This document shows positions 1-64,000 of a stretch of 64,000 nt of DNA, piece by piece. Below the pieces are notes generated by a model. That model had not been told where the DNA came from. It saw nothing but the letters and a program-made list of their open reading frames with translations, and made no database searches. How positions within the stretch are numbered: the first letter of the stretch is position 1; every line of letters starts with the position of its first letter. The DNA lies in assembly GCA_944391055.1 (NCBI GenBank), contig CALXSF010000004.1, positions 16,481-80,480 on the forward strand, given 5' to 3'. A program made the translations under genes and the position numbers. The stretch comes from an uncultured Kiritimatiellota bacterium. Its GTDB lineage: Bacteria > Verrucomicrobiota > Kiritimatiellia > RFP12 > DVOR01.

Positions 1-757
1 CGAGCGCCGCGGCCTTGACCGTGGCGCAGAGCCCGGCAAGGATCAGGCGCTTGGCGCGTTCCAGGCGGCAATGCTCCACATAGGCCATCGGCGCCATGCC
101 AAAGGCGGCTCGGAAACGATGGGAGAAGTGCGAGACGGACATATGGAAATGCGCGGCGAGCGCCTCCGTGGTGAGGGGGCGGTCGCACTGGCTGGCCAGG
201 AAGGCGCGCGCCTCCCGCACGAAGCCGTCGTCCTTTGGGGTCAGCCCCTCCCCGCGCGCCTCGCGCGAGCAAAAAAGGAGCGCGCGCTCCAGCAGGTTCA
301 TGGCCATCGTGTCGCCGAAGGCGTTGTCCTGCGCGGCCCAATCGACGCACTCCAAAAGTGTTTGGCGGACGCGCCGGCGCGTCGGCAAGACCGCCTCCCG
401 CAAATCCAACAGGCGCACGCCGCGCCCGAAGTCGGCGGGGGGCAGCTCCAACAAGCCGCGCCTGAACCAATCGTTCGCGGGGAAGAAGTGAACCCACAGG
501 AAATCCCACGTCTCGCCCGGCCAGGCGCGATAGCCTTGCGTGACGCCGGGCGGGAAGAGCGCCACGGCCTCCCGCTCCAGCCGGAACGGGCGCTCGCCGG
601 CGTGGATGCGCCCAAAGCCGCCGAGCGTAATCAGCAACAGCCAGTCGTCGCGCCCCTCCGGGCGCTCCACGAAATAGCCTTGGTTCGGGAAGATATGGTA
701 ATGCCCGCCGATGATTTGCGGGAAGACGGTTCGGGAACTTTGGATAACGACTGCCAT
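1..757 (-). CDS. AraC-family transcriptional regulator (3' end runs off the window)
   Basis: Not in the ORF track; read manually on the minus strand from ATG at 757: MAVVIQSSRTVFPQIIGGHYHIFPNQGYFVERPEGRDDWLLLITLGGFG...WDFLWVHF (AraC-like sugar-binding domain) and ...MSVSHFSHRFRAAFGMAPMAYVEHCRLERAKRLI (AraC HTH). Divergent from the glycosidase cluster. Confidence 0.88.
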   Translation of the reverse strand, partial: MAVVIQSSRTVFPQIIGGHYHIFPNQGYFVERPEGRDDWLLLITLGGFGRIHAGERPFRLEREAVALFPPGVTQGYRAWPGETWDFLWVHFFPANDWFRRGLLELPPADFGRGVRLLDLREAVLPTRRRVRQTLLECVDWAAQDNAFGDTMAMNLLERALLFCSREARGEGLTPKDDGFVREARAFLASQCDRPLTTEALAAHFHMSVSHFSHRFRAAFGMAPMAYVEHCRLERAKRLILAGLCATVKAAAL

Positions 758-970
758 AGTAGAATCATTGTAACATCCCTTCGCGGCCCGAAAAGGGCGA
801 AAAGGCGCGAAAGCGCCGGGTGGGGCCTTCGGTACGCAGCAGAATCGTCCCTGTATACAACAGTTTTGTCCCACTCATTGCGCTTGAGTGACGGCGCCGC
901 GGGCATGGTATACTGACACCGTGCGCGGGGCGTCCCGCGGAAGAAGCGACATGACAAACGGGAGAACCGC

Positions 971-3900
971 ATGAAAATCCTCGTTGCGACGACAGTGGCG
1001 GCGCTTGGCCTGACAGGCGGGCTTTTCGCCCAGAACCGCGGGCCGGAGGCCTATCGGGACGCGCCTGACTGGGAGAACCCCTACGTGACGCAGATCGACC
1101 GCCTGCCGTCGCGCGCCGTGCTGACGCCCTTCGACACGGCCGAGGAGGCGCTCCGCAACGCGGCGCTGGAGATTGGGCGCGACCGCTCGCCCTACATCCG
1201 GATGCTCGACGGCACGTGGAAGTTCGGATGGGCCAAGCGGCCGGAGGAGCGCGCCAAGGATTTCTGGAAGCCCGACTTCGACGTCTCTGGTTGGGCGGAC
1301 ATCGCGGTTCCGGGGTGCTGGCAGGTCCAGGGCGACTACGACCCGCCGATCTACACCAACAGCCGCTACCCGCACGCGAACAAACCGCCTTACATCATGG
1401 CGGATCCTCCCAAGGATTACACCGCCTTTGTCTATCGCAACCCCGTGGGCAGCTACCGGCGCGACTTCGAGCTGCCGACGGCGTGGCAGGGGCGGCGCAT
1501 CGTGCTGCACTTCGACGGCGTCGGCTCGGCGGCCTACGTTTGGGTGAACGGTCGCCGGGTCGGCTACACCGAGGACTCGAAGCTCCCCGCGGAGTTCGAC
1601 GTCACGGCGGCGGTGCGTCCGGGACGCAACGTCCTGGCCGTGGAGGTCTACCGTTGGAGCGACGGCTCCTATCTGGAGGATCAGGACTTCTGGCGCATGA
1701 GCGGCATCCACCGCTCCGTCTGGCTCTACGCCGAGAAGCCCGCCGGCCTGCGTGACTACGTGGCGACCATCGACCTCGCGGGGGCCGACGGCGTCCTCAC
1801 CGTGCGGCCCGAGATCGACGGCGGCGCGCAGGTGTCCATGAGCCTCTACGACGGTGGCGCCAAGGTGGGCGATCTGAAGGACGGCGTCCTCACCGTGCGG
1901 GACGTCAAGCCCTGGACCGCCGAGACGCCCCACCTCTACACCCTCCTCTTCGCCGTCACCTCCGCCGGCAAGACGGAATACATCGCCCGCCCCGTCGGCT
2001 TCCGAACCGTGGCGATCGCGGACGGCCTGCTGAAGGTGAACGGCAAACGCATCCTGCTCAAGGGCGTCAACCGCCACGAGGTCGGCCCCACCTGCGGCTA
2101 TGTCATCACCCGCGACGAGATGATCGCCGAGATCCGCGAGATGAAGGCCATGAACATCAACGCCGTGCGCACCAGCCACTACCCCAACGCCACCGATTGG
2201 TATGACCTCTGCGATAAGTACGGCCTTTACCTGGTGTGCGACGCGAACATCGAGGCCCACGGGAACGAGGCCATCGCGAAGGCCCCCGACTTCCGCCTTC
2301 ACCATCTGGAGCGCAGCACGCGCATGATCCTGCGCGACCGCAACCACCCGAGCGTCCTGGTCTGGTCGATGGGCAACGAATCCGGCTTCGGCGCCAACTT
2401 TGAGGCCGTCTATGCCGCCAACAAGGCGCTCGACCCCACGCGGCCAACGCAGTATGAGCGCACCTGGGGCGACTGCTCCGACATCATCTGCCCAATGTAT
2501 GTCTGGCCGGGGAACATGGAGAAATACGCCAAGGGCAACCCCAAGAAGCCCTACGTGCAGCAGGAGTACGCCCACGCGATGGGCAACTCCACGGGCGACC
2601 TGAGGGCCTACTGGGACTTGATACGCAAGTATCCCTGCCTGCAAGGCGGCTTCATCTGGGACTGGCGCGACCAAGCTCAGTGGAAGGCGCGCCCCGACGG
2701 CAAAGGCAAGTTCCTCGCCTATGGCGGCGACTACGGCGACAAACCCAACGACGACAACTTCAACTGCAACGGCCTCGTCGCCGCCGACCGCCAGTGGCAC
2801 CCCGGCGCCTACGACGTCCGCACCGTCTACCAGAATCTCCACTTCTCCGCCTTCGATTGGGCCAAGGGCACCGTCCGGATCGCCAGCGAGTTCGCCTTCC
2901 GCGACACCGCCGCCATGACCGGCGCCTGGGAGCTCGTCGGCCCGCACGGCACGCTCGCCAAGGGCGCGCTCGCCCCCGGCGCCATCGCCCCCGGCGCCTC
3001 CGCCACCGTCGCCCTCCAGGGTTGGGACGCCACGAAGGCCGATGGCCCCGGCGAACGCTTCGTCACGCTGCGCCTCTTCGATGCGCCTGCGCCCGTCGAG
3101 AAGCCCGTCCAGGTGGCCGACGCGCAGTTCGCCAAGGCCCAGCCCCAGGCGCTCCCCATCATGACCGACCGGATGCTTCGCCGCTGGCAGGTCGCCGACG
3201 GGGCCGACGGCACGGTCACGCTCTCCGCCGCCGGTGCGCAGGCCGCCTTCGACAAGGCCAGCGGCCTGCTCACAGCCCTCACCCTCGGCGGCAAGCCCGT
3301 CATCGTCGAGCCCCTGCGCCCCAACTTTTGGCGTCCGCCGACGGACAACGACCGCGGCTTCAACATGGCCAAGCGCATGGGCGTCTGGCGCGACGCCGGC
3401 CGCGACGCCAAGTGCGTCGCCTTCGAGGCCAAGGCCGAGCCCAGCGGCGCCGCCACCGTCGCCACCGCCTTCGAGCTCCCCGCCAAAGGCAAGGACGGCG
3501 CCCCCTCCACCCTCCGCCTGACCTACACGTTCGCCACGAACGGGCTCGTGACCGTGGACTTCGCCTTCACGGCGGCCGCGGGCCTGCCCGACATCCCGCG
3601 CATCGGCGTCACCTTCGGCGTGCCCAAGGCGATGGACACGGTCGAATGGTTTGGCCGCGGCCCCCACGAGAACATGCCTGACCGGAAAGAAAGCGCCTAC
3701 GTCGGCCATTACGCGATGGGGATCGCCGCGCTCAACGACTCCCACTACGTCCAAAACACCGAGCTCGGCTACCGCACCGACGTCCGCCGCGTGGCCCTCT
3801 CCGGCGGCGGCGCCCGGCTGGCCGTCCACGGCGACCCGCTCATCTGCTTCAATGTCTGGCCGTGGACCGCGGAGACGCTTTGCGACGACGCCAAGCCCCA

Positions 3901-4060
3901 CCCCTACCAATGGGCCGAGGCGCCCTACAACACCGTGAACATCGACCTGACGCAATTCGGCGCCGGCGGCGTGAACTCTTGGGGCGCCCAGCCCTTCGAC
4001 CACGTCAAGCCCAAGTCCGGCCGGGACTATTCCTATCGTTTCACCCTCAGCCCCCGCTGA
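971..4060 (+). CDS. lacZ: GH2 beta-galactosidase (LacZ-like), secreted
   Basis: Signal peptide; PDWENP, LKGVNRHE, NAVRTSHYP, WSMGNES (acid/base), QEYAHAMGNS (nucleophile), GGFIWDW; C-terminal beta-galactosidase small-chain domain (WFGRGPHEN). Confidence 0.92.
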   Translation: MKILVATTVAALGLTGGLFAQNRGPEAYRDAPDWENPYVTQIDRLPSRAVLTPFDTAEEALRNAALEIGRDRSPYIRMLDGTWKFGWAKRPEERAKDFWKPDFDVSGWADIAVPGCWQVQGDYDPPIYTNSRYPHANKPPYIMADPPKDYTAFVYRNPVGSYRRDFELPTAWQGRRIVLHFDGVGSAAYVWVNGRRVGYTEDSKLPAEFDVTAAVRPGRNVLAVEVYRWSDGSYLEDQDFWRMSGIHRSVWLYAEKPAGLRDYVATIDLAGADGVLTVRPEIDGGAQVSMSLYDGGAKVGDLKDGVLTVRDVKPWTAETPHLYTLLFAVTSAGKTEYIARPVGFRTVAIADGLLKVNGKRILLKGVNRHEVGPTCGYVITRDEMIAEIREMKAMNINAVRTSHYPNATDWYDLCDKYGLYLVCDANIEAHGNEAIAKAPDFRLHHLERSTRMILRDRNHPSVLVWSMGNESGFGANFEAVYAANKALDPTRPTQYERTWGDCSDIICPMYVWPGNMEKYAKGNPKKPYVQQEYAHAMGNSTGDLRAYWDLIRKYPCLQGGFIWDWRDQAQWKARPDGKGKFLAYGGDYGDKPNDDNFNCNGLVAADRQWHPGAYDVRTVYQNLHFSAFDWAKGTVRIASEFAFRDTAAMTGAWELVGPHGTLAKGALAPGAIAPGASATVALQGWDATKADGPGERFVTLRLFDAPAPVEKPVQVADAQFAKAQPQALPIMTDRMLRRWQVADGADGTVTLSAAGAQAAFDKASGLLTALTLGGKPVIVEPLRPNFWRPPTDNDRGFNMAKRMGVWRDAGRDAKCVAFEAKAEPSGAATVATAFELPAKGKDGAPSTLRLTYTFATNGLVTVDFAFTAAAGLPDIPRIGVTFGVPKAMDTVEWFGRGPHENMPDRKESAYVGHYAMGIAALNDSHYVQNTELGYRTDVRRVALSGGGARLAVHGDPLICFNVWPWTAETLCDDAKPHPYQWAEAPYNTVNIDLTQFGAGGVNSWGAQPFDHVKPKSGRDYSYRFTLSPR

Positions 4061-4072
4061 GCCCACACGCCC

Positions 4073-5659
4073 ATGAGACCGCACGCCTTCCTTGCCGGCC
4101 TGGCCGCCGCCCCAGCCCTCTGGGGCGCGGCCCCCCCCAACCTCATCCCCTCCGAGCCCAACCAGGCCTCGCCCAGCTACGTCTGCACGTGGGCCTGTCA
4201 GGACTGGTACGCCCACAACCGCCTGAAGGGGCAGGGTTTTTCCCCAAGGGACACCCTCAACCACGAGCAGCTCTTCGGGGAAAAGGGATGGGCCAAGACC
4301 TTCTATCCCGACCTCCGCGGCGACCTCATCTATCTGCTTGACGACGGCTGGGACCTCCCCAAAGGCAAGACCGACACCTTCGGCAGCCTGGAGGTCCACC
4401 CCTCCAAGTTCCCCGGATACGGCGACACCCCCGCCGAGCGCCTGAAGACCTTGGTGCGCAACGTGAAGGCCGCCGGCTGGAAAGGGTGCGGCATCTGGAT
4501 TTGCGCCAGCGAGAAACCCGGCACGAAAGGCCCCCGCCTCAACGAGGCCTACTGGCGCGAACGCTTGGAATGGAGCCGCGACGCGGGCGTCGCCTACTGG
4601 AAGATCGACTGGGGCAAACATTCCGGCGACGAGGAGTGGCGGCGGATGATCACCCGCTTGGCCGATGAAATCCACCCCGTGCTCGTCATCGAGCACATCA
4701 CCGGCCTCGGCCCCACCGACAACGCCAAGACGACAGGCCGCCTGACCGACGAGCAGGTGCGGCAAAACACGCGGCGCGGCAGCTTCGCGGACGTCTACCG
4801 CACCTACGACGTCACCTCCGCGCTCTCCATCCCCACCACCTTCAATCGCGTCGCCACCCAGTTGGCCCACGGCCACACCGACGGCAAACAGCTGGGGCTG
4901 GTCAACGGCGAGGACGAGGTCCACCTCTGCGCGGCGCTCGGCCTCTGCTTCGGGGTCATGCGTTACCCCATCGGCGACGAGCCCGCCGGCAGCCTCCCCA
5001 ACATCTTCTTCGGCGGCGGCGACAACGCCTACACCGCCACGCGCCCCCTCCGCAAGATGGCCGACGAGGTGCGCCACGCCGTCCTTTGGGCGCGCATCGC
5101 CCCGCCCTTCCGCGTGGATGCCTCCGAGACCAAACTCTCCGACACGGTCTTGGCCGACAGTTGGCGCTTCTCGAAGGGCGACAACTGGGACAAATCCCTG
5201 TTCGGCAAAGTCATCATCCAACGCGCCCCCGCCGCCATCGCCCGCGGCACGGCGCTCCCCGTCGTCACCCAGACGAACCCCGACGAGCCGCTCCCCTACG
5301 TCTCCGTCTGCCGCTTCCCCAACGGCGCCACCGCCGTCGGCGCCTATGGCCGCGTCTCCCCGGAAAGTGGCTACCGGAAGGCACGTGCGCGCGTGGCCGC
5401 CCAGACCGGCCGCCCCGAGGCGCCCATCGGCGTCTTCGGGGTCTTCGACACGCTGACGCTCACCTTCGAGGCCCCAGTCGAAGGGCGGACGCTGTGGGCA
5501 CAGAGCCTCATGGGGACCGCCCCGGCCAAGGACATCACCCAATCGGTGACGCTCCAAGGCAACACGCTGACGATCCCTGGGGCGCTTCTGGAGACGATTG
5601 GCGCCGAGGGCGCCACGGAGCCCTTCTCCGAGCCCGCCGCCGTGCTCAGTCTCCGCTGA
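4073..5659 (+). CDS. Secreted TIM-barrel glycoside hydrolase, clan GH-D-like (GH27/GH36-related), family uncertain
   Basis: Signal peptide; LLDDGWD, GCGIW, YWKIDWG and DVYRTYDV resemble GH27/36 motifs; lies inside a glycosidase operon. Confidence 0.6.
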   Translation: MRPHAFLAGLAAAPALWGAAPPNLIPSEPNQASPSYVCTWACQDWYAHNRLKGQGFSPRDTLNHEQLFGEKGWAKTFYPDLRGDLIYLLDDGWDLPKGKTDTFGSLEVHPSKFPGYGDTPAERLKTLVRNVKAAGWKGCGIWICASEKPGTKGPRLNEAYWRERLEWSRDAGVAYWKIDWGKHSGDEEWRRMITRLADEIHPVLVIEHITGLGPTDNAKTTGRLTDEQVRQNTRRGSFADVYRTYDVTSALSIPTTFNRVATQLAHGHTDGKQLGLVNGEDEVHLCAALGLCFGVMRYPIGDEPAGSLPNIFFGGGDNAYTATRPLRKMADEVRHAVLWARIAPPFRVDASETKLSDTVLADSWRFSKGDNWDKSLFGKVIIQRAPAAIARGTALPVVTQTNPDEPLPYVSVCRFPNGATAVGAYGRVSPESGYRKARARVAAQTGRPEAPIGVFGVFDTLTLTFEAPVEGRTLWAQSLMGTAPAKDITQSVTLQGNTLTIPGALLETIGAEGATEPFSEPAAVLSLR

Positions 5660-5703
5660 CAAAACCAATCCTGCCCGATGTCAAACTCAAAGGGAAACAC
5701 CCC

Positions 5704-8001
5704 ATGAAACTGCTGTCCACCCTGTTCTGCGCCGCCCTGCTGGCGCTCTCCGTCCGCGCCGCCGAGACCTTCGAGGTCGGGAAAGGCGCCTTCCTGCTCA
5801 ACGGCAAACCCTTCATCGTCAAGGCCGCGGAGGTCCATTACCCGCGCATCCCCGAGGCCTACTGGGAGCACCGCATCCAGATGTGCAAGGCCCTGGGCAT
5901 GAACACGCTCTGCCTCTACGTCTTCTGGAACTTTCACGAGCGCACGCCCGGCGACTTCGACTTCTCCGGCAACGGCGACGTGGCCAAGTTCTGCCGCCTG
6001 GCCCAGAAGCACGGGCTCTACGTCATCGTCCGGCCCGGCCCCTATGTCTGCGCCGAATGGGAGATGGGCGGGCTGCCGTGGTGGCTCCTCAAGAAGGAGG
6101 GCATCCGCCTCCGCACCAATGACCCCTACTACCTTGAGCGCGTGGGCCTCTTCCTCAAGCGCCTCGGGCAGGAGCTTGCCCCCCTCCAGCTCGCCCGCGG
6201 CGGCAACATCATCATGGTGCAGGTGGAGAACGAATACGGCGCCTACGCCACCGACAAGGCCCACGTCGCCAAGATCCGCGACCTTGTCCGCGAGGCCGGC
6301 TTCACCGACGTCCCCCTCTTCCAGTGCGACTGGAGCAGCACCTTCCAGCGCAACGGCCTGGACGACCTGCTCTGGACCATCAACTTCGGCACGGGCGCGG
6401 ACATCGACAGCCAGTTCAAGGCCCTCAAGGCCGCCCGTCCCGACAGCCCGCTCATGTGCAGCGAGTTTTGGAGCGGCTGGTTCGACCACTGGGGCCGCCG
6501 CCACGAGACCCGGAACGCCGACGCCATGGTGCGCGGCATCCGCGACATGCTCGAGCGCGGCATCTCCTTCAGCCTCTACATGACCCACGGCGGCACTACC
6601 TTCGGCTGGTGGGGCGGCGCCAACAACCCCGCCTACTCCGCCATGTGCTCCTCCTACGACTACGACGCCCCCATCAGCGAGGCCGGCCACGTCACCCCCA
6701 AGTTCGACAAACTCCGCGCCCTCCTCCAATCCCACGCCCAGGCGCCCCTCCCCGAGCCGCCCGCCCCGTTCCCGGTCGTCACCGTGCCGACCTTCGCCCT
6801 CGACCGCGCCGTCTCCCTCTTTGACGCCCTCCCCGAGCCCAAGGCCTCCGAGGCCATCCGCCCCATGGAGGCCTTCGACCAAGGCTGGGGGGCCATCCTC
6901 TACGCCACCCGCCTCCCCCGCGCCGCCAAGAAGAGCGAGACCCTCGCCATCGACGAGGTGCACGACTGGGCCCAGGTCTTCGCCGACGGCCGCCTCCTCG
7001 CCCGCCTCGACCGCCGCAAAAAAGAGTTCGCCCTCACCCTCCCCGCCGACCTGCCCGCCGGTACGAAACTCGAGATCCTCGTCGAGGCGATGGGGCGCGT
7101 GAACTTCGGCGGCTCCATCCACGACCGCAAGGGCATCACCCGCCAAGTCCGCCTCGGCGAGGACGTCCTCACCGGCTGGCAGGTCTTCAACCTCCCGCCC
7201 GAGCACGCCTTCGCCGCCGCCAAGGCCGCCAAGCCCGGCGCGCACCCCTCCGGCCCCGCCTATTGGGTCGGCGCCTTCACCCTCGACGCCGTCGGCGACA
7301 CCTTCCTTGACCTCCGCGACTGGGGCAAGGGCATGGTCTGGGTCAATGGCCACGCGCTCGGCCGCTTCTGGGAGATCGGCCCCCAGCAGACCCTCTTCCT
7401 CCCCGGCTGCTGGCTCCGGAAGGGGCGCAACGAGGTCATCGTCCTCGACCTCAAAGGCCCCCGCTCCCCCACCCTGCGCGGACTGGACAGGCCGATCCTC
7501 GACCAACTGCGCGGGAACCTCTCCGACACCCACCGCAAACCCGGCCAAACCCTCGACCTCTCCGGCGAGGCCCCCGTGGCCGAGGCCACCCTCAAGGCGG
7601 GCGGCGGCTGGCAGACCCTCGCCTTCCCCGCCCCCGTCAAGGGCCGCTATCTCTGCCTCGAGCTCCGCTCCGTCTGGAAAGAAGGGCCCGCCGCCATCGC
7701 CGAGCTCGACCTGCTCGGCCCCGACGGCAAGCCCCTGCCCCGCGAGGAATGGCGGGCGCTTTACGCCGATTCCGAGGAGACCCGCTCCGCCAACGCCACC
7801 GCCGACAAGGTCTACGACCTCCAGGAGTCGACCTTCTGGCAGACCGCCCCCGAGGCGAAGGCCCCCCACGCGATCGTCCTTGACCTCGGCGCCGACATCC
7901 AGGCCACCGGCCTGCGGATTCTCCCCCGCGCCGAGAAAGGCGCCCCCGGCCAGCCCAAGGAGTGCCGGGTCTTCCTCAAGGATTCTCCCTTCCGCCTCTG
8001 A
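5704..8001 (+). CDS. GH35 beta-galactosidase with C-terminal F5/8 type C (CBM32-like) domain
   Basis: Start MKLLSTLFCAALLALS; EVHYPRIP, YVFWNFHE, VRPGPYVCAEW, QVENEYG, SEFWSGWFD, SYDYDAP; C-terminal YDLQESTFW...HAIVLDLG discoidin-like module. Confidence 0.92.
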   Translation: MKLLSTLFCAALLALSVRAAETFEVGKGAFLLNGKPFIVKAAEVHYPRIPEAYWEHRIQMCKALGMNTLCLYVFWNFHERTPGDFDFSGNGDVAKFCRLAQKHGLYVIVRPGPYVCAEWEMGGLPWWLLKKEGIRLRTNDPYYLERVGLFLKRLGQELAPLQLARGGNIIMVQVENEYGAYATDKAHVAKIRDLVREAGFTDVPLFQCDWSSTFQRNGLDDLLWTINFGTGADIDSQFKALKAARPDSPLMCSEFWSGWFDHWGRRHETRNADAMVRGIRDMLERGISFSLYMTHGGTTFGWWGGANNPAYSAMCSSYDYDAPISEAGHVTPKFDKLRALLQSHAQAPLPEPPAPFPVVTVPTFALDRAVSLFDALPEPKASEAIRPMEAFDQGWGAILYATRLPRAAKKSETLAIDEVHDWAQVFADGRLLARLDRRKKEFALTLPADLPAGTKLEILVEAMGRVNFGGSIHDRKGITRQVRLGEDVLTGWQVFNLPPEHAFAAAKAAKPGAHPSGPAYWVGAFTLDAVGDTFLDLRDWGKGMVWVNGHALGRFWEIGPQQTLFLPGCWLRKGRNEVIVLDLKGPRSPTLRGLDRPILDQLRGNLSDTHRKPGQTLDLSGEAPVAEATLKAGGGWQTLAFPAPVKGRYLCLELRSVWKEGPAAIAELDLLGPDGKPLPREEWRALYADSEETRSANATADKVYDLQESTFWQTAPEAKAPHAIVLDLGADIQATGLRILPRAEKGAPGQPKECRVFLKDSPFRL

Positions 8002-8018
8002 CCGTTCAGGAGCAGCCC

Positions 8019-11000
8019 ATGAAAACCCTGCACACACTCTGCCTTGCCCTCGCCGCGCCGGCCGCCCTCGCCGCGCCCGTCTGGCCGGAAATCCAGCTGC
8101 CCCCGGCGCCCACCCAGCTCCCCGGCGTCGCCCAACCCGAGCTCTCGCTCAACGAGACCTCGGGCGACGGCACGTGGTCCTTCCTCTTGGATGTGCCGGA
8201 CTTCCGGGCCTCCGGCATCCCCCGCCCCGACGCGGGCTGGCAGGACTTCGACTTCGCGGCGTGGGCGGGGCGCGACTGGCGGCCGGTCAAAGTCCCCGGC
8301 GAATTGGCCATGCAGGGCTTCGACATCAAGAACAACGAGGAATACTACTACCGCCGCCAGGTCACCGTCCCCGCGGACTGGGCCGGGCGGCGCATCCTCC
8401 TTCGCTTCGACGGCGTCTACTCCAACGCCCGCGTCTGGGTCGGTTCCCGCCACGTCCGCAACCACGTCGGCGGGTTCACCACGTGGGATTGCGATCTCAC
8501 AGAACTGGTTCGCCCCGGCGAGCCCTTCACCCTCACCGTCGGCGTCGCGGATCTCCAGGCCAAGGACGTCGGCCTTTGGAACCCCGAGGGCAAGCCCGTC
8601 AAGAACCCCTCCAACGCCTCCGAATACGCCCACCACAACATCGGCGGCATCCTCCGCGACGTCGCCCTCGTCGCCCTCCCGCAAACCCATCTCGCCGACA
8701 TCGAGCTCGAGACCGACCTCGACGCCGCCTTCCGCGACGCCACGCTCACCGTCCGCGCCGCCCTCAACCCCACCGCCCCCAAAGCCACCCTCCGCCTCGA
8801 GGTCCTCGACGGCGACGCCCTCCTCGCCTCCGCCCAGACCGACCTTGACGGCGCGGCCCCCGCCACCCTCGCCCTCCCCGTCAAGGCCCCGCGCCTCTGG
8901 GACGCCGAGCATCCCCACCTCCACACCCTCCGCGCCACCCTCGCCCAGGATGGCCAAACGCTCCAGGTGAACGAGCTGCCCTTCGGCTTTCGGGAGATCA
9001 CCTTCGCCGGGCGCGACGGCACCGACGCCAACAAGATCTACGTCAACGGCCGCCCCGTCCGCCTCCGCGGCACCTGCCGCCACGACGTCTCCCCCACCTT
9101 GGGCCGCTCCATGACCCGTGCCGAGGCCTTCGCCGAGGCCCGCGCCTACAAGGAGGCCAACATCAACTTCATCCGCACCTCTCACTATCCGGCCTCCGAG
9201 CACCTGCTCGACGCCTGCGACTGCCTCGGCATCTACGTCGAGCAAGAGGCCGCCGTCTGCTTCCAAGGCCCCTGGGCCCCCGTCGACAGCGTCTACGACG
9301 ATTACGCCGCGCAGTTCGTGGAGATGGTCGAGCGCGACCGGAACCGCCCTTCCATCATCCTCTGGTCCATCGCCAACGAGAGCCACTACGCCAACGTCGG
9401 CAAGAAACTCACGCGCAACCCCTTCTTGGACGCCCGCGACTACCTCCGCGCCCATGAGCCCACCCGCCCCGTCCTCTTCAGCTGGCCCAACACCGGCTCG
9501 CCCAAAGGCTTCTTCGACGTCTACAGCGAGCACTACGCCAACGTCATGGGCCACATGGGCCGCAAGGACATGCCCCGCCTCCATGACGAATACGCCCACA
9601 TCCCCTGTTACAACCTCGCCGAACTCCGCCGCGACCCCAACGTCCGCAACTTTTGGGGCGAGAGCGTCTGGCACGCTTGGAATCACATCGTCCGCGACGA
9701 CGGCGCCCTCGGCGGCGCGCTTTGGGGCGGCATCGACGACGTCTTCTACCTCCCCGCGAACGTCCCCGAGCGCCACCTCCGCCACTCCGACGGCCCCGTC
9801 GCTGGCTACGGCGAGTGGGGCTCGGTCTTGGACGCCTACCACCGCCCCAAGCCTGAGGCCTGGCTCACCAAAAAAGCCTACTCCCCCGTCCGCCTCGATG
9901 AACGGGCCGCCACGCTGAAGGACGGCACCCTCACCCTTCCCGCCGAGAACCGCTTCGACCACACCGACCTCCGCGAACTGACCGTCGAGGTCGCCGCCGA
10001 CGGCGACGCGCCCCGCCGCCTTCCCTGCCCCGCGCTCGCGCCCCGGGCCAAGGGCCTCCTGACCTTCCAAGGCCTCCCCGCCGCCAAGGCGCTCAACCTC
10101 CGCTTCCGCACCCCCGACGGCATCGTCGTCGAGGAAATCAACCTCGCCTTCGCCCCCACGCCCGTCGAGGCCATCCCCCCCGAGCCTGAGCGTCCCCCAA
10201 CGGTCGTCGAGGGCGACGGCACGCTCACCGTCCGCATGGCCAAGGGCGAGGCCACCTTCGACCATGCCTCCGCCCGGCTGCGCGCCTTTGTCTGGGATGG
10301 CAAAACGCTGCTGACCGGCGGCCCCGACCTCGTCGCCACCGGCGTGCCCCTCGGCGCCTGGCAAGGACGCGCCCTCACCGCCAAGGTCGAGGGCAACCGC
10401 GCCCACGTCGTCCTCGAAGGCGCCTATGCCTGCGGGCTCGAGGTCCGTTTCGACCTCGCCTTCCTCGACGATGGCCGCCTCGACGCCCGTTACACGCTCC
10501 TCTCCGACCCTCCCAAGAACGCCAACCCCTCCGAGGTCGGCCTCGCTTGGCGCCTGCCCGGCGCCGACGCCGTTCGCTGGGAGCGCGCCGCCTTCCACAG
10601 CGCGTACCCCGCCGACCACATCGGGCGCGCCTCGGGCTTCGCCCCCCGCCTCCGCCCCGGCTGCGCCGAGGCCCCCGACCGTTACGGCGTCCGCCCCGCC
10701 TGGCCCTGGAAGGACGATATGCGCAACGCCTTCGTCTTCGCCGCCGACGACCCCAACGACGGCCTGGCCACCAACGACTTCAAGGCCATGCGCGAGGCCA
10801 TCCGCACCTATGACGTCCTCCTCCCCGGCGGCGGCGCGCTCCGCGTCCGCTCGGACGGGCGCTCCCAGGCCGCCCGCGTCTCCGTCGCGGCCGAGCGGAC
10901 CCTCATCGACGACCGCGACCCGCGCGTCCGCCTTTCCCCCGATGGCTGGGCCCATTACGCCTCCGGCGCGGATCACGCCGGCACCGAGACCTACTCCACC

Positions 11001-11429
11001 AAGCGCGGCGCCTGGGCCGAGCTCGACTTCGAGGGCGCCGGCATCCGCCTCATCGGCGCCAAACAGGCCAACGTCGGCCTCATGCGCCTCATCCTCGACG
11101 GCAAGGAAATCGCTCTCGTCGACACCCACAGCGACCTCGGCAACGACCTCAAGCAATCCGTCATCCACACCGTCTCCGGCCTTCCCCCCGGCAAGCACAC
11201 CCTCCGCGTCGAGACCGCCGGCGGCCATGCCGACTGCGTCGTCCTCGACGCCTTTGAGATCCTCCCCGCCGAAGGCCCCCGCGTCACCGCCCGCCTCGTC
11301 GTCAACGACGGCTGGTGGTATCCCGCCCTCGCCTGGGGCAACTACTGCGGCCGCCGCCCCGCCTTCGCCAAAGGCGCCTCCGGGCAAACCCGCCTCGCCC
11401 CCATCGCCCCCAGCCCCGCCCAAGAGTGA
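8019..11429 (+). CDS. GH2 family glycoside hydrolase (beta-galactosidase-like) with a C-terminal CBM-like insert
   Basis: Signal peptide MKTLHTLCLALAAPAALA; LRFDGVYS, LRGTCRHD, FIRTSHYP, WSIANES, DEYAH; insert IDDRDPRV...AELDFEGAGIRLIG...GKHTLRVE. Confidence 0.85.
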   Translation: MKTLHTLCLALAAPAALAAPVWPEIQLPPAPTQLPGVAQPELSLNETSGDGTWSFLLDVPDFRASGIPRPDAGWQDFDFAAWAGRDWRPVKVPGELAMQGFDIKNNEEYYYRRQVTVPADWAGRRILLRFDGVYSNARVWVGSRHVRNHVGGFTTWDCDLTELVRPGEPFTLTVGVADLQAKDVGLWNPEGKPVKNPSNASEYAHHNIGGILRDVALVALPQTHLADIELETDLDAAFRDATLTVRAALNPTAPKATLRLEVLDGDALLASAQTDLDGAAPATLALPVKAPRLWDAEHPHLHTLRATLAQDGQTLQVNELPFGFREITFAGRDGTDANKIYVNGRPVRLRGTCRHDVSPTLGRSMTRAEAFAEARAYKEANINFIRTSHYPASEHLLDACDCLGIYVEQEAAVCFQGPWAPVDSVYDDYAAQFVEMVERDRNRPSIILWSIANESHYANVGKKLTRNPFLDARDYLRAHEPTRPVLFSWPNTGSPKGFFDVYSEHYANVMGHMGRKDMPRLHDEYAHIPCYNLAELRRDPNVRNFWGESVWHAWNHIVRDDGALGGALWGGIDDVFYLPANVPERHLRHSDGPVAGYGEWGSVLDAYHRPKPEAWLTKKAYSPVRLDERAATLKDGTLTLPAENRFDHTDLRELTVEVAADGDAPRRLPCPALAPRAKGLLTFQGLPAAKALNLRFRTPDGIVVEEINLAFAPTPVEAIPPEPERPPTVVEGDGTLTVRMAKGEATFDHASARLRAFVWDGKTLLTGGPDLVATGVPLGAWQGRALTAKVEGNRAHVVLEGAYACGLEVRFDLAFLDDGRLDARYTLLSDPPKNANPSEVGLAWRLPGADAVRWERAAFHSAYPADHIGRASGFAPRLRPGCAEAPDRYGVRPAWPWKDDMRNAFVFAADDPNDGLATNDFKAMREAIRTYDVLLPGGGALRVRSDGRSQAARVSVAAERTLIDDRDPRVRLSPDGWAHYASGADHAGTETYSTKRGAWAELDFEGAGIRLIGAKQANVGLMRLILDGKEIALVDTHSDLGNDLKQSVIHTVSGLPPGKHTLRVETAGGHADCVVLDAFEILPAEGPRVTARLVVNDGWWYPALAWGNYCGRRPAFAKGASGQTRLAPIAPSPAQE

Positions 11430-11458
11430 GGATCGCGCCCTTCGCCCGCAAAAAGGGT

Positions 11459-11487
11459 TTGCGAGCGAAGGCGGATTGTGGTATGCT
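11459..11487 (+). promoter_or_regulatory. Sigma70-type promoter of the leu leader/leuA
   Basis: TTGCGA (11459-11464), 17 bp, TATGCT (11482-11487), with extended -10 TG. Confidence 0.65.
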
Positions 11488-11497
11488 TGGGGCCATC

Positions 11498-11584
11498 ATG
11501 AAACGTTGGGACGCGCGACTGCTTCGACTTAGCCTCCTGCCGCTGTTGGGCGGCGGGACGCGGTTGGCCGTCGGCGCGGAGTGA
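11498..11584 (+). CDS. Leucine-rich leader peptide (LeuL-like), 28 aa
   Basis: ATG...TGA = MKRWDARLLRLSLLPLLGGGTRLAVGAE; 7 Leu within 10 codons; sits directly upstream of a terminator hairpin and leuA. Confidence 0.72.
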   Translation: MKRWDARLLRLSLLPLLGGGTRLAVGAE

Positions 11585-11611
11585 GACCTCGGCGCGACAT
11601 GACGAGACAAA

Positions 11612-11655
11612 AATGGCCTCCGCGGGTTGGTTTGACGGCGGAGGCCATTGTTTTG
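11612..11655 (+). terminator. Attenuator terminator hairpin upstream of leuA
   Basis: AATGGCCTCCGC (11612-11623) / GCGGAGGCCATT (11638-11649) followed by GTTTT; CGCGGAG at 11575-11581 can alternatively pair with CTCCGCG at 11618-11624. Confidence 0.7.
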
Positions 11656-11705
11656 CCGGATCAGGCCCTTCCCGACGGGACCGAAGCGAAGAACAGGAAG
11701 CACAG

Positions 11706-13286
11706 ATGAGCACACGCAAGATCGCAATCTTCGACACAACGCTGCGCGACGGCGAGCAAAGCCCCGGCTGCAGCATGAAACTGCATGACAAACTGCTGGT
11801 GGCCGGCAACCTGGAGGCGCTGAAGGTGGACGTGATCGAGGCGGGCTTCGCCATCGCCTCGCCGGGCGACTTCGAGAGCGTCCAGGCCATCGCCAACCAT
11901 GTGAAGGATTGCACGGTGGCCTCGCTGGCGCGCTGCCTGAAGGGCGACATCGACCAAGCCTGGGCGGCGGTCAGGGGCGCGGCGCGCCCGCGCATCCACG
12001 TCTTCCTGGCGACCAGCCCCGTCCACATGGAGTACAAGCTGAGGATGACGCCGGAGCAGGTGCTCCAGCAGGCGACGACGATGGTGGCCTACGCGCGCAG
12101 CCTCTGCCCCGAGGTCCAGTTCTCGCTGGAGGATTACACGCGCACCGACGAGGAGTTCTCCTGGCGGGTAATCGAGGGCGTCATCAAGGCCGGCGCGGCG
12201 GTGGTGAACCTGCCCGACACGGTGGGCTACGCGATCCCCGACGAGTTCGGCAAGCGCATCGCGCGCGTGCTCGAGCACGTGCCCAACGCGGGCCAAGCGA
12301 CGCTGGCGGTGCACTGCCACAACGACCTCGGGTTGGCGGTCGCCAACACCTTGGCCGCCCTCCGCAACGGCGCGGGCCAGGCGGAATGCACCATCAACGG
12401 CATCGGCGAGCGCGCGGGCAACGCGGCGCTCGAGGAGATCGTCATGGCGCTGAAGACGCGGCATGACGTCTTCGCCGGCCTGGAGTGCGGCGTGGACACC
12501 ACCAAGATCATGGCCACCAGCCGCTGCGTCTGCTCGGTGACGGGCAGCCGCGTGCAGGCCAACAAGGCCATCGTCGGGCAGAACGCCTTCGCGCACGAGT
12601 CGGGCATCCACCAGCACGGGATGCTCGCCAACCGCGAGACCTACGAGATCATGACCCCGGAATCCATCGGCCTGACCCAAAGCCAGATGGTGCTGGGCAA
12701 GCACTCCGGCAAGCACGCGCTCAAGGATCGCCTGACCCAGCTGGGCATCGCCCTCAACGACGACCAGCTGCAGGAGCTCTTCGCGCGCTTCAAGGATTTG
12801 GCCGACGCCAAGAAGGTGGTGACCGACGCGGACATCGAGGCCCTCGCGCGCGGCCTTGAGATGCGCAACGACGGCCAGCAGAAGCTCGTCTTCGACCGCT
12901 TCCTCGCCGCCACTGGCAACACCAACGCCAACGTCTCCACCGTCCGCCTCAAGGTCGACGGCCAGACCGTCGAGGAGGTGGCGATGGGCAGCGGCCCGAT
13001 CGAGGCTTCCTTCAACGCCATCAACAAGATGCTCAACCTGCACGTGACGGTCGAGAACTTCGCCGTCTCGGCCGTCACCGCCAACGTGGACGCCCAGGGC
13101 GAGTGCGAGCTGCGCGTGCGCCACAACCAAAAGGTCTACCTTGGCCGCGGCGTGGCGCAGGACATCATCGAGGCCGCCATCCGCGCCTACGTCCATGCCC
13201 TCAACGGCCTGCTCGAGGACGAGCAGCGCATGACGGCCAACGCCGCCGCGCTGGCCGCCGCGGGCGTCGGCGGCGGTTTGGCGTGA
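11706..13286 (+). CDS. leuA: 2-isopropylmalate synthase
   Basis: IFDTTLRDGEQSPG, HCHNDLGLAVAN, GERAGNA, AHESGIHQHG, LGKHSGKH; C-terminal regulatory domain present. Confidence 0.93.
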   Translation: MSTRKIAIFDTTLRDGEQSPGCSMKLHDKLLVAGNLEALKVDVIEAGFAIASPGDFESVQAIANHVKDCTVASLARCLKGDIDQAWAAVRGAARPRIHVFLATSPVHMEYKLRMTPEQVLQQATTMVAYARSLCPEVQFSLEDYTRTDEEFSWRVIEGVIKAGAAVVNLPDTVGYAIPDEFGKRIARVLEHVPNAGQATLAVHCHNDLGLAVANTLAALRNGAGQAECTINGIGERAGNAALEEIVMALKTRHDVFAGLECGVDTTKIMATSRCVCSVTGSRVQANKAIVGQNAFAHESGIHQHGMLANRETYEIMTPESIGLTQSQMVLGKHSGKHALKDRLTQLGIALNDDQLQELFARFKDLADAKKVVTDADIEALARGLEMRNDGQQKLVFDRFLAATGNTNANVSTVRLKVDGQTVEEVAMGSGPIEASFNAINKMLNLHVTVENFAVSAVTANVDAQGECELRVRHNQKVYLGRGVAQDIIEAAIRAYVHALNGLLEDEQRMTANAAALAAAGVGGGLA

Positions 13287-13291
13287 CCGCC

Positions 13292-13855
13292 ATGGACATC
13301 GCCACCTTGGATCCGCGCGCGCTGCGGTTGGGCCAGGCCCTCACGTTGGAGGGGCTGGCCCACACCGGGCGCGACCGTCTGCACAAATACCTGCACGAGG
13401 GCGGGGCCTTGCCGCCGGGCGTGGATTTGCGCACCTCGGCGCTTTACCATTGCGGCCCCGTGATGGTGCCCGACGGCGAGGGGGGCTGGCGCATGGTCGC
13501 CGGCGGCCCGACCACGTCCTCGCGCGAGGAACCTTATGAGGCGGAGGTCATCGCCCGCTTCGGACTGCGCGTCATCATCGGCAAAGGCGGCATGGGGCCG
13601 AAGACCCTCGCCGCCTGCCGGGAGCATGGCTGCGTCTATCTTCAGGCCGTCGGCGGCGCGGCGGCTTCGATCGCCGCCGCGGTCGAGCGCGTGGAGGGCG
13701 TGGATTTCCTGGACGCTTTCGGGCCCGCCGAGGCGATGTGGCATCTGCGCGTGCGCGCCTTCCCGGCGACGGTGGCGATGGACGCGCACGGCAACAGCCT
13801 TTACGCGCAGGTGGCCGCGCGCACGGAGGCGCGGCTGCGGACGCTTCTGGCGTGA
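13292..13855 (+). CDS. Fe-S hydro-lyase (class I fumarate hydratase/tartrate dehydratase) beta subunit
   Basis: GRDRLHK, LYHCGPV, GPTTSSRE, IIGKGGMG, VAMDAHGNSLY. Confidence 0.88.
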   Translation: MDIATLDPRALRLGQALTLEGLAHTGRDRLHKYLHEGGALPPGVDLRTSALYHCGPVMVPDGEGGWRMVAGGPTTSSREEPYEAEVIARFGLRVIIGKGGMGPKTLAACREHGCVYLQAVGGAAASIAAAVERVEGVDFLDAFGPAEAMWHLRVRAFPATVAMDAHGNSLYAQVAARTEARLRTLLA

Positions 13856-13875
13856 TCGCCGAGCCGTGCGCGACG

Positions 13876-13916
13876 AAAAAGCGCCCCCGGACTGCGAGGT
13901 CCGGGGGCGCTTTTTT
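13876..13916. terminator. Bidirectional intrinsic terminator
   Basis: AAAAAGCGCCCCCGGAC-loop-GTCCGGGGGCGCTTTTTT between convergent genes. Confidence 0.85.
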
Positions 13917-13928
13917 GCAAAGGGACAG

Positions 13929-14900
13929 TCAGGGCTTGAGGTTTTCCCGATAAAAGGCCGCGATGCGCTCGAACGGGATGCGGTCAAGGCGATCGTAGAG
14001 GTCGGTGTGGGTGGCGCCGGGGACAAGGAGCAACTCCTTGTTGTCGCCCTTGAGCTTGGCGAAGGCGTCCTTACCGAAATAGCAGGAATGGGCCTTGTCG
14101 CCATGGACGATGAGGACGGCGGAGCGGATCTCATCGGCGCGTTCGAGAATGGTCTGATTCAGGAAGGCGATGGACGAGGTGACGTTCCACCCTCCGTTGG
14201 AGTTGAGGGAGCGGGGGTGATAGCCGCGTTTGGTCTTGTAATAGGCGAAGTAGTCCTTGACGAACCCGGGCGCGTCATCCGGGAGGACGTCGGGCAGGCC
14301 GCCGGCACGGGCATAGGAGCCGGAGCGGAAATCCTCCGAGCGTTGGGCGCTGAGCGCGGCACGTTTGGCGTGGCGGGCGTCGGCGGAGGCCTCGGCGTCG
14401 AAATAACCGTTCGCGGTGACCCGGCACATGTCGTACATCGTCGCGGCGACGGTGGCCTTGATCCGGGTGTCGGCGATGGCGGCGTTGAGCGCCAAGCCGC
14501 CCCACCCGCAAATGCCGAGAATTCCGATGCGCTCCGGATCGGCGGCGGGATTGACGGAAAGGAAGTCCACGGCCGCCGAGAAGTCCTCGGTGTTGATGTC
14601 GGGCGAGGCGACATTACGGGGCTGGCCGCCGCTCTCGCCGGTGAAGGAGGGGTCGAAGGCCAAGGTCAGGAACCCGCGTTCGGCCAACTGCTGCGCGTAG
14701 AGGCCGGCGGCTTGCTCCTTGACGGCGCCGAAGGGGCCGCTGACGGCGATGGCGGGCAATGGCCCGCCCATGCCTTTCGGCGCGTAGAGATCCGCGGCCA
14801 ACAGAATGCCAAACCGATTGGGGATGGCGACTTTGCGGTGATCGACACGGTCGCTTTTGGGAAACGTTTTGTCCCAATCCTGGGTGAAGGACAACGGCAT
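13929..14900 (-). CDS. Alpha/beta hydrolase (COG1073/YcjY-like)
   Basis: WDKTFPKSD, GPFGAVKEQ, FDPSFTGESGG, GICGWGG, HTDLYD. Confidence 0.85.
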   Translation of the reverse strand: MPLSFTQDWDKTFPKSDRVDHRKVAIPNRFGILLAADLYAPKGMGGPLPAIAVSGPFGAVKEQAAGLYAQQLAERGFLTLAFDPSFTGESGGQPRNVASPDINTEDFSAAVDFLSVNPAADPERIGILGICGWGGLALNAAIADTRIKATVAATMYDMCRVTANGYFDAEASADARHAKRAALSAQRSEDFRSGSYARAGGLPDVLPDDAPGFVKDYFAYYKTKRGYHPRSLNSNGGWNVTSSIAFLNQTILERADEIRSAVLIVHGDKAHSCYFGKDAFAKLKGDNKELLLVPGATHTDLYDRLDRIPFERIAAFYRENLKP

Positions 14901-14994
14901 GGTCTTGCTCCTTGTGCTGGATGAAAGAAAAGGGAAGTGTATACCCTTGTGTGGACTCCAAGTCAAGCGGAAACCGACGGCCCTGGGACGGCAC

Positions 14995-15021
14995 AAAAAA
15001 GCCCCGCCACAGGGCGGGGCT
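14995..15021 (-). terminator. Intrinsic terminator after the hydrogenase operon
   Basis: Plus-strand AAAAAAGCCCCGCC-ACAG-GGCGGGGCT gives a hairpin plus U6 on the minus strand, just downstream of hydA. Confidence 0.8.
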
Positions 15022-15048
15022 GACACGGCGTTTCGCGCGCACCGCGCA

Positions 15049-16803
15049 TCAGGCGGTGTAAAGTGGCTTGGCGGTGTAATGGGTGTGAAGGAGGTGGTGC
15101 GCCTTCTCGCCGCAGGGGGCGCCGAGGAAGTCGGCGTAGAGTTTCTGGATCTGCGGGTTCTGGTGGGAGCAACGGCGGGCGGCCTCCCGGTCGTCTTTGT
15201 AGAGCCCCTCCATGCGGGCCTTGCGCACCTCGTCGGTGGCCAGGGTCGGCTGACCGCCGCCGCCGACGCAGCCTCCGCGGCAGGCCATGACCTCGATGAA
15301 CTGCCAACGGGGCGGCCGGCCGGCCTTGCGATCCTCGCGGATGGCGTCGAGCACCTGCTCGACGTTGCCCATCTGGTGGGCGACCGCGATGGAGACCTTG
15401 GTGCCTTTGATGTCGATGACGGCTTCCTTGACCCCCTTCAGGCCGCGCACCTGGGTGAAGTTCACGTCGGCCAGCTCTTCCTTGGTGATAAGGAAATACG
15501 CGGTGCGGAGCGCCGCCTCCATGACGCCGCCGGTGGCGCCGAACAAGGTGCCGGCGCCGGTGTACTCGCCAAGGATGGAATCGGCCTCGCTCTCGGGGAG
15601 GTTCGCGAAATCAAGCCCCGCGATCTTGATCATCCGGGCAAGCTCGCGCGTGGTGAGCACGACGTCGACGTCCTGATAGTTGGAGGCGTGCATCTCCTCG
15701 GAACGCGTGATCTCGTATTTCTTCGCCGTGCAGGGCATGATGGACGTGAGGTGGATGCGGGCGGGATCGAGCCCCATCTTCTCGGCGAAGTAGGTTTTGG
15801 CCATGACGCCAAGCATTTGCTGCGGGCTCTTGGCGGTGGAGAAGTTGGGGATGAAGTCCGCGGCGTACTTCTCCATCCAATCCGTCCACGACGGACAGCA
15901 CGAGGTGATGAGCGGCAGCTCACCGCCCTGCGTGAAGCGCTGGACGAACTCGGTGCCTTCCTCCATGATGGTGAGGTCGGCGGAGAAGTTGGTGTCGAAG
16001 ACCGCCTGGAACCCGAGGCGGCGGAGCGCGGTGTAGATTTTGCCGGTGGCAAGCTCGCCCGGCTTCATGCCGAACGCCTCGCCCAGCGCGACGCGGACCG
16101 CGGGGGCGATCTGCACGGCGGTGAAGCGCTGCGTGTCGCGCAGGGCGGCCCAGACCTTGGCGGTCTCGTCGCGTTCGTAGATGGCGCCCACAGGGCAATG
16201 GGCCGAGCATTGCCCGCATTTGATGCAGGGCGAATCGTTGAGGCTCACGCCGGCGGCGGGGGCGATCCGCATCCGTTCACCCCGGCCGATGAATTCAAGG
16301 GCCCAGACGTTCTGCATCTCTTGGCAGACGATGGCGCAGCGCCCGCACTTGATGCACTTGTCCGGGTCGAGGACGATGGAGGGCGTGCTTTCGTCGCGCT
16401 GGATGTGCTCAATGGCCGGGCGCGGGAACGGCGCCTCGCGGATGCCGAAATCGGTGGCCACGCGCTGAAGCTCGCAGACCCCGGAACGGGGGCATTTGAG
16501 GCAGTCCGCCGGATGGGTGCTGAGAATCAATTGGATGACCGTCTTCCGGATCTGCACGATGTCGGGGTCATGCGTGGTGATCTTCATCCCCTCGGCCACC
16601 TCCGTGCAGCAGGCGCGCAGCAGTTTGGGGCTGTTGCCGTTCCGGACGACGCAGATGCCGCAGGCCGCCCAAGCCTTGACGTCGGGGTGATGGCAGAGCG
16701 TGGGGATTTTGACGGCCACCTTCTTGGCCGCCTCGAGGATGGTGGTGCCGGCGGGGACCTCCACCGCGATGCCGTTGATCTCAAGATGAATCAGCTTTTC
16801 CAT
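15049..16803 (-). CDS. hydA: [FeFe]-hydrogenase catalytic subunit (HydA/HndD)
   Basis: H-cluster motifs ITSCCPSW, MPCTAKKYE, EVMACRGGCVGGGGQ; N-terminal 2Fe-2S, His-ligated 4Fe-4S and 2x4Fe-4S motifs. Confidence 0.95.
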   Translation of the reverse strand: MEKLIHLEINGIAVEVPAGTTILEAAKKVAVKIPTLCHHPDVKAWAACGICVVRNGNSPKLLRACCTEVAEGMKITTHDPDIVQIRKTVIQLILSTHPADCLKCPRSGVCELQRVATDFGIREAPFPRPAIEHIQRDESTPSIVLDPDKCIKCGRCAIVCQEMQNVWALEFIGRGERMRIAPAAGVSLNDSPCIKCGQCSAHCPVGAIYERDETAKVWAALRDTQRFTAVQIAPAVRVALGEAFGMKPGELATGKIYTALRRLGFQAVFDTNFSADLTIMEEGTEFVQRFTQGGELPLITSCCPSWTDWMEKYAADFIPNFSTAKSPQQMLGVMAKTYFAEKMGLDPARIHLTSIMPCTAKKYEITRSEEMHASNYQDVDVVLTTRELARMIKIAGLDFANLPESEADSILGEYTGAGTLFGATGGVMEAALRTAYFLITKEELADVNFTQVRGLKGVKEAVIDIKGTKVSIAVAHQMGNVEQVLDAIREDRKAGRPPRWQFIEVMACRGGCVGGGGQPTLATDEVRKARMEGLYKDDREAARRCSHQNPQIQKLYADFLGAPCGEKAHHLLHTHYTAKPLYTA

Positions 16804-16813
16804 GGCGCTCTCC

Positions 16814-18673
<1,860 letters not shown>

Positions 18674-18687
18674 GTGGCACCTCTCTC

Positions 18688-19167
18688 TCAATGCTTCGCG
18701 CGGAACTTGTCCAAAATCCCCGGCAGCGCCGCTTTCGTCACCTTCCCGAAGACCTCGCCGTTGATGACGATGACCGGCGCCAAGCCGCAGCACCCCAAGC
18801 AACGCACCGCCTCGGTCGAGAACTCGCCGTCGGGCGTCACCGTGTTCACGCCCACGCCAAGCTCCTGCTCAAGCGCCTTCATGATGTCGTCGCCGCCCTT
18901 CAGGTAGCACGCCGTCCCGAGGCAGACCTGGATGAGGTTGCGCCCCGGCTGCTTCAGCTTGAAGAAGTTGTAGAAGGTGATGACGCCGTAAATCTTCGCC
19001 AACGGCACCTCCAGCAGATCCGCCAACTCCAGCACGATCTCGCGCGGCATATACCCATAAGTCTGCTGCACGCGATGCAAAACCATGATCAGATTGCCGG
19101 GTTTTGGCTTCCACTCCTCGATGAAAGCGCGCAACTCCGGCGTCAACGTCTTCTTGTCCTGTGCCAT
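18688..19167 (-). CDS. hydC: NuoE-like 2Fe-2S subunit (HydC/HndA)
   Basis: VCLGTACYLKG and VRCLGCCGLAPV. Confidence 0.93.
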   Translation of the reverse strand: MAQDKKTLTPELRAFIEEWKPKPGNLIMVLHRVQQTYGYMPREIVLELADLLEVPLAKIYGVITFYNFFKLKQPGRNLIQVCLGTACYLKGGDDIMKALEQELGVGVNTVTPDGEFSTEAVRCLGCCGLAPVIVINGEVFGKVTKAALPGILDKFRAKH

Positions 19168-19224
19168 AAGGTTCTCTCCTTTGTCGGCGGCGATGGGGCC
19201 CGCGGCCCAACATCAATCTGCCTC

Positions 19225-19253
19225 AGTATCGCAAACGCGCAAACCCCCGTCAA
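19225..19253 (-). promoter_or_regulatory. Putative sigma70 promoter of hydCBA
   Basis: Minus strand TTGACG, 17 bp, GATACT. Confidence 0.5.
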
Positions 19254-19320
19254 GCACAAAGCGCCGCACGTCATGAATTAGTGAAGGCAAATATTGGGCG
19301 CTCGTCGCTTTCATAACCCT

Positions 19321-20241
19321 TCACGGATGCGGCAACAGCCGCGCTTTGACCAACCAACGATGGCAATGCGAGCCTACCGCGGCCAACCCATCCGGCAAAT
19401 AACGGAATCCCCACCGGCTGAAAGGCAGATACCATCGCCCATGCCCGTTGCGCAGGAAGGCGACGCACTGGCAATGCGAAAAGCGCGCCTGCCCAGTCTC
19501 CTCCAGCCACCGCCAATAGGTGCCGACCAGAAACTCCGTGATGAACCCGGGCTCCCGCCATGAGACCTTGGCCCCCGGGTCACGCAGCCACGCCTCGGAC
19601 AGAGAAAGGGAAATGGGCAGGAGCGTCGCGCACATCCGCTCGAAAAGCGCCGTGCGCGCCACGAACGTGTTGTAGGGATAGAACCGATCGCCATGCCGAA
19701 ACATCGCCTCATAAAAATCCGCGCACGCCGGCGCCATCTCCCGCACCAGCCCGAGCGCATGGGCGATCCAGCGCTCGGAGGCGAAGCGATTGTCCAACAT
19801 GGCCTGCGCGAGCCCGCCTCGTGCATGAATCCAGCCGCTCACGGGCAAAATCCCATCCGTCCCCTCGCCCTCCAAGACCGCGGCCGCGTCCGCCTCGGAA
19901 CAGGGGAGGCGCGGCAGAAGCGCCTGCAACGACGGTTTCAGGAAGACGCCTCCCAACCGCGACGACACCTTCCCGCGCCTGTCGGGCAGGGGGCGGAAAA
20001 GGAGGAAGCGACGGTAATGGCACAGCCCCACGAAGTCCGCCCGACGCACCTCCGGGTGACGCCAAAGCCACCAAAGCGCGGTGCTTTCGTTGAGGTGAGG
20101 ATTGTGGGCGGCGATGTTCTCGCCCACGTCGTCATGCAAAATCCCGGGCTGACGGTTTTGTCCGACGCCGACGGTCGTGAGCCCAAGCGGGTTGATCGCC
20201 CCGTCGGGGCGGTGATCGACACAGAAGAGACGCAAACGCAT
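19321..20241 (-). CDS. DUF4422-domain polysaccharide biosynthesis protein (putative glycosyltransferase)
   Basis: DDVGENIAAHNPHLNESTALWWLW...FVGLCHYRRF, YNTFV, REPGFITE. Confidence 0.8.
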   Translation of the reverse strand: MRLRLFCVDHRPDGAINPLGLTTVGVGQNRQPGILHDDVGENIAAHNPHLNESTALWWLWRHPEVRRADFVGLCHYRRFLLFRPLPDRRGKVSSRLGGVFLKPSLQALLPRLPCSEADAAAVLEGEGTDGILPVSGWIHARGGLAQAMLDNRFASERWIAHALGLVREMAPACADFYEAMFRHGDRFYPYNTFVARTALFERMCATLLPISLSLSEAWLRDPGAKVSWREPGFITEFLVGTYWRWLEETGQARFSHCQCVAFLRNGHGRWYLPFSRWGFRYLPDGLAAVGSHCHRWLVKARLLPHP

Positions 20242-20249
20242 GGGACCTC

Positions 20250-20777
20250 TCACTCCTTTCCGATGACACGCTGGCGGACGACGCGCGCGGGGTTCCCCAC
20301 GACGATGACAAAGGCTGACACGGGGCGGGCTACGACCGCGCCAAGGCCGACGACCGCCCCGTCGCCGAGGGTGACGCCGGGGAGGATCGCCGCGCGGGCG
20401 GCGACCCAGCAGCCGTTGCCGATGACGATGGGCGCGGCGGTCGGCGCCATCACCGGCGAGGCGACGTCGTGCGAGGCCGTGCACAGATACGCGCCTTGCG
20501 AAATCACCGTGTTGTCGCCGAGGGCGATGGGAGCCTTGCAGTAAAGTTCCACGCCGGGGCCGACGCAGGAGAGATTGCCCACGCGCAGGTTCCAGGGCGC
20601 GTAGACACGTACGGAACGGTAGATCAGGCTCCGCCCGACGGCCGCGCCGAAGGCCCGCAAAAGCAGGTTGCGTCCGCCGGCGGGCAGCAGCGGGAAGAGC
20701 GTGGCGTTGAGCGCGCGCCAAAGCAGCAGGCGCAGGCGGCGCGGTTTCGCCTCACGGTAACGGCCCAGATCAATCAT
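20250..20777 (-). CDS. WcaF-like hexapeptide-repeat O-acetyltransferase
   Basis: LLRAFGA, YAPWNLRVG, SQGAYLCTASHD, LPGVTLGDGAVVG, GNPA. Confidence 0.88.
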   Translation of the reverse strand: MIDLGRYREAKPRRLRLLLWRALNATLFPLLPAGGRNLLLRAFGAAVGRSLIYRSVRVYAPWNLRVGNLSCVGPGVELYCKAPIALGDNTVISQGAYLCTASHDVASPVMAPTAAPIVIGNGCWVAARAAILPGVTLGDGAVVGLGAVVARPVSAFVIVVGNPARVVRQRVIGKE

Positions 20778-21888
20778 GGCACACTTCCTTGAACAAGGCC
20801 TCCCAGCGGTCGGCGACGGCCTCCACGCCATAGGCGGCGGCATTCGCGCGGGCGGTCTCGGCCATCCCCGCGACCACCTCGGGATGGGCCATGAGGTCGC
20901 CGACGTCCCGCGCGAAGCCCTCGGCCTCGAACGGCGGCGCCACGACCACCCCGTTGGTGCCGCGCACGACGTCGTAGACCGCCGGGTAACTGCCAAGCGC
21001 GACAGGCACGCAGCCGGCGGCCATCGCCTCCGGCAAAACCAAGGGGAAGCCCTCGAAGTCCGAGGTCAGGAGCAGCAGCCGTGCCTGCGCGTAAAAGGGC
21101 GCGGGGTCGCGGAAGCCGTGGAAGGTCACGCGCGGGAGGCCCTGCGCCTGCGCCTCCAGCGCCGCGCGGTCGGGGCTGTCGCCCACCACCTCCAGTCGCC
21201 AATCGGGGAAGCGCGGGGCCAAGAGCCTCCAGATCGCGAGCACGCGCGAGACCCGCTTCTGCGTCTCCTCCAGCCGCCCCACGTAGAGCAGGATATTTTC
21301 TTTGGGGGCGGGCACGGGCGCGAGGGTGAGCGGGTTGCCGATGGTGCACAGACGCGGCGCGGCGGCCAGCCCCGTCATCCGCCGGAAGATCGGCTCAAAA
21401 CGTTTCGAGAGCACCACGAAGGCGTCGCTTTGCCCGTAGACCAAGCGCAGGCTCAGCCCCGAAAGCAACCTCCAGAGCCACCGCCGCAACCCCGTCGCGG
21501 CGGCGATGCGCCCGTTGTTGTCCGGGACGTTGTGCAACACGGAGACCAAGCGCACCCCAAGCCCGCGCCCGGCCCGCCGCAGGAGGCGCGTCACGCCCCA
21601 CGGCAGACACCACTGGTTCACCACAACCAGGACGCCCCGCGCCAGCAACAGCGCCCGCAGCGCCTTCTCGTTCGCCGCCGACGCCACGGGGAAGCCCAAC
21701 GCCTTCACCATGACCGAAGGCTCCAACCCTTCTAGGAGCGCGCGGTCGCCGAAGCGGAACGCCACGATCGTCACCCGCCATCCCCGTCTGGCGAACGCGT
21801 TCCCCAGCGCCGCGGTCACGCGCTCCACGCCCCCGACGTCCCAGACGCCGAGCACGAAGAGCACCCCCCGCTCATCCTCATTGGCCAT
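20770..21888 (-). CDS. GT4 family glycosyltransferase
   Basis: GGVERV N-terminus, LYVGRL...KR, TSDFEGFPLVLPEAMAAG. Confidence 0.9.
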   Translation of the reverse strand: MANEDERGVLFVLGVWDVGGVERVTAALGNAFARRGWRVTIVAFRFGDRALLEGLEPSVMVKALGFPVASAANEKALRALLLARGVLVVVNQWCLPWGVTRLLRRAGRGLGVRLVSVLHNVPDNNGRIAAATGLRRWLWRLLSGLSLRLVYGQSDAFVVLSKRFEPIFRRMTGLAAAPRLCTIGNPLTLAPVPAPKENILLYVGRLEETQKRVSRVLAIWRLLAPRFPDWRLEVVGDSPDRAALEAQAQGLPRVTFHGFRDPAPFYAQARLLLLTSDFEGFPLVLPEAMAAGCVPVALGSYPAVYDVVRGTNGVVVAPPFEAEGFARDVGDLMAHPEVVAGMAETARANAAAYGVEAVADRWEALFKEVCHD

Positions 21889-22221
21889 AATAAAGCACGC
21901 TTTCCTTTCCGTATTCCACTGAGGCCTTCGGAAGCCCACATCGATTACGTGCAAAGAAAGCGCGCCTGAACGGCGCACCTTGCAAAACACGTTGCCCGAT
22001 GTTGAAAGTTCCGAAGTTTCAGTGGAGCAACCTGTTTGCGCAAAGCGCAAGTGAAGGCGACGGCTTTCCCGTCGCGTGTCCTCATGATAGCAAATCCCCA
22101 CCCCCGCCGCAGACGTGGCGCGACGGGAAGACGGAAAGCGACACGCCGCAGTCCATGGGGACTTGCGGCGTGCCTCGAAGCGACTTACGGCGCGATCCGC
22201 GGGATGAGGCCCGCAAACACG

Positions 22222-23700
22222 TCAATCGGCGGTCTTTAAGGGGCTGAGGTGGACGCCGATGGAAAGGATGCGCGGCTCGGCGCGGCTTTCCTCAACGACG
22301 AGGCGGAGGGCGACGGCCTCGATGGGGGCCTTCAGGCGGAGGATGCGCTTGTGGCCGATGGTGGTGGCGGCGGCGATGGGCTCCCAGGCGTCGGAGCCGG
22401 GGCGTTGGGCCTCGAAGCGGAAGCGCTCGACGCGCTGGCCTTGGGTGATGTCCTCCTGCGCGACAAGGGTGTCGAAGCGGATGGGCGCGGGGAGGCGCGC
22501 CTCGGTTTGGCCGGGCCTGACCGCGCCGAGGAGGTTCTTGGAGAAAGTGTCGCGGAGGCATTGGCCGAAGGCGCGGAGGCGGGCGACGTCGTTGGCGTGG
22601 AAGAGTCCCTCGGGCGTGGGGGGGATGTTGAGGAGGAGGACGGCGTTGCGGCCGACGGAGCGGTCGTAGATGGACATCAGCTGCTCCAAGGTCTTCACCT
22701 GGCCGTCCTGGCTGGCGTGATAGAACCAGCCGGGGCGGATGGAGACGTCGCACTCGGCGGGATACCAGACCCAGCGGTCGGAGGCGAGGATGTCGTCGAG
22801 GGCGCCGAGCGTGGGGGAGTTGGCGGAGAGCTGGGCTTTGGCGAGTTGGCGCTTGGCCATGGCGGCGATGTCCTTGCCGTCGAAGTGGAAGGGGGCGAAG
22901 CCGTCGCGGACGGCGTCGTTGTTGACGGCCTCGACGGGGACGACGCTCCACTCGCTGTCGCGGGCGAGGCCGGATTCGTTGCCGACCCAGCGGACGTCCG
23001 GGCCGGAGACGGCGATGACGCACGCGGGGTTGCGGGCGCGGATGAGGGCGTAGTAGCGGGCCCAGTCGTAGACCTGCTTTTTGCCGTTGGGGCCCTCGCC
23101 GCAGGCGCCGTCGAACCAAATCTCGTCGATGGGGCCGTAGTTGTCGAAGAGCTCGGCGAGCTGGCCGACGAAGAAGTCGTTGTAGGCCTCCGTGCCGTAG
23201 GTGGGCTCGTGGCGATCCCAGGGGGAGAGGTAAAAGCCGACGCGGAGGCCCTCGGCGCGGCAGGCGTCCGCGAACTCGCGGCAGACGTCGCCCTGGCCGC
23301 CCTTCCATGGGGAGGCGGCGACGGTGTGCTTGGTGAGTTTGCTGGGCCAGAGGCAGAAGCCGTCGTGGTGCTTGGCGGTGAGGATGGCGAGGCGGAAGCC
23401 GGCCTCCTTGAGGGCGCGGGCCCATTGGCGGCAGTCGAGCGCGGTGGGGTTGAAGAGGGCGGGGCTCTCGGCGCCCGTACCCCACTCGCGGTCGGTGAAG
23501 GTGTTGATGCCGAAGTGGACGAAGGCGGTGAGCTCCAGCCGCTGCCACGCCACTTGGCGCGGGGCGGGGCGGACCTGCGCCGCTTGGGCGACGCGCGCGC
23601 GTTCGGCGGGGGAAAGGTCGGCCATCGTGGTCGTGGCCGCGGCGGACGCGGTCAGGGTGAGGGCGAGGACGACGGAAAGCAAAAGTCTGTCTGTGTTCAT
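22222..23700 (-). CDS. GH29 alpha-L-fucosidase, secreted
   Basis: AFVHFGINTFTDREWG, LTAKHHDGFCLW, YLSPWDR, WFDGACG, RWVGNE, ECDVSIRPGWFYH, LLLNIPP. Confidence 0.93.
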   Translation of the reverse strand: MNTDRLLLSVVLALTLTASAAATTTMADLSPAERARVAQAAQVRPAPRQVAWQRLELTAFVHFGINTFTDREWGTGAESPALFNPTALDCRQWARALKEAGFRLAILTAKHHDGFCLWPSKLTKHTVAASPWKGGQGDVCREFADACRAEGLRVGFYLSPWDRHEPTYGTEAYNDFFVGQLAELFDNYGPIDEIWFDGACGEGPNGKKQVYDWARYYALIRARNPACVIAVSGPDVRWVGNESGLARDSEWSVVPVEAVNNDAVRDGFAPFHFDGKDIAAMAKRQLAKAQLSANSPTLGALDDILASDRWVWYPAECDVSIRPGWFYHASQDGQVKTLEQLMSIYDRSVGRNAVLLLNIPPTPEGLFHANDVARLRAFGQCLRDTFSKNLLGAVRPGQTEARLPAPIRFDTLVAQEDITQGQRVERFRFEAQRPGSDAWEPIAAATTIGHKRILRLKAPIEAVALRLVVEESRAEPRILSIGVHLSPLKTAD

Positions 23701-23861
23701 GCGCCCATATTTTAGTCCCCGGCGCGGAATACGCGAGGCCAATACACGGCGTTGGCGTTGCTGCGTACCGGCGTAGACAGGCACGGGGGCACGCCGCTTT
23801 CTCCTTCCCGCGCCCCTGCCCTTTGTGGATAATAGGCGCCGAACCCAACCAAAGGAACCCC

Positions 23862-24995
23862 ATGAGGCCCATCCTGCCACTCCTGTCGCTTCTCGTCGCC
23901 CTGCCCGTCCTCGCCGCGCCCGGCCCCCGCCAAACGCAGATCCGCCCCGGCGAGCTGTGGGAGGACGCCAACGGCAACCACATCAACGCCCACGGCGGCG
24001 GCCTGCTCCTGCACGAGGGCCGCGTCTGGTGGTTCGGCGAGCACAAGGTGCCCGGGACCGCCGGCAACCAGGCCTGGGTGGGCGTCCACTGCTATTCCTC
24101 GCCCGCCGACGACTTGGTGAACTGGCGCGACGAAGGCATCGCCCTGCGCGTCTCCGACGACCCGAAGAGCTACATCGCCAAAGGCTGCATCCTCGAACGC
24201 CCCAAAGTGGTCTACAACGCCAAGACGGGCAAGTTCGTCATGTGGTTCCATCTCGAGCTCAAAGGGCAGGGCTACGCCGCCGCCCGCTACGGCGTGGCCG
24301 TGGCCGACCGGGTCGAGGGCCCCTATACCTTCCTCCGATCCGGGCGCGTCAACCCCGGCGTCTGGGCGCAGAACATCCCCGCCGAGAAGCGCACCCTTGC
24401 CGACGCCCCGGCGGCCAAGCGCCTCTCCTCCAGCGCCTTCCCGGAGGGCATGGACAAGGCGGCGATCTATTACCGCGACTTCGCGGGCGGCCAGATGGCG
24501 CGGGACATGACGATCTTCGTGGACGACGACGGCGTCGCCTACCACATCTACGCCTCCGAGGACAACGGGACGCTCCAGATCGCCGAGCTCGACGACACCT
24601 ACACCCGCCACACCGGCCGCTACGCCCGCCTCTTCGAGGGCCGCTTCATGGAGGCCCCCGCCCTCTTCAAGAAGGACGGCAAATACTGGTTCATCGGCTC
24701 GGGCTGCACCGGCTGGGCCCCCAACGCTGCGCGCTCCGCCGTCGCCGACTCCATCTGGGGCCCCTGGACCGAACTGGGCAACCCCGCCCGCGGCGAGAAC
24801 GCGGGCAAGACCCACTTCTCGCAAAGCACCTATGTGCTGCCGGTCCCCGCGAAACCCGGCCGCTTCATCTTCTGCGCCGACCGCTGGAACCCCAAAAACC
24901 AAATCGACAGCCGCTATATTTGGCTCCCCATCGAGTGGGAGGACGGCAAGCCCGTCCTCAACTGGAAGGACGCCTGGTCCCCCGCCGACCTCTGA
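23862..24995 (+). CDS. GH43 glycoside hydrolase (GH43_24-like, exo-beta-galactanase type)
   Basis: Signal peptide; INAHGGG, ILERPKV, ARDMTIFVDDDG, EAPA, SGCTGWAPN, SQST, ADRW, YIWLP. Confidence 0.87.
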   Translation: MRPILPLLSLLVALPVLAAPGPRQTQIRPGELWEDANGNHINAHGGGLLLHEGRVWWFGEHKVPGTAGNQAWVGVHCYSSPADDLVNWRDEGIALRVSDDPKSYIAKGCILERPKVVYNAKTGKFVMWFHLELKGQGYAAARYGVAVADRVEGPYTFLRSGRVNPGVWAQNIPAEKRTLADAPAAKRLSSSAFPEGMDKAAIYYRDFAGGQMARDMTIFVDDDGVAYHIYASEDNGTLQIAELDDTYTRHTGRYARLFEGRFMEAPALFKKDGKYWFIGSGCTGWAPNAARSAVADSIWGPWTELGNPARGENAGKTHFSQSTYVLPVPAKPGRFIFCADRWNPKNQIDSRYIWLPIEWEDGKPVLNWKDAWSPADL

Positions 24996-25019
24996 GGTCG
25001 GCGCGCGGCCGCCGCCCCC

Positions 25020-26045
25020 TCAGCCCAAACGAAACCGAATCAGCGTGTCCGCCCCGAGCGCCTCCCGCGCGAAGGGCGTCAGCGTGAGCGCCCGCGCCAG
25101 CGGGCGCGGCGCGATGACCAGCCCCCGGCGCGCCGCCGGGTCGCCCAAAATCTTCGGCGCGTAAAGCACATCCAGCTCGTCGACCAACCCCGCGTCCAGC
25201 AACGCCCCCGCCAAGACCCCGCCGCCCTCGCACAGCACGTCGTTCACGCCGCGCGCACAAAGAGCGCGAAGCATCGCGCGGAGGTCGCACCCGTCGTAAC
25301 CCAGATCGCGCGTGGCCACCAACGTCCGCGCGTCCACGTCCGCCGCGTCCGGCGGCGTGCCGCGATCCACCAACACGCGCCACTTTCGCGGGGCGTCCGG
25401 GAGATGGGGCTGCAAACTCGGGTGGTCGGCCCGGACCGTGCCCGCGCCCACCATCACCGCGTCCACCCGCGCGCGGAGACGCTGCACCCACGCCCGCGCC
25501 TCCGGCCCCGTGACCCAGCGCGACGCGCCCGCGCCGTCGGCGATGAAGCCGTCGAGGGTCATCGCCAATTTCAGCCGCACATACGGCAACCCCTGCGTGA
25601 TCGCCTTGGCGAAGGGCGCGATGAGCGCGCGGCAGCGCGCCGCGGCCTCCCCCTCCGCCACCGTGACGGCGATGCCCGCCCCGCGCAGCAGCCCCACCGC
25701 CCGCCCCGCGTGGCGCGGGTTGGGGTCCAGGCAACCGATCACCACCCGCCCCAGGCGCTTGGCGCGGATCAGGTCGCAGCACGGCGGCGTTCGCCCCGTC
25801 GTCGAGCACGGCTCCAGCGACACATAGAGCGTGGCCCCCGCCGGATCCTCCGAGCAGGCCGCCAGGCAATTCACCTCCGCGTGCGGGCCGCCCGCGCGCA
25901 GGTGCGCGCCCTCGCCCAACACGCGCCCCGCGCGGACGCAGACCGCGCCCACCGCCGGGTTCGGCGCCGTGCGGCCCACCTGGGCCTCGGCCAACGCCGC
26001 CGCGCGCGCCAGCCAGCGGGCGTCCTCCGCCTCGGGCTCAGTCAT
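25020..26045 (-). CDS. ribD: Riboflavin biosynthesis deaminase/reductase
   Basis: PNPAVG, HAE, LEPCS...TPPCC, KLAMTLDG, VGAGTVRAD, EGGG. Confidence 0.93.
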   Translation of the reverse strand: MTEPEAEDARWLARAAALAEAQVGRTAPNPAVGAVCVRAGRVLGEGAHLRAGGPHAEVNCLAACSEDPAGATLYVSLEPCSTTGRTPPCCDLIRAKRLGRVVIGCLDPNPRHAGRAVGLLRGAGIAVTVAEGEAAARCRALIAPFAKAITQGLPYVRLKLAMTLDGFIADGAGASRWVTGPEARAWVQRLRARVDAVMVGAGTVRADHPSLQPHLPDAPRKWRVLVDRGTPPDAADVDARTLVATRDLGYDGCDLRAMLRALCARGVNDVLCEGGGVLAGALLDAGLVDELDVLYAPKILGDPAARRGLVIAPRPLARALTLTPFAREALGADTLIRFRLG

Positions 26046-26199
26046 ACTGATCCACCAGCGACGACGGCAACGCGCCGGTCGCCTCTGCCCGCGAAGGCTG
26101 GTTCCACGGGATGTCCGACCGCCTGGTGGCGATGCTCTGGTTCACGCACCCGCAAACCGCCATCGCGCCAAGCCCCAACAACATCAGTAGCGTTTTCAT
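26038..26199 (-). CDS. Small putative lipoprotein (53 aa)
   Basis: MKTLLMLLGLGAMAVCGC lipobox followed by SDIPWNQPS; stop overlaps the ribD start; upstream extended -10 TGTGCTATGAT. Confidence 0.65.
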   Translation of the reverse strand: MKTLLMLLGLGAMAVCGCVNQSIATRRSDIPWNQPSRAEATGALPSSLVDQYD

Positions 26200-26387
26200 G
26201 GCCGTATCATAGCACATCCCCCACCCCGCCTTTTGGGAAATCGCCAAAACGCCGCCGCCCATGAATCAATAAGTCCTCAGACTCCTATTCACTCACGCCT
26301 CGCTTCCCATCACCGTAGTTATAGATTTTTATCGGGAATCAAACAAAACAATTGTTTTCCGCAAAACGGTTGTGTTATAATAAGCAC

Positions 26388-26484
26388 GTTAGTCAGACAT
26401 CTCCTACACACACAGACACAGACACAACCCCACCCAATAAGATATAATCCAACCCAGCCGGACTTCGTTCGGCTGGGTCTTTTC
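26388..26484 (+). ncRNA. Candidate small RNA (~100 nt)
   Basis: Extended -10 TGtTATAAT (26373-26381) and TTGTTT -35 upstream; terminator ACCCAGCCG/CGGCTGGGT + CTTTT (26452-26484); no ATG-initiated ORF between them; both flanking genes are on the opposite strand. Confidence 0.5.
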
Positions 26485-26558
26485 TATTCAACAGTCATCA
26501 AAATGACTGTCGGCGTCAAAACGATTCTGTGCGTGTGGAAGGGGGCGGAGAGGCGTGT

Positions 26559-27182
26559 TCAGTCTTGAAGGAGATGCTGCCCCGCATCGACATAAAGAAT
26601 CTGCCCGGTGACGGATGGCGTGCGAAGCAGGAATGCCACCGCCGAATGAATGTCGATCACGGAGGGGCGAGGCGTAAGACAGGGGCCGGCCTTTTCGCGA
26701 TGGTCGGGGTTGGGAGGGGGCAGAACCGGGCCCGGAGCGATGGCATTCACCCGTGTGCCGGTTTTTCGGCCCCAGCATCGTGCCGCGGCAAGCGTCCAAT
26801 GCGCCAAACGGCGTTTGCTCGCCAAGTAAGCGCGAATCGGGGGAGGCAACGCCGTTTTCGGCCTCCCAATTCTGGAATCCAGAAAGGTGATGATGTGGGC
26901 GTATGGGAAACGGCCATGAATGGCGTTGGCCACGCGAGCGGGGCCCAATGCGTTGACCTGAACCATACGCGCGAAAGCGGCATTCAATTCGAAGCACCCG
27001 GCTAGGATCAACGCGGCATCGCAAGTGGTCAATTGGGAAACCGCATCGCTGGGGGCGTATGTCGGCGCCAAGAAATCACCGTACTCGTTGCGGGAGAGTA
27101 CGGTGACCTGATGGCCTTCCGACTGAAGCATTGGGAGCAATCCAATGCCAATGCGTCCTGGGCCGACCAACGTTAGATGCAT
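26559..27182 (-). CDS. Short-chain dehydrogenase/reductase (pteridine reductase/FolM-like, divergent)
   Basis: GPGRIG, VNALGP, YLASK (YxxxK), VNAIAPGPVL, TGQILYVDAG. Confidence 0.75.
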   Translation of the reverse strand: MHLTLVGPGRIGIGLLPMLQSEGHQVTVLSRNEYGDFLAPTYAPSDAVSQLTTCDAALILAGCFELNAAFARMVQVNALGPARVANAIHGRFPYAHIITFLDSRIGRPKTALPPPIRAYLASKRRLAHWTLAAARCWGRKTGTRVNAIAPGPVLPPPNPDHREKAGPCLTPRPSVIDIHSAVAFLLRTPSVTGQILYVDAGQHLLQD

Positions 27183-27322
27183 TCGTTGTTGTTATAAGGG
27201 CAAGGCGATTGGGGATGTGCCACACCACCCCTTGCCGTTTCCGTTACGATCAACGCCCCACGCTTGCCTGCATCACATCAATCCTATGCGGCAGAGGTGA
27301 TAGCAAGCCGGACAAAATCCCG

Positions 27323-28027
27323 TTAGAGCTGTGTAGGGTGAAGGCCTGTCACTGGGGGCGTGGAACTGAGGCCCAAAGTCGGCTTGGCCTCCCCTGAACG
27401 CGTTGGGCTCAGCCCGGCGGCGGGTTTGGCGTTCGCGCTCTCGGCCACGGCGGACTTGCGCGCCCCGCCTTTGGAGGATTTCGGGGCCAACAATGCCGAA
27501 AGATCGCGTCCGACAAGTTTGGGAGCCTGCTCAACGGAGGTTTTCTCCGCGCACATCTCAATGACGCGCTCGATCATCTCCACCCCCAACTCACGGTGGG
27601 CGTTTTCGCGCCCGCGGAACTTGAGGGAGATTTTAACCTTGTTGCCCTGCTCGATGAAACCAAGGATTTCCTTGACCTTGCGGGTAAGATCGCCGACATC
27701 GGTCCCGGAATGGAACTTAATCTCCTTGACCTGAGTGGCCTTGGCGTTCTTACGGGCCTGTTTCTGACGAATGCTTTCCTCGTACCGAAACTTCCCGTAA
27801 TCCATGATTTTGCAGAGGGGCGGCTGGGCGGTGGGGGTGATCTCCACCAAATCCAAGCCTGCCGAATCGGCAAGCGCCTGTGCCTTGCGGGTGGGCATCA
27901 CACCGAGCATTTTCCCGGTGGCGTCAACCACACGCACCTCAGGCACGCGAATTTTGAAGTTTGTGCGGATGAACGACGCGTTCTTGCGGCTGTTCTGGTC
28001 TTGCCGGGGTTTGGGGATAAGTGCCAA
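27323..28027 (-). CDS. infC: Translation initiation factor IF-3
   Basis: IRVPEVRVV, LDLVEI, CKIMDYGKFRY, KEIKF, FRGRE; TTG start 8 nt after AAGGAG; low-complexity C-terminal tail. Confidence 0.95.
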   Translation of the reverse strand: MALIPKPRQDQNSRKNASFIRTNFKIRVPEVRVVDATGKMLGVMPTRKAQALADSAGLDLVEITPTAQPPLCKIMDYGKFRYEESIRQKQARKNAKATQVKEIKFHSGTDVGDLTRKVKEILGFIEQGNKVKISLKFRGRENAHRELGVEMIERVIEMCAEKTSVEQAPKLVGRDLSALLAPKSSKGGARKSAVAESANAKPAAGLSPTRSGEAKPTLGLSSTPPVTGLHPTQL

Positions 28028-28053
28028 GGCGGCAACTCCTTTTCGGTTTGTTC

Positions 28054-29796
28054 TCAGGGTTTTTCGGCGGTCTCTTCACGGACCAACGCGATGAAAGCTT
28101 CCGGTGTCATGGTTCCCAAGTCCCCGGCCTCGCGACTGCGCACCGCGACGACGCCGGCCTCTGCCTCACGGCCGCCGATGACAAGCATATACGGGATCTT
28201 GGACAAGGTGGCCCTGCGAATCTTGGCGCCGATTTTGTCACCCGACCAATCGCCCTCGCAACGGAGTTCGGCCGCTTGCAGTTTGGCGAGGATCGCCTTA
28301 GCCGCAGGGAGCTGGGCGTCGGTGATGTTGAGCACTTTTGCTTGAACGGGGGCGAGCCATGTCGGGAAAGCGCCCGCATAATGCTCGATGAGAATGCCAA
28401 AAAAGCGTTCCAACGAGCCGAGCAGGGCACGATGCACCATATAGGGCTGATGTTCCTTGCCATCCTCCCCCGTGTACGTGAGGTGGAAACGCTCGGGAAG
28501 ATTGAAATCGAACTGAATCGTGCCCAATTGCCATTCACGGCCCAAGGCATCTTTGATTTTCATGTCGATTTTGGGGCCGTAGAATGCGCCGCCGCCTTCG
28601 TCGACCTCATAGGCGAGGCCCTCCGCCTCCAACGCCTGGCGCAGGGAAGCCGTGGCCTGATTCCACTTTGCGGGATCGCCGACCGCCTTTTCCGGCTTGG
28701 TGGAAAGATAGGCAGAAATGTCGGTAAAGCCAAAACGCCGCAATATCTTGAGGCAAAAACGCACGGTGAAGCGGATTTCGTCCTCGATGGTTTCGGGCGC
28801 GCAGAAAATGTGCGCGTCGTCTTGCGTGAATCCGCGAACCCGGAAAAGGCCGTGGCGCACGCCATCCTTCTCGTACCGATAAACCGTCCCCAACTCCGCC
28901 CACCGCAAAGGCAAATCGCGATAACTGTATTTCTTGAAAAGGTAAGCCTGAATATGGAAAGGACAATTCATCGGCTTGACATAATAGGTTTCGTGCGAGA
29001 CCCTGTCGCCGTCCCCCTCCGTTACATCCATCGCCGGGAACATGCTGTCTTTATAGAACCCCAAGTGCCCGGATGTCTCCCACAGGTTCGACCGTCCGAT
29101 ATGGGGCGTAAACAACATCTCGTAACCGTGGCGAAAATGTTCCCGCCGCCAATAATCCTCGATGGCCACCCGGATGCGCGCCCCCTTCGGCAGCCAATGC
29201 GCCAACCCCGGCCCAACACTTTCGGTGATCGTAAAGAGCTCAAGCTCCTTGCCGAGTTTGCGATGGTCGCGCCGTTTGGCCTCCTCGATACGTTGCACGA
29301 TCGCATCCAATTCCTTCTGCGAAGAGGCCGCGATGCCATAAAGGCGCTGAAGCATTTTGTTATGCTCGTCCCCACGATAATAACTGCCAGCCACGCTCAC
29401 CAATTTCACCGCCCCCACGCAGCCGCTGTGCGGCACATGCGGCCCCCGGCACAAATCCACGTAGTCGCCGGTTCTGTAGATGGAGATTGGCTCCCCCTCC
29501 GGGATGTCCGCCAAACGCTCCAACTTATAAGGCTGGTCCTTGAAAAGCTCCTGCGCCTCCTCCCGCGTCAACTCTTCACGCACGAAAGGCAGCTTCGCCC
29601 CGATCAGTTTGCGAACGGCCTTCTCGATCGCCGGGAAATCCTCCGCGCTCAGACGGTGATCCAAGTCAAAATCATAATAAAAACCATCGTCGGTCGCCGG
29701 CCCAATATCAATCTTTACATCGTCAAACAACGAACACACCGCAGACGCCACCAAATGCGCCGCGCTATGTCGGATTTCCTCAATCGTCACACTCAT
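28054..29796 (-). CDS. thrS: Threonine--tRNA ligase
   Basis: RHSAAHL, DLCRGPH, RDHRKLG, KPMNCP, RVRGFTQDDAH, AFYGPKID, HRALLGSLERF. Confidence 0.97.
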   Translation of the reverse strand: MSVTIEEIRHSAAHLVASAVCSLFDDVKIDIGPATDDGFYYDFDLDHRLSAEDFPAIEKAVRKLIGAKLPFVREELTREEAQELFKDQPYKLERLADIPEGEPISIYRTGDYVDLCRGPHVPHSGCVGAVKLVSVAGSYYRGDEHNKMLQRLYGIAASSQKELDAIVQRIEEAKRRDHRKLGKELELFTITESVGPGLAHWLPKGARIRVAIEDYWRREHFRHGYEMLFTPHIGRSNLWETSGHLGFYKDSMFPAMDVTEGDGDRVSHETYYVKPMNCPFHIQAYLFKKYSYRDLPLRWAELGTVYRYEKDGVRHGLFRVRGFTQDDAHIFCAPETIEDEIRFTVRFCLKILRRFGFTDISAYLSTKPEKAVGDPAKWNQATASLRQALEAEGLAYEVDEGGGAFYGPKIDMKIKDALGREWQLGTIQFDFNLPERFHLTYTGEDGKEHQPYMVHRALLGSLERFFGILIEHYAGAFPTWLAPVQAKVLNITDAQLPAAKAILAKLQAAELRCEGDWSGDKIGAKIRRATLSKIPYMLVIGGREAEAGVVAVRSREAGDLGTMTPEAFIALVREETAEKP

Positions 29797-29820
29797 GTCT
29801 GCTCCTTGAAATCTCCCACT

Positions 29821-29849
29821 ATTATATCCGATTCCCTCACGCAACGCAA
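29821..29849 (-). promoter_or_regulatory. Sigma70 promoter of thrS-infC
   Basis: Minus strand TTGCGT, 17 bp, TATAAT; SD AAGGAG before the thrS ATG. Confidence 0.7.
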
Positions 29850-30280
29850 AAGAATGAATCCTCCGCAATGCGATGGCACGTTGTAAGATTAGGCCGTGAA
29901 TTTTCCAAGAGGAAGCGAAAGGCCCCTAGGCCCCCCCTAGGGGGGCCGGCCGCGAACCGGAACGAAAAAGGAGATATTTTAGACGAATGCGTATCAGTGA
30001 TTCCCATTGCTGGGGAGAGTGCGGGGATACGATAGGCGAGGATTTCGTAGCGTTCGTCTCGCCGCTTCTCCAGGTCTTGGTCGGGGGACAGCATCGCTGG
30101 CGTCGCACTGAAGACCGGCGCTTGCCTCAGAATAAGGCGGCCAGCCGCGTTCGTGACGATGGCGTTGGCCTCTTGGGCGCTATAAAGGGGGACCACCTTC
30201 TCCTCCCCAGATGAGGCGTCGGAAACCCATTTCTCCGCAAACGCCCATCCGCCGTCAGCCGTTCCGAAGACGACGTTCAT
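29837..30280 (-). pseudogene. Truncated orphan C-terminal cassette (copy C) of the 1954-aa hydrolase
   Basis: NVVFGTADGGWAF...YRIPALSPAMG matches the big gene, but the tip lacks WLHSDIKN and runs into the thrS promoter region. Confidence 0.75.
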
Positions 30281-30286
30281 ACCCTT
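30003..30286. repeat. ~284-bp direct repeat, copy C
   Basis: Matches 31493-31776 and 32984-33267, with a divergent patch at about 30058-30100. Confidence 0.93.
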
Positions 30287-30298
30287 TTATGGTGCATA

Positions 30299-31300
30299 TT
30301 ACGGTTCAACATAACCATGGACGTCTTTGAGTAGATTGTGCTCGGGGTCAAACTCAAGATTGGTGTCATTCTCCGTGGGATTCAAATAGAATGGAAGACG
30401 TATACGGGAACACCCGTGCCAAAAGTTGAAAATCGAGGCATGAGGCTGGTAAATCTTTCCATAATGTGCACCTACCAGACGCCCACTGCCATCAAATCGG
30501 GTACGAGTTCTAAAGACATAACCCGTCCCTTCTGGGAATAGTTTCCTCTCCAATTTCTTTGTTTGCGAATTAATCCGCTCAGAGAATGTCATCTCTTTCT
30601 GATACATTTTGGCGGGTATCGCGTGATACGGAGCCTTATACCTAACAGAATCATACATTTTACGGGGTTCATAGTGAAACGCATAATATCCGGCATCTTT
30701 ATCAGGGAATCGTATTCTTAGCGTTGAGCCAGTGTATTCGCGTCCATCTTTCCCATCCCACTCATGAATAATCTCAACATCGGCATGACTGCCTTTGCCA
30801 TAAGGAGAAAGCCAGTCATTCTTTGTCATATCAAACCCAATCCATTCATTCCGCACTGGAATTGGGTTGTCATGCTGACGGCCATTGGCATACATTGGAA
30901 TGGGATTCACGCGTTCCTTGAGTACGATTGTAAGTACGGGATTCCACGGTTGCCACTTCCCATCTTTTACGTTTTCAGAGGGTGAATCATAGTCATAGCG
31001 GAAAATTGTATTGTAATACTTATTGAATCCATTAGGGTTACGCACTGTCTTGTAAACAACATTACTAAAGATTGCACTGCCCATAACAGGACTAGAAAAC
31101 GTAACATAGCCATTTTCATCTGGTTTTTTTCTTATGTCTGCTTTACCATTTTCAAACGAAGCCGTTATTTCTGTATCTGTTACAGGTTTTTCATTTTGGT
31201 TTACGACACGAAGCGTAATCTTCGCCTGTGGATGTTGTACCAACCATCCTGAAGTCATTATAACAGCGACATAGTAACAAACTACATTTAATAATTTCAT
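30299..31300 (-). CDS. Putative immunity protein, paralogue 2 (exported)
   Basis: AT-rich; N-terminal hydrophobic segment; shares AKITLxVVNQN, WxPWNP, NPIPMYA, FDxxKNDW, FRTRT, YGKxY and NPTENDTNLEFDPE with 31790-32782; ATG overlaps the stop of cassette B (ATGA). Confidence 0.7.
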   Translation of the reverse strand: MKLLNVVCYYVAVIMTSGWLVQHPQAKITLRVVNQNEKPVTDTEITASFENGKADIRKKPDENGYVTFSSPVMGSAIFSNVVYKTVRNPNGFNKYYNTIFRYDYDSPSENVKDGKWQPWNPVLTIVLKERVNPIPMYANGRQHDNPIPVRNEWIGFDMTKNDWLSPYGKGSHADVEIIHEWDGKDGREYTGSTLRIRFPDKDAGYYAFHYEPRKMYDSVRYKAPYHAIPAKMYQKEMTFSERINSQTKKLERKLFPEGTGYVFRTRTRFDGSGRLVGAHYGKIYQPHASIFNFWHGCSRIRLPFYLNPTENDTNLEFDPEHNLLKDVHGYVEP

Positions 31301-31776
31301 AGGTCACCTTCAGGTTTTCTGCATTGAAAAATGATTCTTAATTGAACGAATGCGTTAAAAGTGTGGAGAAAAGACATGTTTTTAATGTCACTATGCAACC
31401 AACGATGCGCATACCCTCCTGAAGACCTTGGCCAGTTAGGTGTTATATCAAGCGACATCATCGTAAATTTATTAATATTTACATCACGTTCGCCCATTGC
31501 TGGGGAGAGTGCGGGGATACGATAGGCGAGGATTTCGTAGCGTTCGTCACGTTGTTTTTCTGGGTCTGGGTCGGGAGACAACATCGTGGCCGTCGCACTG
31601 AAGACCGGCGCTTGCCTCAGAATAAGGCGATTAGCCGCGTTCGTGACGATGGCGTTGGCCTCTTGGGCGCTATAAAGGGGGACCACCTTCTCCTCCCCAG
31701 ATGAGGCGTCGGAAACCCATTTCTCCGCAAACGCCCATCCGCCGTCAGCCGTTCCGAAGACGACGTTCGTACCTTT
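31297..31776 (-). other. Orphan C-terminal cassette (copy B) of the 1954-aa hydrolase with an alternative tip
   Basis: KGTNVVFG...YRIPALSP is near-identical to the big gene, followed by a different tip that keeps WLHSDIKNM; the frame is open back to ATG 31860 inside the upstream gene. Confidence 0.85.
31493..31776. repeat. ~284-bp direct repeat, copy B
   Basis: About four substitutions (by eye) versus copy A across the ~270-bp core; offset 1491 bp from copy A and 1490 bp from copy C. Confidence 0.95.
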
Positions 31777-31789
31777 TTCATGGAACCCA

Positions 31790-32782
31790 TTATGGATCAA
31801 CATAACCACGAACATTTTTGAGGAGGTTGCGTTCGGGGTCAAACTCAAGATTGGTGTCATTCTCCGTAGGATTGAAATAATAGGATAACGTTATACTCAT
31901 TCTTGGTTTTCCAGGAATAGGTTGAAGAAGTCGCCCATCAACTCCGTACAATTTCCCATATCGAGCAGATTTTAACCGTCCATTGTTATCAACCTTTGTT
32001 CGTGTTCTGAAAATGAGGCCTTTTGTTGAGTCGAATTCTGCGGAGACAACCCGATTGCTCGCCTCATCCTTTTTCTTGTAAAATGCAACGTGATGTCGAT
32101 AGTCTGCATAAATGTCAGCACGATATGGCGATTGCAACCCCGATGTTTTATCTCGCTCAAAGAGATACATTCCCGCATGAGGCTGACGGATTCGAAACTC
32201 TATTTGATAGCCCTCAAAGGATTCTCCTTTTATCCCATTCCAAGCCCCCCTGACCTCTAAGTCACAAAAGCGTCCAGCGCCCCAAGGCGCGACCCAATCA
32301 TTTTTCTCTAAGTCAAAGGCAAGCCATTGATTTAAAATGGGAAGTTCTACACGATTGCGCATTCCTGTCGCATACATCGGAATTGGATTAATATACTCTT
32401 TCAATGGCATTTCGACGATTGGATTCCACGGCTCCCATCTTCCTTCTTTTGCGTTTCTAGAGGGAGACAAGTAATCGCGACGTAAATACGTTGCATAATA
32501 TTTATCTATTGCGGCAGGGTTGTGCACAGTCTTGTGAATAATATTGCCAAAGACAGCATCTCCAAGAACAGGGCTGGAATATGAAATGTACCCGTCTTTA
32601 TTAGGTTTTTTTATTATATTTTGACGGCCTCCCCAAAAAGAAGCCGAAACCTCGACATCTGTCACAGGAATATTATTTTGATTGACAACATGAAGCGTAA
32701 TCTTTGCAACCGGGGGTCGGGCAAAGCAACCGGTAGCCCAGAAAAAAAACACCTGCAACAATAACGCTATGGAATATTTCAT
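31790..32782 (-). CDS. Putative cognate immunity protein, paralogue 1 (possible lipoprotein)
   Basis: AT-rich; starts 11 nt after the hydrolase stop; signal MKYSIALLLQVFFFWATGC; paralogous to 30299-31300. Confidence 0.7.
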   Translation of the reverse strand: MKYSIALLLQVFFFWATGCFARPPVAKITLHVVNQNNIPVTDVEVSASFWGGRQNIIKKPNKDGYISYSSPVLGDAVFGNIIHKTVHNPAAIDKYYATYLRRDYLSPSRNAKEGRWEPWNPIVEMPLKEYINPIPMYATGMRNRVELPILNQWLAFDLEKNDWVAPWGAGRFCDLEVRGAWNGIKGESFEGYQIEFRIRQPHAGMYLFERDKTSGLQSPYRADIYADYRHHVAFYKKKDEASNRVVSAEFDSTKGLIFRTRTKVDNNGRLKSARYGKLYGVDGRLLQPIPGKPRMSITLSYYFNPTENDTNLEFDPERNLLKNVRGYVDP

Positions 32783-32793
32783 AAAACCTCACT

Positions 32794-35700
32794 TTACTGT
32801 GAAATGAAAGAGGACAACTCAATGAACTCTTGCCACACGTAATAAAATGCCATATTCTTAATGTCGCTATGTAGCCATTTTCCCGAAAGCGAACCACTCC
32901 TTCGCCCCCAATTCGTAGTTGAAGCATTCAACGGAGACATTGTCATTACCCCTTCTAAAGAATTTCTGAGAGTCCCAGTCCTTCCCATTACGGGGGAAAG
33001 TGCGGGGATACGATAGGCGAGGATTTCGTAGCGTTCGTCACGTTGTTTTTCTGGGTCTGGGTCGGGAGACAACATCGCGGCCGTCGCACTGAAGACCGGC
33101 GCTTGCCTCAGAATAAGGCGATTAGCCGCGTTCGTGACGATGGCGTTGGCTTCTTGGGCGCTATAAAGGGGGACCACCTTCTCCTCCCCAGATGAGGCGT
33201 CGGACACCCATTTCTCCGCAAACGCCCATCCGCCGTCAGCCGTTCCGAAGACGACGTTCGTGCCTTTGAGGAACTCCTGTTTTTGCCATGCGTAACGACC
33301 AAACGATGTTTCGGGAACAAGGCTCGCCAAAAGGTCCCAAGGAGGCCATCCCTCGAATTGCCATCGCAGAACACCACGATATTGCGGCGGAAAGAGACCA
33401 TCCTCAATATCGGTGCGAAGTTCGAAGACCTCATCTTCTTCCGAATAAAAGTTATAGAACTTCGTCGTCGGGGATTTTTGGGCGATGTCCTCGAAAAGTC
33501 CGGCCCATCTCATTTGGGACTGTGGTTCGGAGGCAGAGAAGAGTTCGTTCCAGCGGGAGGCATAGGTGCGGGGGTCATAATCGCGCCAATCCTGGGGGAC
33601 GAGAGTGGCTTGATTGGCCGTGGCGTCTTGCAGCGAGGCGTCGAAGGCCTCTGCGGGGATGGCGGCGTTGAGGAAAACATAATTGTCGGGCTTGAACCCA
33701 TAAGAGCAAATCGCTTCCGAAACGACAATGTTTCCAAGGCTGTGGGCGATCACCGAGGTTTGCGAGGCTTGAGGCAGTTGTTTGGCGGCCGCGGCAAACG
33801 CTTTGGCGGTCTTGAAGGCGTTATAGACATTGAGATGGTAGTGCAACGCGGGAAGGCCAACAAGTTCGGAGAGCGCCTCGTCTCCGCGCCACGTGACGCC
33901 ATAAAAGTTCATGTCAAGCCCGGATTGGTAAAGCCGTTTATACATCTCGGCGTGCCAGCCTCGGGCTGCATCCTCCGAGACATTGAAACCATGCAGGAAG
34001 AGCACGTTGGGGACGGAGGGGTTGTGCGCAAGCGTCGCCTCCGTCCGAGAGCCGGATTCGACACTGCGCAGATCGATGCGCCCATACATTTCTTCGACAG
34101 GAAGGACGTTGAGCGGAAGTTCGGTTTTCCACACGCACAGGTCATCGTGATAGAGGCCAAGCGTGAGGGGCGCGCTTGAACGGCGTATTCCTTCTGCAAG
34201 GATAACACCCTGATTCGGGTTGCCGCGGATGAGTTTCACAAACTTCTGTGGAAGCTCAAGTCCGTCATCCGTGACCGTATACGTGGAGGCATCAAGCAGC
34301 CGTTTGTCGAGATTGTCATCACATCCCGCACAGTTTTCAGTGAGATACGCCCCACTCTGACCTCGCTCCAAGGACGTCCAGACAATTTTGATGGCGCTGT
34401 CGGCCTGACACAGTTTGATCGTAAGATCACCAGCCTCATACGCGGCCCTTATGTCCTCCCTGCTCCCCAAAAATCCCAAGAGCGCCTGCGCATCGACATG
34501 GATGGGAAAGAAATCCAAAAAGTCGCAGACCCCATCCACGGAACCGTTGCTCGCATCCACAAAAAGGGTGGCGGCCGGGATATCCTCATCCTTTTCCGAA
34601 TAGTCTTTGTTCACGCTGTCATCGTCGTCATTTATCCACAACCGGAACGGCAAACCATTGGTCGCCAAAAACACATCTTGTGCGTCAATCATGAGGTCTC
34701 GTTGATAATCCGGGACAAGCGCACTGGCGATGTCGGGGATATGCACGACCGCGCTCAAGCCGCCTGCGACATTCCCACCCTCGCTTTCCCTCATATGCGT
34801 GTGCCCACATAATAACCCATCGTCGTTCTCCGCCCAAAAGCCTTCGCCAAAGACAAGCGTCGCCACGTCTTCCTTCCGCTCGGGACTGTAATTCGCATAG
34901 GTTTGCTGCGAAGGCTGCCCATTCACTTGCGCACTCCAACAATACCATTCTTCATCTTCCCCCGCCTTTGTTTCCAGCCAATGCATGGTGACTTTATAGG
35001 AACATCCTTTGCGCAGTTGAAACACCGACTCCTCTTGAGAGCCTGGGGTTCGCATATGATGCTTCAGGAGTCGGCTGTCCGAAAGAGTCCCCTCCCCTTG
35101 TCCGAGTCCTTGGATGCGCATCTCCCAAGCCGCGTAGTCCCCGGCAATCGAAAATGCCATTTGCACAAGTTCGGAATCCGGCAGCGGCTCGTAGTCCAAG
35201 GGGTCTGTCGGGTCGGTACCCTGCTCCGTCTCCTGCCAGTCCGAAACCCCATCATTGTCTGTGTCTGCGTCATGGGGGCTTGTCCCGTTGATGGACTCCT
35301 CCCAATTGCTCAGTCCATCGCTGTCAGGGTCTGCCTCCGTGACATCCGCGCCATCGGCCATGAGCGGCTCAAACCCATAATTGCTCTCCCATCCGTCAAT
35401 GAGATGGTCGCCGTCCGAGTCGGGATGAAGGGGATTTGTCCCGCGCTCCACCTCGTCCCCATCGGGAAGACCGTCCTCATCACTGTCGGGATTGCCCGGA
35501 TTGAGACCTTGCGCGACCTCCTGCTCGTTCGTGAGCCCATCCCCATCCCAATCCCCCGATGGGGATGCGGAAGGGTTGGAGGAACCGTTGTCCAAAGGAG
35601 GCAAGCCATAGCGGATCTCCAAGCCATCGGCCATCCCATCGCCATCGCTGTCGATGACATTGGGATCGGTATGATACATTCGGACTTCTTCTTTGTCCGT

Positions 35701-38658
35701 GAGGCCATCCCCATCGCCATCTTTCGAGAGCGGATCCGTCTTGATCGACAGTACCTCTTCCTTGTCCGACAATCCGTCCCCATCGCTATCCGCAAGGCAT
35801 GGATCCGTCTGCATACGCAATGTGTAGTGCAAGGCCTCCCCCGAAACAAGCGCGTTGGCTGTGTTATACGCAAACTGAATCGGGAGGAACGCATCGGGCT
35901 GACGCACACCAATCGTCGCAGAGGCGCAGTCAAACCCCGTATACAAAGACGGGTACTGAACGATAATGGTGTCATCGGTGTCATACGGGACAATCAACCT
36001 CATATAGACACTGCCATCGCCGTGTGATGTGTAAAGCCCCATGTAGGAAAGGAGAAAACACGGCTTCCCTTCATAGATGCATTCTCCATATTGGATGTTC
36101 CCAGGTTTCGCCGCAACAATCTTCAAGTCATCCCAATACAAAGCGACGCTCAAATATGCCCTGTCCTCATCCCATTCATCCAACGGTTCATTGTCACATT
36201 CCGAGGCGATTTCATCCTCCGCCTGAGACGCTCGCAAGAAATGCGCCACCCCATTGACATCGATGACAACGGAGGTGTATGTCCTCCCGGCGAGCGTGAC
36301 AGGCCTCGGCAGTGTTGTCCTCGCGACCGAATCGTCAATGTTTGTCCCGACCGCGAAGGCCAAGCCAAAAAGAGAGATCGCTTCCGGCTCTTTCAAAGGA
36401 ATCTTTTGCGCAAGGCCAACGATTGCGCCATCCAAGAGGCCATCCTCATCGGTGTCGGCAATGTTGGGTTGGGTCCCAAACAGATATTCTTGAAGGTTGG
36501 GTAAGCCGTCATGGTCAAAATCGCCCTCCGCCCCATAGTCACCAACGGCATTGAGAGGTTGAAGGCCATGGCGCACCTCCCAGCCATCGGGCAAACCATC
36601 CCCATCACAATCCGGTTGAAGCGGATCAAGATAGCACCGATGATTCCCCGTGAGCAGAACACCCAAAATCTCTTCTCCATCACCCAAACCATCCCCATCC
36701 GTATCGAACCGATTGGGATCGGTCTTGTAACGTGAGCCAAAATACTCCTCTTTGTCCGTGAGGCCATCCCCATCGCCATCTTTCGAGAGCGGATCCGTCT
36801 GAGTCCCCGGGACGCACACAATGGACATCGCGGAATCGATGGCGTCATCTTGGTTGCACGCATATTGCCAAACCTGCTTTCGCGCGGGATTCTGGATGCC
36901 AATGGTCGCGGAACCCCCTCGGACATTCCCACCCACATCCTTATAATTGAAAAAGACGGATGAGACGTTCTCGCCCTCACGTGCCTTCCGAAACGCGATC
37001 TGAAAGGAGAGTCGCCAATCCGCGACCGAAGCGTCGCGGCGCGAATAAGGGCACAGATTGCGATAATCGATGACAAGGTATTCGTCTCCGTCTTCGACGA
37101 CAATCGCATGGCGAATTTTGGAATCATGCGCCACATCGGCCGCCAAATCATCCCAATAGCCGGCAATGAGCGGATGTTTCTCATACTGCCACGAACCAAG
37201 CAACGCCCTATTGTTCCCCTGCGCGTCTATTCGTTCATTGCTGCTCGGATCGCGCAACGTCACACACCCGTCGACGTCAATGATGAGCTCGGAATAGGCC
37301 GCTCCCCCAAGAATGATCGGAAACGCCTTGCACACAATGGCATACGTCTTGGAATCAAGCGGGGAATTTGCCCCCGCGGGATAATGTTCCGTCCAAGTGT
37401 CACTTTCGAACCACCTCGCGGCCTCACCTTCGCGAACGGCGATGGGCGCCGCCTCCTCGCCGTCAAGCAGCCCATCCCCATCCGTGTCTGCCCGAAGCGG
37501 ACTTGTCCCCAACCACACCTCTTCGCCATCAAGAAGGCCATCCCCATCCCCGTCGTCCACGGCAGTGTCCAACCCATGGACAAAGATTTTCTCCCAGTCA
37601 CTCATCCCGCTTCCAGAGGAGTCCCATTTGAGCGGATCCGTCTTGTAAACATACCGCTCAAGCAAATCCGGCAATCGGTCACCATCGGAATCCGTCTGAA
37701 GATCGACCAGACGAAAGAAATGCGGCGCGGCGTCCCCCTCCTCGCCCAAAAAGACGACGGTGCTCCCGATTCCATCCTCTTCATCCTCTTGCGCGACCTC
37801 CCCCCAAAAATCCCACGCAGGCTGCCCCAACGTTTGCGCCGTGACAAGCCCAAGCCGCGCCCCAGTCGCATTGTGAAAGGAAAGCGCCAATTCCCCTGGC
37901 GCGTGCGCCATCGCGGTGAACCGCACAGGCTTTGGCGGCTTTGGCTCCGCCTCGGCCGTCTCGGCCTGGCGTTGACGCTCCGCCGCCCGGGCGACGGCCG
38001 TCCGATAGTCCCCAAGCATCCCCTGGGGGACAAACGTGACCGAGAACCCAAACCGTTCACGCCCCCGCTCCCCATACCAACGTTGGATCGTTTCCTCACT
38101 TTCCTGTGCGAGCCAACGCGGCAGCGCCCCACCCTCCCCATACCAACGCAACACCCAGGCCGCCTGATCGAAAAACTGCGACACGGGAAATTGATGGCAG
38201 CAGGAAGGCCCAACGACCGTCGTAAACAGCCGCGACCCATCCTCCGCCACCGATTCCCAAACGTGCGCCGTCCAAGTCGGGATGCCTTCAAGAAAGATGG
38301 GCGCGACCCGTTCGGCGACCGCCGTGAAAGGCGGCGCGAGTTCCTCGACGCCCATCGGGATTGAAAAGCGGTATCCCTCTGGCGTCGGCGGATAAAGCGG
38401 CGTCCGCGAACCGATTCCGTCATACCATGCGCGCACCCGCGCATTCCAGTCGCTCCAATCATACCCCACATAGGCCATCACATCGTCCGTATAGGCGAAC
38501 ATATCCAGCACGGTTTGCCCCTCGCCAGATCCTCCCACGACATTTCCCTGAACAGCAGACGTATCTTCTGCCAAAAGCAACCCACTCCTGGCAATTGATG
38601 ACAGAAAGACGAAACAAGCAACGAGACGAACAAACACATCCATACTTTTCATGCACAT
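32794..38658 (-). CDS. Large secreted protein: TSP3-like Ca-binding repeats, two nidogen(NIDO)-like modules and a C-terminal DUF900-like alpha/beta hydrolase (putative lipase toxin)
   Basis: N-terminal signal-like segment; many DxDGDGLxDxxE repeats; two YWDDL modules; LFLHGFNV, IAHSLG (Ser), LNAAIP, NFYSEEDEVF (Asp), WLHSD (His). Confidence 0.82.
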   Translation of the reverse strand: MCMKSMDVFVRLVACFVFLSSIARSGLLLAEDTSAVQGNVVGGSGEGQTVLDMFAYTDDVMAYVGYDWSDWNARVRAWYDGIGSRTPLYPPTPEGYRFSIPMGVEELAPPFTAVAERVAPIFLEGIPTWTAHVWESVAEDGSRLFTTVVGPSCCHQFPVSQFFDQAAWVLRWYGEGGALPRWLAQESEETIQRWYGERGRERFGFSVTFVPQGMLGDYRTAVARAAERQRQAETAEAEPKPPKPVRFTAMAHAPGELALSFHNATGARLGLVTAQTLGQPAWDFWGEVAQEDEEDGIGSTVVFLGEEGDAAPHFFRLVDLQTDSDGDRLPDLLERYVYKTDPLKWDSSGSGMSDWEKIFVHGLDTAVDDGDGDGLLDGEEVWLGTSPLRADTDGDGLLDGEEAAPIAVREGEAARWFESDTWTEHYPAGANSPLDSKTYAIVCKAFPIILGGAAYSELIIDVDGCVTLRDPSSNERIDAQGNNRALLGSWQYEKHPLIAGYWDDLAADVAHDSKIRHAIVVEDGDEYLVIDYRNLCPYSRRDASVADWRLSFQIAFRKAREGENVSSVFFNYKDVGGNVRGGSATIGIQNPARKQVWQYACNQDDAIDSAMSIVCVPGTQTDPLSKDGDGDGLTDKEEYFGSRYKTDPNRFDTDGDGLGDGEEILGVLLTGNHRCYLDPLQPDCDGDGLPDGWEVRHGLQPLNAVGDYGAEGDFDHDGLPNLQEYLFGTQPNIADTDEDGLLDGAIVGLAQKIPLKEPEAISLFGLAFAVGTNIDDSVARTTLPRPVTLAGRTYTSVVIDVNGVAHFLRASQAEDEIASECDNEPLDEWDEDRAYLSVALYWDDLKIVAAKPGNIQYGECIYEGKPCFLLSYMGLYTSHGDGSVYMRLIVPYDTDDTIIVQYPSLYTGFDCASATIGVRQPDAFLPIQFAYNTANALVSGEALHYTLRMQTDPCLADSDGDGLSDKEEVLSIKTDPLSKDGDGDGLTDKEEVRMYHTDPNVIDSDGDGMADGLEIRYGLPPLDNGSSNPSASPSGDWDGDGLTNEQEVAQGLNPGNPDSDEDGLPDGDEVERGTNPLHPDSDGDHLIDGWESNYGFEPLMADGADVTEADPDSDGLSNWEESINGTSPHDADTDNDGVSDWQETEQGTDPTDPLDYEPLPDSELVQMAFSIAGDYAAWEMRIQGLGQGEGTLSDSRLLKHHMRTPGSQEESVFQLRKGCSYKVTMHWLETKAGEDEEWYCWSAQVNGQPSQQTYANYSPERKEDVATLVFGEGFWAENDDGLLCGHTHMRESEGGNVAGGLSAVVHIPDIASALVPDYQRDLMIDAQDVFLATNGLPFRLWINDDDDSVNKDYSEKDEDIPAATLFVDASNGSVDGVCDFLDFFPIHVDAQALLGFLGSREDIRAAYEAGDLTIKLCQADSAIKIVWTSLERGQSGAYLTENCAGCDDNLDKRLLDASTYTVTDDGLELPQKFVKLIRGNPNQGVILAEGIRRSSAPLTLGLYHDDLCVWKTELPLNVLPVEEMYGRIDLRSVESGSRTEATLAHNPSVPNVLFLHGFNVSEDAARGWHAEMYKRLYQSGLDMNFYGVTWRGDEALSELVGLPALHYHLNVYNAFKTAKAFAAAAKQLPQASQTSVIAHSLGNIVVSEAICSYGFKPDNYVFLNAAIPAEAFDASLQDATANQATLVPQDWRDYDPRTYASRWNELFSASEPQSQMRWAGLFEDIAQKSPTTKFYNFYSEEDEVFELRTDIEDGLFPPQYRGVLRWQFEGWPPWDLLASLVPETSFGRYAWQKQEFLKGTNVVFGTADGGWAFAEKWVSDASSGEEKVVPLYSAQEANAIVTNAANRLILRQAPVFSATAAMLSPDPDPEKQRDERYEILAYRIPALSPVMGRTGTLRNSLEGVMTMSPLNASTTNWGRRSGSLSGKWLHSDIKNMAFYYVWQEFIELSSFISQ
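32984..33267. repeat. ~284-bp direct repeat, copy A (inside the hydrolase gene)
   Basis: Direct sequence match to copies B and C. Confidence 0.95.
35690..36800. repeat. Exact 52-bp direct repeat pair (35690-35741 and 36749-36800) within the large gene
   Basis: TCTTTGTCCGTGAGGCCATCCCCATCGCCATCTTTCGAGAGCGGATCCGTCT twice, 1059 bp apart (in frame), encoding TDPLSKDGDGDGLTDKE. Confidence 0.9.
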
Positions 38659-38716
38659 CCATACTTTTCATATTAATGAATATGAACGATGAAGTCAACC
38701 CAATCACCCTTACACG

Positions 38717-39193
38717 CAGGGCAAACGCATCTAATTTTGGTAACGATAAAGGGATGAATGAGAATCATGTTTTGTTTCGTTTGATGTTGGCAGTCAAAGT
38801 GCCCCGAGTGGCGCGGACACGGGTGTATGAACTGCCGCAAATTCTCTTTTGCACCGTGGTGGCGATGCCCTCAGGGGCGACGACGTTCACGGAAATGGAA
38901 CTTGTCACGAGGACGAGACGGAAGTGAATAGAGAAATGGATCGCATTGCCCGGAATACCGAGCCATGAGACGTTCAATCGGGTGTTGCAATTGATCCCGC
39001 TTTTGGTTCCCAAAGGGCACCGACTTTCTCCAAGGTCTCCCTGCGGAAATCATCCTTGTCCAAAACCGCCTCAACGCCATCTCCCGATTCAAATCCCTGA
39101 AAGGACTCTCCGCCCATGAAGCTTTTCTCAGTCTTTCCTGAACCCTTGGCCCATTTTGCTTGCAAACGGCGCTCCGCAATGCGATTTGCGCGG
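38717..39193 (+). mobile_element. Degenerate, internally deleted ISAs1-family (H-repeat) element
   Basis: From ATG 38754: PRVARTRVYELPQILFCTVVAMPSGATTFTEME...*IEKWIALPGIPSHETFNRVL, the ISAs1 transposase N-terminus with an in-frame TGA at 38925; left end CAGGGCAAACGCAT (38717-38730) and a degenerate inverted copy ATGCGATTTGCGCGG (39179-39193). Confidence 0.72.
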
Positions 39194-39483
39194 TCGCGCG
39201 GAAGAAGGGCTGAGGGAGGAAAAGGTGGCGGGCGGTGACCCAACCAAAACGGAAAGTGGGGCGGGGCCCGAGGTGACTTGCGGCGGACTTGGGGGGGCGA
39301 TGCGGGCGGATCCGAAGAATGAGCCGCGCAATTGCGTTTGGGCGCGGCCCCCCACCCCGTCTTTCCCGGGGGGCGGCGAGAGCGTCAGAAGCACCTCGCC
39401 GCAGGGGGCCATCACCGCCCTCCCCGTGCCGGCGGCTTGCCGATCGCGAAACCGGCCGGCCGCCGCTGTGGTATACTATCGGC

Positions 39484-41316
39484 ATGGATTATGGCAAATG
39501 GACGGACGCGGCGTCATCCGAGTGGGAGGACGAGCAGGAAGCTTACCTAGATCAAGAGGCCGAGGCGCAATGGCAGGCCACCTTGCAGGATCGCGCGTTC
39601 ATTTGGGAGCGGGATTTCGCCAATCTCTCCGAGGAGGCCCGGGAAAGCCTGATGGCCCGGCTAGACGATCTCCCGGAGAACGTGCGCGGGGTGTTGCAAT
39701 GCATTCTACGCGCGCGCGGCTTGCCCCCCTGCGACGAAGGGTTCCCGACAATCATGCCGCCCGAGGCCTACAAGCAAAAACGGCTGACGCGTCTCTACGC
39801 GAAGTTGCAGCTCGACGAGACGATGCGCGAGGGGCTGCGCCGCACGCTGAACGCGATGACCAATCTGTATGGCGCCATCGGCGTGCGCGAGATTTGGGAG
39901 TGGCTGCGGCGGCACCGCCCCGGCCTGCTCACGGAAAAGCAGTTTTTCGAGTTCATGCGCGTCCTGCGGCATGATTTGGACGACCGCTACCGTTTCGTCT
40001 TGCTCTCGCTTCAGGAATGTCACGGCAATCTGTTGGCGCACGCATCGCCCCTAACGGCCCGGGATCGCATCTTGGTCAATCGTTCGCTGGTGGCCCAGAA
40101 GACGCCGACCGAGTGGGAGACCTCCGCCCTCTCCTTGCTGCTGTGGCGTCAGTTGCTCTGGCGATGTGAGGCGGATTTGGACGTCGAGCCGGACGAGTTG
40201 GCCCTTTATGAAGAAACGGAGGCCGTCTATGAGCCGACGGCCGAGACGGAGGCCTTCCGGGCCTTTCTGTCGCGGCCCGAGGTGCGCCTCCGCGAGGGGT
40301 TGACGGCGGATGGGGCCTTCACGAATCTTCTTTTCCAGGCACCGCTCCCGATTGTCGGAAGCCTGACGACGCTTGACCTGTTGGACATGGCCTACGCCGC
40401 GGGCGTCCAAGTCGTGGGCGAAGAGGCGCAGACGGCCTTCGCGGAAAGTTTCCACGACGCGCTCCAATGCGTCCGCCGCCGCGATCTGCTGGGCAATCGC
40501 CTGACGGCCAAGCTGACGGCCCCGGAACCGGAGGAGGACGAGACGCCGCCGTTGGAGGAGCCCGAGGATTGCGGCGAGGACGAAACGCAGGAGGCCGACA
40601 CACCCTCGTCGGGCGCGATGAGTCGCATGGGAACCATCCTCTTCTCCTTGCTGAGTCTCCATGGCATCGTCCGCTTGAAGGATTTTTGCCGATGGCTCCC
40701 TCGGTGGGAGCCGGATCTGAAGATACCGACCGAGCAAATCCGCAAGTTTTTCGCGGGCTTTGAGCGACTTGGCGCGATTGCTCCTCTGCCGCCATCCTAC
40801 GAGACCATCGAGGAGGAAGGCGAAACTGGAGAGGAAGATCTCGCGATGCTCCATCCCCGGCTGCTCACCACACAAGGCGACATCGACGACGACACCATCG
40901 AGGCGTGGTTGGATTACGAAGCCCTGTACGACAGCCCTTACCTGCCGGAAACATTGCCGGAGGCGGTGGCGGACAACGTCGACTTGCTGACGACGAAGGA
41001 TCCCTCACTCTGCGAACCGGCCTCGGCGGCGGACGCCCTGCGCGCCCTGCTGGCGGACCCGACGATGGGGGTGCCGCCTTGGAGGCGCGAGGCGTTGTTC
41101 GGCGCCTGCCTTTCCATCGCGCACACGACATTGACCGAGGATCCGCTGGCGGCGGCGCTTTTCTGTGCGCTCTGCGAGTTCCGTCTGCCCTTCGACGCCG
41201 CCCAGACGGCGCGCTTCCTGGAGGCGTTCGCGGAGCTGCACGCCCACACCCGCCTGTTCGCGCTGGGCGGCAACCGGCCGATCGACTGTTTCAGCGACGC
41301 GGACGACGGCAAATGA
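39484..41316 (+). CDS. Acidic hypothetical protein with a twofold internal repeat
   Basis: Halves start NLYGAIGVREIWEWL / SLHGIVRLKDFCRWL and end CVRRRDLLGNR / HTRLFALGGNRP; extended -10 lies 6 nt before the ATG. Confidence 0.7.
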   Translation: MDYGKWTDAASSEWEDEQEAYLDQEAEAQWQATLQDRAFIWERDFANLSEEARESLMARLDDLPENVRGVLQCILRARGLPPCDEGFPTIMPPEAYKQKRLTRLYAKLQLDETMREGLRRTLNAMTNLYGAIGVREIWEWLRRHRPGLLTEKQFFEFMRVLRHDLDDRYRFVLLSLQECHGNLLAHASPLTARDRILVNRSLVAQKTPTEWETSALSLLLWRQLLWRCEADLDVEPDELALYEETEAVYEPTAETEAFRAFLSRPEVRLREGLTADGAFTNLLFQAPLPIVGSLTTLDLLDMAYAAGVQVVGEEAQTAFAESFHDALQCVRRRDLLGNRLTAKLTAPEPEEDETPPLEEPEDCGEDETQEADTPSSGAMSRMGTILFSLLSLHGIVRLKDFCRWLPRWEPDLKIPTEQIRKFFAGFERLGAIAPLPPSYETIEEEGETGEEDLAMLHPRLLTTQGDIDDDTIEAWLDYEALYDSPYLPETLPEAVADNVDLLTTKDPSLCEPASAADALRALLADPTMGVPPWRREALFGACLSIAHTTLTEDPLAAALFCALCEFRLPFDAAQTARFLEAFAELHAHTRLFALGGNRPIDCFSDADDGK

Positions 41317-41341
41317 CCCATCAAAAGAAAGGAATCGGACA

Positions 41342-42058
41342 ATGGCAGAACTGATTGTGGCGTTGGATGTGCCCAGCCGGGCGGAGGTCGCGGCGACCCT
41401 CCGGCGCTTGGGCGACGCGGTGGACTTCTACAAAATCGGCCTGGAGCTCTTCTCCGCCGAGGGGCCCGACGTGGTGCGCCTGGTGAAGGACGCCGGCAAG
41501 CGCGTCTTCCTTGACCTGAAGCTGCACGACATCCCCCGCACCGTCGAGCGCGCCGTGCATTCCATCGGGCGCCTGGGCGTGGAGCTGGCCACCATCCATG
41601 CAAGCGGGGGGCGGGCCATGATCCGCGCCGCCGCCGACGCCGCCGCCACCTTTGGCGCCTCGGCGCCCAAAATCCTTGCCGTCACCTGCCTCACCTCCCT
41701 GGACCAAGGCGATCTCGATGACTTCGGCGTCGCCCGGGCCATGCCCGACCAAGTGGAGGCGCTCGGCCTTCTGGCCGTCGCCAACGGCGCGGACGGCATC
41801 GTCTGCTCGCCCAAGGAGGTGGCGGCGATGAACCGGGCGCTTATCCCCGCGGCGCAGGGACGCCCCGTCGTGTTCGTCACGCCCGGCGTGCGCCCGGCCG
41901 GCGCGTCGGTGGGCGATCAGAAGCGCGTGGCCACCCCCGCCGGGGCCGTGCGCGACGGCGCCACCCATCTGGTGGTGGGCCGCCCCATCCTGGAGGCGTC
42001 CGATCCCGTGGCCGCCGCCATGGCCATCCGCGCCGAGATGTCCGCCGCGGCGCAATGA
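41342..42058 (+). CDS. pyrF: Orotidine-5'-phosphate decarboxylase
   Basis: LIVALD, KIGLEL, FLDLKLHDIPRTV, TPGVRP, DQKRVATP, VVGRPI. Confidence 0.96.
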   Translation: MAELIVALDVPSRAEVAATLRRLGDAVDFYKIGLELFSAEGPDVVRLVKDAGKRVFLDLKLHDIPRTVERAVHSIGRLGVELATIHASGGRAMIRAAADAAATFGASAPKILAVTCLTSLDQGDLDDFGVARAMPDQVEALGLLAVANGADGIVCSPKEVAAMNRALIPAAQGRPVVFVTPGVRPAGASVGDQKRVATPAGAVRDGATHLVVGRPILEASDPVAAAMAIRAEMSAAAQ

Positions 42059-42507
42059 AAAAGGGCGGGGAGTACGTCACGCGCGGCACGCCGATGCCGC
42101 GCCGCGACCAAGCGGGGGAGGCGTCGGAACCTCTCCCCGCCCCCTCCCCTGCCCCCCTGAGCGCCGCGCTTTCGCCGGCCGATCTGCCGCGCGATTGGGG
42201 CATGGCCGGCGCAGTCGGCGCCTATGAGGTGCCGCCGCTGGCGGACAGCGTGGAGCCCTCCCTCAACGCCCTGACCGAACGGTTCCGCGCGGATCCCTTG
42301 GCGGAGGTGAACGCGGCGCTGGATCGGCTCCTGCCGCCCGCCGACCGCCATCGCCTGGCGGCGGAGGCCTTCGCCGACGGCCTGCTGACGCTTTCGCTGG
42401 CGCGCCGCGCCGACCGCCTCCTCGCGGGACGGCTTTGGTTGCCCCGCCTGCAGGCCGAATTGACGCCCGCCTTGGGCCGCCTCGCCATCCGTCTGATTGA
42501 CCGCTGA
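42055..42507 (+). CDS. Hypothetical protein, possibly DciA/DUF721-like
   Basis: ATGA overlap with pyrF; C-terminal half (A..F.DGLLTL....LPRLQAEL....IRL) loosely resembles the DUF721 pattern. Confidence 0.45.
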   Translation: MKKGGEYVTRGTPMPRRDQAGEASEPLPAPSPAPLSAALSPADLPRDWGMAGAVGAYEVPPLADSVEPSLNALTERFRADPLAEVNAALDRLLPPADRHRLAAEAFADGLLTLSLARRADRLLAGRLWLPRLQAELTPALGRLAIRLIDR

Positions 42508-42521
42508 GCCCCCACCCTCCC

Positions 42522-43826
42522 ATGAAATGGACGCTTTATAATCTGCTCTTCGCCGTCGCCTATGTGGCGTTGATGCCCAAGTTCCTCGTGCACATGGCGC
42601 GGCGCGGCGGTTACGCCAACCGCTTCGCCGACCGTTTCGGGCGTTATCCGCGGGATGTGGCGGAGCGGCTGGGCGATGGGCGGCCGCGCGTGTGGATCCA
42701 TGCCGTCTCAGTCGGCGAAGTGGCGGTGGCCGGGCAGCTGATGGACGAGCTTCGGCGCCAACGGCCCGACATCGCCTTCGTCCTTTCCGTCACCAGCAGC
42801 ACGGGATGGACGCAGGCGCAGCGGCAGATCGGCGCCGACGACGTGCTGATCTACGGCCCCTTGGACTATCCCGGGTGCGTGCGCCGCGCGGTGCGCGCCG
42901 TGGCGCCTTTGGCCTACGTCATCACCGAGACCGAGCTTTGGCCCAACGTCATCCGCCAAACGGCGCGGCGCGGCGCGCCGGTCTTTTTGGTGAACGCCCG
43001 GATCTCCGATCGCAGCGCGCCGGGTTATCGTCGGCTGCGGTGTTGGTTCGGCCCCGTGCTCAATCTGCTGACGCGGATTTACGCGCAGTCGGATCTTGAC
43101 GCGCGGCGCTTGGAGGAAGCCGGGTGCGACGCAGGGCGCATCGCCGTCACCGGCACGATGAAGTTCGACGTCGCCCACCGCGTCCCCGAAAAGGAGGCCG
43201 CCCTCCGCGCCTATCTCACCGCCGCCGGGTTTTCGCCCGACGCGCCCATCCTGCTCGGCGGCTCCACGTGGCCGGGGGAGGACGCCTTCCTCTTGGCCGT
43301 TTACAGGAAGGCCTTGGCCAAGAACCCGCGTCTGCGCCTGATCCTCGTGCCGCGCCATTTCGAGAAGGCCGACGACGTCGAGATGGCCGTCCGGACGGCG
43401 GGGTTCCCCTGCCTGCGCAAATCCCGTGCGCAAAATCCCGAACGCCAGCCACAGGACGCCGTGCTCGTGGCCGACACCACGGGGGAGCTCATGGGCTTTT
43501 ACGGGTTGGCGGACGTCGTTTTCGTGGGGAAGAGCCTCTTTGAGGCGGGCGGGCAGAACATGATCGAGCCTTGCCTCTGCGGCTGCGCCACCGTCGTCGG
43601 CCCCCACACCGAGAACTTCCGGCCCGTGATGAGCGACCTGCTCGCCCAGGACGCCGTGCTCCAAGGCGCAGACCCCGCCGCCACCGAGGCGCACCTGTTG
43701 GCGCTTCTCGCCGATCCGGGGACCGCCAAGGCCCTGGGCGTCCGCGCCTCCGCCGCCGTCGAGGGGCGCCGCGGGGTCACGCCGCGCATCGCGGCGGAGA
43801 TCCTCCGCGCCCTGCCTTCCGCCTGA
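42522..43826 (+). CDS. waaA: 3-deoxy-D-manno-octulosonic acid (Kdo) transferase
   Basis: WIHAVSVGE, ETELWPN, NARISDRS, GSTWPGE, VPRHFE, DTTGEL, GGQNMIEP. Confidence 0.94.
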   Translation: MKWTLYNLLFAVAYVALMPKFLVHMARRGGYANRFADRFGRYPRDVAERLGDGRPRVWIHAVSVGEVAVAGQLMDELRRQRPDIAFVLSVTSSTGWTQAQRQIGADDVLIYGPLDYPGCVRRAVRAVAPLAYVITETELWPNVIRQTARRGAPVFLVNARISDRSAPGYRRLRCWFGPVLNLLTRIYAQSDLDARRLEEAGCDAGRIAVTGTMKFDVAHRVPEKEAALRAYLTAAGFSPDAPILLGGSTWPGEDAFLLAVYRKALAKNPRLRLILVPRHFEKADDVEMAVRTAGFPCLRKSRAQNPERQPQDAVLVADTTGELMGFYGLADVVFVGKSLFEAGGQNMIEPCLCGCATVVGPHTENFRPVMSDLLAQDAVLQGADPAATEAHLLALLADPGTAKALGVRASAAVEGRRGVTPRIAAEILRALPSA

Positions 43827-43843
43827 TCCCTGTCATCAAACGA

Positions 43844-43873
43844 ACGCGGCCCCGCCAACCGGCGGGGCCGCGT
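43844..43873. terminator. Hairpin between convergent waaA and the symporter gene
   Basis: ACGCGGCCCCGCC-AACC-GGCGGGGCCGCGT, perfect 13-bp stem, weak U tails. Confidence 0.6.
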
Positions 43874-43892
43874 CGCGTCGCTTGGCCGTCGC

Positions 43893-45953
43893 TCACCAGA
43901 AGATGACGTACAGGGCGACGGTCGCGACGCAGACGACCAGGCCGAAGACCAAGGCCGGCTTGGACATCGTCATGTCGAGCGTCGTCTTCTGCTCAAACGT
44001 GACCTTCACCGGCATCTTGAAGAGAAGGCTATAGACGCACATGAGGGCCAGCGTGACGCAGAGTGTGTAGGAGGCGGCGATCAGGTAGTGCATCTCCCCC
44101 TTCGCGCACCCAAAGCTCTGGAACCACGTGACCACGAAGTCGGGGAAGCAATGCCAGCCGAAGGTGGAGAAGCAATAATAGAGGATGGGCGCGGCAACCA
44201 GTCCGAACGTCCCCGCCCAACGCCCGGCGCTGCGGTTGAGCATGCCGAAGGCGAAGACCGCGAACACGCCGGGCGAGACGTAGCATTGGACGCTTTGGAT
44301 GTAGGCGAAAATCGAATCGCTGTTCAGCGCGGCGGCGGCGACACAGCCGACGATCACGAGGAGCACGGTGACGGCACGCCCGACAAAGACAAGGTTGCCT
44401 TGCGTGGCCCGAGGCGCGAGATAGCGCTGATAGATGTCCATCGTGAAGAGGGTGGAGGTGGCGTTCAGCACCGCGGCCAAGGAGGAGACGATGGCGCCAA
44501 GGAGGGCGGCGAGGATGAAGCCCAGCACGCCGGGCGGGCACCAGTCGCGGACGGTCTTCATGAGCAGGCCAAGGGCGCCGTCGTATTTGTAGGTGTTCTT
44601 GACGACCGTGATGTTGCCATCCGCCATCGCGATCTCGCCAGGCTTGCCGGAGGCCTTGGCGAGCGCGTCGATGGTCGCGGCGTCGATGGCCGCGCCGTCC
44701 ATGAGCCGGGCGTCGGGATAGGCCGCTTTAAGGCGGGCCAGGATGGGGGCGTTGTGCTTGGCGATCCACGCGAAGTCCGCCGGCGTGAGCCGCTTGGTGA
44801 CGCGCTCCTTGGAGCCGTCCGTCTTCACGGCCCATTCGGTCCACGTGCCTTTGTCGACGCCGGACTCAAAGAGGATGAGGTCGTTCGCCCGATACGGCTG
44901 GACGCCGCGGATCTTGACGGTGGCATCCGCGGAGACTTGGATGGATTGCTGGACCTTTTGGGCCTGGAGGCCGGCCATGTCGGGGGCGAAGAGGTTGAAG
45001 GCGATGACGCCGGGGATGACGATGATGAACGGGATGAGGAGCTTGAGCGCGGCGGCCAGCACGATGCCCTTCTGACCCTCGGCGAGGGAACCGGAGCCGA
45101 GCAGGCGCTGGGTGATGTATTGGTTGAGGCCCCAGTAATAGAAATGGGGGATCCAGATGCCCATGATCAGCACGGTCCAAGTCATGGCGGTGGTGTTGGC
45201 CGGGCCCATGTGCATCTTGGGCTCGTTGAGAAGGCTGAACCGCTCAAGGAAGCCCATGTCCGGGTCAAGGGCGATTTGCTTGCCCTGCTCCGCGAAGGAC
45301 GTGGCGACGGAGGCCTCGCCCAACGCGCGGCAGGCGATCCAGGCGATGAGGGCGCCGCCGACGATGAGGGCCGCGCCTTGGATGAGGTCGGCCCACGCAC
45401 AGGCCTTGAGACCGCCGAAGAGCACATACGCGCCGGCGATGCACGACATGATGACGCAACAGGTGGAGAAGCCGATGGCGACGCCAAACTCGTTGAAGAG
45501 CTGCCACATCACCAACGAACCGGCGTAGGTGACGCCGATGAGGGAGGCGACGACGAGGATGCCGATCATCGAAAGGGTCATGAGCGTACGCGCCACATGG
45601 TTGAAGCGCATCTCGATGAACTCGGGCATCGTGGTGATGCCCGTCTTCAGGAAGTAAGGCAGGAAACAGAAGGCGACGACGACGAGCGTGATGGCGGCGG
45701 TCCATTCCCAAGAGGCACAGGAGATACCCTCGAGGCCGGCGCCCTGGCCGCTCATGCCGACGAATTGCTCGGCGGAGATGTTGGCGGCGATGAGCGAGAA
45801 GCCGATGAGCCACCATTTGAGGCCGCGCCCGGCCAAGAAGTAGTCCTCCGCGTTCGCCTCCGCCGCCTTCGTCCTGCGGCTTTTGAAGAAGCCGACGAAC
45901 AGCACGCACGCGATGAATGCGAAGAAGACGATCACGTCCATCAGGATTTCCAT
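43893..45953 (-). CDS. Sodium:solute symporter (SSS; sugar, vSGLT-like)
   Basis: DYFLAGRGLKWWLIGFSLIAANISAEQFVGMSG, GGLKACAWADLIQG, YYWGLNQYITQR, AIVSSLAAVLNATSTLFTMDIY. Confidence 0.92.
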   Translation of the reverse strand: MEILMDVIVFFAFIACVLFVGFFKSRRTKAAEANAEDYFLAGRGLKWWLIGFSLIAANISAEQFVGMSGQGAGLEGISCASWEWTAAITLVVVAFCFLPYFLKTGITTMPEFIEMRFNHVARTLMTLSMIGILVVASLIGVTYAGSLVMWQLFNEFGVAIGFSTCCVIMSCIAGAYVLFGGLKACAWADLIQGAALIVGGALIAWIACRALGEASVATSFAEQGKQIALDPDMGFLERFSLLNEPKMHMGPANTTAMTWTVLIMGIWIPHFYYWGLNQYITQRLLGSGSLAEGQKGIVLAAALKLLIPFIIVIPGVIAFNLFAPDMAGLQAQKVQQSIQVSADATVKIRGVQPYRANDLILFESGVDKGTWTEWAVKTDGSKERVTKRLTPADFAWIAKHNAPILARLKAAYPDARLMDGAAIDAATIDALAKASGKPGEIAMADGNITVVKNTYKYDGALGLLMKTVRDWCPPGVLGFILAALLGAIVSSLAAVLNATSTLFTMDIYQRYLAPRATQGNLVFVGRAVTVLLVIVGCVAAAALNSDSIFAYIQSVQCYVSPGVFAVFAFGMLNRSAGRWAGTFGLVAAPILYYCFSTFGWHCFPDFVVTWFQSFGCAKGEMHYLIAASYTLCVTLALMCVYSLLFKMPVKVTFEQKTTLDMTMSKPALVFGLVVCVATVALYVIFW

Positions 45954-46138
45954 GTCATTCTTCCTTCCAGTCTTCCGGTTGGGATTGGCGGCAGAGGCAT
46001 TTCCAAGTGTTTAAGCGACGCCAAGCGCTCCACGACCGAGGCTCGTCGCCGCCGCAAACGCAACGGTTTCAATTTATCATGAGGCGTCCCGGGCTGTCAA
46101 GCCCATCCTGCCCGGCGCGTGATGAGGCGCGCGCGGAT

Positions 46139-46167
46139 TTGACGGCCTGTCCGGGAAACCGTATAAT
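46139..46167 (+). promoter_or_regulatory. Consensus sigma70 promoter of pfk
   Basis: TTGACG, 17 bp, TATAAT. Confidence 0.75.
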
Positions 46168-46219
46168 AACGCCCCAACTCACCCGCATTGGGGCGAGGGC
46201 ACACGAGAGGACACACGTT

Positions 46220-47590
46220 ATGGCTTCGCTGTTCGAGCGCATCTTCGAGGATCCGTCCAAGTTCACGTTCATCACCGAGAACCTCGGCGAGTGCAAGGTC
46301 GACTCCCCGGTCCGCAACACCAATTTCGTCCGTGACGAAGACATGCACTCCCTGCTGAGCGTCCGCGCCGGCTACGTCCACGATTTCGTCAAGAAATACG
46401 GTGCCGTGCCCAAGCTCGAGAGCGCCGGCCCCCACCGCAAGATCTTCCACGACCCCTCCGCCACCCGCGCCGCCATCGTCACCGCCGGCGGCCTCTGCCC
46501 CGGGCTCAACAACGTCATCAAGGGCCTCGTCGAGGTGCTCACCTTCGGCTACGGCATCAAGACCATCTACGGCTTCCGCTACGGCTACGCCGGGCTCATC
46601 CCCGAGTTCGGCTACGAGCCCATGCTGCTCACCCCCGACAAGGTCGACACCATCCACGAATGGGGCGGCACCCTCCTGGGCTCCTCCCGCGGCCAGCAGG
46701 ACACCGCGCGGATGGTCGACACCCTCGAGCGCATGGGCATCAACGTCTTCTTCGCCATCGGCGGTGACGGCTCGCTGCGCTGCGCCCGCGACGTCTCCAA
46801 CGAATGCCGCCGCCGCGGTCTCAAGATCTCCGTCGTCGGCATCCCCAAGACCATCGACAACGACCTGCACTTCGTCGGGCGGACCTTCGGCTTCGAGACC
46901 GCCGTCGCCGCGGCCGTCCCGGCCATCCGCTCCGCGCACTCCGAGGCGCTCGGCGCCCACTATGGCATCGGCCTCGTCAAGCTCATGGGGCGCGACTCCG
47001 GCTTCATCGCCGCCTACGCCACGCTCGCCAACCCCGTCGTCAACTTCTGCCTTATCCCCGAGCAGCCCTTCACCGTCGAGGGCGAGCACGGCCTGCTCGC
47101 GGCGCTGGAGCGGCGCTTCGCCTCCGGCAAGAGCCACGCCGTCATCGTCGTCGCCGAGGGCGCCGGCCAAGACCTCATGGAGGGCGAGGTGCGCAAGGAC
47201 GCCTCCGGCAACATCCTCAAGAAGGACATCGGCGAGTTCCTCAAGAACCGCATCACCGAGCACTTCAAGGCCCGCAAGGAGGATGTGACGGTCAAGTACA
47301 TCGACCCCTCCTACACCATCCGCTCCTGCCCCGCCGACGCCTCCGACGCCGTGCTCTGCTACCGCCTCGCCCGCATGGCCGCCCATGCCGCCATGGCCGG
47401 CCGCACCAACTGCGTCGTCGGCCGCCTCAACGACGATTACTCCCTGGTGCCCATCCCCTTGGCCACCATCGAGCGCCGCAAGGTCGAGCTCACCTCCAAC
47501 CTCTGGTCGTCCGTCCTCGACGCCACCGGCCAGGAGTTCTACCTCAACCCCGACACCTCCAAAGCCCCCGGCACGCTCTACGCGCCCTGA
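46220..47590 (+). CDS. pfkA: ATP-dependent 6-phosphofructokinase (long, spirochaete/plant-like type)
   Basis: VTAGGLCPGLN, GGTLLGSSRG, IGGDGS, PKTIDND, TFGF, KLMGR, VAEG, KYIDPSY. Confidence 0.9.
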   Translation: MASLFERIFEDPSKFTFITENLGECKVDSPVRNTNFVRDEDMHSLLSVRAGYVHDFVKKYGAVPKLESAGPHRKIFHDPSATRAAIVTAGGLCPGLNNVIKGLVEVLTFGYGIKTIYGFRYGYAGLIPEFGYEPMLLTPDKVDTIHEWGGTLLGSSRGQQDTARMVDTLERMGINVFFAIGGDGSLRCARDVSNECRRRGLKISVVGIPKTIDNDLHFVGRTFGFETAVAAAVPAIRSAHSEALGAHYGIGLVKLMGRDSGFIAAYATLANPVVNFCLIPEQPFTVEGEHGLLAALERRFASGKSHAVIVVAEGAGQDLMEGEVRKDASGNILKKDIGEFLKNRITEHFKARKEDVTVKYIDPSYTIRSCPADASDAVLCYRLARMAAHAAMAGRTNCVVGRLNDDYSLVPIPLATIERRKVELTSNLWSSVLDATGQEFYLNPDTSKAPGTLYAP

Positions 47591-47610
47591 CCCCGGCCTT
47601 GACGTTTGGG

Positions 47611-47640
47611 AAAGCCCCCGCGGAAGCGGGGGCTTTTTTG
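47611..47640. terminator. Intrinsic terminator between convergent pfk and the Na/Pi gene
   Basis: AAAGCCCCCGC-GGAA-GCGGGGGCTTTTTT. Confidence 0.85.
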
Positions 47641-47708
47641 TTGGCGCGGCGAACGCGAAAAGCCCGCCCCGCGGCGCGGGACGGGCAAAGGAGGGCGCGA
47701 GAGGCGCC

Positions 47709-49448
47709 TCAGCGGGTCTCGTCGAGCATGGCCTCGCCGATGTTGAGGCAGTCTTCCTTGAGGCGGCGATAGAGGTTGAGGACGTCGAGGACGATGACGA
47801 CGCAGAGCGGGTCGATGGAAGGGTCTTGCCCGGCCAGGCGGGCCATCTGCGCCTTGCGGATCTGCTTGACGCGGGCGGAGATGGCGGCGGCGTCGGAGCG
47901 CATGTGGGCGAGCAGGTCGGGCGCGTGGGTCTTGCCTTGACGGAAGGCCTCGGAGACGGTGGCGGCGAAGGCCCGGCAAAGGTCGTGGAGGCTCAGCAGC
48001 TCGTCGCGCCCCTGGGCGGAGAGGCGCAGGCCCCCGCGCCGCATGCGGATGAACTGCTTCAGGAGCGCGGCGACCTCGTCGGAGACGGACTCGTACTCGT
48101 CGGCCACGCGCAGGAGCATCCGGGCGCGGTAGGCGACATCGGAGGGAAGGTTGGCGGACATGATGGCGCCGAGGAAGGAGGAGACCTCATGCTGCACCAC
48201 GTCGAGCTCCTCCTCGGCGTGGAAGATGCCGTTCTCGAGCGCCTCGTCGTTCTGCCCGAGGAGCACCTTGCGGAAGTCGTCGATCAGGCCCTCGCAGCGG
48301 TGGCTCATGTGCTCGACCTCCCTGCGGGCCTGCTCCACGGCCACGACGGGGGCGAGCTTGAGGGGGTTGAGGACGGCCAGGCGCGGCAGTTCGCGCACCT
48401 TGGGGTCGGGGATGATATGGGTGATGAGCCAGGCGAAAGGCTTGGTGAAGGGCAGGAAGATGCAGGTGTTGATGAGGTTGAAGGCGGTGTGGACCCCGGC
48501 CACGGCGAAGAGCAGGCTGCTCCCCTCCATCGCGTCGATGCCGAAGAAACGCACCGCCACCGGAAGGAAGAGCGGGAAGAGCGGCGCCATGATAAGCACG
48601 CCGATGACGTTGAAAAGCGAGTGCGCCAGCGCGGCGCGGCGGGCGTTGGTGGGCGCGCCGATGGCCGCCAGCCACGCCGTGACGGTTGTGCCGATGTTCA
48701 TGCCCAGCACCAAAGAGGCCGCCGTGTTGAAGTCGATGCTCCCCATCTGCACCAAGATGATGGCGATGCCCGTGGTGGCCGAGGAACTCTGCACGATGGC
48801 CGTGGCCACCGCCCCCACCACGATGCACTTGGCCATCCCCCACACCGAGAAGGCGCCGTCCGCGCCCGTGGCGGAAAAGAGGCTCATGGCCTCGCGCATC
48901 CCCGCCGAGTCGGAGATGGGCTTCAGCGCCCCGCTCATGAACTCCAGCCCGAAGAAGATCAGCCCCAGCCCCAGGAAGATGAGCCCCACGAACTTCCACC
49001 GCTCGCGCGTCGCGAAAAGGTAGACCAGCGAGGCCACGCCGATCAGCCACATGATGGCCGTGATGCCGATCTTCGGGAAGGCCGCCACGAGCCACGCCGT
49101 CGCTGTCGTGCCGATGTTCGCCCCGATGATCACGTTGATGGCCTGGAGCAGCGTCATGATGCCCGAGGTCACCATGCCCACCACCATCACCGTCGTCACG
49201 GACGAACTCTGGATGATGGCGGTGACGATCGTGCCGGTGGCCACCCCCGCCAGGCGGTTCGTCGTCGCCGCCGCCACCAGCTTGCGCATTCGCGGCCCCG
49301 CCACGCCCTGGAGCCCCTCGGAGATCTGCTTCATCCCCAACAGAAAGACGCCCAGGCCCCCCAGCAGACAGGCGACAATCGCCGCCGCGCTGAGCTCCGT
49401 CTCCAACACGGGGAACCTCCCCGCCAATGCCGCGATTGCCGCCAACAT
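47709..49448 (-). CDS. Na/Pi cotransporter (NptA/YjbB family) with PhoU-like C-terminus
   Basis: GGLGVFLLGM, twin QSSS...GANIGTT / GMNIGTT repeats, C-terminal helical domain (EYESVSD). Confidence 0.9.
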   Translation of the reverse strand: MLAAIAALAGRFPVLETELSAAAIVACLLGGLGVFLLGMKQISEGLQGVAGPRMRKLVAAATTNRLAGVATGTIVTAIIQSSSVTTVMVVGMVTSGIMTLLQAINVIIGANIGTTATAWLVAAFPKIGITAIMWLIGVASLVYLFATRERWKFVGLIFLGLGLIFFGLEFMSGALKPISDSAGMREAMSLFSATGADGAFSVWGMAKCIVVGAVATAIVQSSSATTGIAIILVQMGSIDFNTAASLVLGMNIGTTVTAWLAAIGAPTNARRAALAHSLFNVIGVLIMAPLFPLFLPVAVRFFGIDAMEGSSLLFAVAGVHTAFNLINTCIFLPFTKPFAWLITHIIPDPKVRELPRLAVLNPLKLAPVVAVEQARREVEHMSHRCEGLIDDFRKVLLGQNDEALENGIFHAEEELDVVQHEVSSFLGAIMSANLPSDVAYRARMLLRVADEYESVSDEVAALLKQFIRMRRGGLRLSAQGRDELLSLHDLCRAFAATVSEAFRQGKTHAPDLLAHMRSDAAAISARVKQIRKAQMARLAGQDPSIDPLCVVIVLDVLNLYRRLKEDCLNIGEAMLDETR

Positions 49449-49541
49449 CCTAACATTCTCCTTGCGAAAACCTAACACTCCCGCCGAAGACGGGCACAAA
49501 AAAGGGGCGACCGGCACGCGCCTTCGCCCCTGATGAGAACC

Positions 49542-50093
49542 TTATGGGTCGGGGATGAACAACGTCTGCCCCACGCGCAGTTTGGTGGGGTCGGTGATAT
49601 TGTTGGCCTGCATGATCGCCTTCACCGACACCTTGTAGGCCAAGGCGATCGCCGAGAGCGTCTGCCCCGCCTCCACCGTGTGGCTGTAGCCCGAACGCTG
49701 CCGCTCCGCCTGCCGCTCCCGCGCCTCGGCCGCCCGGGCCTGCTCCTGGCGCTTGGCGATGGCCGAGATCCGCGCGGAGAGGTCTTCCACAATCTCGTCC
49801 CGCAGGCGCCCCTGCGCGGAACGCACGGCGGCAAGGTCGGAACGGAGCGCGGCCACCTCGTCCTTCGACGCCAGCCCCGAATCCCCCGAACCGCGCTCCA
49901 GAGCCGCGATCCGCGCCGCCAGGGAAGACTGCCGCTGCTCGATGGCGTCGAAGCGCGCCGCCAAGGTCTGCACCTGATACTGAAGCTCGCGCAGCGCCTG
50001 GGCCTGCTGGGCGTAGGCCGAGCCCACGGCCCGCTGGGCCGGGGCCGCCGCCGCCAGCAACGCCGCCGCCGCGAGCGCAAGGAACGTCCGCAT
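49542..50093 (-). CDS. LysM peptidoglycan-binding protein with coiled coil
   Basis: Signal peptide, coiled coil, HTVEAGQTLSAIA...IMQANNITDPTKLRVGQTLFIP. Confidence 0.9.
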   Translation of the reverse strand: MRTFLALAAAALLAAAAPAQRAVGSAYAQQAQALRELQYQVQTLAARFDAIEQRQSSLAARIAALERGSGDSGLASKDEVAALRSDLAAVRSAQGRLRDEIVEDLSARISAIAKRQEQARAAEARERQAERQRSGYSHTVEAGQTLSAIALAYKVSVKAIMQANNITDPTKLRVGQTLFIPDP

Positions 50094-50107
50094 GGCGCCC
50101 GCCCCGC

Positions 50108-50434
50108 TCAGCGCGCCGCCGCCTGGGCGAGTTTCTCGAGCAGGACGTCCGCGCGCGTCACGCCCACCGTCGTGTCGACCGCCTGGCCGTCCTTGAAGAC
50201 GATCAGCGTGGGGATGGTCTGCACGCCGAAACGCACCGCCAGCGCGGGGGCCTTGTCAATATCCACCTTGCCGACGCGCACCTTCCCCTCCAGCTCCGGC
50301 GGGAGGGCCAGCTTGTCCAAGATCGCCCCCTGCATTTTGCAGGGACCGCACCACGTGGCCCAGAAATCCACCAACGTCACGCCCGAGGCCACCGCGGCGT
50401 CGAAGGACGACTCGTCGAAATGCTCAATCGTCAT
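50108..50434 (-). CDS. trxA: Thioredoxin
   Basis: LVDFWATWCGPC, IPTL. Confidence 0.95.
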   Translation of the reverse strand: MTIEHFDESSFDAAVASGVTLVDFWATWCGPCKMQGAILDKLALPPELEGKVRVGKVDIDKAPALAVRFGVQTIPTLIVFKDGQAVDTTVGVTRADVLLEKLAQAAAR

Positions 50435-50516
50435 GGCTCATTCCTCGTCAGGAGTTCGTACAACGCCCCCAGTATAACACAAAACGCCGCCTCGCCGAAA
50501 CAAGCGCAAGGAGCGA

Positions 50517-53500
50517 TCAGCCGCCCTGTGCCGCCTCGGCGGCCAAGGGGGACGCCGAACGGCAGGCCTCGACGCGGAAAAGTCCCCCATCCGATTCCTG
50601 CGGCGCCGTGATGGTGACGCTCCGCCCATCAGGCCCCACGGCCTCCGAGACGCCCAAGACTCGGTCGTCCGAGACGGAGCGGAGACGGAACGTCGTGCCA
50701 GGGACGAAACTGGCCCCGACCGGCGCACGCAGCGCGGCGGCGACCGCGAGGCGCCCCCCGTCAAACGTCAGATCCGTGACGGCAAAGTCATAGCACACCT
50801 CCACGCCGCCCTCCCCATCCGCGTGCGCGATCCCATCCAGACACGCCAACGCCTCGGAAGTCGCCGCCGCGTCAAGTGGCCTCCCGTTGCCCAACGCCCG
50901 AACGGCAGAAGGGACGACATTGCCGTTGACGCGCGTGAGCGTGGCCGCGGCGGCGGGAGAATAGGCGGAGGCGTCGTCGTCGGCGCCATTGGGCTTGGGC
51001 GGCGGCGTGGGACGCACCCAGATCTCCAGGTTTCGGACGGCGTAAGCGCCAAAGGTGAAGGCCTCGGCGAATTCATCAAGGAAAACCCCGTTGACGGAAG
51101 GCGTCCGACCGCTGGTGTGGGTGGCCAGATCCCCGATGAGCACCTCATCCTCCCCACTGTCGGAGCCCCAACGGTTGTAGGCGAAAAGCAGCGTCGCCGG
51201 GGTGGCGGCCTCGGCCGTGCGAAGCCAAAACTGGAAAATGCCGTAGGCGCCCGTGGCGTTGAGGGTGTCGTTCCAGTCATACCATCCGGCGAGACCGGCG
51301 GGAAGCCCGGACGCGCCGTCCGCCGAGCCCGCGCTCCCGGGCGCGAAGGCCACAAAGCACGCGGCGGGGCCGGCGGCCTCGGGGAAGGCGTTGCCGAAGA
51401 CGTGCGCGTCTCTCAGGTCTGCCTGAAGCACGGCGTCTGGCAGCCCCAAAGGCAACGCGCCCGGCGCGGCCGCCGCGGAGACCCAGACCGTCCGGACGGG
51501 GCCGCCGGGACGGGCCAGCTCCAAATAATAGGCCACACGGTCAAAATCCGGGACCGTGTCCTTCTCCAACGCGGCCTCCGCCTCGTCGCGCACGGCGGCG
51601 GAACGAAGCCCCTCCGGCGTCCACCGGACACGGATGTAACCCTCGGCCTCCGGGATGTTCGCCTTGGCGCCAAGCCCGGCCGGCGCGAACGCGGCCTCGG
51701 CCGTCTCGGCCGCGGCCTGCCCGGCGCGGCGGGCGGTGAGGCTCAGCGCGACCTCCCGCCCGGCGGCAAGCGGCTGTGGGAGGGCGCCCGTGAGGACACG
51801 CCCGTCCTCGGAGAGCGTCAGTCCCTCGGCCTCCTGCCCTGCGACCGTAAGGCGGAGCCCGTCGGGCACGACGTTGTGGTTGAGCGCGACGGCGACCCGC
51901 GCGCAATCCCCCTCCGGCGACCAGGCCGCGACGACGGCGAGCGCTTCCCGGAGCCCCTCCTCCCGGGCGGCGATTTGCTCGATGGCCGCGCGCCACACCG
52001 CCGCCATGCGGTTGTAGCCGGCCTGGTTCGGATGGAGGTTGTCGAGGAACCAAGGATTGGCCGCCCCCCGCTCGGCGAAACCGATCGCGTCCAACATGCT
52101 GGCCAAGCGCACCTTGGCCGTTTCGCCGAAAGCCGCGCGCCCGGCGGCGTTGGGGACGCCGAGCACGCAGGGCACCGCCGCGCCGTCCGCCTCGACCGTC
52201 CGCTCGGAGATGTCGAAAAGGCTGAGGATGGCTTCGTTGTAGGCGGGGCGGAAGGCGTCGGCCTTGTAATCCTCTTCGGTCTGGCCACGCGTGGCGATGA
52301 TGGGGGAGACGATCACCCAGGCGTCCGGGCGCAACGCCACGAGGCGCCGCACCAACGCCCGCCATTGCGCAAAGGCCGCCGCGGGGTCGCCGCCCGCGTC
52401 GTTCGTGCCGATCATGAGGGTGATGACGTCAGGGTGGCCGGCGGCATCCAGGAAATTGGCGACCCCTTCCAGATAACCGGCGCGATTGCCGCCGGTATGG
52501 ATGCGCTGCCCGCTGATGCCGTTGTGCCTGCGGCACTCCGGCAAGGTCGGCGCGTTGGCCGCGGCGAGCGCGTCGGAGTAGAGATTCTCCCAAAAGCCTG
52601 CCGAACGGACAGACCAGGCGTCCGCCGCGAAGCCATCGAAGAGCGGCCGCCGCCAGTTCGCGCCATTGGAGGAGCCATGCGTGATGGAATCGCCCATCGG
52701 CAAGACGGTCAGGTTGGCCTCGGCGCGGCGGACGGTGGCCAGGAGCCGATTGCCCAAGACGCTGAGGGTGAGCGCGGGCGGGCACGCCTCCGACCAATCG
52801 ACGAGCGCCTCCCAAACAGCCTCCCAATCCGCCGCGCCGTCCTCGGGAAGCGTAAGCACCGCTCGCGAACCGACGGGGGCAAGCGCCAGCGCTCCCGTGT
52901 CCAAGCCCAACCGCGTCCGCGCCGCGTCAAAACGCGTGCACACGGCGCCCGCGCCGCACCGCGCCATGCCGTCGCGGGCGAACGCGACGATGGCCGCGTC
53001 GGAGGCCTCGCCGCGGAAGACGGCCACCCGCTCAAGGGTAAAATCAAGCCCGCCCGCCGTCGCGCCCACGAAGTTGCCGAAGCAGATTCGGTCGGCGCCG
53101 AGCCCCGTCCCCTGAAGCCCCGTGACCGCGGTCCACGCGGGCGTGCCGCCCTCGCAGGGGAAGACGGTCATGCGCACAGGCCGTGTGCCCGTGGTGAAGG
53201 CCACGCACACGCTCCCCTCGCCGTCGAGTGCGTCGGCCGGCGGGAAGACGTTGCAGCCGCCCCAGACGCCGTTGCCCCACGTGCCCGCCAGAGTGGGCCT
53301 GCCATTCGCCACGCGGAGCGCGCACCCCACGCCCGTCTTCCCGTCGCCGACATGGATCAGCGGCTTGCCGTCCGCCTCGCGCCACGGCACGCCGCGTACC
53401 ACGGCCACGACGGTCAGGGCGTCGGCGGAGTCGTAACCCACGCCCAGGGCCCGCCCGCCGAAGGTGAGCGTCGGCGCGGCGCCGCCCCCGGTGCGCAGGG

Positions 53501-55436
53501 CCTTCCCCTCCGCTTGGCCCCCGCCGAGCCGCCAAGCGGCGGCGTCGACGCCGCCGACGTCAAAGGCGGTCTGCGGCGGCAGCGACGCCCCGGACGTCGC
53601 GTCGGAGAAATCCGTCCAAAGCGCCCACGGCCCCTCCGCCTGGCCGGGCGCCTGCGGCTCCGCCCACACCTCCAGCACGCGGCGTTCGTAGGCGTCCGGG
53701 GCGTAGGCGACGTAGCGCGTGAGGCGGGAGAGATGTGTCCAGTCATACACGGCGTCGATCTGATTGCCTAAGTTGTCGCGGTGCGTGCTGAAAGAGCCGA
53801 TGCCGATTTCCTCGGCCCCTGGGTCGGCACCCAAAAAGCCATTGTAGGCAAACAGCATTTCCGCGGCGGGGTCGGTCCAATCCCCGGCTGCGCCCTCGCG
53901 GATTCGGGCCACCTGCATGCAGCCCCAAAGCCCGCCCCCGGAGGCCAGCGTGTCGTTCCAGCCAAAGGCGCCGGCATGGGCCTCGGCGGGGAAGCCCGGC
54001 TGGTCGGCGGCCGTGTAGGTGTAGGGCGAGAACTCGATGACGCCGCGGCCCCCGGTCACGGACTTGGCGAAGTTGCCGCGGTTCCCGAAGACGGCGAGCC
54101 TCTCGACGATGGCCTTGCGCGCGGGACCGCCGGCCGCCGGGATGCCCGTCTGCGCGGGGTCGTTGCCAAACGCCCGCGCGTCCATCGAGACCCAGACGAA
54201 CTGCGCGGGCAGCCCGGGCCGCTTGAGCTCCAGATAGTACCCCACGCGGGCGATCGCCCCGGGAACGGCCTCCCCCGCCGTCCGCGCGCCCGTGGCCAAA
54301 TCGGTCGCGCTCAGCCGCACAAAGCCCTCGCGGAACATTTCCGGCACGTTCGCCTCCGCGCCGAAGCCAAGCAGCTCGATGGCCGCCGCGTCGGCCTCGG
54401 CGCGCAGATCGCCGCAAACGAGGGCGGCGGCGGAGACCTCGCCATTCCGGAAGGCCCGGTCGCAGGGGAAGACTAGGACGCGCGGATCCTCCGGGTCAAG
54501 CCGCCCGCCGGAGAGGGTCGGGCCGCCCGTCAGGGCAAGCGTGCCTCCGACGAACGCCCCCGCTGGTCGATTGAGGCGCACACGCACCTCCCCAGCGACG
54601 CCGTTGTGGAGATGGACGATGGCTGGCGGCGCGGCGTTCAGCGCCCGGATCGCCTCGGCGAAGGCCTCGCGCCAAGCGGCGGCGACGCGAATGCTTCCCT
54701 GTTCGTTCGGGTGGACGCCGTCCGCCTTGTAAAGCGTCGCGTCGAAGGCGTCGCCGAAGGCTTGGCGGCAGACATCGGCGAGGCGGACGTTCGGGCGGTC
54801 GAAGGGCGCGGCCTTGGCCTCCGCCGCGGCGCGGATGAGGTCGTTGAACGGCCCGAAGCGACCGTCGGATTTGTTGCCGGGGACGACGGGCAGCAAGGTG
54901 GAGACGAGCACTTGGCTGTGGGGGCGCAGGTCGACCAAACGCGAGGCCAGCTCCACCCAGCCCGCGAAGACCGCCTCAATGCCGGCCGCGTCGTCGGAGG
55001 GAAGGAACGAAAGATCGTTGATGCCGAGCATGAGGGTGATGACGTCGGGATGGCCGGCGTGCTCAAGCGCGCTCTCGGCATTGAAGCGATGCGCGCCGTA
55101 TTGGTTGCCGGAAACGGGGCGGATGAGCCCGCCATAAATCCCGCAATGCCAAGCCCAAGCCGGATTGTCCTCGACCTCCTCGGTGCCCTGGTGGCCGGTC
55201 CGGAACCCCACGCAGCGGACGGGCTGCCCGGCCTCGGTGAGCTGGCGCCAAAGTTGGTAGCGATAGCCGCCGCGCGTGGCGACGTCGCCGCGGTCGGGGT
55301 GGCCCATGTCCCGCTCGCCCTCGGTGATGGAGTCGCCCATCGGCATCCAGACAAGCGTGTCCGGCAGCCGCTCCTCGGCGCCGCGCCCAAGGACGGCGGC
55401 GGACAGCGCAAGCAACACGGCGGCAAGCAATCTCAT
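50517..55436 (-). CDS. Secreted multidomain esterase: two SGNH/GDSL domains, each followed by a repeated accessory module, a LamG-like middle region and a C-terminal domain
   Basis: MPMGDSIT...LGIND...DGVHP and LPMGDSIT...IGTND...DNLHP; twice RVxYYLEL...WVS...WNDTL...LFAYN. Confidence 0.85.
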   Translation of the reverse strand: MRLLAAVLLALSAAVLGRGAEERLPDTLVWMPMGDSITEGERDMGHPDRGDVATRGGYRYQLWRQLTEAGQPVRCVGFRTGHQGTEEVEDNPAWAWHCGIYGGLIRPVSGNQYGAHRFNAESALEHAGHPDVITLMLGINDLSFLPSDDAAGIEAVFAGWVELASRLVDLRPHSQVLVSTLLPVVPGNKSDGRFGPFNDLIRAAAEAKAAPFDRPNVRLADVCRQAFGDAFDATLYKADGVHPNEQGSIRVAAAWREAFAEAIRALNAAPPAIVHLHNGVAGEVRVRLNRPAGAFVGGTLALTGGPTLSGGRLDPEDPRVLVFPCDRAFRNGEVSAAALVCGDLRAEADAAAIELLGFGAEANVPEMFREGFVRLSATDLATGARTAGEAVPGAIARVGYYLELKRPGLPAQFVWVSMDARAFGNDPAQTGIPAAGGPARKAIVERLAVFGNRGNFAKSVTGGRGVIEFSPYTYTAADQPGFPAEAHAGAFGWNDTLASGGGLWGCMQVARIREGAAGDWTDPAAEMLFAYNGFLGADPGAEEIGIGSFSTHRDNLGNQIDAVYDWTHLSRLTRYVAYAPDAYERRVLEVWAEPQAPGQAEGPWALWTDFSDATSGASLPPQTAFDVGGVDAAAWRLGGGQAEGKALRTGGGAAPTLTFGGRALGVGYDSADALTVVAVVRGVPWREADGKPLIHVGDGKTGVGCALRVANGRPTLAGTWGNGVWGGCNVFPPADALDGEGSVCVAFTTGTRPVRMTVFPCEGGTPAWTAVTGLQGTGLGADRICFGNFVGATAGGLDFTLERVAVFRGEASDAAIVAFARDGMARCGAGAVCTRFDAARTRLGLDTGALALAPVGSRAVLTLPEDGAADWEAVWEALVDWSEACPPALTLSVLGNRLLATVRRAEANLTVLPMGDSITHGSSNGANWRRPLFDGFAADAWSVRSAGFWENLYSDALAAANAPTLPECRRHNGISGQRIHTGGNRAGYLEGVANFLDAAGHPDVITLMIGTNDAGGDPAAAFAQWRALVRRLVALRPDAWVIVSPIIATRGQTEEDYKADAFRPAYNEAILSLFDISERTVEADGAAVPCVLGVPNAAGRAAFGETAKVRLASMLDAIGFAERGAANPWFLDNLHPNQAGYNRMAAVWRAAIEQIAAREEGLREALAVVAAWSPEGDCARVAVALNHNVVPDGLRLTVAGQEAEGLTLSEDGRVLTGALPQPLAAGREVALSLTARRAGQAAAETAEAAFAPAGLGAKANIPEAEGYIRVRWTPEGLRSAAVRDEAEAALEKDTVPDFDRVAYYLELARPGGPVRTVWVSAAAAPGALPLGLPDAVLQADLRDAHVFGNAFPEAAGPAACFVAFAPGSAGSADGASGLPAGLAGWYDWNDTLNATGAYGIFQFWLRTAEAATPATLLFAYNRWGSDSGEDEVLIGDLATHTSGRTPSVNGVFLDEFAEAFTFGAYAVRNLEIWVRPTPPPKPNGADDDASAYSPAAAATLTRVNGNVVPSAVRALGNGRPLDAAATSEALACLDGIAHADGEGGVEVCYDFAVTDLTFDGGRLAVAAALRAPVGASFVPGTTFRLRSVSDDRVLGVSEAVGPDGRSVTITAPQESDGGLFRVEACRSASPLAAEAAQGG

Positions 55437-55450
55437 GGGAACTCCTCCCT

Positions 55451-58400
55451 TCAGCGCAGATAAGGCGCAAGGTCGATCCGCTCGAAACGGATTTGGTTGT
55501 TGGCCTCGTAAAGGACGCCCAGTGTCGTCTCGTCAAGCAGGCAGAGCGAGACATAACCCTGCCCGCCGGTCGCCCCGGCGTGGATCACGAGGGGATTCTC
55601 CAGATCCCAGGCCACGCCCTCCTGCCCGGCGTCCGGGTTGTCCGCGGTGAGATCGCGCCCGAAGACAAGCGCCAGCTTGGCGCGGGTGTCGGGGTCGAGC
55701 TGGTGGGCCAGCACATAACGCCCCACCCCGTCGGCGCCCGTGCCGATGCGCAGGCACGAGCCTTGGACGTGGATGACGTTGGGGATGTCGGCGAGCGGCT
55801 TCCAGGTCTCAAAGTCGGTGGTTCGGAAAAAGAGCCTGCGGCCGTTCCCGGCCCCCCATGAGCCGCCCTTGGACATCATGAGCCACGAGCCATCGTCCAA
55901 TTCGAGGATGCAATTCTCCTGCGCGTTGCCGGGCGGCATGGGGGTGAGGCCCGTCGTCCGCCAGGTTTCGCCGCCGTCGGTGGAATAGGCGGCGCAGCAC
56001 TGCGCGTCGCCGGTACCGTTGTTCACGAAGGCCTGGACGGGGAAGACGAGCGTCCCCCGCGGCATCCCCGCGCGGCCAATCCGCGTGACCATGCCATGCC
56101 CCGGGCCCGCGAGGACGCCGCGCCCGGGGTGGGCCGACTTGCCGATGCCCGCGAGGATATCGGCCTTGACGGAACGCCGCCCCTCCCACGGCGCGTCGGG
56201 GTCGGCGCCGCGGGAGTAAAGCACGCAGTCGTTGCGCGCGCTGTCCGTGCCGGCGTAAGAAAGCCCGCCGCCGGTGATGGCCATCAGCCAGTAACGTTCC
56301 CCCTCGGGGTCGAAGAGGAGGGCGGCATCGCCGATATCCATTTCCTTGGTAATCCGGGCCCGGTCGGCACCCAAGGGATAGGAACCGTCGTTGGCGCGGA
56401 AGTTGTCCACGTCCACGGCCAGGCGCGGCTTGCCCCACGTGCGGCCGAAGTCCGCGCTGAAGGACTCGCCCAGATCGATGCCGCTGAGGCGGGAATCCCC
56501 CAGGTCGCCGCCGCCGTAACGGACGTCATAGACCGCCACCACCCCGCCCGCGCCGTCGGTGGCCAGGGCGGGGATACGGTAAATCGTGGCGCCATCTCCC
56601 TCCGCGGCCAGGGCGCTGTCCGCGGGCACGAAGCCATCCTTCACCAAATTGTCCGCCACCACGGCGGCGATATGCGCGGTCGTGCCCGTGCCGCCCCACG
56701 TGCCCGCGGCCACGGAGACCGAGCCGTTGACGTCGGTCGGGCCCGCGAGGGTGACCTGCGCGCCGTCCGTCACGGCAAGCCCCGTGAAGGTGAGCGTGCC
56801 CGTGGCCGCCGCGCCCTCGGGCGTCTCGAGACGTGCGGCATGGGCCACGCCGTCGATCGTCAGCGTATAGAGCCCGCCGGGGACAAGGCCCGTGCCGGAA
56901 AGGGTCAGCGTCAGCGTCGTCCGCCCCGCGGCGCCAAGATCCGCCGGATCCCCCGCGAAGGCGAAACCCAAAAGCGTGGCCGTACCCGAGCCGGCCGCGA
57001 GGGGACGCTCCGCGGGCGCGGCGGGCCGCAGGTCGGCCAAAGGGCCCGGCGCGCCGGCCGTTTCCTCGGCGCGGACCTTGAGGAAGGGGAAGCCCGGCGC
57101 CGTCGCCTCAAGCGTCGCCCCCGCCGCGACCGGCGCGGGGAAGGCGGCCAACCGCTCCCACGCGCCATCGAGCGTCCGCGCGCCCAACAGGGAAAGCGCG
57201 CCGTTGCGCAAGGCCGGCGTCCCGTCCGAAAGCGTCACCGACACGCGGTCGCCGACCTCCAGCCGCCCGACGGCGACCTCCGCCGCGCCGCCCCCGTCCA
57301 TCCCGAACGCCCACAGCGCCAACGCGGCGTCGCGGTCGCCCAGCCGCTCGCCGTTCACCGAGACCTCCGGCACGGTCAGGGCGCCGCGCACCCGAAGTAG
57401 ATGCAGCAACGGACCAACACCCAGCCCGCGCAGCGCCTCGGGCACGTCGTAAAGCGCGGCGACGGGGTTGTCGGGCACGGCCGTTTCCGCGAAGTCCACC
57501 CGCGCGGCATGGACGCGCAGCCCCGCGAGCGGCAGCGCGCCCGTCGCCGCCGCCCCGATCGTGACCGCCGAGAGCGGCGCGTCGCTCCACTTGATGCCCG
57601 GGGCCTCGGCCAAAAGGCGGCCATCCTCCCACAGCGCCGCGCCGCCGGCGGTGGAATAGACGAGCGTCCAGAGATGGCGCCCCGCGGCGGGACGGCCATA
57701 CGTCACGGTCGCAACATGCTCCATGGAGCCGCTGTGGCGGATGGGGTGGCCCGCCGCGCACGCCTCGGCCTGCGCCGTGAAGACCTCCCCGTCGCCGCGC
57801 GTCACCTCCCACCCCACGAGCGCGCCCGTGGCGCCCTCGGGCAACGTCGCGTCCACCGTCACGGCCACCGCCGCATGGCCCACGCCGAAACCGGAAAGGC
57901 GGAGCGGCCCGCCCGACAAGACCAACTCCGGCTCGCAGACCGGCGCGGCGGGCAACACCCAGCGCGCCGCCGCGTCCGTGCAGACAAAGGGGCTCTCCGC
58001 GACGCCCAGGCGCAGCGTCGCGGCGTGGACCGTCAGCCCCGCCATCGGCGAATCGGGCGCGTCCGAGGCGTCGTTGCCAAAGGTGAGGAACGGTACCGCC
58101 GTCCCCGCCCAGACCAACCCGGGCGAGGCGTAGGCCAGGGCCCCGTCCACCCAGACCCGCGTGCCCGAGGTGGCCGAATCGCGCGCCGCGCCCCCCACGT
58201 TCGGCCGCTCGGAGTCATAGGTCAGGCGGATGCGGTGTCGGCCCGGCGCGAGCGCCACGGTTTGGGCCACCTGCGACCAGCCATCGTAAAAGGCCGAGAG
58301 TTCCCCCGCCTCCCGGCAGGCGAAGCGCACCTCGTGCGTGCCGGAGCGGAAACCCAGGAGCGTTCCCGTCGCCCCCTCGGGCACCGTCACCTCGGCCGTC

Positions 58401-59515
58401 AGCGTGAAGGCCGTCGTCGGCGCGAAGCCGCCGACGGCCAACGGCCCGCCCGCCAAGGTCAGCCCGCCATCCGCCCCGACCGTCGCGTCCGCGGGGATGA
58501 GCGGCGCCGCGTCCGGGTCGTCGCACGCGAAGCCCGCGAAGGCGGGTGCCTTCCCCTCGATGAGCAGACGGTTGCCCGCCACCTCGGGATCCTGCCACAC
58601 GCGCACGTAATCGATCTCGTGGGCGATGGGATAGCCCGCGCCATCCGTCGGCGGGTCGTTGGCCATGCTCCCCAGCGCCAGGTTCAGCACGAAGTGGAAA
58701 AGATTGTCCGCGAAGGGCGTCTCGCCGCTCTGCGGGGCCACGAGCGCGCCGGGGTCGCGCACAAGCACCGGTTCCCCGTCGAAGGTGATGGCCAGGCGTT
58801 CGGGCGTCCACTCCAACCCATACTCATGCCAGGCCGCGTCCGCGAGATCCGCTTGGTCCAAATCCTCGCACAGGAGCGTCTCGCCGTCCATCTTGTAGGC
58901 CGCGCCCGTCCACGAATCGCCCCAATGCAGGGTGGAATGGATGGTTTGGCGCGCCTGCGCGGCGGCCTCCGCGCCGTCGCCGTCGCGCGTCGCGTACTCC
59001 ATCAGGTCGATCTCGCCGCACTGCGGCCACGGGACGGTGGAGACCGCCCGCCAGAACGCTTCGGCGTCGCCGAGATCCCCCGGCGGGGTCTGCGTCGTGC
59101 CCAGCATCCAGATGGCCGGCCACGCCCCCGAGGCGACGCTGAAGCGCGCCCGAACCGCCACCCGCCCATAGCGCATGGAGAACTTGCCGAAGGAGTTCAC
59201 CGACCCCGAGGCGTAGGGCTTGGACTTGGTGTAACTCCTCCAATCCTCCCAGCCGTTCCGCCCGTAGAAGGGATTGGAATACCCGGCCTCGTCAAAGGTC
59301 GCCGTCAGCCGCAGCACGCCGTCCGCGACCGTGAGGTTTGCCGGGCCGGCGCGATAGAGCTGCGCCGCGCGGTCGTTCCGGACCAACCCCTGCTCCGCCG
59401 TCCACCGCGCGGCATCCAGCGCCGCCCCCTCGAACTCGTCATGCCACACCAGCACCTCCGTCGCCGAAACCAGCGACGCGGCGAACGAAACCAGAATGAG
59501 CCCAAGTCCGCGCAT
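55451..59515 (-). CDS. Secreted GH16 + LamG-like + GH33 (sialidase-like) fusion
   Basis: LVWHDEF, WPAIWM, WPQCGEIDLME, IDYVRVWQ (GH16); YRIP, Asp boxes SADFGRTW, STDGGETW, TTDFETW, GYVSL, GVLYE (GH33). Confidence 0.87.
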   Translation of the reverse strand: MRGLGLILVSFAASLVSATEVLVWHDEFEGAALDAARWTAEQGLVRNDRAAQLYRAGPANLTVADGVLRLTATFDEAGYSNPFYGRNGWEDWRSYTKSKPYASGSVNSFGKFSMRYGRVAVRARFSVASGAWPAIWMLGTTQTPPGDLGDAEAFWRAVSTVPWPQCGEIDLMEYATRDGDGAEAAAQARQTIHSTLHWGDSWTGAAYKMDGETLLCEDLDQADLADAAWHEYGLEWTPERLAITFDGEPVLVRDPGALVAPQSGETPFADNLFHFVLNLALGSMANDPPTDGAGYPIAHEIDYVRVWQDPEVAGNRLLIEGKAPAFAGFACDDPDAAPLIPADATVGADGGLTLAGGPLAVGGFAPTTAFTLTAEVTVPEGATGTLLGFRSGTHEVRFACREAGELSAFYDGWSQVAQTVALAPGRHRIRLTYDSERPNVGGAARDSATSGTRVWVDGALAYASPGLVWAGTAVPFLTFGNDASDAPDSPMAGLTVHAATLRLGVAESPFVCTDAAARWVLPAAPVCEPELVLSGGPLRLSGFGVGHAAVAVTVDATLPEGATGALVGWEVTRGDGEVFTAQAEACAAGHPIRHSGSMEHVATVTYGRPAAGRHLWTLVYSTAGGAALWEDGRLLAEAPGIKWSDAPLSAVTIGAAATGALPLAGLRVHAARVDFAETAVPDNPVAALYDVPEALRGLGVGPLLHLLRVRGALTVPEVSVNGERLGDRDAALALWAFGMDGGGAAEVAVGRLEVGDRVSVTLSDGTPALRNGALSLLGARTLDGAWERLAAFPAPVAAGATLEATAPGFPFLKVRAEETAGAPGPLADLRPAAPAERPLAAGSGTATLLGFAFAGDPADLGAAGRTTLTLTLSGTGLVPGGLYTLTIDGVAHAARLETPEGAAATGTLTFTGLAVTDGAQVTLAGPTDVNGSVSVAAGTWGGTGTTAHIAAVVADNLVKDGFVPADSALAAEGDGATIYRIPALATDGAGGVVAVYDVRYGGGDLGDSRLSGIDLGESFSADFGRTWGKPRLAVDVDNFRANDGSYPLGADRARITKEMDIGDAALLFDPEGERYWLMAITGGGLSYAGTDSARNDCVLYSRGADPDAPWEGRRSVKADILAGIGKSAHPGRGVLAGPGHGMVTRIGRAGMPRGTLVFPVQAFVNNGTGDAQCCAAYSTDGGETWRTTGLTPMPPGNAQENCILELDDGSWLMMSKGGSWGAGNGRRLFFRTTDFETWKPLADIPNVIHVQGSCLRIGTGADGVGRYVLAHQLDPDTRAKLALVFGRDLTADNPDAGQEGVAWDLENPLVIHAGATGGQGYVSLCLLDETTLGVLYEANNQIRFERIDLAPYLR

Positions 59516-59615
59516 TGACCGCTCCTCAATCCAAAAAATGTATCACGCGCCTCGCCGGGCGGCAACGGAAAACGCGTCCCCCGCGCCGATGCCGACGGGA
59601 GGACGCACCCCCGGT

Positions 59616-60251
59616 TCACGCCACCCTGCGCCGAAGCGCCGCCCCCGCCACGCCCAACGCCAGCACCGCCAGCGCCGTCGGCTCGGGCAAGAGGGCGAAG
59701 TCCGCGCCCGTCGCCGCACCCGCCGCCAGATAAAGCGTGCCGTCAGTGGCCGTCGTGAACGCGAGCGTGTCAAGCGTTATCTGTGGGCCCTGCCATCCAG
59801 TCCAATAGATCCCCTCCTCGCCGCCGCCGATCTCCGACACCCCGAACGTCTCGCCGTTGATGTCAAAGGAGTTGAACATCAGCGTATTGTTCTCCACGGT
59901 AAAGACGATCCCGACCACGTTCAGCCCTTCGTGGAGCGCCCCTCGCGAATAAAACGTACCCGCGCCGTTCCTGTAAAGGCGGCCCTGCCAACCGTTCCCC
60001 GCCGCGCCGACGCCGAGATACGCGCCCGAGTTGGCCGAGGAGGTGAGCGTCAGCCGCGGGCCGCTCGCGGGCGCCGCGTCCAACGTAAAGACAAAGGCCG
60101 CCGAATACGTCGCCCCCGTAGTCGGCACGTCCCCGAACGCAGAGAACCCGGAGGTCGCGCCGGCGCCCATGGGTTGCCCCTGCCAATCGATCGTCACCGC
60201 TTGGGCGAGACAGGCCGCACAGGCCGCCGCCGCAATCATCATCAGTTTCAT
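59616..60251 (-). CDS. PEP-CTERM sorting-domain protein
   Basis: Signal peptide; C-terminal LPEPTALAVLALGVAGAALRRRVA. Confidence 0.9.
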   Translation of the reverse strand: MKLMMIAAAACAACLAQAVTIDWQGQPMGAGATSGFSAFGDVPTTGATYSAAFVFTLDAAPASGPRLTLTSSANSGAYLGVGAAGNGWQGRLYRNGAGTFYSRGALHEGLNVVGIVFTVENNTLMFNSFDINGETFGVSEIGGGEEGIYWTGWQGPQITLDTLAFTTATDGTLYLAAGAATGADFALLPEPTALAVLALGVAGAALRRRVA

Positions 60252-60399
60252 CTGTCATTCCTTTCGCTGCGGGCGGCAGTCGGTTGCCGCCCAACCACCC
60301 ATAGAATACCACCACCACCACCCATTTGGTCAAGGCCCTTTTCGCGGTTCCCGCCGCGCGCCGATTTGGTATAGTGTGCCGAGACAAGGAGGAACCGAC

Positions 60400-60957
60400 A
60401 TGGCTCTGTTGATGTTGTTGGCGAACGGCTTTGAGGAAATCGAGGCGCTTGGCACGTTGGATCTGCTCCGGCGGGCCGGCGTGGAGACGCGGACGTGCAC
60501 GCTGAACCGCACGCCGCTGACCTTGGGCGCCCACGGGATCGCCGTGGAGGCGGAGCTGTGCCTGACGGAGCTGGACAGCACGGCCTTCGAGGGCGTCATC
60601 CTGCCGGGCGGGCTCGGGGGCGCGGAGGCCCTAGCGGCGACCCAGGGCGTGCTGGAGCTGCTCCGCGACTATGACGCGCAGGGCAAGCTGATCGCGGCCA
60701 TCTGCGCGGCCCCCGCGCTGGTGCTGACGGCGGCGGGGCTGCTGCCCGGCGCGCGCAGGGCCACCTGCTACCCGGCGCCGGATTTCGTGGCGGCCTTGGG
60801 CGAAAGTTACGTCCGCGCGCCCGCCGTGACGGAGAGGAACCTCATCACCGCCGAGGGGCCGGGGCGCTTCGCCGACTTCGCGCGGGCGATCATCGTCCGC
60901 GTGGCGGGCGAGGAGGCGGCGCGCAAGACCTTCGCGGACGCGCTGCTGGAGGCTTGA
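60400..60957 (+). CDS. DJ-1/PfpI (ThiJ/YajL) family protein
   Basis: GFEEIEA, DLLRRAG, LPGG, AAICAAP, ATCYP, ITAEGPG. Confidence 0.92.
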   Translation: MALLMLLANGFEEIEALGTLDLLRRAGVETRTCTLNRTPLTLGAHGIAVEAELCLTELDSTAFEGVILPGGLGGAEALAATQGVLELLRDYDAQGKLIAAICAAPALVLTAAGLLPGARRATCYPAPDFVAALGESYVRAPAVTERNLITAEGPGRFADFARAIIVRVAGEEAARKTFADALLEA

Positions 60958-60964
60958 GGCCCCC

Positions 60965-62473
60965 GTGCCCGGGCTGACCCAACGGCTGGGGGCGGCGCAG
61001 CGTCAGCGGCAGACGCAGGAGACGCGGCTGTCGCTTCAGGCGCGCCAGCGGCTGCGCCTCCTGCCCCTGCCGTTGCAGGCCCTGCGGGCGCAGCTGCGCC
61101 AACAGGCGGCGCAGAACCCTTTTTTGGAATACGACGACCCGCCCGGCGAGACGCTCTCCCTCGACGCGGCGGCGGAGGACCTCGCCCGCGAGGCGGACGA
61201 GACGGAGGATCTCGATTACCTCAACGCCTCCCTGGAGGGCTTCGGCGACCAGGCCGACCCCGAGGCGTTGGCGGAGGCCGCGCGCCGGCACGAGTGGGTG
61301 CTCCAGACGCAGACGGCGCCCGAGACGCTCTTCCGCCACTTGGAGCGGCAGGCGCTCCAGCAACTGCCCCCCGGCCCGCGGCGCGACCTGACCCTGCTTG
61401 TCTGCGACGCCCTCGACGCCGACGGTTACCTGCGCACGGACGCCCACACGCTGCTGGCCGATTGGTGGCAGGCGAACGGCGGCCACCCGCCCCAGGACTT
61501 CTCGGAGCGCGACGTGGAGGCGGCCATCCGCACGGTGCAGACCTTCGACCCCGTGGGCGTTGGGGCGCGCTCGCTGGCGGAGTGCCTGGCGCTTCAGACG
61601 CGGGCCGACCCGCGCACGCTGCCCGACCGCGGGCTCTATCTGCGGCTCTGCGACCGATTGGGGAGCCTCCTCCGCGAGCCTCCCGAGCGGCTGGCGCGCG
61701 CCTTGCGCTGCACGCCGGGCGAGCTGGCGGGGGCCTTGGCCTATCTGCGCACCCTCAATCCCTTCCCGGGGCGCGCCTTCGCCCCCGCCGAGCCGCCGGA
61801 AAGCCCGGAGATCGTCGCCATCCGGGAGCCGGACGGCCGTTGGCGGGCGCTGTGCGACGAACGGCGCTTCCCGCTTTTCCGCGTGGACGAGCGCGCGGTG
61901 GAGGCCGCCAAGGCGGCCGCGCGCTCCCCCGCCGAACGGGCCTGCGTCTCGGATCTCGAGGGGCGCGCGCGCGTGGAGACGGAGGCTTTCCGGGAACGCA
62001 ACGACACGCTTCGGCGCGTGGCGCAGGCCATCTTCGACCGCCAAGGGGCCTTCCTCGACGGCGGGGGCGAACCCGCGGCGCTCCGCCCCCTGCTCCAACG
62101 CGAGGTGGCCCAGACGGTGGGGCTCGACGAAAGCATCGTCTCCCGCGCCGTCAAGGACAAGGCCGTCCGCGTGGCGACGAGCCGCAGGCTCATCCCGCTC
62201 AAGGCCTTCTTCACGCACGCCGTGCCGGGCCCGGGGACTTCCGCGCGCGAGGCGGAGGGGGTCTCGGAGCAGCAGGCGAAAAGCGCGCTGCGGGATCTGG
62301 TGGCGGGCGAATCCCCCGCGCGCCCCCTTTCCGACCAAGCCCTGGCGGAGGCGCTGACGGCGCGGGGCATCGCCTTGGCGCGGCGCACGGTGGCGAAATA
62401 CCGGGAACAGCTGGGCATCCCTTCCACGAGGGAGCGGCGCAGGGCCGCCCCGCAAACAAAGGACGAGACATGA
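60965..62473 (+). CDS. rpoN: RNA polymerase sigma-54 factor
   Basis: Gln/Leu-rich region I, NPFLE, LDADGYL, DPVGVGARSLAECL, ESIVSRAV, PLSDQ, ARRTVAKYR (RpoN box). Confidence 0.93.
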   Translation: MPGLTQRLGAAQRQRQTQETRLSLQARQRLRLLPLPLQALRAQLRQQAAQNPFLEYDDPPGETLSLDAAAEDLAREADETEDLDYLNASLEGFGDQADPEALAEAARRHEWVLQTQTAPETLFRHLERQALQQLPPGPRRDLTLLVCDALDADGYLRTDAHTLLADWWQANGGHPPQDFSERDVEAAIRTVQTFDPVGVGARSLAECLALQTRADPRTLPDRGLYLRLCDRLGSLLREPPERLARALRCTPGELAGALAYLRTLNPFPGRAFAPAEPPESPEIVAIREPDGRWRALCDERRFPLFRVDERAVEAAKAAARSPAERACVSDLEGRARVETEAFRERNDTLRRVAQAIFDRQGAFLDGGGEPAALRPLLQREVAQTVGLDESIVSRAVKDKAVRVATSRRLIPLKAFFTHAVPGPGTSAREAEGVSEQQAKSALRDLVAGESPARPLSDQALAEALTARGIALARRTVAKYREQLGIPSTRERRRAAPQTKDET

Positions 62474-63372
62474 AACCGATCCTGCTGATCTGGCTTGCCT
62501 TCCGCGAGGTGGCGGACTTCACCGCCACGCGCGGGCAGGTGGCGCGTTGGGCCGAAGAGGTGCCCGAGCTGGAGGTGGTCTTCGCGGAGAGCCAGGAGGC
62601 CTTCGTGCGCAACCTCTCCAAGGCCACCTACGTGATGACCTTCCGCTTCTCGGAGGCGTGGCTGCCCCTGACCTACCGCGTGAAATGGATGGCCACCCCG
62701 GCAGCCGGGCGCGAACTCCTGGGGGCGCGTATCCCCGACCGCATCCGCCTGACGCACGGCACCTTCCACGGCGCGCTGATGGCGGAGACGGCGGTGGGGA
62801 TGCTGCTCGCCGTGCGGCGGGGCCTCCTGCCGGGGCTCGGGCTCTGCGGGCCGGAGGCCCCTTGGCCCAAGACGCTCCCAGGGCGCTGCGCCATCGCCGG
62901 GAGCCGCGCCACGATCGTGGGCTACGGGCACATCGGCAAGGCCATCGGCGCGAAACTCAAGGCCCTCGGCGTGGCCGTGACGGGCGTGACCCACGCCAAC
63001 CTGGGCGAGCTGGACGCGCTCCTTGCGCAGACCGACGCCCTTTTCCTCGCCTTGCCCGCCACCGCCGAGACGGACAACCTCCTGGACGCCCGGCGGCTCG
63101 CCCTCCTGCCGCGCCACGCCGTGCTCGTCAATGTGGGGCGCGGCAACGCGTTGGACGAGGAGGCCCTCGCCGGCGCGCTTGGGCGGGGCGACCTCCACGC
63201 CGCCTTCCTCGACGTGATGAAGGAGGAGCCCTACCCCGCCGACGGCCCTTTGCGCCGGGCGCCGCGCTGTTACCTGCTGCCGCACGCCTCGGCCTTCTCG
63301 CCGGACTATCTGGACCGCGCCTTCGCCGAGTGGCTGGGGATTTACCGGCGTGACTTCCGCAACCAGGGCTGA
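62470..63372 (+). CDS. D-isomer-specific 2-hydroxyacid dehydrogenase
   Basis: IVGYGHIG, LPATAET, VNVGRG, AFLDV, EEP, LLPH; ATGA overlap with rpoN. Confidence 0.88.
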   Translation: MKPILLIWLAFREVADFTATRGQVARWAEEVPELEVVFAESQEAFVRNLSKATYVMTFRFSEAWLPLTYRVKWMATPAAGRELLGARIPDRIRLTHGTFHGALMAETAVGMLLAVRRGLLPGLGLCGPEAPWPKTLPGRCAIAGSRATIVGYGHIGKAIGAKLKALGVAVTGVTHANLGELDALLAQTDALFLALPATAETDNLLDARRLALLPRHAVLVNVGRGNALDEEALAGALGRGDLHAAFLDVMKEEPYPADGPLRRAPRCYLLPHASAFSPDYLDRAFAEWLGIYRRDFRNQG

Positions 63373-63385
63373 GGCCGCGGGCGCC

Positions 63386-64000
63386 GTGCCGCTGCTGAAG
63401 GACGAGGCGCTCTGCCTGGCGCTCCGCCCCTTCGGCAAGACCTCGCAGATGGTCGTGTGGCTCACCGCGCGGCACGGGCTGGTCACCACCCCCGTCAAGG
63501 GCGCCCAACGGCCCAAGGGCGCCTTCCTGGGGCGCTGCGACGTGGGGTACCTCTGCGAGGTCGTCCTCTACGCCCGCGAGCGGGGGGGCGTGCGCAACAT
63601 CCGGGAGTGCACGCCCCTGGCGCTGCGCGAGCGGCTGCGCGGGGATTGGCGCGCCGCGGTGGCCGCCGACTATGCCTGCGACCTCACGCTCCGGACCGCC
63701 CAGCCCGGCATGGCCAACCCCGCGCTGTTCCGCGATTTGGGCGAACTGCTCGAAACCTTGCCCGATTGCTCCCCGCACGAGGCCTCCCTGGCCTTGCTGT
63801 GGTTCGAGAGCCGCCTGCTGCACGCCGTCGGCCTGGGCCCGGATTTCACGCCCTGCGCGCGGTGCCCGGCCACGCCGCGCCGCCTCTTCTCGGTGGAGGA
63901 GGGGCGTTTTGTCTGCCCCCACCATCCCTCGCGCCTGCGGACGCCCCCCACCCTGACGCTGCACGACGACATCCCCGCCCTCCACCGCCATTTCCTCGGA
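63386..64000 (+). CDS. recO: DNA repair protein RecO (3' end runs off the window)
   Basis: Not in the ORF track; GTG start: MPLLKDEALCLALRPFGKTSQMVVWLTARHGLVTTPVKGAQRPK...LLWFESRLLHAVGLGPDFTPCARC...GRFVC. Confidence 0.88.
   Translation, partial: MPLLKDEALCLALRPFGKTSQMVVWLTARHGLVTTPVKGAQRPKGAFLGRCDVGYLCEVVLYARERGGVRNIRECTPLALRERLRGDWRAAVAADYACDLTLRTAQPGMANPALFRDLGELLETLPDCSPHEASLALLWFESRLLHAVGLGPDFTPCARCPATPRRLFSVEEGRFVCPHHPSRLRTPPTLTLHDDIPALHRHFLG

Follow-up and report, generated by a model that had tools for sequence, protein, structure and literature searches.

The 64,000-nt stretch of DNA that we have analysed, hereafter the window, originates from an uncultured Kiritimatiellota bacterium of the gut (GCA_944391055.1, contig CALXSF010000004.1, positions 16,481 to 80,480). 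The cassettes and the genes to which they belong are located on its minus strand: a long expressed gene is followed, at its 3' side, by partial copies of its last part, which alternate with two paralogous partner genes, immA and immB. The expressed gene (32794..38658, from the list of open reading frames) encodes a protein of 1954 aa, which has a signal-like hydrophobic segment at its N-terminus, carries bacterial TSP3 repeats (Pfam TSP3_bac, E 1.8e-46) and ends in a divergent alpha/beta-hydrolase. Residue numbers of the hydrolase refer to the last 475 aa of this open reading frame (P0001), which pass the Pfam gathering score of Abhydrolase_6 (28.8 bits, cutoff 26.3) and, marginally, that of DUF900 (21.2 bits, cutoff 20.5). 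NCBIfam has no match for the hydrolase domain or for the imm proteins, and a search of positions 29000-39500 against Rfam has given 0 matches. No T5, T6 or T7 secretion genes have been found among the 13 neighbouring ORFs that were scanned; these include glycoside hydrolases and a large GDSL lipase-like protein.

The partial copies start with a 284-nt repeat, which we refer to as the homology arm; it occurs in three copies that are 94-98% identical and are spaced by 1490 and 1491 nt (repeat search, family D1). Copy 1 (32984..33267, 98% identical to the reference copy) is located within the expressed gene, in the cap sub-domain at approximately K319-G413; copy 2 (31493..31776) is the start of orphan cassette B, 14 nt past the stop codon of immA; and copy 3 (30003..30286, 94% identical to the reference copy) is part of orphan C, the last two having been located by repeat search and alignment. 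The 89 residues that precede the variable tips A and B are 99% identical, and in the DNA alignment the identity of the arms drops abruptly just after the codons for ...IPALSP(V/A)MG, with breakpoints that are a few bases wide; such sharp breakpoints exclude a chance resemblance. The imm genes share a conserved 3' end, encoding NPTENDTNLEFDPE..NLLK (31776..31879, from repeat family D2 and the alignment of the imm proteins); its second copy is located at 30285-30388 (84% identical), and each of the two runs directly into an arm. When the whole genome is searched with the hydrolase domain, the main gene and its two 3' pieces are returned and no others; a solitary module of a tip and an imm gene, the latter frameshifted, is located on another contig (C11) of the same genome, and partner-only copies are present elsewhere in the genome.

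Tip A (32797..32982, from the model and the alignment) corresponds to the 62 residues R414-Q475 and carries the codon of His451 at 32869-32871. Tip B (31297..31492, from the ORF list and the alignment), which lies exactly where the first-pass annotation had placed it, consists of 31300-31492 and the stop codon 31297-31299, and its histidine codon is located at 31393-31395; its G+C content is 0.37, against 0.59 for the arm. Both tip sequences quoted in that annotation are present, and the blocks it had named as shared, NW.R and WLHSDIKNM.F, are those that the two tips have in common, the tips being otherwise diverged (37% identical past ...IPALSP(V/A)MG).

Of a third tip, only the first 10 codons (29972..30001, encoding ITDTHSSKIS; from alignment) are kept at the locus, while its intact form is found in other assemblies (P0163). 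Orphan C (29837-30280) passes after these codons into a dispersed repeat of approximately 98 nt with a G+C-rich palindrome (29875..29972, not assigned to a strand), which cuts off the third cassette and adjoins thrS. The genome search has revealed six further matches of this repeat, 91-100% identical across 21-98 nt, and Logan contigs show a depth spike and loose contig ends at its position. A reading of orphan C in which RFLLEN would be the site of a mutated or decayed tip histidine has been rejected, because this stretch is the dispersed repeat.

The AlphaFold2 model of the hydrolase (pLDDT 88.6, pTM 0.90) contains an eight-stranded alpha/beta core in the canonical strand order, located at residues 68-475 (32797..34020), with a cap insertion of approximately 150 aa between strands beta7 and beta8. 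Comparison with VIA-align also supports this core: over model residues 40-475, it gives Z values of 12-15 with numerous lipases and esterases, for example with 6nkc_B (Z 15.0, 165/172 residues aligned, rmsd 2.7). Matches by Foldseek against the PDB are weak and generic (best E 5.7e-4), phmmer against the PDB has returned nothing under E 0.01, and the family profile matches relatives of pancreatic lipase at HGF...GHSLG (E 0.002).

Within this fold, the predicted nucleophile Ser161 (AHSLG, codon 33739..33741) is located directly after strand beta5 (E155-160) and ahead of helix 163-174, in a nucleophile elbow of the small-x-Ser-x-small type; the predicted triad acid, Asp263 (YSEED, codon 33433..33435), is located four residues past strand beta7 (E254-259); and the HG motif of the oxyanion site (LHGFN) follows strand beta3 (E72-76). 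The codons of the serine and the aspartate, assigned by alignment and the AlphaFold2 model, each occur once and lie upstream of the repeat, in agreement with the claim that they belong to the single-copy part. Sequence position and model topology point to Ser161-Asp263-His451 as the predicted catalytic triad, in which the acid could be Asp263, the adjacent Glu264 or some other residue. Across 139 aligned family members, Ser161, His451 and Gly78 are invariant and His77 is kept in 138; position 263 is occupied by Asp in 101 members and by Glu in 38.

In the model, beta8 (E422-427), which is the last strand of the core, falls within the variable tip, as do the His451 loop and the two terminal helices (453-456 and 459-474). 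Since the tip holds these elements, and since His451 and Ser161 are invariant, the exchangeable unit is a sub-domain piece that carries one residue of the predicted triad. The proposal of the first-pass annotation that the last strand, the His loop and the final helix are exchanged, instead of a whole toxin domain, is thus supported as far as the unit is concerned; its second half, that the chemistry is kept and the surface recognised by an immunity protein is thereby changed, is plausible, and would agree, indirectly, with the hypervariable flanks of the conserved His motif in close relatives and with the low G+C content that tip and partner gene have in common throughout the family.

The partner gene immA (31790..32782, from the ORF list and AlphaFold2) encodes an exported 330-aa protein with a lipobox-like ATGC; its model (pLDDT 90.4) is all-beta except for the signal helix, and fold matching assigns to it a transthyretin-like and a HmuY/BfrB-like domain. 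Its paralogue immB (30299..31300, from the ORF list and the protein alignment) encodes 333 aa that are 44% identical. No immunity family has been matched by immA (0 families in Pfam, none in NCBIfam and none among the VIA fold matches), and the ESM Atlas has returned unnamed Verrucomicrobiota clusters only. In 70 of 78 loci, the gene immediately downstream of the hydrolase encodes an imm homologue, mostly with a signal peptide or a lipobox, and the pairing spans Lentisphaerae, Kiritimatiellae and Verrucomicrobia. We consider it probable that immA is the cognate immunity protein for tip A, and immB that for tip B. Prediction of a complex between the hydrolase domain and immA has given scores of 0.12, 0.55 and 0.00 and has returned no verdict, so it carries no weight for or against binding. 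A mirror-tree comparison of 48 hydrolase-imm pairs correlates the imm distances with every segment of the hydrolase (core r 0.71, arm r 0.71, tip r 0.53) and does not single out the tip; the partial Mantel values for the same pairs are 0.26 for the tip against 0.34 for the arm, figures that are to be read with the shared ancestry and the short, saturated segments in mind.

The hydrolase family includes 1884 cluster representatives at E<=1e-3. In 138 of the best 150 of these representatives, the match spans residues 75-455 and ends at most 19 residues from the C-terminus: the C-terminal part of these proteins is one and the same complete hydrolase domain, and not a choice of unrelated toxin domains on one scaffold. 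Variation among the family members is confined to the last part of the domain; in relatives with cores that are 70-83% identical, identity is 19-26% at residues 421-447 and 23-35% at residues 459-475, while the His motif is 81-90% identical. TSP3 repeats are found in 22 of the 29 long members, RHS repeats in one of 60 members, and the Pfam matches among those 60 are Abhydrolase_6 in 35 and DUF900 in 26. Further 3' pieces are located downstream of 14 of the 49 main genes that could be tested; in nine loci there are 11 pieces without the Ser region, all of which keep H-x-D (11/11), and in one other genome an orphan begins just ahead of the Asp motif. The G+C content is below that of the rest of the hydrolase for the tip in 45 of 47 loci and for the imm gene in 42 of 47. 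Within the genus the distribution is patchy, with the system present in 3 of 12 other genomes.

In public assemblies, arms that are 96-100% identical to those of the window carry at least four different intact tips (A, B, P0163 and P0165) with pairwise identities of 33-46%. A full-length protein with tip B has not been found among 14 matches, the best of which (76% identity) is the tip-A protein of the window itself, and an exact 20-mer of tip B has given 0 matches in metagenome contigs. The Logan contigs of four runs over 29300-34300 break at the repeats, and none of them spans the passage from the constant body to tip B; the contigs of one run (X7) give no cover over approximately 31972-33140, a gap that carries no weight, and the joints 30002>31493 and 30403>32678 are compatible with a collapse of the repeats or with a further imm allele. 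A contig of 956 nt (P0164), on which the arm and tip A are preceded by a leader of the orphan type, has been set aside as an example of module A in an orphan position, as an assembly chimera formed at the 284-nt repeat would explain it equally well.

The locus shares several properties with polymorphic toxins of the Rhs, CdiA and MafB type, as these are described in Zhang et al. 2012 (PMC3482391): the C-terminal activity of a large exported scaffold, here of a presumed toxic role; a cognate gene immediately at the 3' side; promoterless 3' cassettes that have an arm in common with the expressed gene and carry their own immunity gene, putative in our case; and low-GC modules with a patchy distribution. 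The arm-sharing 3' cassettes with their own partner genes recur in other genomes, and the adjacency of the two genes is conserved (70/78 loci). Unlike in the Rhs, CdiA and MafB systems, the breakpoint is located within the catalytic domain, with one residue of the predicted triad variable and two constant, and no T5, T6 or T7 system is linked among the 13 neighbouring ORFs; unlike classical polymorphic toxins, all members carry the same enzyme instead of unrelated toxin domains, and unlike Rhs proteins, the scaffold is rich in TSP3 repeats, RHS repeats being confined to the one member in 60. In the same source, the immunities of Tox-ABhydrolase-1/2/3 are SUKH, Imm66 or Imm69, or none, in contrast to the exported all-beta partner described here.

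The Tle phospholipases of T6SS resemble the hydrolase in being GxSxG alpha/beta-hydrolases with large insertions, and the signal peptide or lipobox of the partner is, as in Tli proteins, what is expected for periplasmic protection. The Tle3/Tli3 structure 8boz is among the fold matches (Tle3: Z 12.3, 226 residues aligned, rmsd 4.0), no better than generic esterases; the hydrolase protein has no Pfam match to Tle families, and none of the 13 ORFs scanned around it belongs to a T6SS. The differences are that the hydrolase has an N-terminal Sec-type signal and no linkage to VgrG or PAAR, and that the partner fold is transthyretin-like and HmuY-like, with no match to an immunity family.

A third comparison is with pilE/pilS, where gene conversion from silent cassettes serves antigenic variation. 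The likeness lies in the silent, partial 3' copies and in the conserved blocks W.KQE..KG, IPALS..G and WLHSD, which flank variable minicassettes and are potential recombination arms; unlike in pilE/pilS, a partner gene is part of each cassette, neither recombination machinery nor a G4-type initiator has been identified, and the purpose is probably the diversification of a toxin and its immunity, not antigenic variation.

The reading that we favour, and consider somewhat better than even, is that the locus encodes a polymorphic toxin, a serine hydrolase of the lipase-like kind, together with its cognate, exported immunity protein, and that the toxin is diversified by the exchange of sub-domain cassettes. 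The constant body of the expressed gene would provide most of the cap, along with the Ser nucleophile, the acid and the HG motif of the oxyanion site, and a cassette would consist of the 284-nt homology arm (the cap end), the variable tip of approximately 62 aa and an imm gene of its own. Through homologous recombination in the arm, either with incoming DNA or between resident copies, a new tip and imm gene would come to lie behind the constant body, and the displaced modules would stay downstream as orphans that retain their imm genes. As the His motif WLHSDIKNM is constant and both of its flanks are variable, we propose that the exchange preserves catalysis and alters the rim of the active site, which is most likely the surface that is read by the immunity protein. 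The toxin would act on a presumed lipid substrate after secretion by a presumed export route, and the protection would depend on a putative contact between the tip and the immunity protein. Several observations speak against this reading: in contrast to classical polymorphic toxins, the family always carries the same enzyme; the 13 neighbouring ORFs that were scanned include no T5, T6 or T7 secretion genes; the 14 matches include no full-length protein with tip B; and the imm distances follow the core and the arm of the hydrolase at least as closely as the tip.

Three other explanations have been weighed against this one. The first, which we regard as unlikely, is that the hydrolase serves nutrition or the interaction with a host, as a lipase/esterase that is secreted or located at the cell surface, and that the all-beta lipoprotein is a helper that binds the tip (an anchor, a docking partner, a chaperone or an export factor), so that tip and helper co-vary with no toxin-immunity conflict. 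The exported two-domain beta structure of the partner, which belongs to no known immunity family, would suit such a helper, as would the same enzyme throughout the family, the glycoside hydrolases and the large GDSL lipase-like protein among the neighbours and the lack of a dedicated toxin secretion system among the 13 ORFs; however, arrays of promoterless 3' pieces with their own partner genes are the hallmark of polymorphic toxins and would not be of evident use to a docking pair, and the same is true of the solitary tip-partner modules, the partner-only copies, the patchy distribution and the hypervariable tips on near-identical arms. Concerning the chaperone in particular, the lipase-specific foldase (Lif) is a helical steric chaperone encoded downstream of its lipase gene, whereas the model of the partner consists of beta structure and a signal helix, and the two genes do not form a lipase-foldase pair of that kind.

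The second explanation, to which we give a small probability, is that the tips vary for something besides immunity, such as substrate specificity, an exposed epitope or a phage receptor, and that the paired gene has merely been co-duplicated. In alpha/beta hydrolases, the His loop and the helix after strand beta8, which the AlphaFold2 topology places in the tip, border the active site; the tip would line its entrance, so a swap could retune the substrate specificity; the arrangement of conserved blocks around variable minicassettes, as in pilE/pilS, would also fit a varying epitope. A change of substrate or epitope alone would, however, have no need for the diverged partner gene that accompanies every tip, nor for the compositional signature (low G+C) that tip and partner have in common.

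The third explanation, that the downstream copies are inert remnants of old tandem duplications with no exchange, their arms being similar through recent duplication or occasional functionless gene conversion, would agree with the near-equal period of 1490/1491 nt, the third cassette cut by a repeat element, the frameshifted imm gene of the C11 module and the 14 matches with no tip B in the expressed position, but we hold it to be improbable in view of the intact open reading frames of tip B and immB, the H-x-D kept in 11/11 orphan pieces of other genomes, the arms of 96-100% identity next to tips of 33-46% with breakpoints a few bases wide, and the different tips that the same arm bears in different strains.

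For the family, the interpretation of the locus as a polymorphic toxin has a wider form, which we put forward tentatively, as somewhat less than an even chance: the lipase-like proteins of the PVC superphylum may form a large and so far undescribed family of toxins that act between bacteria and have a two-part active site, with the Ser and the acid in the constant body and strand beta8, the His and the last helix in a minicassette, and a new type of all-beta exported immunity protein that reads the rim. The motifs W.KQE..KG, IPALS..G and WLHSD would then serve as recombination arms inside the domain, comparable to VENN in CdiA, by which specificity is reshuffled and the chemistry is left unchanged. 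Our search of open PMC and bioRxiv text has found no literature on this hydrolase family or on the exchange of in-domain cassettes that carry a catalytic residue.

Orphan toxin/immunity cassettes are well known, and they normally swap a complete toxin domain; here, the recombination breakpoint is located within the enzyme fold, and a predicted catalytic residue moves with the variable piece. If the partner is an immunity protein, then approximately 60 residues around the active site would suffice to re-code the specificity of immunity, and the locus would offer a compact natural system for the evolution of enzyme-inhibitor specificity; the partner would represent a new immunity fold, and the family, with its 1884 cluster representatives, would constitute a widespread, uncharacterised antagonism system of gut and environmental Lentisphaerae, Kiritimatiellae and Verrucomicrobia.

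All parts of the locus lie on the minus strand: a 1954-aa open reading frame (ORF; 32794-38658) opens with a hydrophobic, signal-like stretch, is matched by Pfam to bacterial TSP3 repeats (E 1.8e-46) and ends in a divergent alpha/beta-hydrolase domain of 475 aa (P0001, to which residue numbers refer), which Pfam scores as Abhydrolase_6 (28.8 bits, cutoff 26.3) and DUF900 (21.2, cutoff 20.5). Eleven bases past its stop codon follows the 330-aa gene immA (31790-32782), the probable immunity partner; then come a 3' hydrolase fragment, orphan B (arm 31493-31776, tip 31297-31492), which is located between immA and its 333-aa paralogue immB (30299-31300, 44% identical), and a third hydrolase fragment, orphan C (29837-30280), which adjoins thrS. 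Directly upstream of the hydrolase (34300-34700, protein residues about 1320-1450), an acidic pre-domain (LWINDDDDS…DFLDFFP), common to the family in the alignment consensus and without a Pfam match, could serve in processing or delivery. The 13 neighbouring ORFs scanned include no secretion system; 12 kb off, also on the minus strand, lies a 1639-aa giant protein with two GDSL-type lipase/acylhydrolase domains (50517-55436), followed by a 1354-aa GH16/BNR-like protein (55451-59515).

A repeat search of the window has revealed the arm as a direct repeat of 284 nt that is present three times (32984-33267, 31493-31776 and 30003-30286), at spacings of 1490 and 1491 nt; identity to the reference copy is 98% and 94%. 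The aligned DNA is near-identical from ...AAAGG(C/T)ACGAACG to ...ATGGG, which encodes the Met-Gly of IPALSP(V/A)MG, and past this point identity drops abruptly; in the encoded proteins it is 99% over the arms and 37% over the tips. As the first-pass annotation had proposed, tip A of the expressed gene and tip B of orphan B share essentially NW.R and WLHSDIKNM.F only, and the predicted catalytic Ser (AHSLG, codon 33739-33741) and Asp (YSEED, 33433-33435) belong to the single-copy part, both upstream of the repeat. Searched against the whole genome, the hydrolase domain matches nothing beyond the main gene and its two 3' fragments. GC is 0.55-0.59 in body and arms, 0.43 in tip A and in immA, 0.37 in tip B and 0.42 in immB.

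The tip is predicted to form part of the catalytic fold itself. In an AlphaFold2 model built from a 60-sequence alignment (mean pLDDT 88.6, pTM 0.90), strand E72-76 leads into the HG motif, strand E155-160 into Ser161 and then helix 163-174, and strand E254-259 precedes Asp263; a long cap insertion, arm included, occupies residues 264-420, and the C-terminal end consists of strand E422-427, the His451 loop and helices 453-456 and 459-474. The proposal that the variable tip carries the catalytic histidine, together with the last strand and final helix, thus holds for the predicted position, on model topology and sequence conservation. VIA-align against 48,161 PDB chains gives Z 12-15 to lipases/esterases, with model ranges reaching residue 475 (6nkc_B, Z 15.0, 165/172 residues, rmsd 2.7; Tle3 8boz, Z 12.3; PGAP1 8k9t, Z 12.4), and the family profile matches pancreatic-lipase relatives across the HGF...GHSLG region (E 0.002).

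Exhaustive phmmer yields 1884 cluster representatives at E<=1e-3, of which 552 reach E<=1e-30. The match spans residues 75-455 in 138 of the best 150 representatives listed, and in every one of these 138 it ends at most 19 residues from the protein C-terminus. Ser161, Gly78 and His451 are invariant across the 139-row family alignment, with His77 in 138 rows, Trp449 in 135 and Asp453 in 137, and position 263 is acidic throughout (101 Asp, 38 Glu). TSP3 repeats occur in 22 of 29 long members, together with RCC1, beta-helix or MAM modules, and RHS repeats in one of 60; 3 of 12 other genomes of the same genus have the system.

Several observations bear on tip exchange. Between relatives with 70-83% core identity, the value falls to 19-26% over residues 421-447 and to 23-35% over residues 459-475, and it is 81-90% in the 11-residue His motif. 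The last 60 codons are lower in GC than the remaining hydrolase in 45 of 47 loci, and the partner gene in 42. Short ORFs from public assemblies join arms 96-100% identical to the window's to other intact tips: P0163 (a 6-member cluster, longest contig 23 kb) and P0165 (a 2-member cluster, longest contig 14 kb), whose tips share 33-46% identity with tip A, with tip B and with one another. A protein search did not find tip B in the expressed position of any long protein, none of the sequencing-run contigs placed on the locus bridged the repeats, and a mirror-tree analysis of hydrolase segments against the partner did not single out the tip.

That orphan C is a tip with a lost His is ruled out, as the sequence past its ten tip codons is a dispersed repeat. 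The third arm is followed by ITDTHSSKIS (29972-30001), the first ten residues of the P0163 tip; where these end lies the dispersed repeat of ~98 nt (29875-29972), which contains a G+C-rich palindrome (CCCCTAGG...GGCCGGCC). It matches six further places in the genome (contigs C7 twice, C8, C17 twice and C2; 91-100% identity), and depth spikes and many loose contig ends occur at it in four runs. Because P0163-type residues run into this repeat, orphan C is a third cassette that a repeat element has truncated; the truncated form recurs in 14 cluster members, the longest contig being 178 kb.

Orphan tips recur in the family outside the window too. For 49 main genes, 1300 nt or more of downstream sequence is available; further 3' pieces lie there in 14 loci, some of them complete second genes (L008, L010, L015, L068); 11 pieces in nine loci (L006, L011, L015, L018, L020, L026, L029, L038, L045) are without the Ser region, usually sit just ahead of another partner copy and all keep the H-x-D motif. 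Start points cluster at conserved motifs: W.KQE..KG, as in the window (L026, L038), IPALS (L011, L045), or WLHSD itself (L006, L015, L018, L029), in which case variation is limited to the last helix. In a same-order relative (L090, G017:C47:1-3200), the cassette begins six residues ahead of the YNYYSSGD acid motif, so that Asp and His both fall within the exchangeable part; its two copies are ~70% identical along their full length, without a sharp arm. The window's own genome holds a solitary module with no hydrolase body upstream (G000:C11:34100-35430; L092:640-1940), whose tip piece, …LLAYAIPERS…RWLHSDIKDVAF… (IPERS...WLHSDIKDVAF), is followed by a frameshift-split partner-like gene in which the FRTRT…YGK segment is absent. 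A partial, distant partner-like gene (G000:C13:53250-53786; L091:1251-1766), which has ~26% identity to immA across 179 aa and belongs to an open frame of 378 aa with no hydrolase nearby, may be an orphan immunity gene.

A homologue of immA/immB occurs in 70 of 78 hydrolase loci (Lentisphaerae, Kiritimatiellae, Verrucomicrobia and unclassified MAGs), with its start typically no more than a few hundred bases past the stop codon of the hydrolase, and most of 60 full-length copies start with a signal peptide or lipobox. The immA model (pLDDT 90.4) has two domains: a transthyretin/CarboxypepD_reg-like domain (residues 22-131) and an all-beta domain (residues 134-313), with BfrB (Z 10.0) and HmuY (Z 8.7) as nearest folds. 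Pfam matches only the N-terminal domain of the homologues, as CarboxypepD_reg (25/57) or Big_1 (13/57), and an ESM Atlas search returns unnamed Verrucomicrobiota clusters. In contigs of about 1.2 kb from two sequencing runs (X5 and X7; window 30403 / 32678), similarity to the partner genes is confined to their conserved 5' and 3' ends; the unfamiliar sequence in the middle suggests at least one further allele in these populations.

Full-text literature searches of open PMC and bioRxiv have found no description of this hydrolase family and no cassette exchange inside a catalytic domain; Zhang et al. 2012 (PMC3482391) list three alpha/beta-hydrolase families among toxins, distinct from this one and paired there with other immunity families, or with none. 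The analysis confirms the anatomy of the locus and shows that the predicted catalytic His belongs to the variable tip. A toxin-immunity system is the best supported explanation, one that we favour with moderate confidence, and it is a reasonable inference that the immunity protein would recognise the surface formed by the tip.
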